Below are positions 1 through 64,000 of a DNA stretch of 64,000 bases, one piece after another. The notes under the pieces were generated by a model that did not search any database, was not told the DNA's origin, and was given only the letters and a program-made list of their open reading frames with translations. Made by a program: the position numbers and the translations under genes. Position 1 is the stretch's first letter; every line of letters begins with the position of its first letter. This DNA is from a virus (Duplodnaviria; Caudoviricetes): positions 1-64,000 of IMG/VR virus record IMGVR_UViG_3300028591_000007; one strand, 5' to 3'.

Positions 1-12
1 GCGAAATATCTT

Positions 13-228
13 AAAAAAAAAAATAAGGAGATAATATACTCAATCTCTGCTCGTCGTGTATTCGATCAATATCGGTTACACCGGACAATCTTTCATTATA
101 TCCTTACCTCTTTTCCTTTGTGAACATTGGATTATAGCTAATCAAAGAATCCTTCTGCTCGTCGCACTGTCGTTCATCAACAATCGTGCCGGATTAGATT
201 CTTTGATCTTAATCTTCTGTTCCTCTTC
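13..228 (-). ncRNA. Putative ORF-less structured RNA with two copies of a 40-nt motif (46-85, 154-193)
   Basis: Promoter motif at 229-252 (-) and a hairpin + U-tract at ~13-46; only <20-codon ORFs on the minus strand; two TCCG-[stem-loop]-GACGAGCAGA copies with compensatory stems. Confidence 0.55.
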
Positions 229-287
229 ATTATATAGTATTCTTTTTACGCGAATTGATTAGATACGCAGTAGCTAAGCTATTGTGT

Positions 288-309
288 CAGTTTCCGTTTA
301 TGGAAAGTG
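288..309 (+). repeat. Imperfect palindrome CAGTTTCC-N6-9-GGAAAGTG (copies 288-309, 536-557, 26952-26976, 27013-27037, 49702-49723, 49754-49775)
   Basis: Near-identical intergenic copies seen directly. Confidence 0.85.
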
Positions 310-365
310 TTTTCGCATAAAATAAATATTCTATTATGAAGAGGATATAGAAAGGAGGTGTTCTT

Positions 366-479
366 ATGAAGAACATCACAAAAAATATAGGAGAGAAGTT
401 ATTGTATGCAGCATTCGCTGTAATAATAATATATTGTATACTGATTGGTATGCAGTATTATGTTAGTGGGCTGTTGTAA
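366..479 (+). CDS. 37-aa small membrane protein
   Basis: Own promoter, AGGAGGTG RBS, hydrophobic segment, terminator 486-513. Confidence 0.65.
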   Translation: MKNITKNIGEKLLYAAFAVIIIYCILIGMQYYVSGLL

Positions 480-510
480 TAACTTAGGAGAGAAATCTCC
501 TATGTTTTTT

Positions 511-536
511 TTTAGTTTGAACATAGTGAGAACTAC
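511..536 (+). repeat. GTTTGAACAT(A/G)GTGAGAACT intergenic repeat (also ~2153, 3135, 4027, 9802; reverse copy ~16343-16362)
   Basis: Six copies seen directly, lying between terminators and promoters. Confidence 0.85.
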
Positions 537-598
537 AGTTTCCGTTTATGGAAGGTGACGCGTAAAAGTAACATTATATATTGAAAGGAGGTGATACT

Positions 599-829
599 AT
601 GACGGGAAACCATCAAAAGGTTTACGTTGTTATAAGAGACTATTCAATCCCTAATCTGGATGATAGCTATTATGATGATCATTATACCGACATTTATGGT
701 ATATATCTTGAAAAAGATGTTGCCATGATGAAGGCTAATGCTCTGAATAATAGGACTTATCACGAGCATGAGAAGGATAAGTCTCTTAGGAGCGTAAACT
801 ACTCCGTGGTAGAAAGAACCCTACGGTAG
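599..829 (+). CDS. Small hypothetical protein, paralog of 1858-2052
   Basis: GGAGGTGA RBS before ATG 599; shared YVVxR...A..NNR...YxV pattern. Confidence 0.75.
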   Translation: MTGNHQKVYVVIRDYSIPNLDDSYYDDHYTDIYGIYLEKDVAMMKANALNNRTYHEHEKDKSLRSVNYSVVERTLR

Positions 830-831
830 TA

Positions 832-927
832 GCACAGCGGCACTCGGAAAGACGAGCGGAACTAGGGAACCCGAAATATTCCCGGCAAGCACATGGAGCG
901 TAATGAATAGCTCCTATGTTTTTTTTT
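832..927 (+). ncRNA. Conserved structured 3' element plus terminator (second copy 2056-2152)
   Basis: GCACAGCGG-[hairpin]-CG(G/A)AACTAGGGAA-[loop]-TCCCGGC in both copies. Confidence 0.5.
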
Positions 928-1028
928 CTTAAATGTCTTTGAAAAAATATAGGAGTGATTTATCAGTTCCCGAATTTACGGTTTACTGTCACTCCAGTCC
1001 CATAACAACTCTAGTTTATAGTCTGGTT

Positions 1029-1361
1029 TCAGACTTTCGCCAACCTTATACAGCCTATAATGTGACCTTCGGTATCCCTTACAGGATCAGCCGTGATTAC
1101 AAGATCATCAGCTCCGCGTCCGCATGCCTTAGCTGCATTGGCAGTGATGACTGACACGATCAGTAATGTATCTTCAACAGGATCCGGTAAATCTACCGGG
1201 CTGCCAAAAGACATCGTTACTAATTCAATGCTATCAACTTCGCCAATAACAGTCTCTGACTGCGTTGCGCGGGCGATTCCCTCGCTCTCAAAACTTTTCC
1301 TGAGATTACCCTCAGAGTCCACAATATGTACTGTATGAGGTGTTAAATTTCTTATTTTCAT
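1029..1361 (-). CDS. Conserved phage hypothetical protein (N-terminal NLTPH motif)
   Basis: AGGAGG RBS, own promoter; NLTPH...LIVS..TA...R.D pattern. Confidence 0.8.
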   Translation of the reverse strand: MKIRNLTPHTVHIVDSEGNLRKSFESEGIARATQSETVIGEVDSIELVTMSFGSPVDLPDPVEDTLLIVSVITANAAKACGRGADDLVITADPVRDTEGHIIGCIRLAKV

Positions 1362-1457
1362 AAAATTTCCTCCTTTAAGTTAAAATTGTTTTTAGTTCCA
1401 ATATGTAATATTATTTTCACGCGAATATCTTCTTTCATATACTGAGGAGGTGATAGA

Positions 1458-1652
1458 ATGGTGACATATTTAATATTAACCATAGTAGTAAACATTTTAA
1501 TACACAAATCTTTATTAAAGACAGTAGATGAATGTAATTCATATAATGAACTGTCTTTACCATCAAAGATTATTGCGCTTATTATAGTTATGTTATTATG
1601 GCCAATAATGTTACTGAAGTTTATTTATCTGTTTATAGAAGAAAGGATGTGA
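1458..1652 (+). CDS. Small two-TM membrane protein
   Basis: GGAGGTGA RBS; two hydrophobic stretches. Confidence 0.7.
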   Translation: MVTYLILTIVVNILIHKSLLKTVDECNSYNELSLPSKIIALIIVMLLWPIMLLKFIYLFIEERM

Positions 1653-1656
1653 TAAG

Positions 1657-1758
1657 ATGAAAAATTTCTTTAAAGATCCAAACAAACTAAAAGCTCTTGA
1701 GTGGACCTTAATCATACTCGGTTTATATAACGAGTTTTTGATGTGCTTCCCTCACTAG
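1657..1758 (+). CDS. 33-aa small protein
   Basis: RBS-like AAGGATGTGA; terminator follows. Confidence 0.4.
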   Translation: MKNFFKDPNKLKALEWTLIILGLYNEFLMCFPH

Positions 1759-1857
1759 CCTCAGTGTTATGGGCCTAGAAAGGAGGTTTTTATGGCCCTT
1801 TCTTTTTTTTTGTTAGACGCGTAAAACTAATGTTATATTATGAAAGGAGGTGATATT

Positions 1858-2052
1858 ATGAGAAACAACTATTCATATGTTGTAATGCGCAACAGCGAAA
1901 GCTGGAGCGGCAATGAGTGGATGGGCGGCAATTATGAGCCAGTAGCGGTATTCTCTACGAAAGTAGAGGCTACGAAGTACGCGAATAATCGTCAATCTAC
2001 TGATGCCGAGGAAGCGCAGTACACCGTATTAAAAGTAGCACGTTACTCTTAA
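1858..2052 (+). CDS. Small hypothetical protein, paralog of 599-829
   Basis: Own promoter and RBS; protein similarity. Confidence 0.75.
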   Translation: MRNNYSYVVMRNSESWSGNEWMGGNYEPVAVFSTKVEATKYANNRQSTDAEEAQYTVLKVARYS

Positions 2053-2269
2053 TACGCACAGCGGGACCTATCCCAAAACAGGCGAAACTAGGGAATCGTT
2101 AGAATCCCGGCTAAAACGGAGCACTGAATTATAGTGCTTTATTTTTTTTTTTGTTTGAACATAGTGAGAACTACTATTTCGATTTATTGAAATTGTGACT
2201 AGACGCGAAAAATGAACATTATATTATAGGAGATATAGAATAAATTTAATAATTTAGGAGGATATAGTT

Positions 2270-2410
2270 ATGACAGAATTAATTAAAAAAATGTCGGAAG
2301 GTAAAGAGGAATACAATTTCCCCACACCTGATGGACGTCCTATAACGGTCCATGGGGATTCCGAAAGGGATGCCTATGAAAAGTTTAGGGAGTACATGGG
2401 TTGGGATTGA
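2270..2410 (+). CDS. 46-aa hypothetical protein
   Basis: Promoter 2204, AGGAGG RBS. Confidence 0.7.
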   Translation: MTELIKKMSEGKEEYNFPTPDGRPITVHGDSERDAYEKFREYMGWD

Positions 2411-2584
2411 TATCCTGTACTTCTGACACCTGAAATGATATATGGTGTCATACAAACAACTGAATATTAGATTGATATTTCATCAATCGGACTACTAGGA
2501 ACGGAATAGGTTCCTATAGTTTTTTGTAATATCTTTAAAAAATGATAGCAGAGAAATTCTCCACTATCTTTTTTTTTGTAATAC

Positions 2585-2815
2585 TTAATCCCAATACGTG
2601 GATACATCTTCATATAAGATTGTTTCATTCAGAATGTTCTCTTTTAAAATTGTTTCTGTTTCAATTGGTTTGACAGTAATTTCCTTTATCTCGACCGGAA
2701 CAAATATTGTTTCTTTAGTTCCATCTTTCTTTGAATTACTATCATCACAACCTGACAACCAAACAATTACTAAAATTGCTATTACTGCCCAAAATATCTT
2801 TTTTGATTTCTTCAT
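2585..2815 (-). CDS. Putative lipoprotein
   Basis: K-rich N-terminus, hydrophobic core, LSGC lipobox. Confidence 0.7.
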   Translation of the reverse strand: MKKSKKIFWAVIAILVIVWLSGCDDSNSKKDGTKETIFVPVEIKEITVKPIETETILKENILNETILYEDVSTYWD

Positions 2816-2917
2816 AATGCTACCTCCATATTTTTATTATAGTATTCCATAATATGGTCATTAATAATCGCGTAAAACTAATTACCTATTATAGAAAAGA
2901 TAAGGAGGATATATATT

Positions 2918-3100
2918 ATGAAGAAACTATTTAACAAACTTTATAGACTGACAATGACAATAATATGCTGTGGTTTTGCTTTTATAATGATGGCAACTTT
3001 ATTCAATATTGATATGAAGTTAGCTGCTGTAATAGCATTACCAGTTGGTATACTATTTAACATCATTGACTGGTGTGAAGAAAGAAAAAGAGGACTGTAA
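2918..3100 (+). CDS. Small two-TM membrane protein
   Basis: Promoter, RBS, hydrophobic helices, terminator. Confidence 0.75.
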   Translation: MKKLFNKLYRLTMTIICCGFAFIMMATLFNIDMKLAAVIALPVGILFNIIDWCEERKRGL

Positions 3101-3203
3101 TTTAGTCCTCCTATCTTTTTTTTGTAAATATTTAGTTTGAACATGGTGAGAACGCGTAAAATGAATATTCTATTATAGAAGAGATGAAAGGAGGTATACT
3201 ATT

Positions 3204-3389
3204 ATGAAAGTATACGGAATAGAATTAAAGAAACAAAAAAGTGAGGAGCTTAACCATCGTCTTGGTTATCTTAAGAGAAATTTGAAGTTAACAGATTCTC
3301 TCGGTGATGTAAGAATTAGTTTTAAGCATCATCAGGAGATTCTTGTAATTGAAGAGGAACTCTCGAAAAGGGCTAAGATTGGAGCGTAA
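3204..3389 (+). CDS. Hypothetical protein
   Basis: Promoter 3153, AGGAGG RBS, terminator. Confidence 0.75.
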   Translation: MKVYGIELKKQKSEELNHRLGYLKRNLKLTDSLGDVRISFKHHQEILVIEEELSKRAKIGA

Positions 3390-3455
3390 TGCTCCTTCTT
3401 TTTTTTGTAAAAAATAAAGGCATTATTTTAAGTCGCGCCTTAACGACTTGATGTA

Positions 3456-3761
3456 TTATCTTACATCTCGCAAACTTACCTTTATTCTGCCATCATCTTC
3501 AAGGTAATCATAAAACAACATCTTTTTGTTTCCTTCAAAGTTTGCGGTACCACCAAATGATCCCATTTCCCATCCGGCACATCTATCTACTACTTCACCG
3601 AATGTATATCTGTCAGTAAGTTCATCTTTTATCATTTGGATCGCTTCTTCACGTCCTTTATCACGACCTACTGAGTATACACCCATCATAAATACTACGA
3701 TAGATATTACCATACAAAATGTTACCATTACTGATACTACAATTTTTTGTCTTTTTGCCAT
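3456..3761 (-). CDS. Membrane-anchored hypothetical protein
   Basis: GGAGG RBS, N-terminal TM helix. Confidence 0.75.
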   Translation of the reverse strand: MAKRQKIVVSVMVTFCMVISIVVFMMGVYSVGRDKGREEAIQMIKDELTDRYTFGEVVDRCAGWEMGSFGGTANFEGNKKMLFYDYLEDDGRIKVSLRDVR

Positions 3762-3855
3762 TATACTACCTCCATTTTGTGTAAAATATCTTTTACTTCA
3801 TTTGCATAATAGAGATATATAAAATAGCGTTCGCGTAAAACTAACATTATATTAT

Positions 3856-4010
3856 GAAAGGATATGTAACCAAACAGAGCTGGGTTCAGATCAGGTTAAC
3901 ATGGTTTGAAATTAGAAAACAAACGGGGTTTAATGACGATTAAATCTGTAGCGAGTTAGTGAAGGAGGCCGTTAAGGATAGCGGACAATGTAATTATCCT
4001 ATATTCTTTT
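3856..4010 (+). ncRNA. Putative ~155-nt multi-hairpin sRNA
   Basis: Promoter 3832 and U-tract; 5' GAAAGGATATG pairs with 3' TATATTCTTT; internal hairpins; no RBS-led ORF. Confidence 0.5.
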
Positions 4011-4110
4011 TTTATTTTTTTTTTTAGTTTGAACATGGTGAGAACTACTATTTCGATTTATTGAAATTGTTTTTAAATGGTTTCTCGCGTAAAATATCTT
4101 TTATATATTG

Positions 4111-4189
4111 GAAGGATAATAGTGGTTAGCTCAGCTGGTAGAGCGCCCTTATGGGAGGACACGGGTTCGAGTCCAGTACGTTATTCTTC
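4111..4189 (+). ncRNA. tRNA-like RNA with a truncated anticodon arm
   Basis: D-arm TAGCTCAGCTGGTAGAGC, T-loop GGTTCGAGTCC, anticodon arm reduced to CCC-TTAT-GGG; own promoter (4086) and U-tract. Confidence 0.65.
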
Positions 4190-4249
4190 TTTTATTTTTT
4201 TTTTGTGAAAAGTATTTTATGAAAAAAAAAAAGATAGCCCCATATTCAT

Positions 4250-4370
4250 ATGCCTCTCAAACGCACCAGGAGCCTCATTTAGGCCCGTTTCATATTTCAA
4301 GGTATAAATCTACCAAGAATATACCAAACAGGCCTTTACGGGCATTGTAGTGCGTTCTATGGGCATTCTA
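4250..4370. repeat. ~120-bp imperfect palindrome, copy 1 of 3 (others 12679-12800, 17379-17499)
   Basis: Shared ATGCC..AGGCC..TATACCAAACAGGCC..GTGCGTT..GGCATTC. Confidence 0.8.
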
Positions 4371-4504
4371 GAGCATCATTTCTTCTCTTTTTCTTTTGTC
4401 TTGCATACTCTCTTGACAATACCACTAATTGTAGCTAATGTAGCAAGACCTAAGATAACTCCGCCAATACCAAATTTCTTCTTATTCATTTTGATTCACC
4501 TCCT

Positions 4505-4753
4505 TTACTTATCAATCAACACAACATTTGAATAATGTGTTAAATAAGTTACTCCTTTTATTTTTACTTGAATAACATCACTATCGTCCCAATCTTTCCA
4601 ACTATCCAATTCACCTTGTACAACGGAACCATCAGGTAATTTTACATAGGCATAATCAAAATTCCAAGTTGTATCGATTATTTGTTTATTACAAGCTGTT
4701 AAAAGTCCAATACTTAATATAAATATTAAAATAGAAATTTTTATTGTTTTCAT
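4505..4753 (-). CDS. Putative phage lipoprotein
   Basis: Signal peptide with LTAC lipobox. Confidence 0.75.
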   Translation of the reverse strand: MKTIKISILIFILSIGLLTACNKQIIDTTWNFDYAYVKLPDGSVVQGELDSWKDWDDSDVIQVKIKGVTYLTHYSNVVLIDK

Positions 4754-4819
4754 ATATTATTTCTCCTTAAAAAAGAGAGTACCAAAATATCTTTGATACT
4801 CCCTTTGTAGTTTGACTTG

Positions 4820-4996
4820 CTATCGGTTCATAGAAGTTTTATTTGCTTCTTCATTAGACACCTTATTTGACCACTTACATATTGCAATAATTCCGAACAC
4901 GATTGCTCCTACAAATAGTATTACACCTATTATATACGGTAACAGTATCATTGCAATTATTGCAAATATTAACATAGTAATAAGTCCTAATATCAT
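4820..4996 (-). CDS. 58-aa membrane protein
   Basis: Promoter 5061(-), AAGGAG RBS, long hydrophobic stretch; missed by the ORF track. Confidence 0.7.
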   Translation of the reverse strand: MILGLITMLIFAIIAMILLPYIIGVILFVGAIVFGIIAICKWSNKVSNEEANKTSMNR

Positions 4997-5082
4997 AGCT
5001 GTTCTCCTTTCTATCTATAAAACGACTACTATTCGTCATAATAAAACCAGAGATTTTAGCGAATTATGGGTTAATCAACTTA

Positions 5083-5331
5083 TCATATCTCCATTTTTAT
5101 ACTTGGTTTGTTACTCAGGTCAGTATTCATTATATTAATAAAAATACAATCTTTTAGCCTTTCTATGTTTCTTGTAGTTAATGTTTCCTGTAAAAGTTTA
5201 CTATCTTCTGGCAAATCGTCATAACAATCATCACAGAAGTCAAAAGAACCAATATCTTTATTAAAATATCCATTGTTTTTACCAAATGTGGGTAATATTT
5301 TTCCACAAACATCACAAAATCTTAGTACCAT
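5083..5331 (-). CDS. Zn-finger-like protein (CxxC...CxxC)
   Basis: CDVCG...CDDC; similar pattern to 17558-17803. Confidence 0.65.
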   Translation of the reverse strand: MVLRFCDVCGKILPTFGKNNGYFNKDIGSFDFCDDCYDDLPEDSKLLQETLTTRNIERLKDCIFINIMNTDLSNKPSIKMEI

Positions 5332-5333
5332 TA

Positions 5334-5531
5334 TTAATCCTCCTTTTCAATCTCTTCATTCCAAAAGTTATCTATTTCTTTTGTTAATTTAATAACATCT
5401 CTATAACACAACCAATACTGTTCCGCTAAATGAAATCTTAAAGGACAACCTTCACAATAATTATTTTTTTCATAGTTCTTGCATATATTATTTTTTTCTT
5501 GTCTGGTCAGAAGTTTTCTCTGTTTCTGCAT
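5334..5531 (-). CDS. Cys-rich hypothetical protein
   Basis: ORF in operon; CEGCPL motif. Confidence 0.6.
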   Translation of the reverse strand: MQKQRKLLTRQEKNNICKNYEKNNYCEGCPLRFHLAEQYWLCYRDVIKLTKEIDNFWNEEIEKED

Positions 5532-6141
5532 TGTGTTCCTCCAAGAACTTATTAAGAATATCTTTTAATTCAGGTTCTCTAAAAGTTGAATCAATAGCTT
5601 CACTTATACTCTTTTTAACTTCATGATACAATGTTAATTTAAATATATATTGACCATAATATTGATACTCTTTCATAGAAATATTTTGAATCATTGGCAC
5701 TTTCAAATACAAATCATACCCTTGACAAGTGAAAAATATATTTACAGCATAACTACTATAACCTTCATATATAATTTCTGTTATTTTAATATCTTTTTTA
5801 TCTAAATATTTTTCTAGTGTATAAGTTAAATACTCATATGCATCTTTCTCTTCATATTTCTTTCTCTTATCAATTTTATTTTCTTTATCATTACTCATCT
5901 TAATCCATTTTACTGCTTTCTCAATAGAAGTATAAGGAAAATCAAAGTAATAAACTTCTTTCTTTAAAGTATCAAATGCATCAAATTCAAGTAATCTTAA
6001 TTCATTTTGCATATCTTCAACTATTTTCTTTTTCTCTTTTAACCTTTGCTCTGCTTTTTCTATTTTTACTATTGAAGGTATTTCTCCAACAGACATTCTA
6101 TAAAGATTCATTCTATCATTAGTATCATAATTTAAAGCCAT
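5488..6141 (-). CDS. Hypothetical protein
   Basis: 217-aa ORF with RBS. Confidence 0.75.
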   Translation of the reverse strand: MALNYDTNDRMNLYRMSVGEIPSIVKIEKAEQRLKEKKKIVEDMQNELRLLEFDAFDTLKKEVYYFDFPYTSIEKAVKWIKMSNDKENKIDKRKKYEEKDAYEYLTYTLEKYLDKKDIKITEIIYEGYSSYAVNIFFTCQGYDLYLKVPMIQNISMKEYQYYGQYIFKLTLYHEVKKSISEAIDSTFREPELKDILNKFLEEHNAETEKTSDQTRKK

Positions 6142-6156
6142 AATTATTCACTCTCC

Positions 6157-6411
6157 TTATCTTATTTTGTCAAACATATTATTCCATTCATCTTTATGAT
6201 ATTGTCCTGCTATTTTATATTTTTTCAAATCATCTCGAGCAATCTTCACAGTATTAAATTCTTGATTGAAAGCTTCAACATAATCTTTTTCTTTATCATT
6301 TTTAATAACTAAAAATAATTTTTCTTCATAATCATGATATATATTTTCTTTAAGATCATAACAATATTTAGGTTTTAATATCATTCCTACTTTTACTTGT
6401 CTTTTGTTCAT
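6157..6411 (-). CDS. Hypothetical protein
   Basis: GGAGGAG RBS. Confidence 0.65.
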   Translation of the reverse strand: MNKRQVKVGMILKPKYCYDLKENIYHDYEEKLFLVIKNDKEKDYVEAFNQEFNTVKIARDDLKKYKIAGQYHKDEWNNMFDKIR

Positions 6412-7030
6412 TTAGGCTTTCTCCTCCTAATATCTTTGCTAATTGTTGGCATTGTTTTGCAAAATATTTATTCATTTCTTTTACTATTTCATCTCGATCA
6501 TTAGGATATTTCTTATTACATTCTTTCAAGTATTCATCAATTAACTTGCTTGAATAATATATTATATTTGTAGTTGACTTAGATAACTCTTTAAAATTAT
6601 TTATATGTTTAATATGTTTATGTTTCTTTTGATCAAATACTCCTATATAAAAATCATTCCAACCAAATAAACATAACTTATCATATAGTTCTCTTGTAAG
6701 TTTCTTTCTACTATACAAATATACATATGGTCTGTTTGCAACAAATTTATTTTTATATGTGTGCAGACCAAAATGTCCTTGACAACAAGCACTTGTACGA
6801 TAGCCAAGTTTATTAAAATAATGTACTGCATCAGCTATTTCTTTATCTACTGCAAAGTGTAGTACAAACTTGTTACATTTAGGACATATATGATATGAAT
6901 GATTATTAAAAGCTATTTCTGGCATAACATTCTCAGGAATATCTTTAAATATTACTTTCAAATCAGCATCTGTATAATTATAACAATTACTACACATAAG
7001 AACAGATTTAAGAGTTATAGTTTTTTGCAT
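6368..7030 (-). CDS. Zn-ribbon hypothetical protein (GY.T..CCQGH motif)
   Basis: CxxC pairs plus D..I...V..FN..GY.T..CC.GH. Confidence 0.7.
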   Translation of the reverse strand: MQKTITLKSVLMCSNCYNYTDADLKVIFKDIPENVMPEIAFNNHSYHICPKCNKFVLHFAVDKEIADAVHYFNKLGYRTSACCQGHFGLHTYKNKFVANRPYVYLYSRKKLTRELYDKLCLFGWNDFYIGVFDQKKHKHIKHINNFKELSKSTTNIIYYSSKLIDEYLKECNKKYPNDRDEIVKEMNKYFAKQCQQLAKILGGESLNEQKTSKSRNDIKT

Positions 7031-7053
7031 TATTGTTCTCCTTTATAAAAATT

Positions 7054-7497
7054 TTAATAATTAAACTGTTGATCACTAAATATCTTTAAATAATACTCAC
7101 CCAATTTATTAATCCAGCATCCATATATACCAGTTCCATGATCTGTAAATCCTTTATCATCAAGTAAGTATAATATTGCTAAGTATAGCCAATTAACTTT
7201 TCTATCATTACCAATACCAATTAACTCTTCATATTTTTCATCTGCTTTTGTACTACGAGATTTATCTCGAATAAGAATAAGTAAATCATATATACCTTTA
7301 AATACTAATTCCGGATTACCACAGCCACATATTCCAAGTAAATTACTAAATTCGTCTTTTATATCAGATATTACTTTTTCTCGATTATTTTTTATTTTTT
7401 CTTCAATGTCTCTACCTGCATAGTTCCAACTCATACAAGTATTAGTTTTTACTTCTATAAAGTAATCTGCTATTTCTAATAATTCTTCGTCTGTCAT
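7054..7497 (-). CDS. Hypothetical protein (CGCG.P...HG..I.G.W...G)
   Basis: RBS; winged-helix-like C-terminal pattern. Confidence 0.7.
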   Translation of the reverse strand: MTDEELLEIADYFIEVKTNTCMSWNYAGRDIEEKIKNNREKVISDIKDEFSNLLGICGCGNPELVFKGIYDLLILIRDKSRSTKADEKYEELIGIGNDRKVNWLYLAILYLLDDKGFTDHGTGIYGCWINKLGEYYLKIFSDQQFNY

Positions 7498-7739
7498 TAT
7501 TTATTCTCCTTTATATTATCACTAAATATTGTATTATATACTTTCGTAGAACAATATGGACAATAATTATATTTTATACTTTCAGATGTTCTATTTATTG
7601 TTTTATTGCATTTGGGACAAATATATGATTTTTGAGTAGTTTTCCAAGTAAATATTTTTGGCCCAATTGTTAACCTACCATTTTCATCTTCATACATTAT
7701 TCCATCAGGTATTTTATCATCTGTCGCTAATATAAACAT
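7497..7739 (-). CDS. Zn-ribbon protein
   Basis: CPKC...YCPYC. Confidence 0.7.
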   Translation of the reverse strand: MFILATDDKIPDGIMYEDENGRLTIGPKIFTWKTTQKSYICPKCNKTINRTSESIKYNYCPYCSTKVYNTIFSDNIKENK

Positions 7740-7753
7740 TATTTATTCTCCTT

Positions 7754-8113
7754 TTAATAAAATGGTATTGATTCAACTTTAACTGTATCATATTTGAAGT
7801 TATTACAATCATTTGGATTCATTGCTACACCAAATTCATTTACAAACTGTTCTGTATTATTTACAATATATTCAGTATCATATATCTTTATTGTATTACC
7901 GTTACAAACATCTGGCATAACTATATTAATTTCTCCAGGTTTCACATTATTATTTGGTATAACATAACGATAGTCTTCAACATGCCAATAAGTTATTTGC
8001 CCAAGTATTTCATATTTATGCTCGTCAATGTCATGAAATGCATAATAATGTACTTCATTACTATAATAAGGTGTATATTTCTTTTTATTGTAAGTCTTTC
8101 TGTTGTATTGCAT
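7754..8113 (-). CDS. Hypothetical protein
   Basis: ORF in operon. Confidence 0.6.
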   Translation of the reverse strand: MQYNRKTYNKKKYTPYYSNEVHYYAFHDIDEHKYEILGQITYWHVEDYRYVIPNNNVKPGEINIVMPDVCNGNTIKIYDTEYIVNNTEQFVNEFGVAMNPNDCNNFKYDTVKVESIPFY

Positions 8114-8138
8114 AATATTTACCCCATTTTCAGTATTA

Positions 8139-8552
8139 TCATTTTAGTTCCTCCATAAATTCATATAACTTATCTACTGGTATTGCATTAATAAATTCAT
8201 AAGTATTACTTGGATTTGTAACATTTATTGAATTATCGCAAATCAATTCTTCTAACTTTTGTTCTAACTTGCATACACAAATAAAATTAGGATCTAAATA
8301 ACATTTTCCTTCAAGAGTAATATTTTTACAATCATCTTCATTGCATTCTATATTTTTATTTAGTCTACACATGTCTCTCATCCCTTCAAATCTTTTTGCA
8401 TTATATTTTGCTTCGTTTAATTTAAACTTACGACAAGGTGTCAATTCAGGTCCGTCATGTTCACAAAAACATATTTTAACACGATTGTAATCTATTTGTA
8501 TATTATCTGGATTAAAATATTTACAAACTAAACAATTATATTCTTTATCCAT
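8139..8552 (-). CDS. Cys-rich hypothetical protein
   Basis: GGAG RBS before MDKEY; many Cys. Confidence 0.6.
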   Translation of the reverse strand: MDKEYNCLVCKYFNPDNIQIDYNRVKICFCEHDGPELTPCRKFKLNEAKYNAKRFEGMRDMCRLNKNIECNEDDCKNITLEGKCYLDPNFICVCKLEQKLEELICDNSINVTNPSNTYEFINAIPVDKLYEFMEELK

Positions 8553-8800
8553 TATACATTCTCCCAACTTATAGAATAATATGCCTCATTATATTGTAAG
8601 CCAGTTTCAACTTTATAACCTAACTTTTTAAGTGTTTTCTTATTGACTTCATCTAAATAGCCATCACCGCTATAATAAAAATGTCCTTCATTTATCTCAT
8701 TTTGAATATTATTCATTATTTCATCTAATTCTTTTATTGCACAATTATTTAATACTTCAATAGTTTTAGCGTTAGCTTCTTTTGCTGAGATTACTTTCAT
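8552..8800 (-). CDS. Hypothetical protein, paralog of 8941-9234
   Basis: Shared I..G.F...L.KLGYKVE...I.W. Confidence 0.75.
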   Translation of the reverse strand: MKVISAKEANAKTIEVLNNCAIKELDEIMNNIQNEINEGHFYYSGDGYLDEVNKKTLKKLGYKVETGLQYNEAYYSISWENV

Positions 8801-8940
8801 TTATTTTCCTCCTTTCTATAATTCCACATTGCAATAGCTTCTTCTTCCGTATAGTATTCTCTTTCATAAAAACCATCTGCTGGAATATCCATTTCCGCAA
8901 AAGATTTGGTACGTATTCATTTTCTTTATTCATATTATTT

Positions 8941-9234
8941 TCACCCCTTATTCCAATTAATTGTTATATCATCGTACCAAGGTCTTTGATCACATGGTGC
9001 ATCTCCATATTTTGTATCGTTATCCTCTATTTCTACCTTATAACCTAATTTTGTAAGATCTTCAGTTATTCTTTCTTTTATTTCTGGTGACATTTGTTGA
9101 TACGGACATACAGTACATTCAAATTGTCCTCGTTCAATTGCTCCATTTATTTGTTTTTCGATTTCCTTTTCGATTTCATTTACCTTTGCAAGATTAACTG
9201 ACTCAAAGTATGCTGTGCCTGCTGTCTTAATCAT
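8941..9234 (-). CDS. Hypothetical protein, paralog of 8552-8800
   Basis: Shared I..G.F...L.KLGYKVE...I.W with 8552-8800. Confidence 0.75.
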   Translation of the reverse strand: MIKTAGTAYFESVNLAKVNEIEKEIEKQINGAIERGQFECTVCPYQQMSPEIKERITEDLTKLGYKVEIEDNDTKYGDAPCDQRPWYDDITINWNKG

Positions 9235-9515
9235 TTTTTATTCCTCCTTTTAGGTTGTTTCAATAACTCAATTTCTTTATTTAATGATTCTATTTCATCA
9301 AGTAATGTTTTATTAGACATTTGTAATAATACATTTACCTGACTCATTGGTATATCGCATAATTTTTTATAGTTCTTGCAATCTTCTACTGTACCAATTG
9401 TGTTATATTCATTATATTCAAATTGCATTTTATGTAATAAATCATGTATTCTTTTATCTTCTATTGTATCAATATATTGCATTACATCAGAAAGTTCTAT
9501 TATGTTAAGACCCAT
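9231..9515 (-). CDS. Hypothetical protein
   Basis: RBS, coupled overlap. Confidence 0.7.
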   Translation of the reverse strand: MGLNIIELSDVMQYIDTIEDKRIHDLLHKMQFEYNEYNTIGTVEDCKNYKKLCDIPMSQVNVLLQMSNKTLLDEIESLNKEIELLKQPKRRNKK

Positions 9516-9774
9516 TATTTTCCTCCTTTAAATGATTCACAAATTTGTTAATATCTATAACTTTTCTATATCTTGGTAACTTCTGGCATTCAGCTAAATT
9601 TTCTTCGATTACTACTAAATCCATTACAAGTTCATTAGTTTTTTCATCATATTTAACCTTTTTAATTTTATGAAAGCCAGACTGAAATTCTCTTCGATAT
9701 TCATTAAAATACTCAGCAAATTGTTTTAAAGAACAAAACCTTAAATTATCTATATTTATTGATTCATTTTTCAT
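9505..9774 (-). CDS. Hypothetical protein
   Basis: AGGAGG RBS before MKNES. Confidence 0.7.
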   Translation of the reverse strand: MKNESINIDNLRFCSLKQFAEYFNEYRREFQSGFHKIKKVKYDEKTNELVMDLVVIEENLAECQKLPRYRKVIDINKFVNHLKEENNGS

Positions 9775-9888
9775 TTTATTTCCTCCTTTAAAAAACAGAC
9801 CGAACATGGTGAGGACTACAGTTTTTTGAATGAAATGAAAAAAGTGAGTAGCAACATATTCTGTCACTACCCGTTATAGTTTTGTTAA

Positions 9889-10155
9889 CTACTGTTCTTC
9901 AAAATTTATTGTTTTGCAGAAATCAGTTTTATCTTCAATATTTACAAAAATCATATCATTATTAAAAATAATTTCATTGCCATTTTCCCTATTAAAAACT
10001 AAATGTACATCGCCAAGTTCATATCCTGTTTCTTTTGCAACTTCTATAACTTTATTTAAAAAATCATATACTGTTGCATTAGTAGAATATTCTTTGTCAA
10101 CTACATTTTCAATAGTATTTTTACCACTTATTTTAAAACTGATTTGATTTTTCAT
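9889..10155 (-). CDS. Hypothetical protein
   Basis: AGGAGG RBS, promoter ~10215. Confidence 0.7.
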   Translation of the reverse strand: MKNQISFKISGKNTIENVVDKEYSTNATVYDFLNKVIEVAKETGYELGDVHLVFNRENGNEIIFNNDMIFVNIEDKTDFCKTINFEEQ

Positions 10156-10608
10156 ATAAATCCTCCTTTCTAAACTTCAACAATAAGCTTCATAAAGAGA
10201 ACATATATTATAGCGAAAAGAAGAAAGGAGCAAATTACGCTCCTTTAAGTTGTTTCTTTAGCTTTGCAATTTCTTTCTCCTTCTTCTCGAGTTTCGATTT
10301 CAATTCATCAATTTCCTCTTGAAGGTGGTGAATTGCAACTACATCGCCAATTCTAAATAATCTATGTAAAGGCATAATTATTCTCCTTTCTTATCTTTCT
10401 TGAATAACTGAATTATTGCATACACACCAAAACACTCCGCTACAATACAAAGAACTGTGTAGATATACATCCATTTTCTTTGCTCTTTTGTCCAAATTAT
10501 TTGGTTTATTTCTTTTATAATTTTAAAATAATTCATGGTTACTCACCTCCTCAATTAGGAAGCATTAAAATTAGCGAAGAAATTAGAGAGTACCAAATTT
10601 GTTAGGCA

Positions 10609-10848
10609 TTATATCTCCTTTATTTCTTTTAAAGTCAGTTCATTCATATTTTCATCGGTTACCGTTGTAGTTCGTTTTCTTATATATACTTTTTTACTAT
10701 TCCACTTTCCAAATACAATTTCTTCAAACCACTTTTCACTTTCTTTAAAAAACTTATTTACTTCATCTAAAGATTCAAAAGGACCACCTACTATATGATT
10801 ATCAAGATCAACAAAATATTCTATTGTATTTTCACTTACTGTTATCAT
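10609..10848 (-). CDS. Hypothetical protein
   Basis: RBS. Confidence 0.65.
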   Translation of the reverse strand: MITVSENTIEYFVDLDNHIVGGPFESLDEVNKFFKESEKWFEEIVFGKWNSKKVYIRKRTTTVTDENMNELTLKEIKEI

Positions 10849-11019
10849 TTATTTTTCCTCCTTATTTACACCAATTAATATCTCAAATAATTTTTTTGCT
10901 TCTTGTCCATAAAATGTCTTTTCAAAATTCTTTCCTTCTACAATAAGTGACGGAACATCATCATAATATTTAAATGTTCCTGTAGATGTTATAATGCTAT
11001 TTTTTTCATTTTTCATATT

Positions 11020-11289
11020 TTACTTTCCTCCTTTTAGTTTATTAAACCAAGCATCAATAATTTGTTCTTTAGTCATAACTTTTAACATTTCTTTAATCTC
11101 TGTTTCAGTTAAATTTACTCTCTTTATTTCATATTTATCTGCATAATTTAACAAATACATTTCTTCTCCATTTCCTAAACTACCACAAATTGTATAATAA
11201 TTTATTTCTGGAGTTGATTCTTTAATAGCTCTTCTTTTTAATTCTAAATAAATTTCATAAGGAGTTGTTACATTAAACGTTTTCTCCAT
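11020..11289 (-). CDS. Hypothetical protein
   Basis: ORF in operon. Confidence 0.6.
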   Translation of the reverse strand: MEKTFNVTTPYEIYLELKRRAIKESTPEINYYTICGSLGNGEEMYLLNYADKYEIKRVNLTETEIKEMLKVMTKEQIIDAWFNKLKGGK

Positions 11290-11346
11290 CCCAGATTACT
11301 TCCTTTCTAATATAGTACTCGTTTTATTCATACAAGTTCTCAAAAC

Positions 11347-11577
11347 TCATTCCCATTGAACGATCTTTTCGATCTTAAATATCTCTTTACCTTCTTTTGT
11401 GAAAATTGTACCAATTGGCATAACACCATCAAAAAGTTCCATAGTATTACATTTCTGAAACTCCTTTAATCCAAGAATACTTCTAATCTTGTAAGTAGCT
11501 TCTTGCATTGTAGGAAATTCTTTTACAAGTTTTTCTTTATTACTACTTATTTTGAATAGTTTGTAAGATCTTTTCAA
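11347..11577 (-). CDS. Hypothetical protein
   Basis: Coupled to upstream stop. Confidence 0.55.
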   Translation of the reverse strand: MKRSYKLFKISSNKEKLVKEFPTMQEATYKIRSILGLKEFQKCNTMELFDGVMPIGTIFTKEGKEIFKIEKIVQWE

Positions 11578-12125
11578 TTATTTTTCTTATCCTCCAATAA
11601 TTTTGAATATATACTAAACATTAGAGAAAAATTAAGCTCTGGTTTAGCATAAATACTAATATCTAAACCTTTTTTAAGACCAGAAAATATACAAAACATT
11701 TGATTACAATTAAATTCTGGTTTAGCATAAATAGAAACATCTAAACCTCTTTCTAGACCATAATATATGGCATACATTTGATGTTTATTAAATCTATCAT
11801 CATTGTAACATTTTTTAAATAGATCTCTATCTTTTATACCTACTATATCTAATATTTCATCTAAACTTAATTCTCTTATAATCTTAATTTTATTTGTACA
11901 ATATTTTTCATTATCATCTGAAATAATATCACCATAAGCTTCTATTTCGCAAAACTTATAGTCTTTATGCAAACCATAATAAACAAATACATCTTTTAAC
12001 TCTTTACAAAAATGAAAACCTTTTTCACATACTATAGGTTTCTCTTTTATTTCATAAGTGTTTCCTATTTCATACTTAAAGTCTCTGCAAATTAAATCTT
12101 TATTAAAACCTTTATATCCTTTCAT
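11574..12125 (-). CDS. Phage protein with MKGYKGF..CR...GFHFC domain and GLD(V/I)SIYAKPE repeats
   Basis: Recognisable phage N-terminal domain plus two tandem ~24-aa repeats. Confidence 0.8.
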   Translation of the reverse strand: MKGYKGFNKDLICRDFKYEIGNTYEIKEKPIVCEKGFHFCKELKDVFVYYGLHKDYKFCEIEAYGDIISDDNEKYCTNKIKIIRELSLDEILDIVGIKDRDLFKKCYNDDRFNKHQMYAIYYGLERGLDVSIYAKPEFNCNQMFCIFSGLKKGLDISIYAKPELNFSLMFSIYSKLLEDKKNN

Positions 12126-12135
12126 TTAGTTCCTC

Positions 12136-12621
12136 CTATACAAAAACTATTTTATTTTTATCCAATACTACTATTGATTCGCAATCCCAAGCATTAAATT
12201 TTGATTCTAAAACATTTATAAAACTATGTCCTATACAAGAATCCATTAATTGAACAGCGATAATATTATCTTCTAACATTTTATTCCAATCAAGATAATT
12301 ATTTACAATATACTTTGACAAATTAGATGTCTGTGCATTACGCACTTCATCCCAGTCTATTTGTAATATCTTTCCATTTGAAAGAGTCCAATAGTAGGGT
12401 TTGTCAAAATCATAATTACCAAATTTTTCATCTTCACACCATTCTTTCCATCCGTATTTAGCATCAATTGGAGAACCCCAGAATCCTTTATCAGGTTTAA
12501 ATAAACAACCATTACGGTTATTTCCTAAATCAATATTTATTTTGTCTCCGTCTAACAAATTACCTTTTTCAAAGTAAGTTACGTATATATCACGATTATC
12601 ATTATTAATTTCTATTATCAT
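12136..12621 (-). CDS. Conserved phage hypothetical protein (KP..G.W.SP...GW..WC...WDCES)
   Basis: RBS; motif pattern. Confidence 0.75.
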   Translation of the reverse strand: MIIEINNDNRDIYVTYFEKGNLLDGDKINIDLGNNRNGCLFKPDKGFWGSPIDAKYGWKEWCEDEKFGNYDFDKPYYWTLSNGKILQIDWDEVRNAQTSNLSKYIVNNYLDWNKMLEDNIIAVQLMDSCIGHSFINVLESKFNAWDCESIVVLDKNKIVFV

Positions 12622-12798
12622 TTAATCTCCTTTATATATACCAGCCACTCTCTACGTTCGTGTAGACTCATTTTACAGAAATGCCTCTGTAAGCTCATAT
12701 TTTGCCCATAAAGGCCCATTTAGTATTTAACCATAGATTTATACCAGGAATATACCAAACAGGCCTTAAAATCGATTCTGGTGCGTTCTAGGGGCATT

Positions 12799-13200
12799 CT
12801 AGAACATCTTATTGTAAGGATCATCAGTTAATATGTCAGGTAGATCTGGCTTTTCAGTAACTAACTCAGCAACTAACCAACATTGTACATCTTCTGGTTT
12901 ATTACTTATGCTACTAGCAGTTCCAACAATTGACTTACCATTTTCAAGACAGTACATCATCATTCTCATTAATTCATCATGTCCGCCTTTTGCATATGCA
13001 ACTTCTTTATCCTTATTCCACTGTTCTACTGTGTCCTCAACTAACTTATCTAATTCAGGACTATGGGGTCTTGGACTATCACTTGTAACATACTTGTAAC
13101 CGGCATAACAAAATACACCCAGACCAATAGTTCCAAGTGCATACTTAATAATGTTCTTTGCCAACTGCTTCTTCTCTTCTTTTGTTCTCTGCTTCTTCAT
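12799..13200 (-). CDS. N-terminally anchored membrane protein
   Basis: K-rich N-terminus plus Gly-rich TM. Confidence 0.75.
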   Translation of the reverse strand: MKKQRTKEEKKQLAKNIIKYALGTIGLGVFCYAGYKYVTSDSPRPHSPELDKLVEDTVEQWNKDKEVAYAKGGHDELMRMMMYCLENGKSIVGTASSISNKPEDVQCWLVAELVTEKPDLPDILTDDPYNKMF

Positions 13201-13338
13201 AGTTTGTCATCCTCCATTTTGTTTTAGTTGTATAAAAAAAAAATACAAGGACCCATCAGTCCCCACTATACGATAATTAAATTTCGCGTCTGGTAAAATT
13301 ACGAGAGCATTTACAGTCCGCTCTCAAAGACTTTATTA

Positions 13339-13668
13339 TTATTCTACTTTAGTATTTATTATTTCCTTCAATATTTTTATTTCTCCGCCTTTCATAATAC
13401 CTTCCTGCAAAGTACTTTCGTAGTCAAGTATCCAGCTGTCATGATCTTCGCATGTCTTTTCAGTTTTTCTTATTTCTTCAAGTCTTTCAGATATCTTGTC
13501 TAATTCTTTTTCCTTATCATTAAGAATATCCGTTAAACCTTTCTGGAAATTTGTTATGTCTTCCTTACATGTTTTCTCACGCAACTTTCTACCTGCGAAG
13601 TATCCTACTGGTAAGATTACTGCTGCTACAATTCCTCTTTTTAAAAGTTCCTTAGCAAAATTTGTCAT
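13339..13668 (-). CDS. Membrane-anchored coiled-coil protein
   Basis: AGGAGG RBS before MTNFAK; TM helix. Confidence 0.75.
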   Translation of the reverse strand: MTNFAKELLKRGIVAAVILPVGYFAGRKLREKTCKEDITNFQKGLTDILNDKEKELDKISERLEEIRKTEKTCEDHDSWILDYESTLQEGIMKGGEIKILKEIINTKVE

Positions 13669-13766
13669 AATAAATCCTCCTAAAATATTTTTAACCATTT
13701 TTGGTCTATTATATGCAAGAAAAAAATTACGAGAGCATTTATAGTCCGCTCTCAAAGACTTTTTTA

Positions 13767-13952
13767 TTACTTCTTGTCTTCTTTTTCAGAAGAATCTGTT
13801 GTTCCATTAACCATGCCATTAACCATGTTAACATAGTTCTTCTGTGCCTTGACTTTGAGTATGTTAGTAATTATACTTTCTGTTACTAACATTCCTACAA
13901 GACCAAGAAACACTTTCTGACCATTTGTTAAACCATTGTTATTATTTTTCAT
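13767..13952 (-). CDS. Small membrane protein
   Basis: RBS, promoter, TM. Confidence 0.7.
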   Translation of the reverse strand: MKNNNNGLTNGQKVFLGLVGMLVTESIITNILKVKAQKNYVNMVNGMVNGTTDSSEKEDKK

Positions 13953-14060
13953 AACATTCTCCTTTCAAAACTAAACAATTAGCTGCTATAATATACTCAT
14001 AAATATTAGCGAAAAGTGAATGGACTTGTTTTAAGTCGCTCCATTCTACGACTTTGGATC

Positions 14061-14264
14061 TTATACTGTTGCAGCTATCTTTCGAACAGTTGATTCAGAC
14101 AACTTCGTTTTCTTTGAAATATCTTCAAAAGACATTCCAAGCTCGATCATCTTTTTAACTCTTATCTCGTTATATCTCTTTCCGACAAGAATCTGAAGTT
14201 CCTTATCTTGTGCTTCGGGATACTTTCTCTTAATTTCAATTAAAGCTTGTGTTGCTTCTCTCAT
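14061..14264 (-). CDS. Small helix-turn-helix protein
   Basis: GMSFEDISKKTKLSESTVRK. Confidence 0.65.
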   Translation of the reverse strand: MREATQALIEIKRKYPEAQDKELQILVGKRYNEIRVKKMIELGMSFEDISKKTKLSESTVRKIAATV

Positions 14265-14376
14265 AACTTATTCTCCTTTTTGTATAAGCTGTTAACTAAG
14301 TTCCGCATAATATGCAAGAAAAAAATTACGAGAGTACCAAATATCTTTGATACTCCCTTTTAAAATTTAAAATATT

Positions 14377-14733
14377 TTATTCAGCAGAAACGCTTGTTGC
14401 TCCTGGTTCTACATCAACAATCTGTGCAACAAGTAGTTTATCGGTTAGTCCTTCCTCATTACAATGATCACTAACAACATATTTACCACCATTGTTTTCA
14501 CAAGACCATACAAGAAAATCTACCATAAATTTTGAAATAGTTTCAAAATCATCATCTGTGATTTTTTTACATTTCTCATTTATTAATCCAGTATTTTCTT
14601 CTGGTATTGCTACATTTGTGTTTTCTTTGCCATTAGTTGCCTTACCAATAATAATTCCGGCAATTGTCCCACCTGCTACAAGTCCTGTTATTTTTAGAAC
14701 TTTTTTTAATTTAGCTTTCTTTTCTGGTTTCAT
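14377..14733 (-). CDS. Membrane-anchored protein
   Basis: K-rich N-terminus plus GxxxG TM. Confidence 0.75.
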   Translation of the reverse strand: MKPEKKAKLKKVLKITGLVAGGTIAGIIIGKATNGKENTNVAIPEENTGLINEKCKKITDDDFETISKFMVDFLVWSCENNGGKYVVSDHCNEEGLTDKLLVAQIVDVEPGATSVSAE

Positions 14734-14850
14734 ATTTTATCCTCCTAAAATATTTTTAACCATTTCTGGTCTATAATATACTTGTAAAATTTAGCGAAAA
14801 AAAAAATAGCGCCAAATTACGACGCTATAAGAATTACTTAAATAAAATCT

Positions 14851-15237
14851 TTAATTGTTGTTTACAAAACACTCATTTTTAGCTTCTCTGATAACATTCA
14901 TATCAAAATTTTCTTTTATTTCTGAACATGTGTCATGTGTTTTACTAAGTTTATTACCTATTGCACTTCTGTTATGAAAGATAGCAAGAACACTTCCAGT
15001 TAAACCGCCTATTACGTATTTTAAAACTTTCTGTTTATTCTTAATATCTTTATAATTTTGTGCATAACTTGTAACTTCCGTTTTTAATAACGCATAACCA
15101 GTCCATTTAATATTCTGATTTACAATGTCATCTGGTTTCATACCACTATCAATGAGTTTCTCAATTATTAGTTTGTCGCCTTCGCTTAAAGACTTTTCAT
15201 TTTCATGTAATTCTTTAATTTCTTTTTTATAAAACAT
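14851..15237 (-). CDS. Hypothetical protein with a central hydrophobic segment
   Basis: RBS, promoter. Confidence 0.7.
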   Translation of the reverse strand: MFYKKEIKELHENEKSLSEGDKLIIEKLIDSGMKPDDIVNQNIKWTGYALLKTEVTSYAQNYKDIKNKQKVLKYVIGGLTGSVLAIFHNRSAIGNKLSKTHDTCSEIKENFDMNVIREAKNECFVNNN

Positions 15238-15335
15238 ATTGTTTTACCTCCTTTCTACTATATACAAGAAGATTTTTGCGAAAAAAAAAGAATAGCGCCA
15301 AATTACGACGCTAATCTATTGAAGAAAAATATCTT

Positions 15336-15875
15336 TTAATCTTCTTTCATCTTTTCTTCCATCATTTCTGCAAGTTTACCTTTGAAAACTATCTTTGTTT
15401 CACCTAATTTACGACCAAATATGCTTTCACATATTTCATTACCTACTGCATGTAGATCATCAAAATCTTCATTAAGTGCATCAAGTTTTTCTTCTTTTGT
15501 TTTAGCATTTTCAAATCTCTCCTTGCTTCTCAAATTATATTGATGGAATTTCTCCATATTAATTTGACGTTCTTCTTCAAGTTTTTTCATTTTTTCTTCA
15601 TGTTTTTTCATTCTTTCTTCATGTTCTTCTTTCATCTTTTTCATTTCTTCTTCATGTTTCTTTCTGGATTCCTCCATTTCTTTTTCCAACTCTAAATCCA
15701 ATTTTTCCATTTGTTTGTCTCTTGATTCACTGAATATCTTTTCAACAGAATCATGTACCATCTTATTTTCTTCTTCGCGTTCCTTTTCTCTATCCTTATC
15801 AAAGAAATGCTTAGTAATACCATAAACCATACATGATGCTACTACTGAAATTATACCAACAGTTTTCTTGTTCAT
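15336..15875 (-). CDS. Membrane-anchored coiled-coil protein with KHEE.MK repeats
   Basis: TM plus charged repeats. Confidence 0.75.
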   Translation of the reverse strand: MNKKTVGIISVVASCMVYGITKHFFDKDREKEREEENKMVHDSVEKIFSESRDKQMEKLDLELEKEMEESRKKHEEEMKKMKEEHEERMKKHEEKMKKLEEERQINMEKFHQYNLRSKERFENAKTKEEKLDALNEDFDDLHAVGNEICESIFGRKLGETKIVFKGKLAEMMEEKMKED

Positions 15876-15974
15876 AACATTCTCCTTTCAAAAATAAAAT
15901 TTATAGTTTCCATTATATGCATATAAATAAAAACGAGAGTACCAAATATCTTTGATACTCCCTTTTGAAGTTAA

Positions 15975-16271
15975 TTAAAACTCGATCGGCATTGCAGTAA
16001 ATCTAGCTTTTATTAAATTTCTTTCTTTGGTCAAGTATATCCGTTCAACTGCTGTACATACCGGAGCTGTACTAGAATATGTCATTTCTCCGAATCCCCA
16101 AAACTCATCAAGTAATTTATATCCTTCTTCACTTTCTGTAGTTTTAGTATAATCTTCAATTGCTTTTTCTAGTGCTTCTTTTGGTGAATCACCAGCTAAA
16201 GGATGTGTACCTGTTAAATGTTCATCATTATTAAGATTTATAAAAGTTTCAACTACCACATATTTTCTCAT
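15975..16271 (-). CDS. Hypothetical protein
   Basis: AGGAGG RBS, promoter. Confidence 0.7.
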   Translation of the reverse strand: MRKYVVVETFINLNNDEHLTGTHPLAGDSPKEALEKAIEDYTKTTESEEGYKLLDEFWGFGEMTYSSTAPVCTAVERIYLTKERNLIKARFTAMPIEF

Positions 16272-16423
16272 AGTTTTATCCTCCTTATAATATACTTCAT
16301 AATGTGCTCATAAATATTAGCGACACTTTATAAACAAACTGAAGTTCTCACTATGTTCAAACTTAAAAACGAATAGCAGAGAATTTCCCTGCTACTCCTT
16401 TTTGAATTGTACTACAAAATTAT

Positions 16424-16945
16424 TTATTCTATATCTTTGTAGTTTTCTTTATATTCCTCTGTTTCTTCATCAGAAGCTAAGATATAGATATGCTTGTCAT
16501 CTCTGTCTGCTAACCAAGCTTTCTCACCATTGTAATCCTTAGCAATCTCAATCCAATCATTTGACTGATCACTTCGTCCCTGTGTGTAACCTCTATGATA
16601 CTCTTCTTCCAAGGTGTGGTTGTTCTTGCTAACCTTAATACCAGCACCGATCAAACCAAGAGTTGCAATACTTAAAGCCGTGCCTGTGACACCTGCTCTA
16701 ACATTGTTTCTTGCCTGAACCAGCTTGTAGTATTTGATTGCATATTCTGCACTCCTTGTCAGATCACTATAAGCTACACTAAACGGCAAAGCTCTGCCAA
16801 ACTGATCTCTCTTTGATACGAAATCACTCAGATTATAATACGGATGTGTGTTTATCTTGTCCTCGATAATATCAAGGATGCTTTCGCCAAGATCCGCATA
16901 TTCCTTTCTTAGTTCCTTAAACTTCTTCCTAAATAAGATTTTCAT
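16424..16945 (-). CDS. Membrane-associated hypothetical protein
   Basis: RBS before MKILF; central TM. Confidence 0.75.
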   Translation of the reverse strand: MKILFRKKFKELRKEYADLGESILDIIEDKINTHPYYNLSDFVSKRDQFGRALPFSVAYSDLTRSAEYAIKYYKLVQARNNVRAGVTGTALSIATLGLIGAGIKVSKNNHTLEEEYHRGYTQGRSDQSNDWIEIAKDYNGEKAWLADRDDKHIYILASDEETEEYKENYKDIE

Positions 16946-17050
16946 AATTTTTCTCCTTATTTTGTACGACACTATTTGTCATAATAATGTCATATATTTT
17001 CGCTAATTTATTTGAGTATATTATGAGAAAATATAAAGGAGGATTTAGTT

Positions 17051-17275
17051 ATGGAATTTAAATTGGTAGTAGCAAGTGGAGCACGTAAGGATTATGTACT
17101 AAAGAGGCTTGAAAAAATGAAGAAAGAGTTCAAGAGATGGAAACAAATCTCTTGGATATTCTCACAGAAATTCGAGATAGTCATTGAAGTACAAAGTCTT
17201 GACGAAGCAAGAACAATTTGTGAACAGACTGGTTGTGATTTTGAGAAAATCGGACTGAGTTTCTCAGAAGTTTAA
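17051..17275 (+). CDS. Hypothetical protein
   Basis: Promoter 17001, RBS, terminator. Confidence 0.75.
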   Translation: MEFKLVVASGARKDYVLKRLEKMKKEFKRWKQISWIFSQKFEIVIEVQSLDEARTICEQTGCDFEKIGLSFSEV

Positions 17276-17557
17276 TAATGAAAAGATTAGGGCTGAATTA
17301 TGGTCCTTTTCTTTTTTTTTTATAAATATCTTTTGTAGAATGGCAGCCACTCATTATATTCGTGTAAGCTCATTCAAGGAATGCCCCTAAAACGCACCAG
17401 AATCGATTTTAAGGCCTGTTTTGGTATAAAGTCGATAAAATATACATCAAAATATGAAAGTGGCCTAAATGGGCAAAATAGAGCATCTGAGAGCCATTCT
17501 ATAAAAACGCTATTTTATTTCCCTATATTATGACAACTTAATGAAAGGAGATAAGAT

Positions 17558-17803
17558 ATGGTTAAACAAGAAACAATATGTACTTGTGATATTTGTGGAA
17601 AGGAGATGCGTGAATCAGTAACAGGTCATAATCGTTGGCAGTGTAATCTTGTATTAGGTTCAAATATGAAAGTTGAAGACGATATAAGATACGATGATGT
17701 ATGTGATGAATGTGCTGATGCTATCCGGAAGGTAATTAATACAAGGAAAGGTGTTAGTCCAATTAATCAATATTTTATGGACAAATTAAAAGAAATTAAG
17801 TAA
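17558..17803 (+). CDS. Zn-finger-like protein
   Basis: CDICG...CDEC; promoter 17508. Confidence 0.75.
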   Translation: MVKQETICTCDICGKEMRESVTGHNRWQCNLVLGSNMKVEDDIRYDDVCDECADAIRKVINTRKGVSPINQYFMDKLKEIK

Positions 17804-17873
17804 AAAAAAAATAGGGACGAACCAATTAGCGGTAAGTCCCTCAGTTTTTCGCTAATTTTTATTGTTGCATAAT

Positions 17874-17956
17874 GAAAGGGTATTATGGATTTGAGTCCAG
17901 TCCAAGCGCATAAATGGGCAGTGCGCTTCGGAGTGGGTTTAAATTCATGCCCTTTT
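17874..17956 (+). ncRNA. Putative long-hairpin small RNA
   Basis: Promoter 17850; nested pairing AAAGGGTA/TGCCCTTT, ATGGATTTGAGTCC/GGGTTTAAATTCAT, AAGCGCA/TGCGCTT; U-tract; no ORF. Confidence 0.55.
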
Positions 17957-18146
17957 TATTTTTTCTAACGTAGTTAGGAAATTTAAATAAGAAACTTCAT
18001 ACGTTTAGTATGTTTGGTCTTTATTTTTTATTTTGTTTGTAGAGCTCAACTTAGGGTACTGCCTAAATTACTTAAACAGTACCCATTTTGAACTCCGTAA
18101 GGAAAATGTATACGAGACAAAGTCGAGTAAACGTTAATTAAATTAT

Positions 18147-21077
18147 TTATTTTGCTTTAATAATTAAATCATTCATATCTGCAGTATACTTACCATCAAT
18201 ACCCATAGTTTTCAATAGATCTGGTATCAAATAGGAGAGATTCGGGTTAAAATCATCCTGCTTAACTGCCCATTGTTGAACATTTCTATGAAGGAATTTA
18301 TAAATTGCATTATAAATATCTTCATCTGAATACTGTTGTTTGCCATCATTAGTACGACGTTTCTTTAATGCATCATATTCTTCTTTAATATACTGTGCCG
18401 GTCTTGTCTGTGCAAATGATTTTAATGCTGATTGATATTCTTCATCTGTATCTCGGTCAATACCTTTATAAGTTTCACTATGTTCAGTTTTCTCAACAAG
18501 TTCTTCTCCAGTACTTCTGTTTAAACCTTCTATCATATTCATATTTTGTATCTGCTCAGGAAATACATGATCTCTAAAATCACCTTGTTTTAATATTTCT
18601 TGTGCTTTGGTTTCTTTCTTACCAACATCTGAATTACGATAATATACATCACTTATATAATTATAATCAAGAGTATTTTCTTTCATTAAATCGTTGGCCA
18701 TGCTTAAGAAATAATTATTAATTAAAGGCGTATATTCTTCTTTCGGCAACTCATACTTATTAATAAAGTCAGAAGTATACTTATCTATACCTTTCTGAAT
18801 TTCATCCATAAAACCAAATACTTCTTCATCTTTTGGTTTATCTTTCTGATTACTGCTTATAGTTCTAATATTTTTCATTTTAGGATATTTCTTATAAGCA
18901 TCATACATTACATTAAATAAATAATCCTTACCTTCTTTAGAACCTTCAGGTGTTTCTTTCATAGTATCAGTAAAACGAGAACTATAACTCATATAACCGG
19001 GAACTTGATGAAAATCTTCTCTTATCTTTTTATGTGTATTCCACTTATCAGACTCTGCTTTCTTCTGAGCTTCTTCAGCTGCTTTATTCTTTTCAAAAGT
19101 ATCTTTCTGCTGTTTCTCAAGATCTTCTTTTTCATGAGCTTTCTTAGCTAAATCTTCATACATACTTGCATTCTTTGTTTTAAGATTAGCTCCGCCAGTA
19201 GAAGATGCTTTTTTACTTTGTCCCTGTCCATCCTGATAAGCATCCCACTCGGCCTTGGTATAGAAATATCTTGTAGTGCCATTGGGGAGATCGATCTTAT
19301 TATAGTACTTGTAGTTACCAGCATGAACTAAGATCCCCTCTTTTTCAAGGTCTTTCTCATAACGAGCATTAAGATCAGTAGGTGAGATGAATGTAGAATG
19401 AGCTATACGGTTCATCTCTTTACCTCTCTTAACCTTCTCCTGGAATACGGAATACTCATCCATGATTTCGTCGCCCATGTTTGAGTTTGTTATGAGAGCT
19501 TTACCTGATGTTGAATGCTTTGCTGTATTATTTTCTTTTTTATTGCCTTTGTAATACTTATCAATAAATTCCTGAATCTGTTTATTGACATGAGTTTCTT
19601 TACCATATTCATTAGTATCTCTTGTAATATCATAAAGTAAAGCATTAAATTCTAACCATTTAGCTGCATTTTTACCATATTCAGGATCATTCATAAGATC
19701 TTCTAAAGCATCAAGAGTGGCCTTAATTTCTTTCTCATATTCATTTCTTTCCATTTGATTAATTTGACGACCTAATTCTTGCGCTTTTCTCATCTTATCA
19801 ATATTTTTGTAATCATTAGTGCCACCGTTCTTATCAATTTCATCATAAAGAGCAAGATGTTCTTCAATTAAAGCCATTCTATCAGCTTCATCTTTCTTTT
19901 TATCTTCATCAGAATAATACTCAGCTGCTTTCTCTTGTACAAGCTTATCAATTTCATGAGGTTTAAGTTTAGAACTTTTACCAATTGCCATTTTAATATC
20001 ATCAATAGCAGACTTATTATAAACAGATAATTTTTCAGCAGCTAATTCATTAGATTCATCATAAAGTTTCTTATTTTCTTTCTTAACTTCATCTAATTGT
20101 CTATCCTGTTCTGCTTTCTGGCTTTTCTTAATAGCTTCTTCTCTAGAATTTTGATTTGCTTTAAGATTTTCTTTTACTTTTTCAGCTTTTTGATACATTG
20201 ATTCAATTTCATCAACCATTATTTTAGCTATAGCATCTTTAGTCTTTTTTCCAGAACCAGCTGCTGTGTCTACATCCTTAACAAATTTTTCAAGCTGATC
20301 AGAATATGACTCTATTTCATCTTTAATATTTTCATAATCTGAATCACTTGCATTTTCACCCATTTCAAACCTTCCATTTTTCCAAATAATTATACCTTTT
20401 CTAAATCCATCATCAATTTTATTATAGAAAGTTTTAATTTTGGTATTGTCATCATTAATTATTTCTTTTGCTGCAGCTTCAGGACTCTGTCTAGCAATGT
20501 CCGAAAATTTCTTTGTAAAATCAGCCTGTAAATTATTTTCTTTAGTATTCGAAGATGTATTTGTTACATTCTGTTTATTCTTATAATTTTCAATCTTTTT
20601 ATTTGTTTCATATGCGGATCTTGCCTGAGCTTCTCTGTTAGCATCTGCAGCATTTCCATTAGCATGAGCCGCATCATATTCCTCTTTGGTATAGTAATAT
20701 CTATACTTACCAGGCTGACCTTCACGCTTATAGTACTTAGCATTCGGGTTCTGCTGACCATATAAAGGATTCTGAGCATGAATCAATGTATGAGAGTTCA
20801 TAAGCTGGTCATAGTTCATCTTGTTAAGCTCTTCGGGTGAGATGTATGATTTGTGTGCTAACCTATTAGCTTCCTTACCTGCAGCAACCTTCTGCCTAAA
20901 TTTATAAAGTTCATTATCCAATCTTGACATTGTTTTATTTCCTCCTTGTGAAATATCTTTGTTTATGCCTGAGTGATGTATAGCGTTCTTCTCAGGATTC
21001 ATTATATTAGTATGTCCAAGTTTCCCCCATTTTGATTCGTAGTTAGCTATCATCTTGTTTATTTCATCTATCGTCAT
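18147..21077 (-). CDS. Large mosaic protein with two KYY/RYxYT modules; putative virion-packaged polyprotein
   Basis: RBS before MTIDE (21077) and a second AGGAGG-led in-frame ATG at 20930; internal duplication; repeated xxH(S/A) motifs. Confidence 0.8.
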   Translation of the reverse strand: MTIDEINKMIANYESKWGKLGHTNIMNPEKNAIHHSGINKDISQGGNKTMSRLDNELYKFRQKVAAGKEANRLAHKSYISPEELNKMNYDQLMNSHTLIHAQNPLYGQQNPNAKYYKREGQPGKYRYYYTKEEYDAAHANGNAADANREAQARSAYETNKKIENYKNKQNVTNTSSNTKENNLQADFTKKFSDIARQSPEAAAKEIINDDNTKIKTFYNKIDDGFRKGIIIWKNGRFEMGENASDSDYENIKDEIESYSDQLEKFVKDVDTAAGSGKKTKDAIAKIMVDEIESMYQKAEKVKENLKANQNSREEAIKKSQKAEQDRQLDEVKKENKKLYDESNELAAEKLSVYNKSAIDDIKMAIGKSSKLKPHEIDKLVQEKAAEYYSDEDKKKDEADRMALIEEHLALYDEIDKNGGTNDYKNIDKMRKAQELGRQINQMERNEYEKEIKATLDALEDLMNDPEYGKNAAKWLEFNALLYDITRDTNEYGKETHVNKQIQEFIDKYYKGNKKENNTAKHSTSGKALITNSNMGDEIMDEYSVFQEKVKRGKEMNRIAHSTFISPTDLNARYEKDLEKEGILVHAGNYKYYNKIDLPNGTTRYFYTKAEWDAYQDGQGQSKKASSTGGANLKTKNASMYEDLAKKAHEKEDLEKQQKDTFEKNKAAEEAQKKAESDKWNTHKKIREDFHQVPGYMSYSSRFTDTMKETPEGSKEGKDYLFNVMYDAYKKYPKMKNIRTISSNQKDKPKDEEVFGFMDEIQKGIDKYTSDFINKYELPKEEYTPLINNYFLSMANDLMKENTLDYNYISDVYYRNSDVGKKETKAQEILKQGDFRDHVFPEQIQNMNMIEGLNRSTGEELVEKTEHSETYKGIDRDTDEEYQSALKSFAQTRPAQYIKEEYDALKKRRTNDGKQQYSDEDIYNAIYKFLHRNVQQWAVKQDDFNPNLSYLIPDLLKTMGIDGKYTADMNDLIIKAK

Positions 21078-21096
21078 ATTGAGGGCTCCTTTCTTT

Positions 21097-23364
21097 TTAT
21101 TTCTTAAGTTTATTAATCTCAGCATTGATACGATCCCAGTCTGCTTGAGTCATTGAAGATAATTCTTTTGAACTCATATCCAGATTCTGTATTGCTTGAT
21201 TTAAGAAATCCCAACCATCTCCATTACCACAAGATGAATCAAGTTTCTTAACAATATCTTTAGCTTCTTTATAATTCTTCTTTGTTGCATCGCTTGGAGT
21301 ACTTGAAGATCCTTCAGAAGCAGCATATAAATGCCAATAAGAATTATTATCAGAATCATTTTGTTCAAGTTTCCTATCAACTATTTCTTTCAAATACTTT
21401 TCATTTACATTTGTTAAAACAGGATTCTTTTTGAGTGTAGTTATTCCTTCATCTAATGAATCTTTTTTAACATGCAATTTTTCATATAAATTTTCAAGTT
21501 CATCGCCTTTTACACCTTTTTCCATTGTTGCATATAGGTATTCGGCAGTATTATCTCCTTGATTACCATCTTCATAAACATAGAACCATGCATTATTAGC
21601 TAAGTCTTCCATTGTAGGATTAGGGTAATATCCATATTCTTTCATATTAGTTATACCAGCAATTGCAAGGTTTCTGATTTCTTTATCATCAAAATCATTA
21701 AATATTTCTTCAGTTCTATTTAATGCTTCAGCAGATCTCTTTTTATCATTTGCTGCTATTTCGTCAAATAAGTCTTTATATTTTTCATCTTTTAACAGAT
21801 TATTTATAATATCTCTTCTTTTGCTCCAATCAGCATTCTCTAATTCTTTTTCAAGTTTCTCAGCTTCTTTAGTAGCTTTCTTAATATCTTTATCTGTTAA
21901 TTTACGATATTTAGGATCGGGAGAGTATTTTCTTAAATAATCAAGAGGATTCTCTTTATATTTTATGTATTCGGCATCAACATCACCCCATTCTCCTGTA
22001 GTATCATAAGCTTCTTTTATGGTTTCAGCAAAGTCTTTATCATAGTTTTCACTTAAATACTTCTCAGCTTTCTCTTTATCTTTCCAATATTTCTTATCAT
22101 CAAAATTACCATCTTTATCCATATAATCAGCATCAGTTTTATTCTCAAATATCTTTTTGCTGTCTGGTGAAGAACCTATTTTCTGATCTTGTGGACCATC
22201 ATCATATATGTCATTAATCATAGAACCTGGATGATGTGCTGCACTATTTAAATAAGGTGAAATACCCATTTCTTCAGCTTCATCACCCAATAAGTCCATA
22301 TCTTTTATTTTATTCAAATATTTTTCAACATAATCTTTTGAATAGCCTTTTCTATAGAAATCAACAACTTGAGGATAACCATCGGTCTGATCTTCTTCCA
22401 TAAACCACATTCTACCTCCCCAATAATCGCCTGGTTCAGCATCGTTTCCTAATGTATTATTTTGTTTCATTCTATATAAACCTAAGTCAGCTATTTCGTC
22501 ATAGTCTTCTTGTGATAAATCTTCTACATCAACAAAAGAATCCTTTGTTATTTTATCGAATTCTTCATCTGTAATATCTTTGCCTTTAAGTTCGTGAACA
22601 ACTTTTATACTGTCATCAAGATTCTTAAGATTAGTCATTAGTTGTTCTTTTTCAGCCGCTTTCTTTTCTTTATCAAAGTTTCTAGCATTATTGCCAGTAG
22701 CTTTATTATACATATCAACGTCTATTACATTAGTTATATTCCAGAATTTAGGATGTTTTGTGTATCTCTTTAATAATTTTTCACCCTTTTTGGTTAATGT
22801 TCCATCAGGATTTTGATAATCGGTATTATACCAACCACCATTACCAGTAGGATGTGTTGATCCAACTTTCTGTTTGTTGCTTCCAATCTTATATATCCTA
22901 TCCAAATCACTTACTAATTCATTAGGGTCGTCATAAAAATCTTTCAGTTGATTCTTATACATCTTTTCTCTTTGCTTGTCGACTCTCTTTGCATCTTTTA
23001 ATAATTGCTTGTCGGCAGCTTTATTATTATCACGATACCACTTATTAAGATCACCGTGTGTTCTTTTCTTTAACATCTTATTACGGAACTTGAGATATTC
23101 TTTTACATCGGATCTAGCACTTCCAATTTTATCTTCTTCTGTGGAAGTAGTTTGGGAAGACTTACCGAAATATCTTTCTTTACCCGCTTCGTTAAATGTT
23201 CCGTCATAGTTCTGCCACTTACGAACTCCCCATTTCTGGCCAAGCGTTCCATAATGTTTCAGTTCACTAAGATCTTCTTGTATCTTTTCTTGTTCTTCTT
23301 GTTGAATTATTTCTTTAGTCTTATGAAACAATTCAAGATTATTATAGAAATCATAACGATTCAT
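21097..23364 (-). CDS. HYGxxGQKWGVR-module protein, putative virion-packaged effector
   Basis: LKHYGTLGQKWGVRKWQNYDG; RBS before MNRYDF. Confidence 0.8.
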   Translation of the reverse strand: MNRYDFYNNLELFHKTKEIIQQEEQEKIQEDLSELKHYGTLGQKWGVRKWQNYDGTFNEAGKERYFGKSSQTTSTEEDKIGSARSDVKEYLKFRNKMLKKRTHGDLNKWYRDNNKAADKQLLKDAKRVDKQREKMYKNQLKDFYDDPNELVSDLDRIYKIGSNKQKVGSTHPTGNGGWYNTDYQNPDGTLTKKGEKLLKRYTKHPKFWNITNVIDVDMYNKATGNNARNFDKEKKAAEKEQLMTNLKNLDDSIKVVHELKGKDITDEEFDKITKDSFVDVEDLSQEDYDEIADLGLYRMKQNNTLGNDAEPGDYWGGRMWFMEEDQTDGYPQVVDFYRKGYSKDYVEKYLNKIKDMDLLGDEAEEMGISPYLNSAAHHPGSMINDIYDDGPQDQKIGSSPDSKKIFENKTDADYMDKDGNFDDKKYWKDKEKAEKYLSENYDKDFAETIKEAYDTTGEWGDVDAEYIKYKENPLDYLRKYSPDPKYRKLTDKDIKKATKEAEKLEKELENADWSKRRDIINNLLKDEKYKDLFDEIAANDKKRSAEALNRTEEIFNDFDDKEIRNLAIAGITNMKEYGYYPNPTMEDLANNAWFYVYEDGNQGDNTAEYLYATMEKGVKGDELENLYEKLHVKKDSLDEGITTLKKNPVLTNVNEKYLKEIVDRKLEQNDSDNNSYWHLYAASEGSSSTPSDATKKNYKEAKDIVKKLDSSCGNGDGWDFLNQAIQNLDMSSKELSSMTQADWDRINAEINKLKK

Positions 23365-23441
23365 TATATATACTCCTTTCATAAGAGTAAAAGAGGGTAC
23401 CTAGTTTTTAGATACCCCCTATTTTGATTTGTCGATTTGGT

Positions 23442-24701
23442 TTATTTTTGATTAATTTGATCAAAAGCGTATTTACCATTTTCTAAAACATAAGCAATTT
23501 TATCCCAATCAGATGCAGACCATGTTTTAGACTTACCTTCAATACCAAGTTCTTTTGCAGTACTTTTAATATCAAACCATGATATTGTTGTAGCAATTGC
23601 ACCACCAATTATACCAAACAATAACCAATCAACCCAATTTCCTTTTGTAGCTGCTTTCCATGCTCTATTTGTAGCATTTTTAAGTTCTCTCTTTTCAGCT
23701 TTAGTCATATTCTTACGTTCAGGTGTTGACATGGTTGTTGCTTCACGCATTTCTTTTGCTGTCTTTTCAGTTTCATCAGCAAGTTTCTCATCACCATCTT
23801 CACGGAATTTCTTAGCAGCATCTTCCATCTTATCAGCCGTTTCAGATCTACCTTTTTCATTCTTTTTAGTGAATAGATCAGTATCGGTTTCTTCTTTAGC
23901 TTTATTAGATCCAGGTTGACTGCCAAATTTGCCTTCGAAACGTAAAGTATATTGCTCTCCAGAATCTAATTTTGTAGATTCTATAAAACCATATGCTGTT
24001 GCAGCATTTATAACATGACGTAATTTTTTATCTTCAATACTATTAATTTCATTATATATATCTTGAGGTGTTTCACCATTAGGAGCACCATATAAAGAAA
24101 CTATATACCGTTTAATATAATCTGATATTTCGTCTCTATGTTCTTTTGCTATAGCCATATCTTTGTCATTTAGTATTGTTCGAAAAGCTTTTTCTTTATT
24201 TTCGAAAAATTTAGAATCATTATTTGTATTCATAAATTTATTTAAATCATCTTGTCCGATTACTTTGCTAACAACAATAGGTTCGGGAACAGTTTTTTCA
24301 TAAAGATCCATATTAATTAAATCATTAATTTTATTTGCAGCTTTTTCATTACCATTTCTATATTTATTTAATAATTTTTTACCTTTTTTAGTTAAAGTTC
24401 CATCAAGATTTTGATAAAGAAGACTTCCAATTCCTTTTTCTCTAGCTTGTCTAGTTTCTTCAATAGCATTACGAACTGCTATGTCAGCACTTGTATCAAA
24501 GAATCCGCCAACTTTCTGATCTTCCATAGCTTTCTGAGATCCAAAATATCTAATCTTGCCTTCTTCATTAAAGGTTCCATCAGGATTTTGCCATCTTCTC
24601 CGACCCCATTTCTGGCCTAAGATACCATAATGCTCTAAGAATGTACTATGGTCTTCACCCTTGTATTTGTCAAGGTTTGCAAGAAATTCTATTCTATTCA
24701 T
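23442..24701 (-). CDS. HYGxxGQKWG-module protein with a C-terminal hydrophobic segment
   Basis: LEHYGILGQKWGRRRWQNPDG. Confidence 0.8.
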   Translation of the reverse strand: MNRIEFLANLDKYKGEDHSTFLEHYGILGQKWGRRRWQNPDGTFNEEGKIRYFGSQKAMEDQKVGGFFDTSADIAVRNAIEETRQAREKGIGSLLYQNLDGTLTKKGKKLLNKYRNGNEKAANKINDLINMDLYEKTVPEPIVVSKVIGQDDLNKFMNTNNDSKFFENKEKAFRTILNDKDMAIAKEHRDEISDYIKRYIVSLYGAPNGETPQDIYNEINSIEDKKLRHVINAATAYGFIESTKLDSGEQYTLRFEGKFGSQPGSNKAKEETDTDLFTKKNEKGRSETADKMEDAAKKFREDGDEKLADETEKTAKEMREATTMSTPERKNMTKAEKRELKNATNRAWKAATKGNWVDWLLFGIIGGAIATTISWFDIKSTAKELGIEGKSKTWSASDWDKIAYVLENGKYAFDQINQK

Positions 24702-24747
24702 TATTTGCCCCTTTCATAATATAATGGATACTAATACATCTGTTTTT

Positions 24748-25062
24748 TTAGATGGTATTAGATTCATCTTTGCTCCCTTCTTCATCAGGATATACTATAT
24801 CCGTATTGTGATATATCATATATTTTTCGTCTATCATTTGCTTAAACTTCTTTGGATTAGCAAATGGATTAGCGTTAACCACAATATTTCCAGGAAGTAA
24901 CTTGTAATATGGAACACCCATTGTATGAACTTCAGGATCTTCTTCAGCTCTTATAATTGTTCCATATTTTGTACTATCGTATATATGTGTTACTGTTAAT
25001 CTTGGAAATTTGGTATTAAACTGCTTTAATATCTTTTTAGCTTTAACTTCGTTCATGTTCAT
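24748..25062 (-). CDS. Small protein, candidate immunity partner
   Basis: 4-nt overlap with the papain-fold gene; resembles 26671-26928. Confidence 0.55.
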   Translation of the reverse strand: MNMNEVKAKKILKQFNTKFPRLTVTHIYDSTKYGTIIRAEEDPEVHTMGVPYYKLLPGNIVVNANPFANPKKFKQMIDEKYMIYHNTDIVYPDEEGSKDESNTI

Positions 25063-26666
25063 TGTACGATACCTCCCTTAATATTATTAAGAGATTTACT
25101 TAATTTCTTGGCAGCTTTCATCTTCTCAGCACCTTTGAATGTCTGGTTATCAAGTCTCTTATATCTTGATGTGAAGTTACTATACATTTCATATAAGTTT
25201 TTCATATAAGTTTCATCATAAACCATACCGTTCTGACAATCATAATATAAAACACTACCATCACTCTGTACTTCATAGAAGACACTATGACCAACTGTCT
25301 GATTAGGTCCAAGTGTTACTTCAAAGTTGAAATCACCATAACTTCCAGCTGGTTCCTTATTTATCTTTGAAGATGTTGCCTTATAATCATCATATGTTGT
25401 AAAGTCACCAGTCCAAAGTTTATTATAAGGTGTTCCAAGTTCTGGATCGTTTGTATTAACATCTTTACCGGTGAATAAATCATGCTCTGAATAAGCGCCA
25501 TCAAAGTCCTGTCCAGGTGTTACATCATAACCCTGTTTTCTTAATGCCATTGCCTGCGTACAAGCATAACAATTATTAGCATAACCTGTAGGACCTATTG
25601 TATTTAATACTTCAGGACCATATATTAACTGATAATCATATTCTTGATCTGATAAGTAATAACCAGGATTAACTATCTTCATTTCTTCTTCAGTAGTTAA
25701 TTCATAATTCTTAATCTTCAGACCATTTGTAGGATCAACTTCTTCTGTTTCTTTATTTTCAGCTATCCATTGATAAATATCTTGTATATCATTATCATTT
25801 TGTCTTAATCTAGCTGTTAATTCGCCAGAATTATAATCTTCTACTAACTGATTAAATTCCTCTTCTGTTGTATATGTTTCGTAATCAATAATATCTTCCA
25901 TAGTATTGAGAGGACTATTCTCATCTTCTCTCATTTTTTCAGAGTTTTCTTTAATTGTATCTGCATTAAGTAACTTGTAAGCATCTACATATTTACCCTG
26001 TTCTTTTAATTCATTAGCTTTTTTTGTATTAACTTCTAATGTAGTTTTCTTTAATTCTTCAGCGCCAGATACATTCTTAAGATCTGCTTTAATCTTATCC
26101 TGGATAGCTCTACGCTTACCAATATCTTTATACCACTGCTCATAACCAGTCATTCCAGCCTTACCAGCAGTTTCAGCTTTCTTTATTCTTTCTTGACGTT
26201 TCTTCTCAGCCCACTCTTCATAACCTTCCATACCAGCTCGTTTAATTGCTTTGTCTTTCTTTTCTGCTTCGACTACTTCCTTCATAAGTTTTTTAGCTTT
26301 CTCATTCTGAACATTAATATAAGGAAGATTATTTTCATTAATATCTTTTAAACTTGTAGGCTGCTTCTCAGGAAGTCTAATGGTTTTTCTAGCTTCTTCC
26401 TTCTTCCAGTCATTATAACCGGACATATCATTTCTCTTTTCAGCTTCTTGTTTAGCTTTCTTTTCTGCTTCGTATTTCTTTCTAGCTTCAGCTTCTTGAT
26501 AGGCATCCCATTCAGCTTTGGTATAGAAATATCTATATTCACCAGGTTTGCCTATACGATTATAATACTTTGTATTGTCCTGTTTACTACCATATAACTT
26601 ACTCTGTGCATGCGATAAGTTATTATGGTAATCATTCAGAGCATCAAACATTTCGTATTTGTTCAT
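25059..26666 (-). CDS. KYY-module protein with a C-terminal papain-fold (Tox-PL-like) domain
   Basis: NNCYACTQAMALRKQGYDV...GHSVFYE...YYDCQ (Cys-His-Asp). Confidence 0.75.
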   Translation of the reverse strand: MNKYEMFDALNDYHNNLSHAQSKLYGSKQDNTKYYNRIGKPGEYRYFYTKAEWDAYQEAEARKKYEAEKKAKQEAEKRNDMSGYNDWKKEEARKTIRLPEKQPTSLKDINENNLPYINVQNEKAKKLMKEVVEAEKKDKAIKRAGMEGYEEWAEKKRQERIKKAETAGKAGMTGYEQWYKDIGKRRAIQDKIKADLKNVSGAEELKKTTLEVNTKKANELKEQGKYVDAYKLLNADTIKENSEKMREDENSPLNTMEDIIDYETYTTEEEFNQLVEDYNSGELTARLRQNDNDIQDIYQWIAENKETEEVDPTNGLKIKNYELTTEEEMKIVNPGYYLSDQEYDYQLIYGPEVLNTIGPTGYANNCYACTQAMALRKQGYDVTPGQDFDGAYSEHDLFTGKDVNTNDPELGTPYNKLWTGDFTTYDDYKATSSKINKEPAGSYGDFNFEVTLGPNQTVGHSVFYEVQSDGSVLYYDCQNGMVYDETYMKNLYEMYSNFTSRYKRLDNQTFKGAEKMKAAKKLSKSLNNIKGGIVQ

Positions 26667-26670
26667 GGTA

Positions 26671-26928
26671 TCAACTCCTCTTGGTATATACTAGGAATTC
26701 AGGTTTCATTATCTTTTTTAACTTTGCTACATTGTCAATATATGAGATTCCAGCAATAGCTCCTTTAGCATAAATGTAATAAGGATCCATCTCCATCTCA
26801 TATTCATCAGGATTCTTTGCTGCAAGTATAAGACATGAATTATCTTTATTCCATATTTTTACTACTGTCTTTTCAGGTCTGTATTTTTTCATAGCTTCAA
26901 CAGCCTGTCCTACTAAATCGTTGCCCAT
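26671..26928 (-). CDS. Small protein, candidate immunity partner
   Basis: P..TV..I...I.A..(N/D)P...PYY shared with 24748-25062. Confidence 0.55.
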   Translation of the reverse strand: MGNDLVGQAVEAMKKYRPEKTVVKIWNKDNSCLILAAKNPDEYEMEMDPYYIYAKGAIAGISYIDNVAKLKKIMKPEFLVYTKRS

Positions 26929-27081
26929 AATATTCCTTTCTAGGGGAAATGCAGTTTCCTGGTTTGTAGGAAAGTGATTTCTCCATATTATCTCCTTTCA
27001 AATGGTGTACCGCAGTTTCCTGTTTTGTAGGAAAGTGAGGGTCCATTTTGATTATCCTCCTTGTCTCCTTTTAGTTACTAC

Positions 27082-28116
27082 CTATTTAAATAAAATATCT
27101 GTTAGAATAGTAGAAAACCCATATCCATCAGTTGCTTTTAAATAATCATTATATGCCTTATCTAAATATGTCATTCTACCACCCTTGCCGTCATCAACTG
27201 AAAATTTTCCGAAACCTTTATTTTCAAAGTTTTTATATGCAACATACTTATCAATCTGTTTCGGGAGCTCTTTTAATGCTGTACTAAACTTACCATTAGT
27301 TTTTTCATCAATGAAGTTAAATGCTTTCTTACCAGTATCATATATTTTTGAAAATATCTCGAAACATGCTTCAGGATTATCTATAATAAATCCTATAGCA
27401 CCAACTCCAGCTGCTATTGGTAAATAAAGTTTCCAATTAATATTACCATCTTTATCTTTAAATACTGGATTTATTTTATCTTTGAAATTTTGATACATAT
27501 CAGATAATTCTTTAGAGTATTCATCTATTTTATCTTGAAGTTTATCGGTTACTTTATCTATTAAACCGACTATATTATCTAATTGTTCACTGCTAGTATC
27601 ATCAATCTTTTTAACAATATCCTCAGCATAATCTTTTATTTCATTTATTATCTTTTTTACTTTATCCTTAAATTCAGGAGGAAAATCCTCAACAAATTTA
27701 TCTAAAAAACTACTTAATTTGTCATCAGCTAATTTTAAATAAGTATCAGCTTTTTTAATAATTTCGTCTTTATGTTCATATAATTTATTTGAAATATCTT
27801 TTGTTTTGTTATTACTATTATTCTTTTGAGCTTTCTTAATAGCAGCTTCTCTATTAGCAATAGATTGTTCAGCAAGACTTTTAATAGGTTTCTTAAATCT
27901 ATCACCTTCATGTTCTGAAGCAGACTTATTCTTTTCAAAAGTTTCTTTCTTTTTGTCTTTCTGATAAGCTTCCCATTCTTGTCTAGAATAGAAATACCTT
28001 GAAGAACCGTCGGGATAATATTTATCAAGTTTTGTGTAATATTTATCACCATATTTAGATGAATGTTGCAATGATTTAAATTTGTTTAAATTATCATAAA
28101 AATCATAACGATTCAT
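27082..28116 (-). CDS. KYY-module helical protein with a hydrophobic segment
   Basis: LQHSS..KYY...RYFYSRQEWEAY; RBS before MNRYDF. Confidence 0.8.
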   Translation of the reverse strand: MNRYDFYDNLNKFKSLQHSSKYGDKYYTKLDKYYPDGSSRYFYSRQEWEAYQKDKKKETFEKNKSASEHEGDRFKKPIKSLAEQSIANREAAIKKAQKNNSNNKTKDISNKLYEHKDEIIKKADTYLKLADDKLSSFLDKFVEDFPPEFKDKVKKIINEIKDYAEDIVKKIDDTSSEQLDNIVGLIDKVTDKLQDKIDEYSKELSDMYQNFKDKINPVFKDKDGNINWKLYLPIAAGVGAIGFIIDNPEACFEIFSKIYDTGKKAFNFIDEKTNGKFSTALKELPKQIDKYVAYKNFENKGFGKFSVDDGKGGRMTYLDKAYNDYLKATDGYGFSTILTDILFK

Positions 28117-28147
28117 ATAAACCTCCTTATTACCTACCCATTTTGAA

Positions 28148-29065
28148 TTAGGCAATAATACCTTCTTTCTTCATTAATTCATAATCAGGTGTTAAGTTAT
28201 CAGTTCGTAAGAAACAATGTCCTGGTATGGAGTAATTGATATGTTCCGATATCTCACTAAGAGAGTAGTTCTTATTTGATTGTGCATCGTAAATAACAGG
28301 TTTACCGTCTTCTATTTGGTAGAACATGCTATGACCGCCGCCTTCTCTCCAGTATACCATAATATTTCCGTAAGATCCTTCGGGTTGTTTATTGAGTTGT
28401 TCAATTATATTATTGAAACGTCCCATTGTTGGATCTTTCTTTTCCTTATACCAGTTCTTAACATCTTTTGCGTAATAACCGTCTTTACTTGAACCTGCTT
28501 TAACATCATATCCTCTTCTCTTAAGATCTAAAGCAGTTGTGCAGAGCATACAGTTTTCTGTACGTCCCATTTTTCTCTTTGAATCAATATCCCAAAATGT
28601 CTTAGCAAACATACCATAACCATATTCTCTATTAATCATCTTCATATCATCTTTAATAGTAGCATCTGGATTAGATTTCAGCTTAAGACCAGTCTTAGGA
28701 TCAGTTTCTTCTGTCTTTCTATTCTCTTCCCATTTCTTGATATCACTTGAAACTTTTGCATTATGGATTGCATCACCAACTGTAGATAAACCTAACTCTA
28801 CAGCTAAACATGCTGCGCCTGCTGCTAATATTGGAGGAACAGCTGATGCAGGAATAGGAATTACTACACCAACTTTATCCTCTTGTTCTTTAGGTTCTCT
28901 AGCAGGTCCATAACCATATCTTTCACGGCCAGCTTGGGTGTAAGAACCATCTTTTTCTTGGAAGCGCCTTACACCCCATTTCTGACCGATTATACCATGA
29001 TGTTGCAAAGAGTTTTGTTTCTGTCTAGCCAACTCTAATTTTGAATAAAATTCTTGTTGTAGCAT
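28148..29065 (-). CDS. HHGxxGQKWGVRR-module protein with a C-terminal papain-fold (Tox-PL-like) domain
   Basis: LQHHGIIGQKWGVRRFQ; ENCMLC...LKRRGYDV...GGHSMFY...YDAQ. Confidence 0.75.
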   Translation of the reverse strand: MLQQEFYSKLELARQKQNSLQHHGIIGQKWGVRRFQEKDGSYTQAGRERYGYGPAREPKEQEDKVGVVIPIPASAVPPILAAGAACLAVELGLSTVGDAIHNAKVSSDIKKWEENRKTEETDPKTGLKLKSNPDATIKDDMKMINREYGYGMFAKTFWDIDSKRKMGRTENCMLCTTALDLKRRGYDVKAGSSKDGYYAKDVKNWYKEKKDPTMGRFNNIIEQLNKQPEGSYGNIMVYWREGGGHSMFYQIEDGKPVIYDAQSNKNYSLSEISEHINYSIPGHCFLRTDNLTPDYELMKKEGIIA

Positions 29066-29094
29066 AATTTATTGGTTCGCCTCCTATTTTATAC

Positions 29095-29508
29095 TCATTT
29101 TATATTTCTATTTCTTTTGTATTCTTCTTCAGTATAATTATCAGGATCTTGTAAATATTTTGCATATTCTTCAAGACGTTCTTCTTTAGTCATATTATCA
29201 TTATTCTTTATAATATCAACAAATTTCTTATCAAACATTTGTTTATTTTTAGCATGATCACTTTTTTCTTTTTGTCTTTCTTCAGAATATTTATTATTAT
29301 GTTGTTTATTTTTATCTTTATTATATTGTTCTTGAGTATAATAATATTTATAATGACCTGGTTCACCTTCACGTTTATAATATTTAGAATTTTCTTTTCT
29401 TGAACCAACTACACTATGCACGAGTGTGTCATATGCATATTTATTTTCATTTTGTAAGGAGTTCTTACTATAATTAGCTAAGTTATCATAAAACGAATTT
29501 CTATCCAT
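29095..29508 (-). CDS. Short KYY-module protein
   Basis: LVHS...KYYKREGEPGHYKYYYT. Confidence 0.75.
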   Translation of the reverse strand: MDRNSFYDNLANYSKNSLQNENKYAYDTLVHSVVGSRKENSKYYKREGEPGHYKYYYTQEQYNKDKNKQHNNKYSEERQKEKSDHAKNKQMFDKKFVDIIKNNDNMTKEERLEEYAKYLQDPDNYTEEEYKRNRNIK

Positions 29509-29523
29509 TATGATTCTCCTTCC

Positions 29524-29802
29524 TTACTTCATTAATTTACTTTCTAATTTGTCAATTCGTTTTTCAAGATGCTCGATATTTGCTTCGATTGCTGGGATTT
29601 TCTGAGCAAAGTTATTATGCTTGTCAACTGATTCTTTTAAATTACTTAATCGTTCTTCAATAATACCTTGCTGCTTATCCAACTTTGCATCCATTGCTGC
29701 TGACTGTTTGTTATTCATTACAATGTTTGATGTTATTGTTGCTATTGCGCCGATTAATGCTACAATAATTACTGCGATACTTGACGCGTCCATGTTTGTC
29801 AC
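29524..29802 (-). CDS. Holin-like membrane protein (TM plus coiled coil, V.KHNN motif)
   Basis: Adjacent to endolysin; N-terminal TM. Confidence 0.6.
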   Translation of the reverse strand: MTNMDASSIAVIIVALIGAIATITSNIVMNNKQSAAMDAKLDKQQGIIEERLSNLKESVDKHNNFAQKIPAIEANIEHLEKRIDKLESKLMK

Positions 29803-29814
29803 CTCCTATTTTTA

Positions 29815-30558
29815 TTAATAACTTGAACCTTTCCAGATCATATCAAGTTTCTTTGCAGTTTGTTTTCCAACAATACCATCAACTGCTAAATTATTATCTG
29901 CTTGAAAGTGTTTAATGGCACTATAAGTCTTTGAACCAAAGTCGCCATCAATCTTACCAAGTTCATAACCTTTCTTAGTTAACTGGTCCTGCAAGAGCTT
30001 AACATCAATACCTTTAGTACCTATTTTGAGTAATCTTGTAAGAACTGGTTTGTCATTCATTGGTGTATCATAATCGATCCAAGGAGCATAAGCCCAATAT
30101 GTCCAACCATGTTTATCTACAGATTCATATACACAATTTTCTTTACTTGATTTCATGTGTATGACCATGCCATTTGCGAGATAGATTCCAGTATGCTTTA
30201 TTGAGCTCGCAGATTTACCACGAAACAGTAGACATACAGAATGCAAAGGAAGTGTATCAATTGTACCTTTTCTATCATTTTTGACTTCATTGTAATACCC
30301 CTGAGCTGTTGTATCGTGACCAGAAAGAGCACAGTGCATTCCTGAACAATCGCTTCCTGGTTTACCATTACCTTCTTTAAGTTTCTTATCATAGTATGCT
30401 CTATCATAAGTTGCAGAATGATAATCTCTATAAGCCTTATCAATAGTTTCTTTTGTTATGATAGTTTCCGTATCAAAACCCCATATATAGACCGTATGAT
30501 CGTCTCTAACTTTAATATAAAAGTTCTTCGCTTCTTTTTGACTAAATTTGTTGCTCAT
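29815..30558 (-). CDS. Endolysin: NlpC/P60-type domain plus peptidoglycan-binding domain
   Basis: Y.WG...DCSG...HTGIY...IH; G.DVK.LQ..L...GY..G.IDG.FG..T..AIK.FQ....L.VDGIVG..T. Confidence 0.85.
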   Translation of the reverse strand: MSNKFSQKEAKNFYIKVRDDHTVYIWGFDTETIITKETIDKAYRDYHSATYDRAYYDKKLKEGNGKPGSDCSGMHCALSGHDTTAQGYYNEVKNDRKGTIDTLPLHSVCLLFRGKSASSIKHTGIYLANGMVIHMKSSKENCVYESVDKHGWTYWAYAPWIDYDTPMNDKPVLTRLLKIGTKGIDVKLLQDQLTKKGYELGKIDGDFGSKTYSAIKHFQADNNLAVDGIVGKQTAKKLDMIWKGSSY

Positions 30559-30781
30559 GTTTATTTATCCTCCTCTCATTAATAATATCTTTGACAGAAG
30601 GAGAATTAGGCAAGAGTTCCCAATTATCAGGATTTTCATTAAATATTGGTAATATTATACCATATAATTTATCCTCTGCCAATAAACAACCTTCTTTAGC
30701 CAAAGTATCAAGTCTTCCCAGTATCACCACTGTCCTGTCGCTTTGTTTGTTCTTGTATGTTTTTCCTATCTCGAGACTCAT
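30542..30781 (-). CDS. Hypothetical protein
   Basis: AGGAGG RBS before MSLEIG. Confidence 0.6.
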   Translation of the reverse strand: MSLEIGKTYKNKQSDRTVVILGRLDTLAKEGCLLAEDKLYGIILPIFNENPDNWELLPNSPSVKDIINERRINKHEQQI

Positions 30782-30902
30782 TGTCTTTATCCTCCTTTCT
30801 GTCTTTTTCAAACCATTCACTGACTCTTGTAATACCTGATACTATTAACATTAGTGCAAGTAATAACAAGAGTCCAGCAAATGTTTGTATTATAGGGTTC
30901 AT
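30708..30902 (-). CDS. Small membrane protein in the lysis cassette
   Basis: TM helix; coupled to holin stop. Confidence 0.5.
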   Translation of the reverse strand: MNPIIQTFAGLLLLLALMLIVSGITRVSEWFEKDRKEDKDNESRDRKNIQEQTKRQDSGDTGKT

Positions 30903-31162
30903 TTTGTATCACCATCAGTGATGTTCTGCTGTTCAAATATCTTATCGGTTTCTTCTTTTTCTTTCTTGTAAGCACTTGTAGATACACCAATAAGTGTACC
31001 AATTAAAGTACCAACAGCAGATATGATTGTAACAATTACATTAACTGTCTTAGGATCAACATCGAGTACACCTAATACAACAGATAAGAATGTTACAAGT
31101 GCGGGAATGCAGATTAATGCAATCCACTTCAATACGTTATATATATGATCCGGGATTCTCAT
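30899..31162 (-). CDS. Holin (Dp-1-type)
   Basis: Y.VLKWIALI..PAL.T...TII.A..T.IG.LIGVS...Y. Confidence 0.8.
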   Translation of the reverse strand: MRIPDHIYNVLKWIALICIPALVTFLSVVLGVLDVDPKTVNVIVTIISAVGTLIGTLIGVSTSAYKKEKEETDKIFEQQNITDGDTK

Positions 31163-31178
31163 ATTATTTTCCTCCTTC

Positions 31179-32138
31179 TTAAATTTTACATATAATGTTT
31201 GTATGTTCTATAGTTCCACTCTTATTAGATTTTGTAAATGCTTTTTTCTTTGTTAATGGTGTTAGTAAAATATTATTAGTAATATAAATATCTTTACAAA
31301 TACCTTCACCATTCTTAGCATCTACTTTTGCACCAGTTGTAGTATAGCTATAACTCTTTGAATAGATTCTAGCTATTTTAGGACAATCAAATTTATTCTC
31401 ATGTACTTCTACATTCTCCATTGATATAAATGATAAACAAGGATATACATCTTTATTATTTATCTTGCAATGGAATTCATTATTTAATATCTTTATATTT
31501 GTATGTTTCCTAGTATTATTCTGCTGAGCATGTTCTCCAATACAAACATAAGGATAATCTCTATAATCAGATTTTGTAAATAAACAATCACTTATAGTAA
31601 TATTGCTACAACAAGTTCTATCATAACATTTAGATTTACTATTAGAATCTTTCAATACAAATGCAGCATAACCAGCATAATCTAATTGTATACATTCCTT
31701 GTAAGCACTATCAGGATTTTTTAAATTATATCCTAAAAACTTACAATCCTTCACAGTAACATTCTTACATGAATTAAATTCAATACCATGGCAGAGAATA
31801 TCTTTAAAAGTAACATTTATTAAAGTTATATCGTGAGAATGGAAGAAGGTTATAAGATTATCATATGAATAACCTCCAAAACCTTCTAATGTTCCATTCT
31901 TTATCACAATATTACCATCACCATTATATCCAGTAGTATTATTATTCACTTTATTTAAGAATATTGATTGTATACTCTTTTTTCTTTGTAAGACTGCTCC
32001 ATTCAAATCAATTGTTGTATTAGAAGATACTATAAGTTGTTTAGTTATTTTGTAATTACCTGGACTAAATGTTATTGAACCTTTTTCATTTAATTTTGTT
32101 TGAATGGTTTTCATATCATCAGTTTTATTTACTAACAT
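31179..32138 (-). CDS. Right-handed parallel beta-helix (pectin-lyase-like) protein, possible depolymerase
   Basis: PG.YKI..L...SNT.I; repeated NITI.N/D C.F rungs. Confidence 0.75.
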   Translation of the reverse strand: MLVNKTDDMKTIQTKLNEKGSITFSPGNYKITKQLIVSSNTTIDLNGAVLQRKKSIQSIFLNKVNNNTTGYNGDGNIVIKNGTLEGFGGYSYDNLITFFHSHDITLINVTFKDILCHGIEFNSCKNVTVKDCKFLGYNLKNPDSAYKECIQLDYAGYAAFVLKDSNSKSKCYDRTCCSNITISDCLFTKSDYRDYPYVCIGEHAQQNNTRKHTNIKILNNEFHCKINNKDVYPCLSFISMENVEVHENKFDCPKIARIYSKSYSYTTTGAKVDAKNGEGICKDIYITNNILLTPLTKKKAFTKSNKSGTIEHTNIICKI

Positions 32139-32154
32139 TTTATTAGTTCCTCCT

Positions 32155-32170
32155 TATACCTATTTTGATT
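32155..32170 (-). promoter_or_regulatory. Late-gene motif TCAAAAT(A/G)(G/A)GTA (also ~18085, 23420, 27045, 28140, 35542, 36265, 37158, 40762, 44283, 48175, 49678, 49730, 49782, 53996)
   Basis: Usually just upstream of RBSs of minus-strand late genes. Confidence 0.65.
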
Positions 32171-32185
32171 TGTTTTAAGAAAAGT

Positions 32186-35100
32186 CTACGATACTCCAAT
32201 AACACAATCCATAACATTACTGCTTAACTCGTCATCATTATTATCAGTTGTAACTATACAGAAATAATAAGTACTATCGTAAGTTAATCCAGTAATATCT
32301 TTAGTTGTTTCTTTCTCGCTAAGAGTAGTAACAATATTATCAGTATCATCACAATTAGGATTCTCACCAATCTTACCATAAAGTTTAATTGATTTGAATG
32401 TTGTACTATCAGGTTGAACTAAAGTATAATCAATTGTTGCAGTGTTATCATTCACATCTATTGAGTTAATAACGGGAGACAATGAATTATTACCAGTTTC
32501 AACTTTAATAGTTTTAGTAAATGTGTAATACCTTATTGGATGCTCTGGGTCGCTATCATCTGCCGTATAATACGGAAAGAATCCATAGTAATAAGTCTTA
32601 CCTATTTTGATGTCTTCATCCTTATATCCTTTAGTCTTATATTTATCTCTTGTTTGAACAGATACAACTTTCTTACCGTCCCATCTGTGAAGCGGTGCAG
32701 AATCTTCTTTACGAACTATTGTTGTTCCTTCCCAATTACAAGGATAAGGTTCCCATGTATCAATATCTGGTGGATCAGTCCATTTAAGCTGGATGTAGGG
32801 TTTTGAACCTTGATCAAAAGTACCTTCAAATTTTGGATATTGACTTTCTTGTACCCAAAATCCAGGATATTGATATCTTGCAGTTGCATGCCAATGATCA
32901 GTTCCATATCTTGACATCGCTAATTCTGCATAATCTCCAAATTGTGCTTGAGAAATTACTGGATCAGTTATTCGTGTTCCTCCGTATTCTTCATATTTCC
33001 AAGAACCACCCCCATATGTGTGATAATTTGGATTATAATTAATTATATAAACTTCATAAGATTCTATATCTATTACTTTTGTTATAATTGTATTTTCAGT
33101 TTGACCAAGTATTTCTTCTTCTGTTGGATAATAATCTTCTTGTCCTAAAAAGTGTTCTGCATTATATGAAGAATAATCATAAATATTTTTACCAAATAAA
33201 TCTCTATAACCTTGCCATTCTTTTGTTCCAACATATGTCCAAGAACCATTAATATAAACATATAAAGGCCAACAAAAATCATTATCTGGATCATTTACAT
33301 CTTGATGTACTACTGGGTCATCATGCTGGTAATTTTTAACTTGTACATAATCACCTTCAATAATATCTATTTGTTGTCCACCAACAGTAATAGGATTAGT
33401 AGTATCACCATCTTTTATATAAGAGTCTGCAGGATATGAAGAAGTCATATATAAATGATTTTGACTTAAATCCAGAGTGCCCGCTGTCCCCTTAACAAAC
33501 ACAGCTTCACAATTCATTGGTTCGTCAAGTAATCTATAACCACAGTTACGCATATATTCAATTAAATCAAATGGCGTCATTAATTCAATATTATTTTGAT
33601 CGTTTGAACCAGATTTAGAACTAGCTTGATAATTTGTAAAGACTGGACTACGCATATCACCTTTTGCAGTATACTTATCCATCATCTTTTGTATACCTTC
33701 AAGTTCTCTCTCTAATATATATGTATAAAAGTGAGACTCTTCTCCAGTTATTTTATCAGTAAAATCAATTCTAATTCTATCACCAGTATCTCTTACAAGA
33801 TCTGCAAATGTAGTTAATTGACATGGTGTATATATTCTATTTCTTATATTATTATATCCTTGATTAAACAAAGCGTCAGGTGATACAGTTCCTTTTGCAA
33901 TATCTTTACCAAACAATTTATTTCTTATTACTTTATACTTGTTAATCATTTTCTTAATATCTTCATTATCAGATTTTGTAACAAGATAAGAACAAAACAT
34001 ATTATTAGTACAAGTAAATGTTTGTATTTGTGATTTCTGTTCAGCAGCATATTGTGCTTTATTCAACTTGTGATAATTTATTTCGGTATTATCATCTAAT
34101 ATAAATTTCATTACCAAAATATCTTGAACTTGATAATAGTCATGTTGAAAACCTTTAACTATTTCACTGTTATCAAATTTAGATTCTGGTATTTTATCAA
34201 TATTATCATCTTCATCAACGCTTGGTAATGGTTTGAATGATAATATACATCTTTCATAGTTATTATATTTACTTGGATGTTTTTCTTCCGGTGTTGGTTT
34301 GATTGTTTCTGGATCAACAAAGTAACCATCTTTGAATCTATCAGTTCTTATAATAGGATAACGTCCAGCTAATAATCCAATATCTTCTAAGAATTTACCA
34401 GCAGATAAAGCACCAGCACTCATAATTTTTGGATCTTGATAAAACTCTAATTCAAGTATATCCATATATCCATAACGTTCATATTCTTCTTCGCCTGGTT
34501 CGGATGGTATATACCTTTCATTTCCTTTTTTAAGAATATCTTCGTCGATCATTATTGGCATACCAAGACCAGTATAACCATTACCTTCTTCATAATCATC
34601 TCTACCATATTCATAGGGATTAGTTATTGTATTACCAACCTTCATTACAATTTTCTTTTCTTTTGTTTCTGGATCTATTTCTGGTTCATAAACAACTGGA
34701 TCATATGCTGCTAAATGTTCTATCAAATCAGTTAATGCTTCTTTAATAGTCCATTTTTTTTTAGGATCTCGTATCCAGTTCTCATCCCAATCATCTGGTT
34801 TCTTAACTTCTTCACCAGATTCATTTGTCATATCTTCATAATCTGATTGTAGTTTATTAATGCCTTCAAATAAATGTTTATACCAGTTGAATATATCCAT
34901 TTCTCTTAACCACATTAAGAAATCATATCCGGTTATCTGTCTTGAATAACCATCATCAACTAGTTTATCTTCTTCAATTTTAAACATTCCAAGATAGATT
35001 AATGTAGAAGAATCACCATTGAAATACATATATGCTTCAACACAGGCATTACCAAGTAATTCACCAACAATCTTTCTTTCAGTTCCATTTGGGTCTGTTT

Positions 35101-35518
35101 CTACAAATTCATATTTTTGAAGATTTGGTATAACGGGTTCCCAGTATCCTTTTTCTTCATTATATTCTTTTTCATTCCTTATAGTAAACTGTATTTGTGC
35201 AGCATTACAAGATGAGAATGTTAAATTGTTATCAGAATTTAATGAATTAGAATATTTAAACTTTTCTTTAACAATATCTTTATTTGTAATAACCCATTCT
35301 ACTGGTTTATAAATGTAATTTCCATGACTATCTTTTGCAGGTATTGGTTTCTTATTTGGTTCATCACCAATCCATTCCCATTCGGGCATTTTTGATGTTA
35401 TTATTGGTTCGGAACCAGGTACTTTTTCAACTTCAGTAGCATGAGGGACTATTAAGATGTCTCGATGCACGCCCTTACCAAATTCATCTCTTATATCACT
35501 TGTATAATCCCAACGCAT
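32186..35518 (-). CDS. Tail-tip/host-specificity-like protein, paralog 3 (MRWDY family), with FN3-like C-terminal domains
   Basis: High identity to 37167-40727 and 40756-44259; LKW.DP...YYYGFFPY and GL..DSTYYFC motifs; tail-module position. Confidence 0.7.
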   Translation of the reverse strand: MRWDYTSDIRDEFGKGVHRDILIVPHATEVEKVPGSEPIITSKMPEWEWIGDEPNKKPIPAKDSHGNYIYKPVEWVITNKDIVKEKFKYSNSLNSDNNLTFSSCNAAQIQFTIRNEKEYNEEKGYWEPVIPNLQKYEFVETDPNGTERKIVGELLGNACVEAYMYFNGDSSTLIYLGMFKIEEDKLVDDGYSRQITGYDFLMWLREMDIFNWYKHLFEGINKLQSDYEDMTNESGEEVKKPDDWDENWIRDPKKKWTIKEALTDLIEHLAAYDPVVYEPEIDPETKEKKIVMKVGNTITNPYEYGRDDYEEGNGYTGLGMPIMIDEDILKKGNERYIPSEPGEEEYERYGYMDILELEFYQDPKIMSAGALSAGKFLEDIGLLAGRYPIIRTDRFKDGYFVDPETIKPTPEEKHPSKYNNYERCILSFKPLPSVDEDDNIDKIPESKFDNSEIVKGFQHDYYQVQDILVMKFILDDNTEINYHKLNKAQYAAEQKSQIQTFTCTNNMFCSYLVTKSDNEDIKKMINKYKVIRNKLFGKDIAKGTVSPDALFNQGYNNIRNRIYTPCQLTTFADLVRDTGDRIRIDFTDKITGEESHFYTYILERELEGIQKMMDKYTAKGDMRSPVFTNYQASSKSGSNDQNNIELMTPFDLIEYMRNCGYRLLDEPMNCEAVFVKGTAGTLDLSQNHLYMTSSYPADSYIKDGDTTNPITVGGQQIDIIEGDYVQVKNYQHDDPVVHQDVNDPDNDFCWPLYVYINGSWTYVGTKEWQGYRDLFGKNIYDYSSYNAEHFLGQEDYYPTEEEILGQTENTIITKVIDIESYEVYIINYNPNYHTYGGGSWKYEEYGGTRITDPVISQAQFGDYAELAMSRYGTDHWHATARYQYPGFWVQESQYPKFEGTFDQGSKPYIQLKWTDPPDIDTWEPYPCNWEGTTIVRKEDSAPLHRWDGKKVVSVQTRDKYKTKGYKDEDIKIGKTYYYGFFPYYTADDSDPEHPIRYYTFTKTIKVETGNNSLSPVINSIDVNDNTATIDYTLVQPDSTTFKSIKLYGKIGENPNCDDTDNIVTTLSEKETTKDITGLTYDSTYYFCIVTTDNNDDELSSNVMDCVIGVS

Positions 35519-35556
35519 GTAATATTTGTCTCCTTTCTACCTATTTTGAATTATTC

Positions 35557-36246
35557 CTATGTATTTTCTCGTAGAAATGTTATCCTAGCATATCCATTAC
35601 CAATTTTAGGCTTGCCACTTACAGGAGTTTCACTTGCTTCATTTACTGATTCTGTCTTTGTCGATTCAGCACTTGAAGTGGAAATATTATAACCAACCAT
35701 CTTTTTATTAGATAATAGAGAATTACCAATATATCCTGAGCCTGCTCCACCACCAGTATTTTTATCAACTAATGAACCATTTATGTATAAGTTTTCATAA
35801 TTTGCAGTTGTATAAAATATGTATGGCGGAAGACTTTCATTAGAATTAGAATCATATGAATAATTTTTTCCTTCATAATTTCTAGTTGATAAGTTCCAAG
35901 CTACAGATTGAGCTTCTATACCATCACTGATATGAAACTTTGAACCATATAATACATTACTTCCAGAAAGATTTATTGATTGGTCATATGCTATACAATT
36001 GTCAACACCACTTACAAGATCATTACGAAGATATAAATCAGTTACATCATCTATATGATTTAGCCTAAACAAATAACCATAAGCAGTACTATAAGAATTC
36101 ATTAATAGAGTATTACAATTAGGAACAAGTTCTTGACCCATTGCCATTAATTCATCAAGTGTCAAACTAAGTGTTTCGCCTGTCCATGAACTTCTTAAAG
36201 TAACAACTGTGCTTCCAGGTGGTTGTAATAAACCTTTAACTCCCAT
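35557..36246 (-). CDS. Unique N-domain plus the C-terminal third of a glycine-rich domain
   Basis: GGGAGSGYIGNSLLSNKKM...GNGYARIT. Confidence 0.75.
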   Translation of the reverse strand: MGVKGLLQPPGSTVVTLRSSWTGETLSLTLDELMAMGQELVPNCNTLLMNSYSTAYGYLFRLNHIDDVTDLYLRNDLVSGVDNCIAYDQSINLSGSNVLYGSKFHISDGIEAQSVAWNLSTRNYEGKNYSYDSNSNESLPPYIFYTTANYENLYINGSLVDKNTGGGAGSGYIGNSLLSNKKMVGYNISTSSAESTKTESVNEASETPVSGKPKIGNGYARITFLRENT

Positions 36247-36273
36247 TTATATTTCCTTTCTACTCATTTTGAA

Positions 36274-37029
36274 TTATACAACAATACCTTTATACCCACC
36301 ATACAGACCGCCACCTCCACCAGATACATTAGAACTAGATTCACCTTGTCCAAAAGCATATCCAGTAGTCTGATCTGCAGAATTAGTACTATTTCCGCTT
36401 ATACCGCCAGCATCCGCTCCTGTGTATTCCGTTTCACCAATAAGCATACCACCACCGCCTCCACCTGAGACAATCAATATATCTGAGAGATTGTTGGAAA
36501 GTGATGATAACTGTCCTGTGACTTTGGCTATATGTGTTGCTCCACCACCATTGGATATGTAAGTTTGGACAGGAGGTATATAGCTCTTTATTGCAAGATA
36601 TGTATTACGTTGGTCTTCTGGTCGACCTTCTGAAACCATAGGATAGATACGATATTGACTTGGGTATGAAACTGAATGATAACATGAATAAAACATACCG
36701 ATTTCATTTGTTTCATCTACAGCAAAACCAAAACCAATAAAATCCATATCATTATATCCACCAGAACTTGCACCACCGCAAACTTGATTATTATAATATA
36801 ATTGAAAACCATATTGGTTCGGATAAGTGGATGCTAATGCATCTATTTTCATTATACCATTGTCATAGATGGTGTGCCACTCGTTATCTACTGTTATATA
36901 CCCGATAAGATTAGTACCTTCAATATATAAATCATTATTGTCACTGACTGGATAATTATAATAATCGGTACTTAATGATTTACTAGTAACAAAATTATCA
37001 AGTGTTAAATCTACAACTTCCCAAGCCAC
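36274..37029 (-). CDS. Unique N-domain plus the middle third of a glycine-rich domain
   Basis: GGGATHIA...LSSL...ILIVSGGGGG...FGQG...GGGGGLYGG. Confidence 0.75.
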   Translation of the reverse strand: MAWEVVDLTLDNFVTSKSLSTDYYNYPVSDNNDLYIEGTNLIGYITVDNEWHTIYDNGIMKIDALASTYPNQYGFQLYYNNQVCGGASSGGYNDMDFIGFGFAVDETNEIGMFYSCYHSVSYPSQYRIYPMVSEGRPEDQRNTYLAIKSYIPPVQTYISNGGGATHIAKVTGQLSSLSNNLSDILIVSGGGGGGMLIGETEYTGADAGGISGNSTNSADQTTGYAFGQGESSSNVSGGGGGLYGGYKGIVV

Positions 37030-37166
37030 ACTCTCACCCTTCTTTCCATAAAATATCTATAATCTTACGCCTTACACCAATTAAGGTATTATTCCCAATT
37101 GTAAGCGACCCACTCCATCACGTCTACAGCCTTTCCGCCACCGAGTTGTTTACTACCTATTTTGAA

Positions 37167-40100
37167 TTATTTGACGGTTAAAACTATATTCTTTACATGA
37201 TATATACCGTCGCCACCTTCTATACCAATATAATCTACATATGGTACTTCATTATTATTTATAAATTCTTCAGCATTATGCCAATTCTCATCTGAAGGAT
37301 ACTTACATCCTAATGATGTCATATTCCAATCATTATTACTTCCAATATATGCTATCCAGAATCCAACTCTGTCATAACCACCGCCCCAGTGATACTGATT
37401 TGTTACAGCATAGTCAGCAGTAATCTTTATAATATTTTTCTTTATTCTCTTGATTGGAATCCAGAATACACTATCTGATCTATTAGCTCCTCTACCAGCT
37501 CGTTTTAATTCACCATTTTCTTTAATAGTAGTATATAACCATTGATTACCAATAAGAAGATTCCATTCTGTTAAGAAATAATCTTGATATAAGTAAGTGG
37601 GGACATAACCATGCTCATTTCCATAAACAGCATCTGTCTTATATTTTGTCATATCCCAATTATCAACTAATAGACTTGAATTAAAATCATTAGTAAAGAA
37701 ATCTATGTTATCAGTACCATCCCATACATTACTTGATATTGAATTGATCTCAACTTTAATAACTTTAGTGTATCTAAAGAAATTAATGTCATGTCCATCT
37801 TCTTCTCTATTCTTGTAATATGGGAAGAAACCATAATAATAAGTTTTGCCGAATTCAATATCTTCATCATTGTATGCAATATCTTTATAAGCATTCTTAT
37901 TACTTAAAGTAGTTCTAACAATCTCTGTACCATCCCACATATGTTTTGGTGCTGCATTTTCTTTACGAACTACTACAGTTCCTTGCCAATCAGCTGGAGT
38001 AGGTTTCCATGAATCAATATCATCAGGGTCTTCCCATTGCAATTCTACATGATCTTTAGTATTTTGTGATACTGGATTTTCATGTAAATCAGGATAACCA
38101 CTCGTACAATCAACCCATACTCCAGGATATTGATATGTAGCCGCTATTTGATTCCAATGTTCTTCTTCTTGAGATGTTAGTCTTAAATTAGGTAATACAT
38201 CGTCTGTTAAATGCCCATACGAATTACCATCTATACATATAATATCACCGAGTTCAATATTTATAGTTTGTCCATTTACTTTTAAAACATTTGTTGTATC
38301 GCCATATTTTAAATCATTAGGCTCAAATATCCAATGTTTTGTTGGATCTTCTTTCCATTCTTCAGGATAGCCGCAATCATTAATTGGACTATTTTCATCA
38401 TATGGATCTTTACCAAAAAATTCCCATTTACCATTTACTGTATAAAAAGCAAATTCTGGATAATCACTATAAGGATATGTATTCCAACCCATATATGCTA
38501 TTGGATTTCCACTTGATGTTATATCATGAGGTTCCCATTCTTGTAACTCTTCATTCCAATATTCGCATTTAAGACCATGAGTACTTGGATCATCTTGTAC
38601 TGGTGTTTCGCCATCCCATGTTTCATCTGGATCATAAATAGCTCCATAGAAATTTAAAGGAGAAACTTCGCCACCTTCACTTCCTTCAACAAATATTGCA
38701 CTAGCTTCTATTGGTTCGTCAAGTAATCTAATACCAACATTTCTTAAATAAGATACTAACGAACCTGGTGTTACTGCAATATCTTCAGATCCATCACTTA
38801 ATTTATTACTTATACTATTACGATAACCTAACATTAATACATTTATATCAAAACCACTTTGATAAGTTGTACCAGCTTGATAGTTACTAAATGTTGGATT
38901 AGTTAAAGCGCCTTTAGCTTCATAGGTATCCATCATTTTCTGTACACCTTCAAGTGTTCTTTCAAGTATAAATGTATAGAATTGAGTCTTTTCACCAGTT
39001 ACCTTATCTTCAAAATTAATAAGTATTCTATCACCAACATCTCTTACTGGATCACCATATGTTGTAAGTTTGTATGGAACATAAGATCTGTTTTTGATAT
39101 TATTATAGCCTTGATAGAACAATGCATCACTAGTCATATTATTATTCTTCTTCTCTTTACCAAATAGTTTTGTTTTTATTTTCTTATACTCTTCTATATT
39201 TTTTGCAATGTCTTTATTATCACTTTCTTCAACAAGATAAGAACAAAACATATTATTGTTAAAAGAGAATTCTTGTAATGCATGGTCATCAGCATCTTTT
39301 TGTTGTTGTTTGGTTAATCTTTTATATTCAACATTATTACCATCATCCATACCTATTTTGATTATTAAGACATCCTTTACTGTGAATAAAGAATGTTCAA
39401 ACCCTTTAGCAATATCATTATTTGAGAATTGCTGTTCAGGTTGTAATTTAGTTTGTCCGCTTGAATAAGCATCATCTTTACTTGAAGGTAATGGTCTAAA
39501 TGATAATACACATCTTTCATAGTTATTGTATTTATTTGGATGTGGTTCTTTCTCAGTTGGAACTATTGTACTTGGGTCTATATAGTTACCATCTTCTATC
39601 TTGTCAGGTCTTATAAATGGATAACGTCCAGCTAATAAACCTATATCTTCCAAGAATTTACCCATTGATAATGAACCAGACTTTATTATTTTTGGATCTT
39701 CCATAAATTCTAGTTCAAGTATTTTCATATATCCATAACGTTCGTATTCATCTTCACCTGGTTCGCTTGGAATATATGGTTCTGTACCTTTTGTCATAAT
39801 GTCTGTATCTAACATTACTGGCATACCAAGACCTGAATAACCGCAACCATCACCGTAATCTCTTGCATAGACTGAAGGATTTGTAGTAGTTGCACCAACT
39901 AATGCTTTCTGTACATCACTATCCCATACAATCATATCAAAAGATGCTAAGTGATCAATAAGATCTTGTAAAGCATCTTTTACTGTCCATTTTGATTTTT
40001 TCTTTCTAATCCAATTTTCTTTTGAATCATACTTGTCAGGTTTCTTTTCTTCTTCACCTGTTTTGTTTGTATAATCCAAATAATCATTATCAAGTTTATT

Positions 40101-40727
40101 TATACCTGTAAAGAGATGTTTATACCAGTTGAATATATCCATATCTCGGAAGGTTGCCATAAAGTCATAAGCTGTAATTTCTCTATTATAACCATTATCA
40201 ACAGCTTTGTCTTCTTCAACTCTAAACATTCCTAAACACAATAATGTACTTGAATCACCATTAATATATGTATATACTTTTATTATATAATTTCCATTTA
40301 ACTCACCTAATAACAAATTACCATTATTATCATATTTGTAATAGTATTGTAGATTAGGTATATCCAATTCCCAAGTATCAGTATCTGGGTTGTATTCTTT
40401 ATTATTCCTTATTGTAAATTGTACCATTGCTGAAGATGCAGAAGTAAATGATATATTATCAGATGGATTTAAACTAAATGAATATTTAAACTTCTCTTTA
40501 ACAATATCCTTGTTTGTTATTGTCCAGTCAACATCTGTATAAATATAGTTTCCATGACTATCTGTTTTAGGTGTTCCATCATCATTAAACTCTGGTACTT
40601 TTGAAGTTACTATCGGATCATTTCCAGGTACTTTTATTACATTAGTAGCATGAGGGACTATTAATATATCTCTATGAGGTCCCTTGCTGAATTCATCTCT
40701 GTATTCATCATTGTAATCCCATCTCAT
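37167..40727 (-). CDS. Tail-tip/host-specificity-like protein, paralog 2, with a unique C-terminal domain
   Basis: MRWDY family. Confidence 0.7.
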   Translation of the reverse strand: MRWDYNDEYRDEFSKGPHRDILIVPHATNVIKVPGNDPIVTSKVPEFNDDGTPKTDSHGNYIYTDVDWTITNKDIVKEKFKYSFSLNPSDNISFTSASSAMVQFTIRNNKEYNPDTDTWELDIPNLQYYYKYDNNGNLLLGELNGNYIIKVYTYINGDSSTLLCLGMFRVEEDKAVDNGYNREITAYDFMATFRDMDIFNWYKHLFTGINKLDNDYLDYTNKTGEEEKKPDKYDSKENWIRKKKSKWTVKDALQDLIDHLASFDMIVWDSDVQKALVGATTTNPSVYARDYGDGCGYSGLGMPVMLDTDIMTKGTEPYIPSEPGEDEYERYGYMKILELEFMEDPKIIKSGSLSMGKFLEDIGLLAGRYPFIRPDKIEDGNYIDPSTIVPTEKEPHPNKYNNYERCVLSFRPLPSSKDDAYSSGQTKLQPEQQFSNNDIAKGFEHSLFTVKDVLIIKIGMDDGNNVEYKRLTKQQQKDADDHALQEFSFNNNMFCSYLVEESDNKDIAKNIEEYKKIKTKLFGKEKKNNNMTSDALFYQGYNNIKNRSYVPYKLTTYGDPVRDVGDRILINFEDKVTGEKTQFYTFILERTLEGVQKMMDTYEAKGALTNPTFSNYQAGTTYQSGFDINVLMLGYRNSISNKLSDGSEDIAVTPGSLVSYLRNVGIRLLDEPIEASAIFVEGSEGGEVSPLNFYGAIYDPDETWDGETPVQDDPSTHGLKCEYWNEELQEWEPHDITSSGNPIAYMGWNTYPYSDYPEFAFYTVNGKWEFFGKDPYDENSPINDCGYPEEWKEDPTKHWIFEPNDLKYGDTTNVLKVNGQTINIELGDIICIDGNSYGHLTDDVLPNLRLTSQEEEHWNQIAATYQYPGVWVDCTSGYPDLHENPVSQNTKDHVELQWEDPDDIDSWKPTPADWQGTVVVRKENAAPKHMWDGTEIVRTTLSNKNAYKDIAYNDEDIEFGKTYYYGFFPYYKNREEDGHDINFFRYTKVIKVEINSISSNVWDGTDNIDFFTNDFNSSLLVDNWDMTKYKTDAVYGNEHGYVPTYLYQDYFLTEWNLLIGNQWLYTTIKENGELKRAGRGANRSDSVFWIPIKRIKKNIIKITADYAVTNQYHWGGGYDRVGFWIAYIGSNNDWNMTSLGCKYPSDENWHNAEEFINNNEVPYVDYIGIEGGDGIYHVKNIVLTVK

Positions 40728-40755
40728 ATTTTAATAGCCCCTCCTTTCTATTTAT

Positions 40756-43700
40756 CTACTCATTTTGATTTGTTGTACCGCCACCATTATATCCATCTTG
40801 TCCACCGACATTAACATAAAGTATATCACCTTGTTGTAATAATACTTCACCAACTGAATAAGAACCATAACCACCTCTTGCAGTATTAGTTCCATCAGTA
40901 GCATTACCACCTTGTGCACCCCATGTTTCAAGTTTATATATACCAGTCTTAGGTGCTATGAATGTTTGTATTGCTCCAGTGTAATCGAAATCTTGTTTCT
41001 TAAATTCTCCAATTGCTATACTTTCACTATTACTACTTATAGGTGTATCATTATTATCTATACAATGTATTGTAAAGTAATAAGTTGTACCATAACTTAA
41101 TCCAGTAACACCAATACTATCCTCATCAGTATCAATATCAAGAATTATATCATCTGTTTCATCACAACTTGGATAAGTATCTATCTTACCATAAAGTTTA
41201 ACACTCTTGTAACTAACATCTTCTGGTATTTCAATTGTATAATTAATAATTACAGTAGTCTCTTCTGCAATTATAGAATCAATTGAAGGTGCATAGATAG
41301 TAACACCAGTTTCAACTTTAATAGTTTTAGTAAATGTATAAAAGTTGATTGGATGGTCTGGGTCAGCTATTTTTGTATAGTATGGAAAGAATCCATAGTA
41401 ATATACTTTACCAGTCTCAATATCTTTATCTTTATATGCAGTATTTTTATATTTATCTCTTGTAGTAATACGAACAACTTTTTCACCATCCCATCGATGT
41501 AAAGGCGGTGAGTTTTCTTTACGAACTATTACAGTTCCTTCCCATGTTGCAGGTGTTGGTTTCCAATCAGTAATATCAGGTGGATCGGACCATTTAAGTT
41601 GGACACATTTTGTTACTTCAACTTTAATTTCAGTTTGATATCCATCTATACCCGAAGTGTTTGGATAACAATCAACCCATACACCTGGATATACATACCA
41701 AGCACCTTCTCCACTCCAATTAGGATCGTCATTAAAATTAGTATCTTGTAAATAAAAGTAATCGCCTAATTGTACAGTATAATCAACACCATTTATTTGT
41801 ATATTAGTAATAGTATCACCCGGTTTAAAACTCGGTGTTATAATTGTATTATAGTCATCGATTATCCTATTATAACCAGTCACATGCCATTTTCCATTTA
41901 CATCATAAAAATATGATTCCTCAAATACATCAATTGGAGGACCACTTGTTACATATTCCTCATTTTCTTCACTTGATAATAACCCATGATTACTTGTATC
42001 GCCTTCGGTTGGATAATTACCATCCCATGTTTGAACCATATCTTCAAGATCTTCATCATAATATTCAGTATAACATTTTGAATAACTACAAGTAGTTTTT
42101 TCACTTCCTGCACCTTTAACAAATTTAGCTTCACAACCAGTTGGTTCGTCTAAAAGCCTAATACCAAAATTACGCCAATATTGTACTAAATCAGAAGGTG
42201 ACATGCCTTTAGCTTCACTACCATCTGAACCACCAGAACTTGGTATTGCATTATAACCAAATGATTGAGCAGAGTAATTAGATCCACTTTGATAAGTAGA
42301 ACCATTTTGATAATTTGTAAAAACAGCACTAGAACTTTCTCCTTTAGCTTCATAAGTATCCATCATTTTCTGAATACCTTCCATGCTACGTTCTAGTATA
42401 TATGTATAGAAACTAGTATGCTCTCCAGTAATCTTATTTGTGAAATTTATCTTTATCCTATCACCAACATCTCTTACAGGATCTGCATATGTTGTAAGTT
42501 TATATGGAACATAAGATCTATACTTCATATTATAATAACCTTGAGCAAATAATGCTTTACTGCTCATGTTACCATTTTTATTAACAGTTTCCTTACCAAA
42601 TAACTTTTTTCTTATAGCTTTATATTCATCTAATTTCTTTTTAATATCTTCCTTATCAGACTTTGTAACAAGATACGTTGCAAACATATTATCACTAAAT
42701 GTAAATGTTTGAACGTTACCTGTTTCAGCTAATTTATGTTGTGATTTAGTTAATCTTTTATATTCTAATTCTGTTTTATCATCCATTTTGATTTTTATAA
42801 TCTCAATGTCATCGACTGTATAATTCTCATGTTGAAAGTCTTTAGCTATGTCATTATTATCAAAATTAGATTCAGGTATATTTATTAACTTTTTATCATC
42901 TTTACTTGTTGGTAATGGTTTAAATGATAATATACATCTTTCATAATTGTTGTAACGATTATCATATTTATGTTCTTCTCCAGAAGGTATATCTGCCGGA
43001 TCTTCAAAGTCATGCTCGTCAAACTTATCAGCTCGAATGAACGGATACCTTCCAGCTAATCTACCAATATCTTCTAAGAACTTGCCCATGCTTAAAGTTT
43101 TTCTTGACATTATGTTTGGATTTGCACAAAATTCCAAGTCAAGTATATCCATATAACCATAACATTCAAAAGCATCTTCTGCAGGTTCATCAGGTATTTT
43201 ATATTCTTTTTTAGTACTCGTTTCTGGATCTGGTAATATATCTGGATCAATCGTTACAGGCATACCTAAACCACTATAACCAGCACCTTCTTTATAGTCT
43301 CGTCCGTAATCATTCGGATTTGTTATAGTGTTACCTAATTTTGCAACTTTCTTTTTTACTTTCTTACCAGTTTGCGGATCTTTAACTGTTTCTTCTTCAA
43401 ACACAATTGGATCATAAGAACAGAAGTTTTTAATTAGATCTTCTAGAGCTTCTCTTATTGTCCATCTACCGTTTCTATCTGGAAATAATTCAGTTGATGG
43501 TTTTCTTATCCAGTTAATATCAGCATTATAATCATCTGGATTTGTTTCTTTTTTAGTAGATTTACTAGTAAAATCCATAAAGTCATCATCAAGTTTATTT
43601 ATACCAGTAAAGAGATGCTCATACCAATAATATATGTCACAATCTCTAAAGAAAGCCATAAAGTCATAAGCAGTTATTTGTCTTGAATAACCATTGTCTG

Positions 43701-44259
43701 TAACTTTATCTTCTTCTACTTGAAACATTCCTAAACATATTAAAGTATCTGAATCACCATTAATATATGTGTATACTTTGATAATACAATTACCTGATAA
43801 TTCACCGGTTATCTTTCTTTCTGTTCCATTAGGATCTGTTTCTGTGAATTCATAGTTTTGTAAATTAGGTATTACAGGTTCCCAATATCCTTTTTCTTCA
43901 TTAAATTCTTTCTCATTCCTTATAGTAAATTGTACCATTGCTGCATTACAAGCAGAGAATGATAAGTTATCATCTGAGTTAATAGAATAAGAATATTTAA
44001 ACTTTTCTTTAACAATATCTTTATTTGTAATAACCCATGGCACATCTTGCAATACTAAATTACCACCGGAATCTCGTTCTGGTTGTGGTTGTTTTTCTCC
44101 TTCATCTCCAACCCATTCCCATTCTGGTACTTTATATGTTATTAATGGATCATGACCAGATACTTTTTCAACTTTAGTAGCATGGGGAACTATTAAGATG
44201 TCTCTATGAGGTCCCGTGCTAAATAAATCTCTATATTCATCAGGATAGTCCCATCTCAT
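40756..44259 (-). CDS. Tail-tip/host-specificity-like protein, paralog 1, ending in the N-terminal third of a glycine-rich domain
   Basis: DFDYTG..QTF.AP..G.YKLETWGAQGG...GGYG.YS.G...L..G..LY.NVGG..GYNGGG then stop. Confidence 0.75.
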   Translation of the reverse strand: MRWDYPDEYRDLFSTGPHRDILIVPHATKVEKVSGHDPLITYKVPEWEWVGDEGEKQPQPERDSGGNLVLQDVPWVITNKDIVKEKFKYSYSINSDDNLSFSACNAAMVQFTIRNEKEFNEEKGYWEPVIPNLQNYEFTETDPNGTERKITGELSGNCIIKVYTYINGDSDTLICLGMFQVEEDKVTDNGYSRQITAYDFMAFFRDCDIYYWYEHLFTGINKLDDDFMDFTSKSTKKETNPDDYNADINWIRKPSTELFPDRNGRWTIREALEDLIKNFCSYDPIVFEEETVKDPQTGKKVKKKVAKLGNTITNPNDYGRDYKEGAGYSGLGMPVTIDPDILPDPETSTKKEYKIPDEPAEDAFECYGYMDILDLEFCANPNIMSRKTLSMGKFLEDIGRLAGRYPFIRADKFDEHDFEDPADIPSGEEHKYDNRYNNYERCILSFKPLPTSKDDKKLINIPESNFDNNDIAKDFQHENYTVDDIEIIKIKMDDKTELEYKRLTKSQHKLAETGNVQTFTFSDNMFATYLVTKSDKEDIKKKLDEYKAIRKKLFGKETVNKNGNMSSKALFAQGYYNMKYRSYVPYKLTTYADPVRDVGDRIKINFTNKITGEHTSFYTYILERSMEGIQKMMDTYEAKGESSSAVFTNYQNGSTYQSGSNYSAQSFGYNAIPSSGGSDGSEAKGMSPSDLVQYWRNFGIRLLDEPTGCEAKFVKGAGSEKTTCSYSKCYTEYYDEDLEDMVQTWDGNYPTEGDTSNHGLLSSEENEEYVTSGPPIDVFEESYFYDVNGKWHVTGYNRIIDDYNTIITPSFKPGDTITNIQINGVDYTVQLGDYFYLQDTNFNDDPNWSGEGAWYVYPGVWVDCYPNTSGIDGYQTEIKVEVTKCVQLKWSDPPDITDWKPTPATWEGTVIVRKENSPPLHRWDGEKVVRITTRDKYKNTAYKDKDIETGKVYYYGFFPYYTKIADPDHPINFYTFTKTIKVETGVTIYAPSIDSIIAEETTVIINYTIEIPEDVSYKSVKLYGKIDTYPSCDETDDIILDIDTDEDSIGVTGLSYGTTYYFTIHCIDNNDTPISSNSESIAIGEFKKQDFDYTGAIQTFIAPKTGIYKLETWGAQGGNATDGTNTARGGYGSYSVGEVLLQQGDILYVNVGGQDGYNGGGTTNQNE

Positions 44260-44295
44260 ATATAGAATGCCCCTTTCTACTTATTTTGAAAAAAT

Positions 44296-44343
44296 CTAGT
44301 AGCAATAAAAGTAAGTAGCATTATTTACTCTTATTACTACTAG
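44296..44343. terminator. Long hairpin, possible terminator
   Basis: CTAGTAGCAATAAAAGTAA...TTACTCTTATTACTACTAG. Confidence 0.5.
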
Positions 44344-44419
44344 TCATACCCTAAATTACAGAAGCATTATCCAAATTATTATTTCGATAATCCGCCTGTA
44401 ACCTATAAAATGATATGAA

Positions 44420-44472
44420 TACCCAAGAGGGAGTCGAACCCTTATTACATGATACCTATTATCTCTTGAGTA
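44420..44472 (-). ncRNA. tRNA-like minihelix (acceptor-like stem plus T-arm)
   Basis: TACTCAAG/CTTGGGTA stem, AGGG-TTCGACT-CCCT; no anticodon arm. Confidence 0.45.
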
Positions 44473-44697
44473 TGTTATTTTAGTTTTTATTGAGTTATTT
44501 CTTTATCTATAAAAGTGTCATATAGGATGCATATATAATAATTTCTTCTGTTTTATCTTTATTTTGTTTTATAAGCGTAACAGAATAATCATTTGAAGAT
44601 TTTACTATATATCCTTTGTTTAAAAATTCAGGAGAAGATAATACCATTCTCTCATATTCATAATTATATGTTTTCATCTTTATCTCCTAAAATAGTT

Positions 44698-44907
44698 TTA
44701 TAAACGATACTTTCCAAATCCATAATTAGTAATTCTATTTACATACTCAACACACTTTAAGGCAATATCAACAGCTTTAGGATTTTGTTCTCTTACAGAT
44801 AACAGGAAATCCTCTACAGATACATATTCATCTATTGGTAGCTTTTTATGTGCATTTATATCATTTAAAAACGTATCATATATTGCATCTCTTTGCTCCT
44901 GTGTCAT
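44698..44907 (-). CDS. Hypothetical protein
   Basis: AGGAG RBS. Confidence 0.6.
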   Translation of the reverse strand: MTQEQRDAIYDTFLNDINAHKKLPIDEYVSVEDFLLSVREQNPKAVDIALKCVEYVNRITNYGFGKYRL

Positions 44908-45069
44908 CTTTCTTCTCCTAAAAAGTTATTTTATTGGTACTTAATTTATATAATAAACCTTCTCAAAGAAATACTCATAGACGGCTATTATGGACAGTAA
45001 GTTTCGCTATGAGTATCTCTAAGAGAAGAATTTATTAACTAAGTAATGAAATGTTCATTTTATTGGATA

Positions 45070-46863
45070 TTAATATTTAATGCAATATATATATAATCGG
45101 GGCTGTATTGAAACATCAGTAGTATAATAATTATATAAATAGGCATACCATTTACCATCTTGACGTATTAACCAAGGCGTAATTGTGTTTGCTTGGCTGG
45201 CATATCTATCAAACACTATTGATATTGGTTGATACCCCGAAGGAATCATACTGTCAATATCATATCCAATAGCATTTTGAGCCGCTATTGTAACAGCAGA
45301 ATCAAAAGTATAGAATACTCTACTAATTCCCAAATTATTTATAATATTCCCTAGAACTTCAACATCCCCTAACGATGCTATCTCACCATTCTTATAACTG
45401 AATGACATATTGGTTCCATTAGTGCTGACATAAGCGTAATCCTTTAGGAGTGAGATTTCTTTGGGTGTGAGTTGGATGGTAAATGGTGTTTCTAATTCGT
45501 AGCATATCTGTAAAGGATGTGATGCTAAATTTGTTTTAAAAGTCTCCAGTGTTATAACTGCTCCGTAGTTAACATAAATATAGTTACTAATTCTATCATA
45601 TGATATTATATGTGGATTTGCTCCAGCATTTGATTGCTCATAATAGATAGAAGGACTATAACTCGAAAACCAATTTTCATAAGCATGAGTAACAGAACCG
45701 TCTGCACAATTTGTCAGCTCTTGTTGAGCGGCAAATAAAGATTGATAACCAGCACCTGCAAATTCCCATCCCTCATCAGAACTGCCATCAAATATTGCAT
45801 ACCCTCTGTCTACCGTTAAAATTCCTTTTTCAACGTCAAGTGTACCACCGTAGATGGTTTGTCCTAATGTGTGTTGAATGTTGGTGAGAGGATTATAAGA
45901 TTCCCAAGTATTATCACCACCAACCCTAACCATTGGATATATATGCATATTAGATGGAGATGATGATGCTAAAAATTCTAAAAATATAGATACTATATCA
46001 TATGGTAAAGTTATACTTACATCATTTAATAAAGCATCATAAGTTCCATTAGAATATTTACAACTCAAATTATAACCTTCTACACCAGTAGTCGCTTTTA
46101 TAGTTAAACCTGCTTTAAATGGCGTTTCTCCATCTATAATATTATCTGCATTAGTGATAACAATATAAGATGACTGAGATGATGTTTCGATTCTATTGGC
46201 AATAAAAGAACCATCTTGATTAATAGTATATTGTACACCATTCATTGTTCTTGTTACTGCTTTATTTTCTAATATATTTTTTCTACAAGATAAAACCTCA
46301 ATTTTATCGTAACCAGAAATTGCACGAACATTACTAGGACTGGGATCTCCGCTACCAGCTTGAATAGGTTCTAATGTTATAACTGGATTAATTGCTAACT
46401 GATTACTTTTAAGTCCACTTATACTAATAGGATTACCACTAGCGTTACTTGTTGTTTTATCAGCTGACCATCCTGCATCAGTAAGATTACCACTTGCATT
46501 TAGCCCTGCCAAATTTCCCGCAGTAGGGGAAGCAACTTTATCTACTTTATCTGCAACAATATCAACAACTTCATCTATAGCATCCTGGGTATTAGTTGCT
46601 TCTAACTCACTCGTAGTGTTATCATATCCAACTCTATTCGCTGGGTATGTGTTAGGCATAGCAGGCTGAGTATCATGCTGTTCCCATCCTGTCGCAGTAG
46701 CCTTGTAGAAATAACCATTTATATAGTCAGCAGTTGTACTACCTATATACTGCACTATAGTTCCCAAAGGAACAGATGAATAAGTTGGCATTGTAGTTGC
46801 CTGGATATTGTTGCCACCAGCTAATCCTACTAAATGTCCAAACTCACTTAATATTTCTGCCAT
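45070..46863 (-). CDS. Tail fibre/adhesin-like protein
   Basis: L.ATN.QDAIDE, GNLAGL.A.GNL.D.G, Q.GSGDPSP.NVR.I.G, PLQICYELETP motifs. Confidence 0.7.
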   Translation of the reverse strand: MAEILSEFGHLVGLAGGNNIQATTMPTYSSVPLGTIVQYIGSTTADYINGYFYKATATGWEQHDTQPAMPNTYPANRVGYDNTTSELEATNTQDAIDEVVDIVADKVDKVASPTAGNLAGLNASGNLTDAGWSADKTTSNASGNPISISGLKSNQLAINPVITLEPIQAGSGDPSPSNVRAISGYDKIEVLSCRKNILENKAVTRTMNGVQYTINQDGSFIANRIETSSQSSYIVITNADNIIDGETPFKAGLTIKATTGVEGYNLSCKYSNGTYDALLNDVSITLPYDIVSIFLEFLASSSPSNMHIYPMVRVGGDNTWESYNPLTNIQHTLGQTIYGGTLDVEKGILTVDRGYAIFDGSSDEGWEFAGAGYQSLFAAQQELTNCADGSVTHAYENWFSSYSPSIYYEQSNAGANPHIISYDRISNYIYVNYGAVITLETFKTNLASHPLQICYELETPFTIQLTPKEISLLKDYAYVSTNGTNMSFSYKNGEIASLGDVEVLGNIINNLGISRVFYTFDSAVTIAAQNAIGYDIDSMIPSGYQPISIVFDRYASQANTITPWLIRQDGKWYAYLYNYYTTDVSIQPRLYIYCIKY

Positions 46864-46876
46864 GGTATGTTCCTCC

Positions 46877-48025
46877 TTATTTAAAGAGACGTACTTTATT
46901 TAAAGTATTTCTCATTTCTTTTAAAGCTTCTTCTTCTTTTTTCTTAATTTGTTTTTTCTGTAATGCTTTATAAATATCGCCAGCATAAACATCTTCCATG
47001 GTGACTTCATTAGTTGCCATGTTGTCTAACTCTTTTGCGATTGATTCTATCATATTTTCAACAAAGTCTAATCGTTCTTTTTTCTGTTTACCAAATCCAA
47101 AGTAACCTGTTGGAGCTACATAATCAGTTATATTGCCATTATATTTTTCGTCATTATCTTTTAGATACCGATCAAGAACCCTCATAATACCATTATCTTT
47201 TATCTTGTCAAGCTTCTTAGTTTCTCCATCATATGCTTTTTTAACAGCATCCATCAAATCTTCTTTGTCTTTGTTAATAATCTCTTTAGAAGTATCAATA
47301 TATTTTTTGGTCTTCTCAATAATTTCCTTATTCTTCTTAGTGCCTTCTTTTATTGCAGCATCTCTTGCATCTTGGTTTGCTTTAAGGTTTTCTTTTCGTC
47401 TTACTCTTTCAGCGGCTTCTTGTTGGAGCTGTTCTTGTTTACTTTTAAGTTCTCTTTGTGTTACTCTTTTAGCAGCTTCTTGTTTGAGCTGTTCTTGTTT
47501 ACTTTTAAGTTCTCTTTGTGTTACTCTTTTAGCAGCTTCTTGTTTAAGTGTTTCTTGTTTACTTTTAAGTTTATACCAATTTGCTTCTTTCTTATTTGTT
47601 TCTGCTTCACCAGCTCTTCTCTGTGCTTCTCTCTCGGCTTCAGCTTCTGCAGCTGCCTGGTTATTATTATATTGAGGAGTACTCTTTCTATAATCCTCTG
47701 AAAGTTTCTTTGTGTCGTTAACTATTTTATCAGTTGCCTTATTAACAGCATTATCTATTGATACATTAATAATATCTTGTGTAGATAAAGGTTTAATATT
47801 CTTTAAAAGTTCATCTGTTTTCTTTTTCTTCTGCTCAGCTTCCCATGCATTACGTTTCTGAGCTTCGACATGAGCATCCCATTCGGCTTTAGTTTTGTAA
47901 TATCTATAATTACCGGGCTGGCCTTCTCTCATATAATAATTGGCATCATCACGTTTTGTGCCTTTAAGAGAACTATGCTCAAGTTCGTATTTTGTTTTCT
48001 TTGAATAAAATTCTATTATATTCAT
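46877..48025 (-). CDS. KYY-module coiled-coil protein, an outlying member of the 18-29 kb family
   Basis: LEHSS...YYMREGQPGNYRYYKTKAEWDAH. Confidence 0.8.
   Translation of the reverse strand: MNIIEFYSKKTKYELEHSSLKGTKRDDANYYMREGQPGNYRYYKTKAEWDAHVEAQKRNAWEAEQKKKKTDELLKNIKPLSTQDIINVSIDNAVNKATDKIVNDTKKLSEDYRKSTPQYNNNQAAAEAEAEREAQRRAGEAETNKKEANWYKLKSKQETLKQEAAKRVTQRELKSKQEQLKQEAAKRVTQRELKSKQEQLQQEAAERVRRKENLKANQDARDAAIKEGTKKNKEIIEKTKKYIDTSKEIINKDKEDLMDAVKKAYDGETKKLDKIKDNGIMRVLDRYLKDNDEKYNGNITDYVAPTGYFGFGKQKKERLDFVENMIESIAKELDNMATNEVTMEDVYAGDIYKALQKKQIKKKEEEALKEMRNTLNKVRLFK
47398..47572 (-). repeat. Three tandem ~60-bp in-frame repeats (LKSKQExLKQEAAKRVTQRE)
   Basis: Seen directly. Confidence 0.9.
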
Positions 48026-48320
48026 AGTCTTTCCTTTCTTTATATTCCAATCTGCCATATTCTTACTAACAAATATCATAGGAGGTACACGTGGAAAAAT
48101 TTTTGTGTTCAGAATATGGCGAGAATGAATATTAATATTTTTACCAGTAATTATAGCTTTGTAATTACTTACTATTTTGATTTTTTCTTTTAAATTTAAT
48201 TAACTTGTTGGTGTTATAAGTTCCCATGCAGATTGAGCTGAAGTATACCTATTAATCCAAATATATAGTTTCTGTTTTTTTTCTTTTTATGTTTTATAGC
48301 TTTTAATCATGGGTTCATCC

Positions 48321-49664
48321 TTAATGGAATAATATAAGCCCAGCAGCACGGCCGCTATAGGTCACGCCATCCTCGCGCACAAAGCCAACGCTGTCGGCAT
48401 CCACGGCACTGACAGAGGACGCTATAGACCTCAACCAAATCCAAGTCCAACCGAATATTTGGTTAAAAGAATATTTAGCAAATAGATTTAATTGTTTATG
48501 TCCTTCACCTTGCTGATATTTATCTGCTGACCATATTTTAGCACCAGCCAACTGACATTCTGTAAGAGCAGCAATATACTGACTATGAGTATTCTCATCT
48601 GACCAATACCAATTTCCAAGTTTATTCCATAACTTTGTATGACCTAACAGATGTTCTAATCCTGTACTACCGCCGAATAATGCTATCATATCTGCTTTGA
48701 TAATATCTAATGCTGAACCAGACAGATAACTATGTAATGTCGATTGGTTATAACCTACATCAGTAATATCGGAACTTGTATACCACTGAGAACTCTGCAT
48801 AGTATCAACAACAATACCTATATGATGTACTGACTCAACTGCATACTGATCATATCCACCATAGAACGTATCCATATCAGCAAGCCAATATCTAAAGTTA
48901 TTACTTGCCTGAGATGTACCCATAAAGTAATCGCCAATTTTATATCCATACTTCTCAAGATTCTGTTCTGATACTGCAGTAGTCAATCTTGACAAGTCGT
49001 TTGTAATATCCCTAGGAGTATGGTCAGATAAAAGAATAATTTTGTCCTTCCCAATACCGCTATCTACAAGGTTTCCAGATGCGTTCAATGTAGCAAGATT
49101 ATCTGCTGTTGCTGAAGTTACCTTGTCGGCTTTGCCAGATTGTAAAGCAGAAATATTATCTGCATTAGCTTTTCCTTTGTTACCTGCGTATGCCGTACTT
49201 GAAGTCTCGCCTAATGCGAGGCTCTCGGAAATTTCTACATAAGCAGAACCGCTCCATCTATATGTATTATCACTTATGAGGTCAACATATATTTTTCCGG
49301 TCTCGCCAGTGATGGCATGTTCATGTTCAGAATCGGAATAAAATACTCCGTTATAAAGATATCCCTCTATGATATTATCAACGTATGGCGGCAACTCTGA
49401 TGCAGGGACTTTACCATTTGCATCTAAATCTGCCACGCCGTTTGCCACACCAGTATTTTTAAATGCTGCAGTGCCAAGCTGTTGCCCTGCTCCCTGAGCC
49501 GGGTAGTCAGTAATTATATATCTATGTGCAGCTTTCTCTGTCTCGGTTAATGCCTGGTAAGCTGCCCAAGTAATAGTAATTGCGTATGCTTTATTTATTT
49601 TATTAGCATATGGAGTTAGTACTGATACTGCATTTTCTTTATCCATAAAATGTTTCTTTGGCAT
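48321..49664 (-). CDS. Tail fibre protein with a C-type-lectin-like (WxWLRS) C-terminal domain; possible DGR target
   Basis: GVA.LDANGKVP..ELP.YVD, GETGKIYVD...YRWSGS.Y fibre motifs; GC-rich last ~33 codons. Confidence 0.7.
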   Translation of the reverse strand: MPKKHFMDKENAVSVLTPYANKINKAYAITITWAAYQALTETEKAAHRYIITDYPAQGAGQQLGTAAFKNTGVANGVADLDANGKVPASELPPYVDNIIEGYLYNGVFYSDSEHEHAITGETGKIYVDLISDNTYRWSGSAYVEISESLALGETSSTAYAGNKGKANADNISALQSGKADKVTSATADNLATLNASGNLVDSGIGKDKIILLSDHTPRDITNDLSRLTTAVSEQNLEKYGYKIGDYFMGTSQASNNFRYWLADMDTFYGGYDQYAVESVHHIGIVVDTMQSSQWYTSSDITDVGYNQSTLHSYLSGSALDIIKADMIALFGGSTGLEHLLGHTKLWNKLGNWYWSDENTHSQYIAALTECQLAGAKIWSADKYQQGEGHKQLNLFAKYSFNQIFGWTWIWLRSIASSVSAVDADSVGFVREDGVTYSGRAAGLILFH

Positions 49665-49677
49665 CTCTTTTACCTCC

Positions 49678-49798
49678 ATTTTGATTTTTTAAAATAGAAA
49701 GCAGTTTCCGTTTATGGAAAGTGTTCTATATTTTGATTTTTTAAAATAGAAAGCAGTTTCCGTTTATGGAAAGTGTTCTATATTTTGATTTTTTAAAA
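49678..49798 (+). repeat. 52-bp tandem repeat (2 full plus a partial copy) containing the TCAAAAT motif and the CAGTTTCC palindrome
   Basis: Seen directly. Confidence 0.9.
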
Positions 49799-49869
49799 AG
49801 AAATAGAGGCTAAGCCGATGAAAGCCTAGCCCCTTGATTTGGTTACAGTTCCGTAAAATTAATTAATTG

Positions 49870-50889
49870 TTAGGGCGTTACAGTTCCGTTCAGGATGTCA
49901 ATAAGATCCTGTACTTCTGTGCTTGTAAGTGACTCTGCATCAGCAGCTTCGATCAGATCAATAATTGTTACATCATCAACTTCTGCTGCAACCCAAGGAC
50001 CTGCTACAGAATGAGCTGTAGTAAACTTGTACAGAACATCCTGATATGTAACAATATCACCAACTGCATACACACCAGCAACAGGATCGAACTCAGGAGC
50101 AAGATCATTTCTTACTAAATCAATCCTTCCGCCAAGTGCTGCATCAGCTGCCTGAAGAGTCTTAACAACAGTGTCAAGATTGATCTTAGTAACCTCTGAA
50201 GCAACCCAAGCACCAGGTGTATCATGAGCTGTAGTAAATTTGTAGAGTTCATCATTGTAAATTACAAGATCACCTACTGCATATGTTCCACTTGTTGCAT
50301 CGAATGCAGGAGCGATATCTGTCTGAGTCTTATCAATTCTTGCATTAGCACCAGCGATTCCTGCTGTAGCAGCTGCTGCAACTTCGTTGATGATCTCTTC
50401 TACAGTTACATCCTCAACCTTTGAAGAATCCCAAGCACCTGCTACATCCTGAGCTGTGGTAAATCTGTAAAGGAAGTTGTTATGTGTAACAATATCACCA
50501 ACTTCATATGTCTCTGTCTCAAGGAACTTGTCAGCGATCATAGCTGCTACATTACCAATTTCTGTATAGATAGCAGCTACATCAATGAATCCAGCAAGTA
50601 CATCAAACTTAAGATCAGGTGTAGAAGCGGTTCCAACATCAGCAATTGCTACATTGGTTCCAGCAGGATAAACATTACCGGCACCTTCTACGAATCTTGA
50701 GTCAGTTGTGAACTCTTCAGTAAGATTGTAGGTCCAACCTACCATACTTGCCTGAAGTGTTGCAGGAAGTCCATTAAAAGCTACTGAACCGTGGAACACA
50801 TATGCTCCATCAACCGCGTCAAATCTGAGTTTAATCGCTTCCATTAATGCGGTAGCGTTACTCATGTCAACAAAATGTTTCTTTGCCAT
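49870..50889 (-). CDS. Structural protein with three CBM5/12-like repeats
   Basis: Y.VGD.V.(H/Y)...LY.FTTA...G.W x3. Confidence 0.7.
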   Translation of the reverse strand: MAKKHFVDMSNATALMEAIKLRFDAVDGAYVFHGSVAFNGLPATLQASMVGWTYNLTEEFTTDSRFVEGAGNVYPAGTNVAIADVGTASTPDLKFDVLAGFIDVAAIYTEIGNVAAMIADKFLETETYEVGDIVTHNNFLYRFTTAQDVAGAWDSSKVEDVTVEEIINEVAAAATAGIAGANARIDKTQTDIAPAFDATSGTYAVGDLVIYNDELYKFTTAHDTPGAWVASEVTKINLDTVVKTLQAADAALGGRIDLVRNDLAPEFDPVAGVYAVGDIVTYQDVLYKFTTAHSVAGPWVAAEVDDVTIIDLIEAADAESLTSTEVQDLIDILNGTVTP

Positions 50890-50902
50890 TTCTTTTTCCT
50901 CC

Positions 50903-51604
50903 TTAAGGTTTTAAGATTTGTAATAGCTCGGCCATTTCCTCTTCGGAAAGACCATCAACAGTGTCGTTCACTTCCATTTCATCCCATTTGTAAGATTGGC
51001 TGTCTTCATCAAAGATGCATTTATAGAAGTGACCTGAGGTGAAACTTAAATTAGTCTCACCAATATATTGCGTTACTCTACCTAGAAGTACTCTCTTTGG
51101 AGTAGGCATTTTTGGATACTGTACCAAATTATTTTGAGGTACCCAATAATAACCATCCCACAAATAGAATATTCCTTCTTCGATAGCGTAATACATTTTT
51201 CTATCGGCAGATGTAAATATTGGTGGTAACATGGTACTGTTTTCTACAATATCGTAATTACCATCTGGACTGCCGATTTCGTTCCACTTTCTATCGTCAA
51301 ATACTGTATCACTGTTTTCTGCAATACAACGATAGAAGCAGGACGCATAAATAACAAGATCACCATATTTATAGAGATTACCAGATTCCCATACATAAAT
51401 AGGTGTTCCGTCATTTACTACCAATTGTGACTCTCTTACTTCACCAGCATCGTTCTTCCATTCAAAAGTAACGATGTTTACGCCATTGCGTTTTTCGACA
51501 GATTTTACTTTACAGGGGGCGCCTTTAAGTCCGCCAAACTGCATTGCTGTTTCATCAGTATATTTTTTGCTAAGAGCGTAAGTGATAATATCTACACCAG
51601 CCAT
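50903..51604 (-). CDS. Structural/fibre-associated protein with a CBM-like repeat
   Basis: W.SG..Y..GDLVIY....YRC; QYIG.T...G.FYK shared with 45070-46863. Confidence 0.65.
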   Translation of the reverse strand: MAGVDIITYALSKKYTDETAMQFGGLKGAPCKVKSVEKRNGVNIVTFEWKNDAGEVRESQLVVNDGTPIYVWESGNLYKYGDLVIYASCFYRCIAENSDTVFDDRKWNEIGSPDGNYDIVENSTMLPPIFTSADRKMYYAIEEGIFYLWDGYYWVPQNNLVQYPKMPTPKRVLLGRVTQYIGETNLSFTSGHFYKCIFDEDSQSYKWDEMEVNDTVDGLSEEEMAELLQILKP

Positions 51605-51608
51605 ATTA

Positions 51609-51854
51609 TTAACCTCCTATCCTCTCCCAAATATCCTGTGAATTAAGCATGTAGACCTCTCCAGTAGATATGACCATACACTGAGAGCCAAACTCAACTG
51701 GTGCAGAACCATCAAATGTCGGATCGGAGTATCTATAATTCTGTTCTACTCCACGACGTTTTGATGTTGGTAGATTAATAATGTCATTGTCTGTGTCTGC
51801 ATAAAATACTTTCTGACTGGCAGTTGATGACTGATTGTGATCTAACCAATACAT
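51609..51854 (-). CDS. Small tail-associated hypothetical protein
   Basis: F.AD...DI..LP...GS...VI.TG.VY.L.S...W. Confidence 0.7.
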   Translation of the reverse strand: MYWLDHNQSSTASQKVFYADTDNDIINLPTSKRRGVEQNYRYSDPTFDGSAPVEFGSQCMVISTGEVYMLNSQDIWERIGG

Positions 51855-51947
51855 CTTTTATTCCTCCTTTCGTATGTTATATATTAACCCAATCTGCATA
51901 AATTAATTTATACAGTAATACACTGTTTAATATGTTTTAGAAATATC

Positions 51948-52007
51948 TTGCTTGGGTAAGGATTCGAACCCTACCTGTTAAAACATTGCCACTCTGACAC
52001 CAAGCAA
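51948..52007 (-). ncRNA. tRNA-like RNA lacking a full anticodon arm
   Basis: TTGCTTGG/CCAAGCAA stem, D-like TGTCAGAGTGGCAAT, T-arm GTAGGG-TTCGAAT-CCTTAC. Confidence 0.55.
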
Positions 52008-52116
52008 CCCATTACGGTATTCAATTGTTTTTTTTTGTTGTTGTTAAAGACTAACCGATTAAAGCCGGCCTTTTTAATCAATTAGTTGAAATCATTAGAG
52101 AAATTATGAATATCTT

Positions 52117-52563
52117 TTACTGCATTTTATTCAGAATTTTTCTAATTGTTTCAGCCTCGTTCGGATCTCGAGTGTTATTAAGCATATCTTCGAGTTCCAT
52201 TCTTGCATCAGATCCTCTTGAATATGAACGTCTCATGTTTCTACCTGAGTATCCATCATTTCCACTTTCTACAGTATATGTCCCTCTGTAAGAATTACCT
52301 GAATATCTTCGGTCCCACATAGGTTCATTTCTATACATCATATTACCAGAGTATCCATCTCCCATCTGCTCCATGTCCTCGATTTCGTAGATTTTCTTAA
52401 GTGTTGACTTTGTATCTTTTATAATATCCAAGATTTTATAAAGAAGGTCAACATCAGCCGGAGACATAACATTCTTATTTTGATCAAGTCTGTTATTTAT
52501 CTGAGATAATTCTAAAGTGACTCTTTCACACGTTCTGTGAAGTTCTTTTTCCAATTCTGCCAT
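52117..52563 (-). CDS. Hypothetical protein with (G/R)YSG repeats (module gene 6)
   Basis: RBS; helical N- and C-termini. Confidence 0.75.
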   Translation of the reverse strand: MAELEKELHRTCERVTLELSQINNRLDQNKNVMSPADVDLLYKILDIIKDTKSTLKKIYEIEDMEQMGDGYSGNMMYRNEPMWDRRYSGNSYRGTYTVESGNDGYSGRNMRRSYSRGSDARMELEDMLNNTRDPNEAETIRKILNKMQ

Positions 52564-52585
52564 TTAATTGTTCTCCTTTCTTGGT

Positions 52586-53053
52586 TTAGGCTCGGTCTAT
52601 TACAATATTAGCATTTGAAACTGTGATTGGTTGTGTTGAAATATTTCTTATAGAAATATTAGAACAAGTACAAATATAAGGTACTTGTACAATCACACTA
52701 ACACTAACATTGAATGGTTCGTTTACAGCTGCTGGTGTAACTTCCATAATGGCACTTGAATCTTCTTCACCATCTACAAATAAAGCAAGTGAAATAGTTT
52801 CTACAGTACCATCAGTAGGTATTTCTATATTTGCACCGAAACTTATCAAATAATTACTATTTCTTTTCCAGCACTGACAAACATTCAGGTTCTGTCTAAA
52901 GAAACGATTGACAAGTCTAAATACACCACTACCATCTCTATGATAAATAAATCCTTCAAAGCAAGGTACTGGTGATTCGTTAAATATAACACTAGCGTTC
53001 GCAGCTACAAGCTGGTCGCCACTATTACTATATTCAGCTGACATAACGACCAC
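52586..53053 (-). CDS. Beta-sandwich (BclA-CTD-like) protein (module gene 5)
   Basis: Q.V.AN..V.F....C..G.I.HR.GSG...Y...F.ANI...NANI. Confidence 0.6.
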   Translation of the reverse strand: MVVMSAEYSNSGDQLVAANASVIFNESPVPCFEGFIYHRDGSGVFRLVNRFFRQNLNVCQCWKRNSNYLISFGANIEIPTDGTVETISLALFVDGEEDSSAIMEVTPAAVNEPFNVSVSVIVQVPYICTCSNISIRNISTQPITVSNANIVIDRA

Positions 53054-53057
53054 CCCC

Positions 53058-53945
53058 TTAAGCTACGAAACCATTGTTTCCACAACAGCCTCCGCCATTA
53101 TTGCAAGTGAATATAGGGGTCTTACCGTAAACAGGTACAGTATTAATTGGACAGTTATTTAACCTGTTGTATAAGTTATCTACTTCTTGGCTAAATCCCT
53201 GTGCAATAAATGCATTCTGTGCAGTCTGAGATGCTGCAAGGTCTTTCATTGACAAATCCTGACGAAGTCTTGCAATCTCGTCATTCTTTGATTCAACCTG
53301 AGCCTTAACGCCGTCAAGTTCTAACTGACAGAGTTTGTCAAGTATTGCCTGAGTTCCACGCGTCTGCGCATCAATAATATCTCTTGTATTATTAGCATCA
53401 GATGTTCTTGTCATATTCCCTTCAGACTGTACTACATTCTGTATTCCAACAGTCGCTAAGCGATTATCACAACAGCACTGAGCTAACTGAGACTGAAGAT
53501 TCATCAATCCCTGCGTGTTAGCTGTCTGGGATGCGAAACTCCTCTCAAGATCTGAAATCTGGTTTGTATAGAGCTGATTAGCAATTGCATTCTGAGCTCC
53601 ATTCACAGTCGCGTTAACTCCCGCAAACCCGGCACAGAGTGAATTTTGAACATCACCAAATCCTGATACTACACCATTCTGTATTCCATTAATTGTAGTA
53701 TTCAGCATCTGATCTCTGAAACCGTCATTGATCTGGTTAGAATTATTGAGCCAAGGATAAAGGCCATTTGTTCCATTGCCTCCACCAAAGCCGTTTCCAT
53801 TACCCCAACCTCCGAAAAGACCAAAGATCAGAAACAAAATTATCCAGCTACCCCAATCACCATTACCAAAACTACCACAGTTACTATTTCCGTATCCCAT
53901 CATAGGGCTTACAGGCATTACCATGTTATCATTTGTACTAATCAT
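53058..53945 (-). CDS. Gly/Asn-rich membrane protein with coiled coil and CCC motif (module gene 4)
   Basis: WIILFLIFGLFGGWG.G.GFGG; QLAQCCCD; QAILDKLCQ. Confidence 0.75.
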   Translation of the reverse strand: MISTNDNMVMPVSPMMGYGNSNCGSFGNGDWGSWIILFLIFGLFGGWGNGNGFGGGNGTNGLYPWLNNSNQINDGFRDQMLNTTINGIQNGVVSGFGDVQNSLCAGFAGVNATVNGAQNAIANQLYTNQISDLERSFASQTANTQGLMNLQSQLAQCCCDNRLATVGIQNVVQSEGNMTRTSDANNTRDIIDAQTRGTQAILDKLCQLELDGVKAQVESKNDEIARLRQDLSMKDLAASQTAQNAFIAQGFSQEVDNLYNRLNNCPINTVPVYGKTPIFTCNNGGGCCGNNGFVA

Positions 53946-54069
53946 AATTAAAATCCTCCATAAGTATTATTTTTTTGTGTTATATATTTAATACCTATTT
54001 TGAATTGTTTTATGAAAAATATTTTTCAGGCCGGCTTAAAACAATTCTCAATAAGTATTGAAACCTAAT

Positions 54070-54270
54070 TTATTGTGAATTGTTAAAAGCTCCAGGGTAC
54101 ATATTCCTAGACTGCTGGTAAGCTTTATTATATTGATCTTGACTAATTTTGCCATTTTGCATTAAATACTGGATAATGGCATTTGGGTCATTCATATTAA
54201 CATTTTGTGGTATATTTATTCCACGCATTTTCATAACTTGAAATAATTGTTGGATCATATTAGCCATCAT
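54070..54270 (-). CDS. Small Gln/Asn-rich protein (module gene 3)
   Basis: DP..IIQYLMQNGKISQ.QYN. Confidence 0.7.
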   Translation of the reverse strand: MMANMIQQLFQVMKMRGINIPQNVNMNDPNAIIQYLMQNGKISQDQYNKAYQQSRNMYPGAFNNSQ

Positions 54271-54740
54271 TCTCTACCTCCCTTCTTATTATAATTCTTA
54301 TTGAAGTTTGGTTTAGAATTCTGATTAATCAATTCTTTTAATTCTTCTATACTTGTCCTTAATGAACTCATTTCAAGATCATTAGAAGATTTGTATTTCT
54401 CGAATTCTTCTTTGAGAGGATTCTGTTCAGCTTGTGAATTTTCATTTACAGGTTCAACATAATCTTCTCTTTTATAGACAGTAAATACTGGTTTATCATT
54501 TGGAGCAAACCCTAAGGTTTTAGTATAAAAGTATAATCCATTTTGATCTTCAAATACTAAATGATTACCTGGAGCAATTGGCCATCGTTCAGCTTCAGAT
54601 CTATCTCTAGTAAAATTGTAAGTATATGAATTATTATATACTTGGTTTAATTGTTCTTGCCTCTGTTGTGCTTGCATATTCTGATATGGAGGCATCTGAT
54701 ATAAATTATTCTGTGGGTAAAATTGATTTGGATATGTCAT
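54267..54740 (-). CDS. Gln/Tyr/Pro-rich protein (module gene 2)
   Basis: A...PIAPG......D......FY.K. Confidence 0.7.
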   Translation of the reverse strand: MTYPNQFYPQNNLYQMPPYQNMQAQQRQEQLNQVYNNSYTYNFTRDRSEAERWPIAPGNHLVFEDQNGLYFYTKTLGFAPNDKPVFTVYKREDYVEPVNENSQAEQNPLKEEFEKYKSSNDLEMSSLRTSIEELKELINQNSKPNFNKNYNKKGGRE

Positions 54741-54886
54741 TCGTTTTCTCCTTTCTTATAAATCCTATCAACACTTTCTAAACAAATTTTTTCTATACTC
54801 ATTGGATAATCACAACCAATAGTACCATCTGGATAATTTGTTAGATGTACACAACCTTCACAAGTTACAGTTTCTTCTTCGTCCAT
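54737..54886 (-). CDS. 49-aa Cys-rich protein
   Basis: AAGGAG RBS; 4-nt overlap with next gene. Confidence 0.5.
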   Translation of the reverse strand: MDEEETVTCEGCVHLTNYPDGTIGCDYPMSIEKICLESVDRIYKKGENE

Positions 54887-54905
54887 ATGTTTCTCCTTTC
54901 ATTTT

Positions 54906-55283
54906 TTATATTTTTGTAAAATAGTACAATACTGACATATTACCTGAATCGAACGTATCTATATAGCACGAGTTAACAACTGCTACAGTGTGCCGTCCAT
55001 CTCCTACTATATATACACCACGCGGATGATCTTTAATAAAATCTTTTAAAGTATAACACATTGGACAAGTATCTGGTATTAAGAATCTTTTATAACCTTT
55101 TTTAATTAAGTAATTCCACCAAATTGCGTTAAAGTTACCCCAATTCTTATGTTCATAACCTTCAATCATTAAGTCCAAATACACATCATCCCAACTTCGT
55201 CCAGTAGCTGTTGCGATTGCTCGTATAACACAATCATCAACAAGTATTCCATGAGGGTTTTCATTTAACTGTATATACCCCAA
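54906..55283 (-). CDS. Putative Cys peptidase-like protein (NP.G..V.DC..RAI) (module gene 1)
   Basis: DC...H.VAV....YIDT.DSG, a possible Cys-His-Asp triad. Confidence 0.6.
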   Translation of the reverse strand: MGYIQLNENPHGILVDDCVIRAIATATGRSWDDVYLDLMIEGYEHKNWGNFNAIWWNYLIKKGYKRFLIPDTCPMCYTLKDFIKDHPRGVYIVGDGRHTVAVVNSCYIDTFDSGNMSVLYYFTKI

Positions 55284-55375
55284 TTCACCTGATCACCTCG
55301 ATTCTTTTAAAAAGAGCTGACCCTAGAAGAAATTCCTCAGAGCCAGCTCCAACGGAGAAATAAAAATGTTTTTAG

Positions 55376-56341
55376 TTACATTTCTTGTATAGTTATTGAT
55401 AAAGGACTATACTTGTCATAATGACCAAATATTGGTTGTACCCATGCATTATTATCTATTTTGATAAAGAACTTACCAGTATAGTTAATACGTTGCATGA
55501 CATCAGTACCAATACCAGCTTTAATATCTAGCATATTATTAACAAACACTTGTAAATCTACATATGCAATACCATCACCATTTAACTGTTTACTTTGTTC
55601 AATACGATACATGAAGTCATTATATCGTTCCATAGTAGGAAAAATCATTTCAAATTTTCCAGTAACTTTCTTTCTTGTTACTATCCTATGTGTTTTGTAA
55701 TCAGCATCTTCCCAATCTTCAGTAACATCTTCGGAATTAACATCATATGTCGGAAGTTTAATACAATCTGTAAAGTCGTCCCAACCAATATTTATTTGAT
55801 CACCATTTTGTTCATAGACAGGAAGACAGAATAATGGTCTGTTTAAAGCATAATATTGAAGTTTATATCTTATTCCTTCACCAACTGGATCATGAATCCA
55901 TGGTTTTGTTGGACTAGTACTAGTCTCTTTTCTAAATAACCTAAGCCATGCCCTGGTATACCATAGTGCATGAGGATCTATATTTGGTATTGTAAACCCA
56001 ACGAGATGCATATCTGGAGAGAAACCAAGTATATTACGAAAGGATCTCATAATAACTGATGAACTAGTATTACCATCTGCCCTATATGGTTTTCTCCAGA
56101 AATCTGCTTTAAGAATATTCTCGCCAGTTAATTTGGAATCGGGAGGAACTATATCTTTATGTTCAGCGGTTGCTGCAGAGCCAGGAGTTGTAGTATAGTA
56201 CACTCTTAAACTCTCAGCTTCTTTAAAAACATATGATGATTTGTATTTAAATTGTATTATTCCGCTAAGATCAAATTGCCCGGTTGATGCATTATATGTT
56301 ATATTTCTATTAGAATAATGTATTTCACCTCTTGATGACAT
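55376..56341 (-). CDS. Distal-tail-like protein
   Basis: Directly after the tape measure gene; W.DA....H....RKK..G pattern. Confidence 0.55.
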   Translation of the reverse strand: MSSRGEIHYSNRNITYNASTGQFDLSGIIQFKYKSSYVFKEAESLRVYYTTTPGSAATAEHKDIVPPDSKLTGENILKADFWRKPYRADGNTSSSVIMRSFRNILGFSPDMHLVGFTIPNIDPHALWYTRAWLRLFRKETSTSPTKPWIHDPVGEGIRYKLQYYALNRPLFCLPVYEQNGDQINIGWDDFTDCIKLPTYDVNSEDVTEDWEDADYKTHRIVTRKKVTGKFEMIFPTMERYNDFMYRIEQSKQLNGDGIAYVDLQVFVNNMLDIKAGIGTDVMQRINYTGKFFIKIDNNAWVQPIFGHYDKYSPLSITIQEM

Positions 56342-56362
56342 TAAATATTATTCCTCCTTTCC

Positions 56363-64000: not shown

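Follow-up and report, generated by a model that had tools for sequence, protein, structure and literature searches.

Among described phage systems, the tail fibre protein gp24 of the myocyanophage Pam3, characterized by cryo-EM, carries a single-chain TNF-like plus glycine-rich domain at the fibre tip (PMC9608196). Conserved glycine stems and hypervariable hairpin tips, the latter proposed as receptor contacts, were described in this domain, which resembles the ectodomain of ALK (PMC9608196). The extracellular glycine-rich domain of ALK/LTK itself (PF12810; PDB 7N00, 7LS0-type) and its unsplit bacterial relatives, which occur as tandem arrays on InlB-repeat or prepilin-type proteins, are always single chains, have no role in a virion and lack cargo inserts of the kind reported below. 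The gp38 adhesin of T2/S16-type phages (PDB 6F45) offers an analogy, being likewise a separate small glycine-rich-lattice protein at the fibre tip; it forms a polyglycine-II sandwich with hypervariable loops, and the segments between its glycine motifs set host range (PMC9608196). However, gp38 is a complete domain, which joins gp37 via a distinct N-terminal attachment domain and not by completing a shared fold. Known attachment modes are dedicated adaptor domains or trimeric coiled stems. In chaperone-usher pili, donor-strand complementation, whereby a subunit supplies the missing strand of its neighbour, gives very stable non-covalent joints. No account of a glycine-rich domain divided between phage tail proteins turned up in the literature searched.

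Our analysis of a 64,000-nucleotide stretch (hereafter the window) of the complete 135.7-kb genome of a ruminant-gut phage revealed that all segments of one PF12810 domain are present, in order, and cover the profile across three separate proteins, A, g251 and g229. The three open reading frames all exist on the minus strand, where the preliminary description had placed them, and the locus comprises the following features:

40756 to 44259, minus strand: gene A, an open reading frame for a 1167-aa tail-tip (Tal-like) protein with part 1, the putative socket piece, at its C-terminus
40777 to 40995, minus strand: part 1 (A residues 1089-1161; PF12810 and local p1 HMM)
37167 to 40727, minus strand: gene B, a 1186-aa paralog of A between part 1 and part 2, without a glycine-rich piece
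37030 to 37166, minus strand: non-coding spacer that separates B from g251 and bounds the swappable cassette on its upstream side
36553 to 37029, minus strand: N-terminal cargo domain of g251 (159 aa)
36286 to 36552, minus strand: part 2 (g251 residues 160-248; local p2 HMM, E 3e-47)
35752 to 36246, minus strand: N-terminal cargo domain of g229 (165 aa)
35569 to 35751, minus strand: part 3 (g229 residues 166-226; local p3 HMM, E 4e-41)
32186 to 35518, minus strand: gene C, a 1110-aa third paralog, without glycine-rich piece or cargo

Part 1 matches positions 6-60 of the 243-position Pfam profile PF12810 (ALK_LTK_GRD; E 6e-10, 39.9 bits) and part 3, which holds the final beta-strand of the TNF-like sandwich, matches positions 188-243 (E 3e-4, 21.3 bits), so that the two pieces correspond to the two ends of the ALK/LTK profile; against a gathering cut-off of 24.5 bits, part 1 lies above and part 3 alone just below. 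Part 2 has no direct Pfam match, an absence that is probably owed to the composition filter of HMMER; its local HMM matches the middle of unsplit domains, and the piece is 75% identical to a protein with parts 2 and 3 from a related locus (L003). In the unsplit protein P0068, where PF12810 spans residues 280-514 (profile 7-242), the HMMs of parts 1, 2 and 3 match residues 264-327, 360-448 and 457-515, in that order. Together with the PF12810 ranges, this order shows that the pieces are consecutive and do not overlap. Protein A ends 6 residues beyond its GYNGGG run, g251 ends 3 residues past part 2, and each piece is found exactly once in the complete genome. Thus, the initial proposal of one glycine-rich domain in three ordered, non-overlapping pieces on three tail proteins held, as did the lengths of about 160 aa given for the unique domains that precede parts 2 and 3.

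Gene A is one of three MRWDY paralogs. B is 52% identical to A across residues 1-983, and C shares 58% identity with A across residues 1-718 and 51% across residues 829-1084, terminating exactly at the point where part 1 starts in A. Homologues of A come after tape-measure and Dit-like genes in six related loci (L001-L005 and L012), and in the window 12 kb separate the tape-measure gene from the A-type paralogs further downstream. The location of part 1, at the C-terminus of a Tal-like protein, matches the distal placement of the domain in Pam3 gp24, where the strands of the TNF-like beta-sandwich are likewise prolonged as glycine-rich hairpins at the far end of a host-recognition protein. In PHROGs, A, B and C match only families of unknown function, NCBIfam gave no match for A, g251, g229 or a tip protein from the related locus L002, and a PDB sequence search returned ALK chains as sole matches and no Pam3 entry.

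The domain is not contained within one polypeptide, as its pieces lie in three open reading frames with their own starts and gene B stands between parts 1 and 2. An explanation in which the pieces are nonetheless united ahead of use, whether through splicing of RNA or protein, through ribosomal bypass or read-through, or through programmed DNA rearrangement, could draw on the shared frame of g251 and g229, which are 27 nt apart, and on two short-sided joints in the source metagenome (36550 to 40801 and 40834 to 35722) that connect part 1 to part 2 or 3. However, the sides of these joints are only 21 and 31 letters long at 85% likeness, which fits the unsplit tandem domains of other organisms, and one source contig covers the whole stretch unchanged. 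The genes that bear the pieces each come with a separate start codon and ribosome-binding site, multiple stop codons in every frame lie between them, a complete 3.5-kb gene intervenes between parts 1 and 2, and the break persists in eight loci despite very different intervening content. An Rfam search of positions 30000-46000 (E up to 1) returned no intron or other family, bar two chance-level rows. Intein end motifs are absent, the junctions GGG / SNGGG and KG / TGGG lacking both a Cys/Ser start and a His-Asn-Cys/Ser/Thr end. Recoding of stop codons was rejected, given that both TAG and TAA occur at the breaks, that A, B and g251 are in different frames and that several intergenic stops are present; the window holds no tRNA and hence no suppressor tRNA. 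The metagenome data consisted of contigs, not reads, and the RNA-library contigs (X24), which match only parts of gene B, are uninformative on transcription of g251 and g229, whether for its presence or its absence. Joining before use appears very unlikely.

The preliminary description had also drawn attention to a TCAAAAT motif that follows each break. The copies at and near the locus are:

36260 to 36272, minus strand: gene-start motif TCAAAATRRGTAG, one of 13 copies
44277 to 44289, minus strand: motif copy by pattern match
40756 to 40768, minus strand: motif copy by pattern match
37153 to 37165, minus strand: motif copy by pattern match
35537 to 35549, minus strand: motif copy by pattern match
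32156 to 32168, minus strand: motif copy by pattern match

The motif does follow each of the piece-bearing genes, but it is not specific to breaks. The pattern TCAAAAT(R)(R)GTAG occurs 13 times in the window versus 0.68 expected, always on the minus (coding) strand between 11.5 and 54 kb, and mostly 13-45 nt ahead of the start codons of unrelated genes. It is a phage-wide gene-start signal, which marks gene boundaries and not domain breaks. The spacer at 37030-37166 opens with one such copy. A structured RNA at 37040-37152 was considered and rejected (fold z-score -1.4), and the spacer matches no Rfam family.

We consider it likely that the domain is assembled from separate chains and thereby docks exchangeable cargo subunits onto the tail-tip protein, although physical binding and an adhesin role of the cargo are inferred. 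In this model, the three pieces would be complementary parts of a TNF-like/glycine-rich (polyglycine-II) domain that forms only when three polypeptides join. The C-terminus of A would act as a socket made of the first beta-strands and the first glycine runs, g251 would give the central glycine runs, and g229 would contribute the closing beta-strands together with the last glycine run. A fold shared across chains would then hold g251 and g229, with their N-terminal cargo of about 160 aa each, at the distal end of A. Judged by sequence pattern only, each break falls where an ascending glycine run gives way to a descending one, i.e., at the expected hairpin tips, which in single-chain phage relatives carry the proposed receptor-binding residues (PMC9608196). 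Since the breaks lie at presumed hairpin tips, the cargo would be displayed where host contact is expected and would be exchangeable as gene cassettes. Pam3 gp24 differs in being one chain with short variable tips, whereas here two or three chains are involved, the break falls between glycine runs, and whole domains of 110-240 aa are found at the breaks. The parallel with chaperone-usher pili is an analogy only, as these are not phage structures, have a different fold and supply one strand, compared with a third or more of the domain here. Because gene B sits between A and g251, coupling by co-translation is not obvious at the first break. Binding in the virion, the position of the breaks at hairpin tips, the stoichiometry (a trimeric tip would probably hold three of each) and binding of the cargo to a receptor all remain inferences without experiment or virion proteomics.

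Structure prediction of the three chains together supported their co-folding, with an ipSAE of 0.91 in 3 of 3 runs, partner pLDDT of at least 87 and contact agreement of at least 97%, against 0.00, 0.00 and 0.47 in three controls. With g251 replaced, part 1 still reached 0.47 against g229 alone. At this mark, 58 out of 80 solved complexes passed, as did 2 out of 110 mismatched pairs; custom alignments having been supplied, these counts hold only roughly here. In the model, the interface is confined to the glycine-rich pieces (A 1086-1164, g251 155-247), and residues 218-223 of g229 are predicted to form a cross-chain strand pair with A 1108-1113. When a 276-aa protein of the related locus L004 was modelled alone, part 2 stayed under a pLDDT of 50 and the cargo domain was above 90. 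The score may in part reflect memory of single-chain ALK-type folds, as would be expected for a cut domain; the prediction therefore speaks for compatibility with one fold and not for binding.

The split is repeated in well over a hundred clusters of related phage proteins (clusters of related proteins numbered 1053 at E up to 1e-3), and the pieces therefore most likely assemble and clip swappable, probably host-binding, outer domains onto the tail tip. Of 283 sampled proteins sorted with the local HMMs, 50 (Tal-like) carried part 1 alone, 55 carried part 2 alone, 15 carried part 3 alone and 74 had parts 2 and 3 together, while about 85 cellular proteins carried tandem unsplit p1-p2-p3 domains; the unsplit bacterial relatives keep this order and are 43-60% identical to the pieces. 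Among approximately 135 short proteins with parts at 60-94% identity, none contained part 1. The break after the GY[NG]GGG run that ends part 1 was present in 8 of 8 related loci (L001-L005, L009, L011 and L012; the upstream gene of L011 is truncated by the contig start). The window shares the second break with L001, L004 and L009, whereas L002, L003 and L005 lack it. The glycine-rich pieces are the most conserved portions (70-94% identity), and all three are under purifying selection, with dN/dS of 0.05-0.27 at dS of 0.5 to above 2, where synonymous sites are near saturation. The split is thus neither decay nor a peculiarity of this genome. Seven loci have piece counts of 1:1:1 and one, L012, has 2:2:2; the tip protein of L012 carries two part-1 pieces of two sequence flavours, and exactly two part-2+3 sets come after it, whose flavours match. 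A second protein with two sockets, P0153, was also observed; its contig stops at the gene.

These observations bear on the reading in which no reassembly takes place, the pieces being recombination linkers or ancestral remnants and the proteins being attached otherwise. In its favour, conserved segments around variable cassettes are the pattern favoured by homologous recombination, and the cassette boundary in L009, a close relative, and X2, an independent metagenome contig, lies exactly at the first codon of part 2. Against it, conservation acts at the protein level, as the substitution rates given above show, and nucleotide identity is only 65-85%, which is poor for recombination. Piece numbers and flavours match between socket and partners. 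Part 1, at about a quarter of the profile, is also unlikely to fold alone. Furthermore, in P0037, P0044, P0058, P0063 and P0064, a single chain holds both part 2 and part 3 and, inserted between them, 159-188 aa of a domain that elsewhere precedes part 3. As the same domain occurs as a single-chain internal insert, parts 2 and 3 must come together in space however the chains are connected, and the pieces belong to one fold. Attachment without reassembly therefore appears unlikely.

The cargo proved to be both shuffled among positions and replaced. The same cargo families occur at every break site, as within-chain inserts or at chain ends. Family 0 (58 members) is found after part 1, before or inside part 2, between parts 2 and 3, and before or after part 3, and the positions of family 1 are as varied. 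The C-terminal approximately 176 aa of gene B (about 37170-37700) are a family-1 domain (family-1 HMM, E 8.5e-33) fused directly to the tip paralog, and its AF2 model (pLDDT 71.7) matches a carbohydrate-binding-module-like (CBM-like) jelly roll. L009 shows the same gene order, with gene B between the part-1 and part-2 genes. In both L009 and X2, only the N-domain of g251 is replaced, by an unrelated domain, the exchange being bounded by the conserved spacer on one side and by the first codon of part 2 on the other; the spacer is about 95% identical over 112 nt in L009, where the N-domain downstream differs, and the match to X2 resumes at 37051. A further contig, X3, retains the g251 N-domain at about 96% identity.

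The cargo domains of g251 and g229 themselves resisted annotation. The g251 N-domain has one distant relative (P0081), no Pfam or PHROG match, and a homologue search that returned only itself. For the g229 N-domain, the homologue search found only two close relatives, P0269 (96%) and P0270 (82%), and distant relatives stand in other positions, after part 3 in P0049 and before part 2 in P0095. ESM Atlas models of both domains were poor (pLDDT 0.55 and 0.35 for g251 and g229) and gave no usable structural match, and a Pfam search of 81 cargo-bearing relatives yielded PF12810 only. Family 0 has a confident beta-sandwich model without a Foldseek match at E up to 0.001 (best VIA Z 4.5); lectin-like rows at Z of about 3.3 were not accepted as evidence that it is a lectin.

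It may be argued that the pieces reassemble and that the glycine-rich domain itself binds the receptor, the domains of about 160 aa being accessory, whether as shields, as decoration or as assembly helpers shed at a later stage. The glycine-rich tips of Pam3 are themselves proposed receptor binders, and the product of a neighbouring Pam3 gene, which has a non-conserved beta-sandwich, acts as a chaperone that binds the TNF-like/glycine-rich domain and is proposed to depart before maturation (PMC9608196); moreover, cargo family 0 lacks a clear lectin or CBM match. However, strands and glycine runs that are integral to the domain belong to g251 and g229 in the model, and these two proteins would be unable to leave without unfolding it. 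The glycine-rich pieces are the most conserved portions, whereas determinants of host range are expected to vary, and the variable portion swapped between near-identical phages is the cargo. The CBM-like model of family 1, also fused to tip paralog B, points the same way. We regard this alternative as unlikely and favour cargo docked by the shared domain.

With respect to the remaining claims of the preliminary description, reassembly in trans as a connector is supported by the predicted co-fold (0.91 versus 0.47 for the best control), by selection and by the matched counts, in the absence of a binding experiment. All the refuting conditions named there were examined, and none was fulfilled: the profile ranges do not overlap, the pieces co-fold in the model, they are not decaying, and the split is widespread. 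Exchangeability is supported directly by the replacement of only the g251 N-domain in L009 and X2. The term adhesin remains an inference from position, variability and a CBM-like model that comes from one cargo family and not from those in g251 or g229.

The system could not be connected to a cultured phage or a host. The INPHARED set of GenBank phages gave no DNA or protein match for the region, g251 or a parts-2+3 protein, and no cultured phage with the system was found in that search; IMG/VR queried with g251 returned no match, and 134 pattern matches in GTDB genomes included no relatives and hence no host clue.

A bolder reading, which could equally well prove right or wrong, is that fold complementation of a TNF-like/polyglycine-II domain is the general mode of attaching receptor-binding modules in a large clade of uncultured ruminant-gut phages. 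A tip protein with one or more sockets (part 1) would receive separate plugs (parts 2 and 3) that bring cargo to every glycine-hairpin tip, and the flavours of sockets and plugs would co-evolve into orthogonal pairs, enabling one virion to mount several defined module sets. Orthogonality is suggested by the two flavours in L012.

The attachment and exchange of host-recognition modules set the host range of phages. A single domain shared between chains would explain a sequence frozen at 70-94% identity amid replaced surroundings, cargo at any of about six positions, clean cassette swaps and matching piece numbers. If confirmed, it would represent a rare natural domain that folds only from three gene products, and a natural, compact plug-and-socket, possibly orthogonal, with which binding domains could be displayed on phage tails. 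A large set of unannotated rumen-phage proteins (the 1053 clusters) may also gain one functional frame.

Comparison of the tail-tip genes with Pfam and with locally built profiles revealed that three pieces on three separate gene products tile a single glycine-rich domain in order and without overlap. The genes follow one another along the minus strand as A, B, g251, g229 and C, and two further host-recognition genes belong to the same module.

Genes of the tail-tip module in the window
44259-40756, minus strand: A, ORF of 1167 aa
40727-37167, minus strand: B, ORF of 1186 aa
37029-36274, minus strand: g251, ORF, cargo (non-glycine-rich) N-domain and part 2
36246-35557, minus strand: g229, ORF, cargo N-domain and part 3
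35518-32186, minus strand: C, ORF of 1110 aa
49870-50889, minus strand: CBM5/12 protein of 339 aa with three repeats
31179-32138, minus strand: 319-aa protein, tail-spike PHROGs match (E 4e-40)

The last 78 residues of the Tal-like protein A match the ALK/LTK glycine-rich domain PF12810 at profile positions 6-60 of 243 (E 6e-10), and the last 71 residues of g229 match positions 188-243 (E 3e-4). No direct Pfam match was obtained for the C-terminal end of g251, and part 2 was placed only through small HMMs of each piece, built from the window and five relatives. These match the unsplit bacterial protein P0068 at residues 264-327, 360-448 and 457-515 for parts 1, 2 and 3, respectively, and Pfam assigns residues 280-514 of that protein to one PF12810 domain (profile 7-242). 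Since both the profile ranges and the positions on P0068 are consecutive, the preliminary description of ordered, non-overlapping pieces was borne out. The complete 135.7-kb virus record of this phage, which has terminal repeats, carries a single copy of each part.

The pieces were also claimed to be intact, and pairwise comparison of six phages confirmed purifying constraint, with dN/dS of 0.09-0.27 for part 1, 0.06-0.14 for part 2 and 0.06-0.24 for part 3, so that decay is refuted. As dN/dS is low, with dS between 0.5 and more than 2 and a nucleotide identity of just 65-85%, the pieces are conserved as protein and not merely as homologous DNA. Six-frame scans counted each part once in the window and once in each of six related loci (L001-L005, L009). 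In another locus, L012 (8001-18490), the tip protein of 1811 aa has two part-1 pieces, followed downstream by exactly two genes with parts 2 and 3. The sequence is canonical in one of the part-1 pieces and in one of the downstream sets; the remaining piece and set both diverge, part 1 through a shorter loop and parts 2 and 3 through changed motifs. Because these flavours match, L012 might hold two specific, orthogonal socket/plug pairs. Neither the saturation of synonymous sites nor the matching piece counts agree with the view that the pieces are mere recombination linkers. Two glycosyltransferase genes and an aminotransferase gene directly follow the parts-2+3 genes of L012.

The split is not unique to this genome and recurs in related phage loci and protein clusters. 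A search with part 3 recovered five IMG/VR phage loci, in all of which part 1 lies on a Tal-like protein whose gene comes next after those for the tape measure and a small Dit-like protein; this Tal-like protein ends at most 9 residues past part 1 or runs on into an extra domain of 106-242 aa, and genes further on bear parts 2 and 3. The latter are together in one protein in L002, L003 (a bare protein of 174 aa) and L005, and broken apart in L001, L004 (part 3 as a stand-alone 69-aa ORF) and the window. With the 174-aa protein as query, an exhaustive HMMER search returned 1053 clusters (50% identity) at E up to 1e-3 and 110 at E up to 1e-30. Local HMMs classified 283 proteins from this and a part-1 search as part 1 only (50, Tal-like), part 2 only (55), part 3 only (15), parts 2+3 (74) and cellular proteins with tandem unsplit p1-p2-p3 domains, of InlB-repeat or prepilin type (about 85). 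Among proteins with pieces at phage-type identity (60-94%), none joins part 1 to part 2, and the break after part 1 always falls immediately behind the GY[NG]GGG run. All holders found came from sheep, goat or bovine gut metagenomes. One sampled protein, P0041, has parts 2 and 3 followed by a complete unsplit domain, as if this were cargo.

Recoding, splicing or rearrangement is unlikely to unite the pieces. Every gene is equipped with a separate start codon and ribosome-binding site, the genes differ in frame and stop codon, an entire gene separates parts 1 and 2, no tRNA, intron family or intein end motif was found, and the stretch is present unaltered on a single contig of the probable source run. 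The motif TCAAAATRRGTAG, previously noted as TCAAAAT after each break, is indeed positioned there; its supposed specificity for breaks failed. It occurs in 13 copies against 0.68 expected, all on the coding (minus) strand across the structural region (window 11543-54003), typically 13-45 nt ahead of a start codon with AAAGGAG between, and it overlaps the last codons of A. In this phage the motif is a gene-start signal, probably a late promoter, processing signal or translation-initiation signal, and it follows each break only because every break is a gene end.

The three chains were modelled together, using A residues 1080-1167 and full-length g251 and g229 with an alignment supplied per chain. 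The pieces co-folded, with an A-fragment ipSAE of 0.91 in 3 of 3 runs, against 0.00 and 0.00 when the A fragment was exchanged for unrelated proteins and 0.47, the best control, when g251 was replaced. Partner pLDDT never fell below 87, and at least 97% of contacts were common to the runs. Among solved complexes 58 of 80 attain the mark applied, as do 2 of 110 mismatched pairs, a calibration that is rough here because of our own alignments and the three chains. Confident contacts are limited to the glycine-rich pieces (A 1086-1164, g251 155-247, g229 165-228), with predicted pairing of g229 218-223 with A 1108-1113 and of g251 165-168 with A 1148-1151, and packing of the g251 glycine run 191-192 on A 1130. 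On its own, part 2 is modelled as unstructured (pLDDT under 50), next to a confident cargo domain. The model predicts that the pieces are compatible with one fold and does not prove binding, which remains inferred; the pass may reflect likeness, since single-chain ALK-type structures are solved.

The suggestion that the subunits are exchangeable held for the N-domain of g251. L009, from a different sample, has the order A'-B'-263aa-232aa-C', the same as the window; its 232-aa protein is 82% identical to g229, and its 263-aa protein resembles g251 in part 2 alone (76%), the N-domain being unrelated. The 112-nt spacer upstream of the 263-aa gene is about 95% identical to that of the window. A contig from a third study, X2, shows the same replacement, matching up to 36549 and again from 37051, with 536 foreign letters in place of 501. 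Therefore the exchange unit is the cargo domain alone, from the spacer to the first codon of part 2. The window spacer between B and g251 (37040-37152, minus strand) is non-coding and lies at the upstream edge of the swapped cassette; no Rfam family or unusual fold energy was found in it.

A and B are paralogs (52% identity over residues 1-983), as are A and C (58% over 1-718, 51% over 829-1084). Positions 32186-44259 of the window (minus strand) contain three tandem MRWDY paralogs of about 1100 aa with different ends: part 1 in A, a directly fused CBM-like cargo in B, and C stopping short of both. They could serve as alternative tips or assemble into a mixed trimer. Between the window (37900-38700) and L009 (5100-6000, B'), gene B diverges in its middle while both ends are about 90% identical, and likeness is lost there also in contigs X2 and X3; this region is a second variable slot, within the paralog itself. 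A sheep-gut metatranscriptome library yields four contigs of 151-163 nt that match stretches of gene B (window 39312-40742) without a difference, and none of them covers g251 or g229; they may stem from DNA carry-over.

From piece-bearing proteins 210 non-glycine-rich segments were excised and clustered. The largest cluster, family 0 (58 members), was found at every position: after part 1 (12), before (25), inside (2) and after part 2 (2), between parts 2 and 3 (3), and before (5) and after part 3 (9). Family 1 (25 members) is similarly spread. Cargo is an internal insert instead of a chain end in P0037, P0044, P0058 and P0063, and P0064 (L011 342-2474) is a single chain p2a-cargo-p2b-cargo-p3-cargo with three family-0 domains. 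Because cargo families occur at all positions, as inserts or at ends, the same site may be occupied by a short loop, by an inserted domain or by a chain break, as expected if the glycine-rich pieces adopt one constant fold with the sites as exits at its surface. All sites fall between successive glycine runs (GYNGGG and NGGGA; SGGGGGG and AGGISG; GGLYGGYKG and GGGAGSG). Pam3 gp24 has six hairpin loops, every one of which combines two glycine motifs with a variable tip at its distal end that is proposed to bind the receptor (PMC9608196); by analogy, and from the sequence pattern alone, our sites are predicted to be glycine hairpin tips. For family 0 the model is a beta-sandwich of high confidence (pLDDT above 90) for which no clear structural match emerged. 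Family 1, which includes the C-terminal 176 aa of B (E 8.5e-33), is modelled as a jelly roll akin to carbohydrate-binding modules (CBM70 4d0q, E 8e-5; CBM29, TM up to 0.57). The N-domains of g251 and g229 belong to small families with no fold assigned. The chief remaining rival reading is about what the cargo does rather than whether the domain assembles.

A TNF-like, glycine-rich tip domain is already known in phage fibres from Pam3 gp24, related glycine-rich lattices are known in gp38 adhesins, and ALK/LTK use the same fold, with PDB matches. A domain split over two or three gene products as a tail-tip/cargo joint was not found in the literature searched, nor in any cultured phage. All claims rest on sequence comparison and models; binding, stoichiometry, virion presence and receptor binding by the cargo are inferred. 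What seems to be new, judging from these searches, is the split domain itself, which would serve as a joint between the tail-tip protein and separately encoded cargo subunits.
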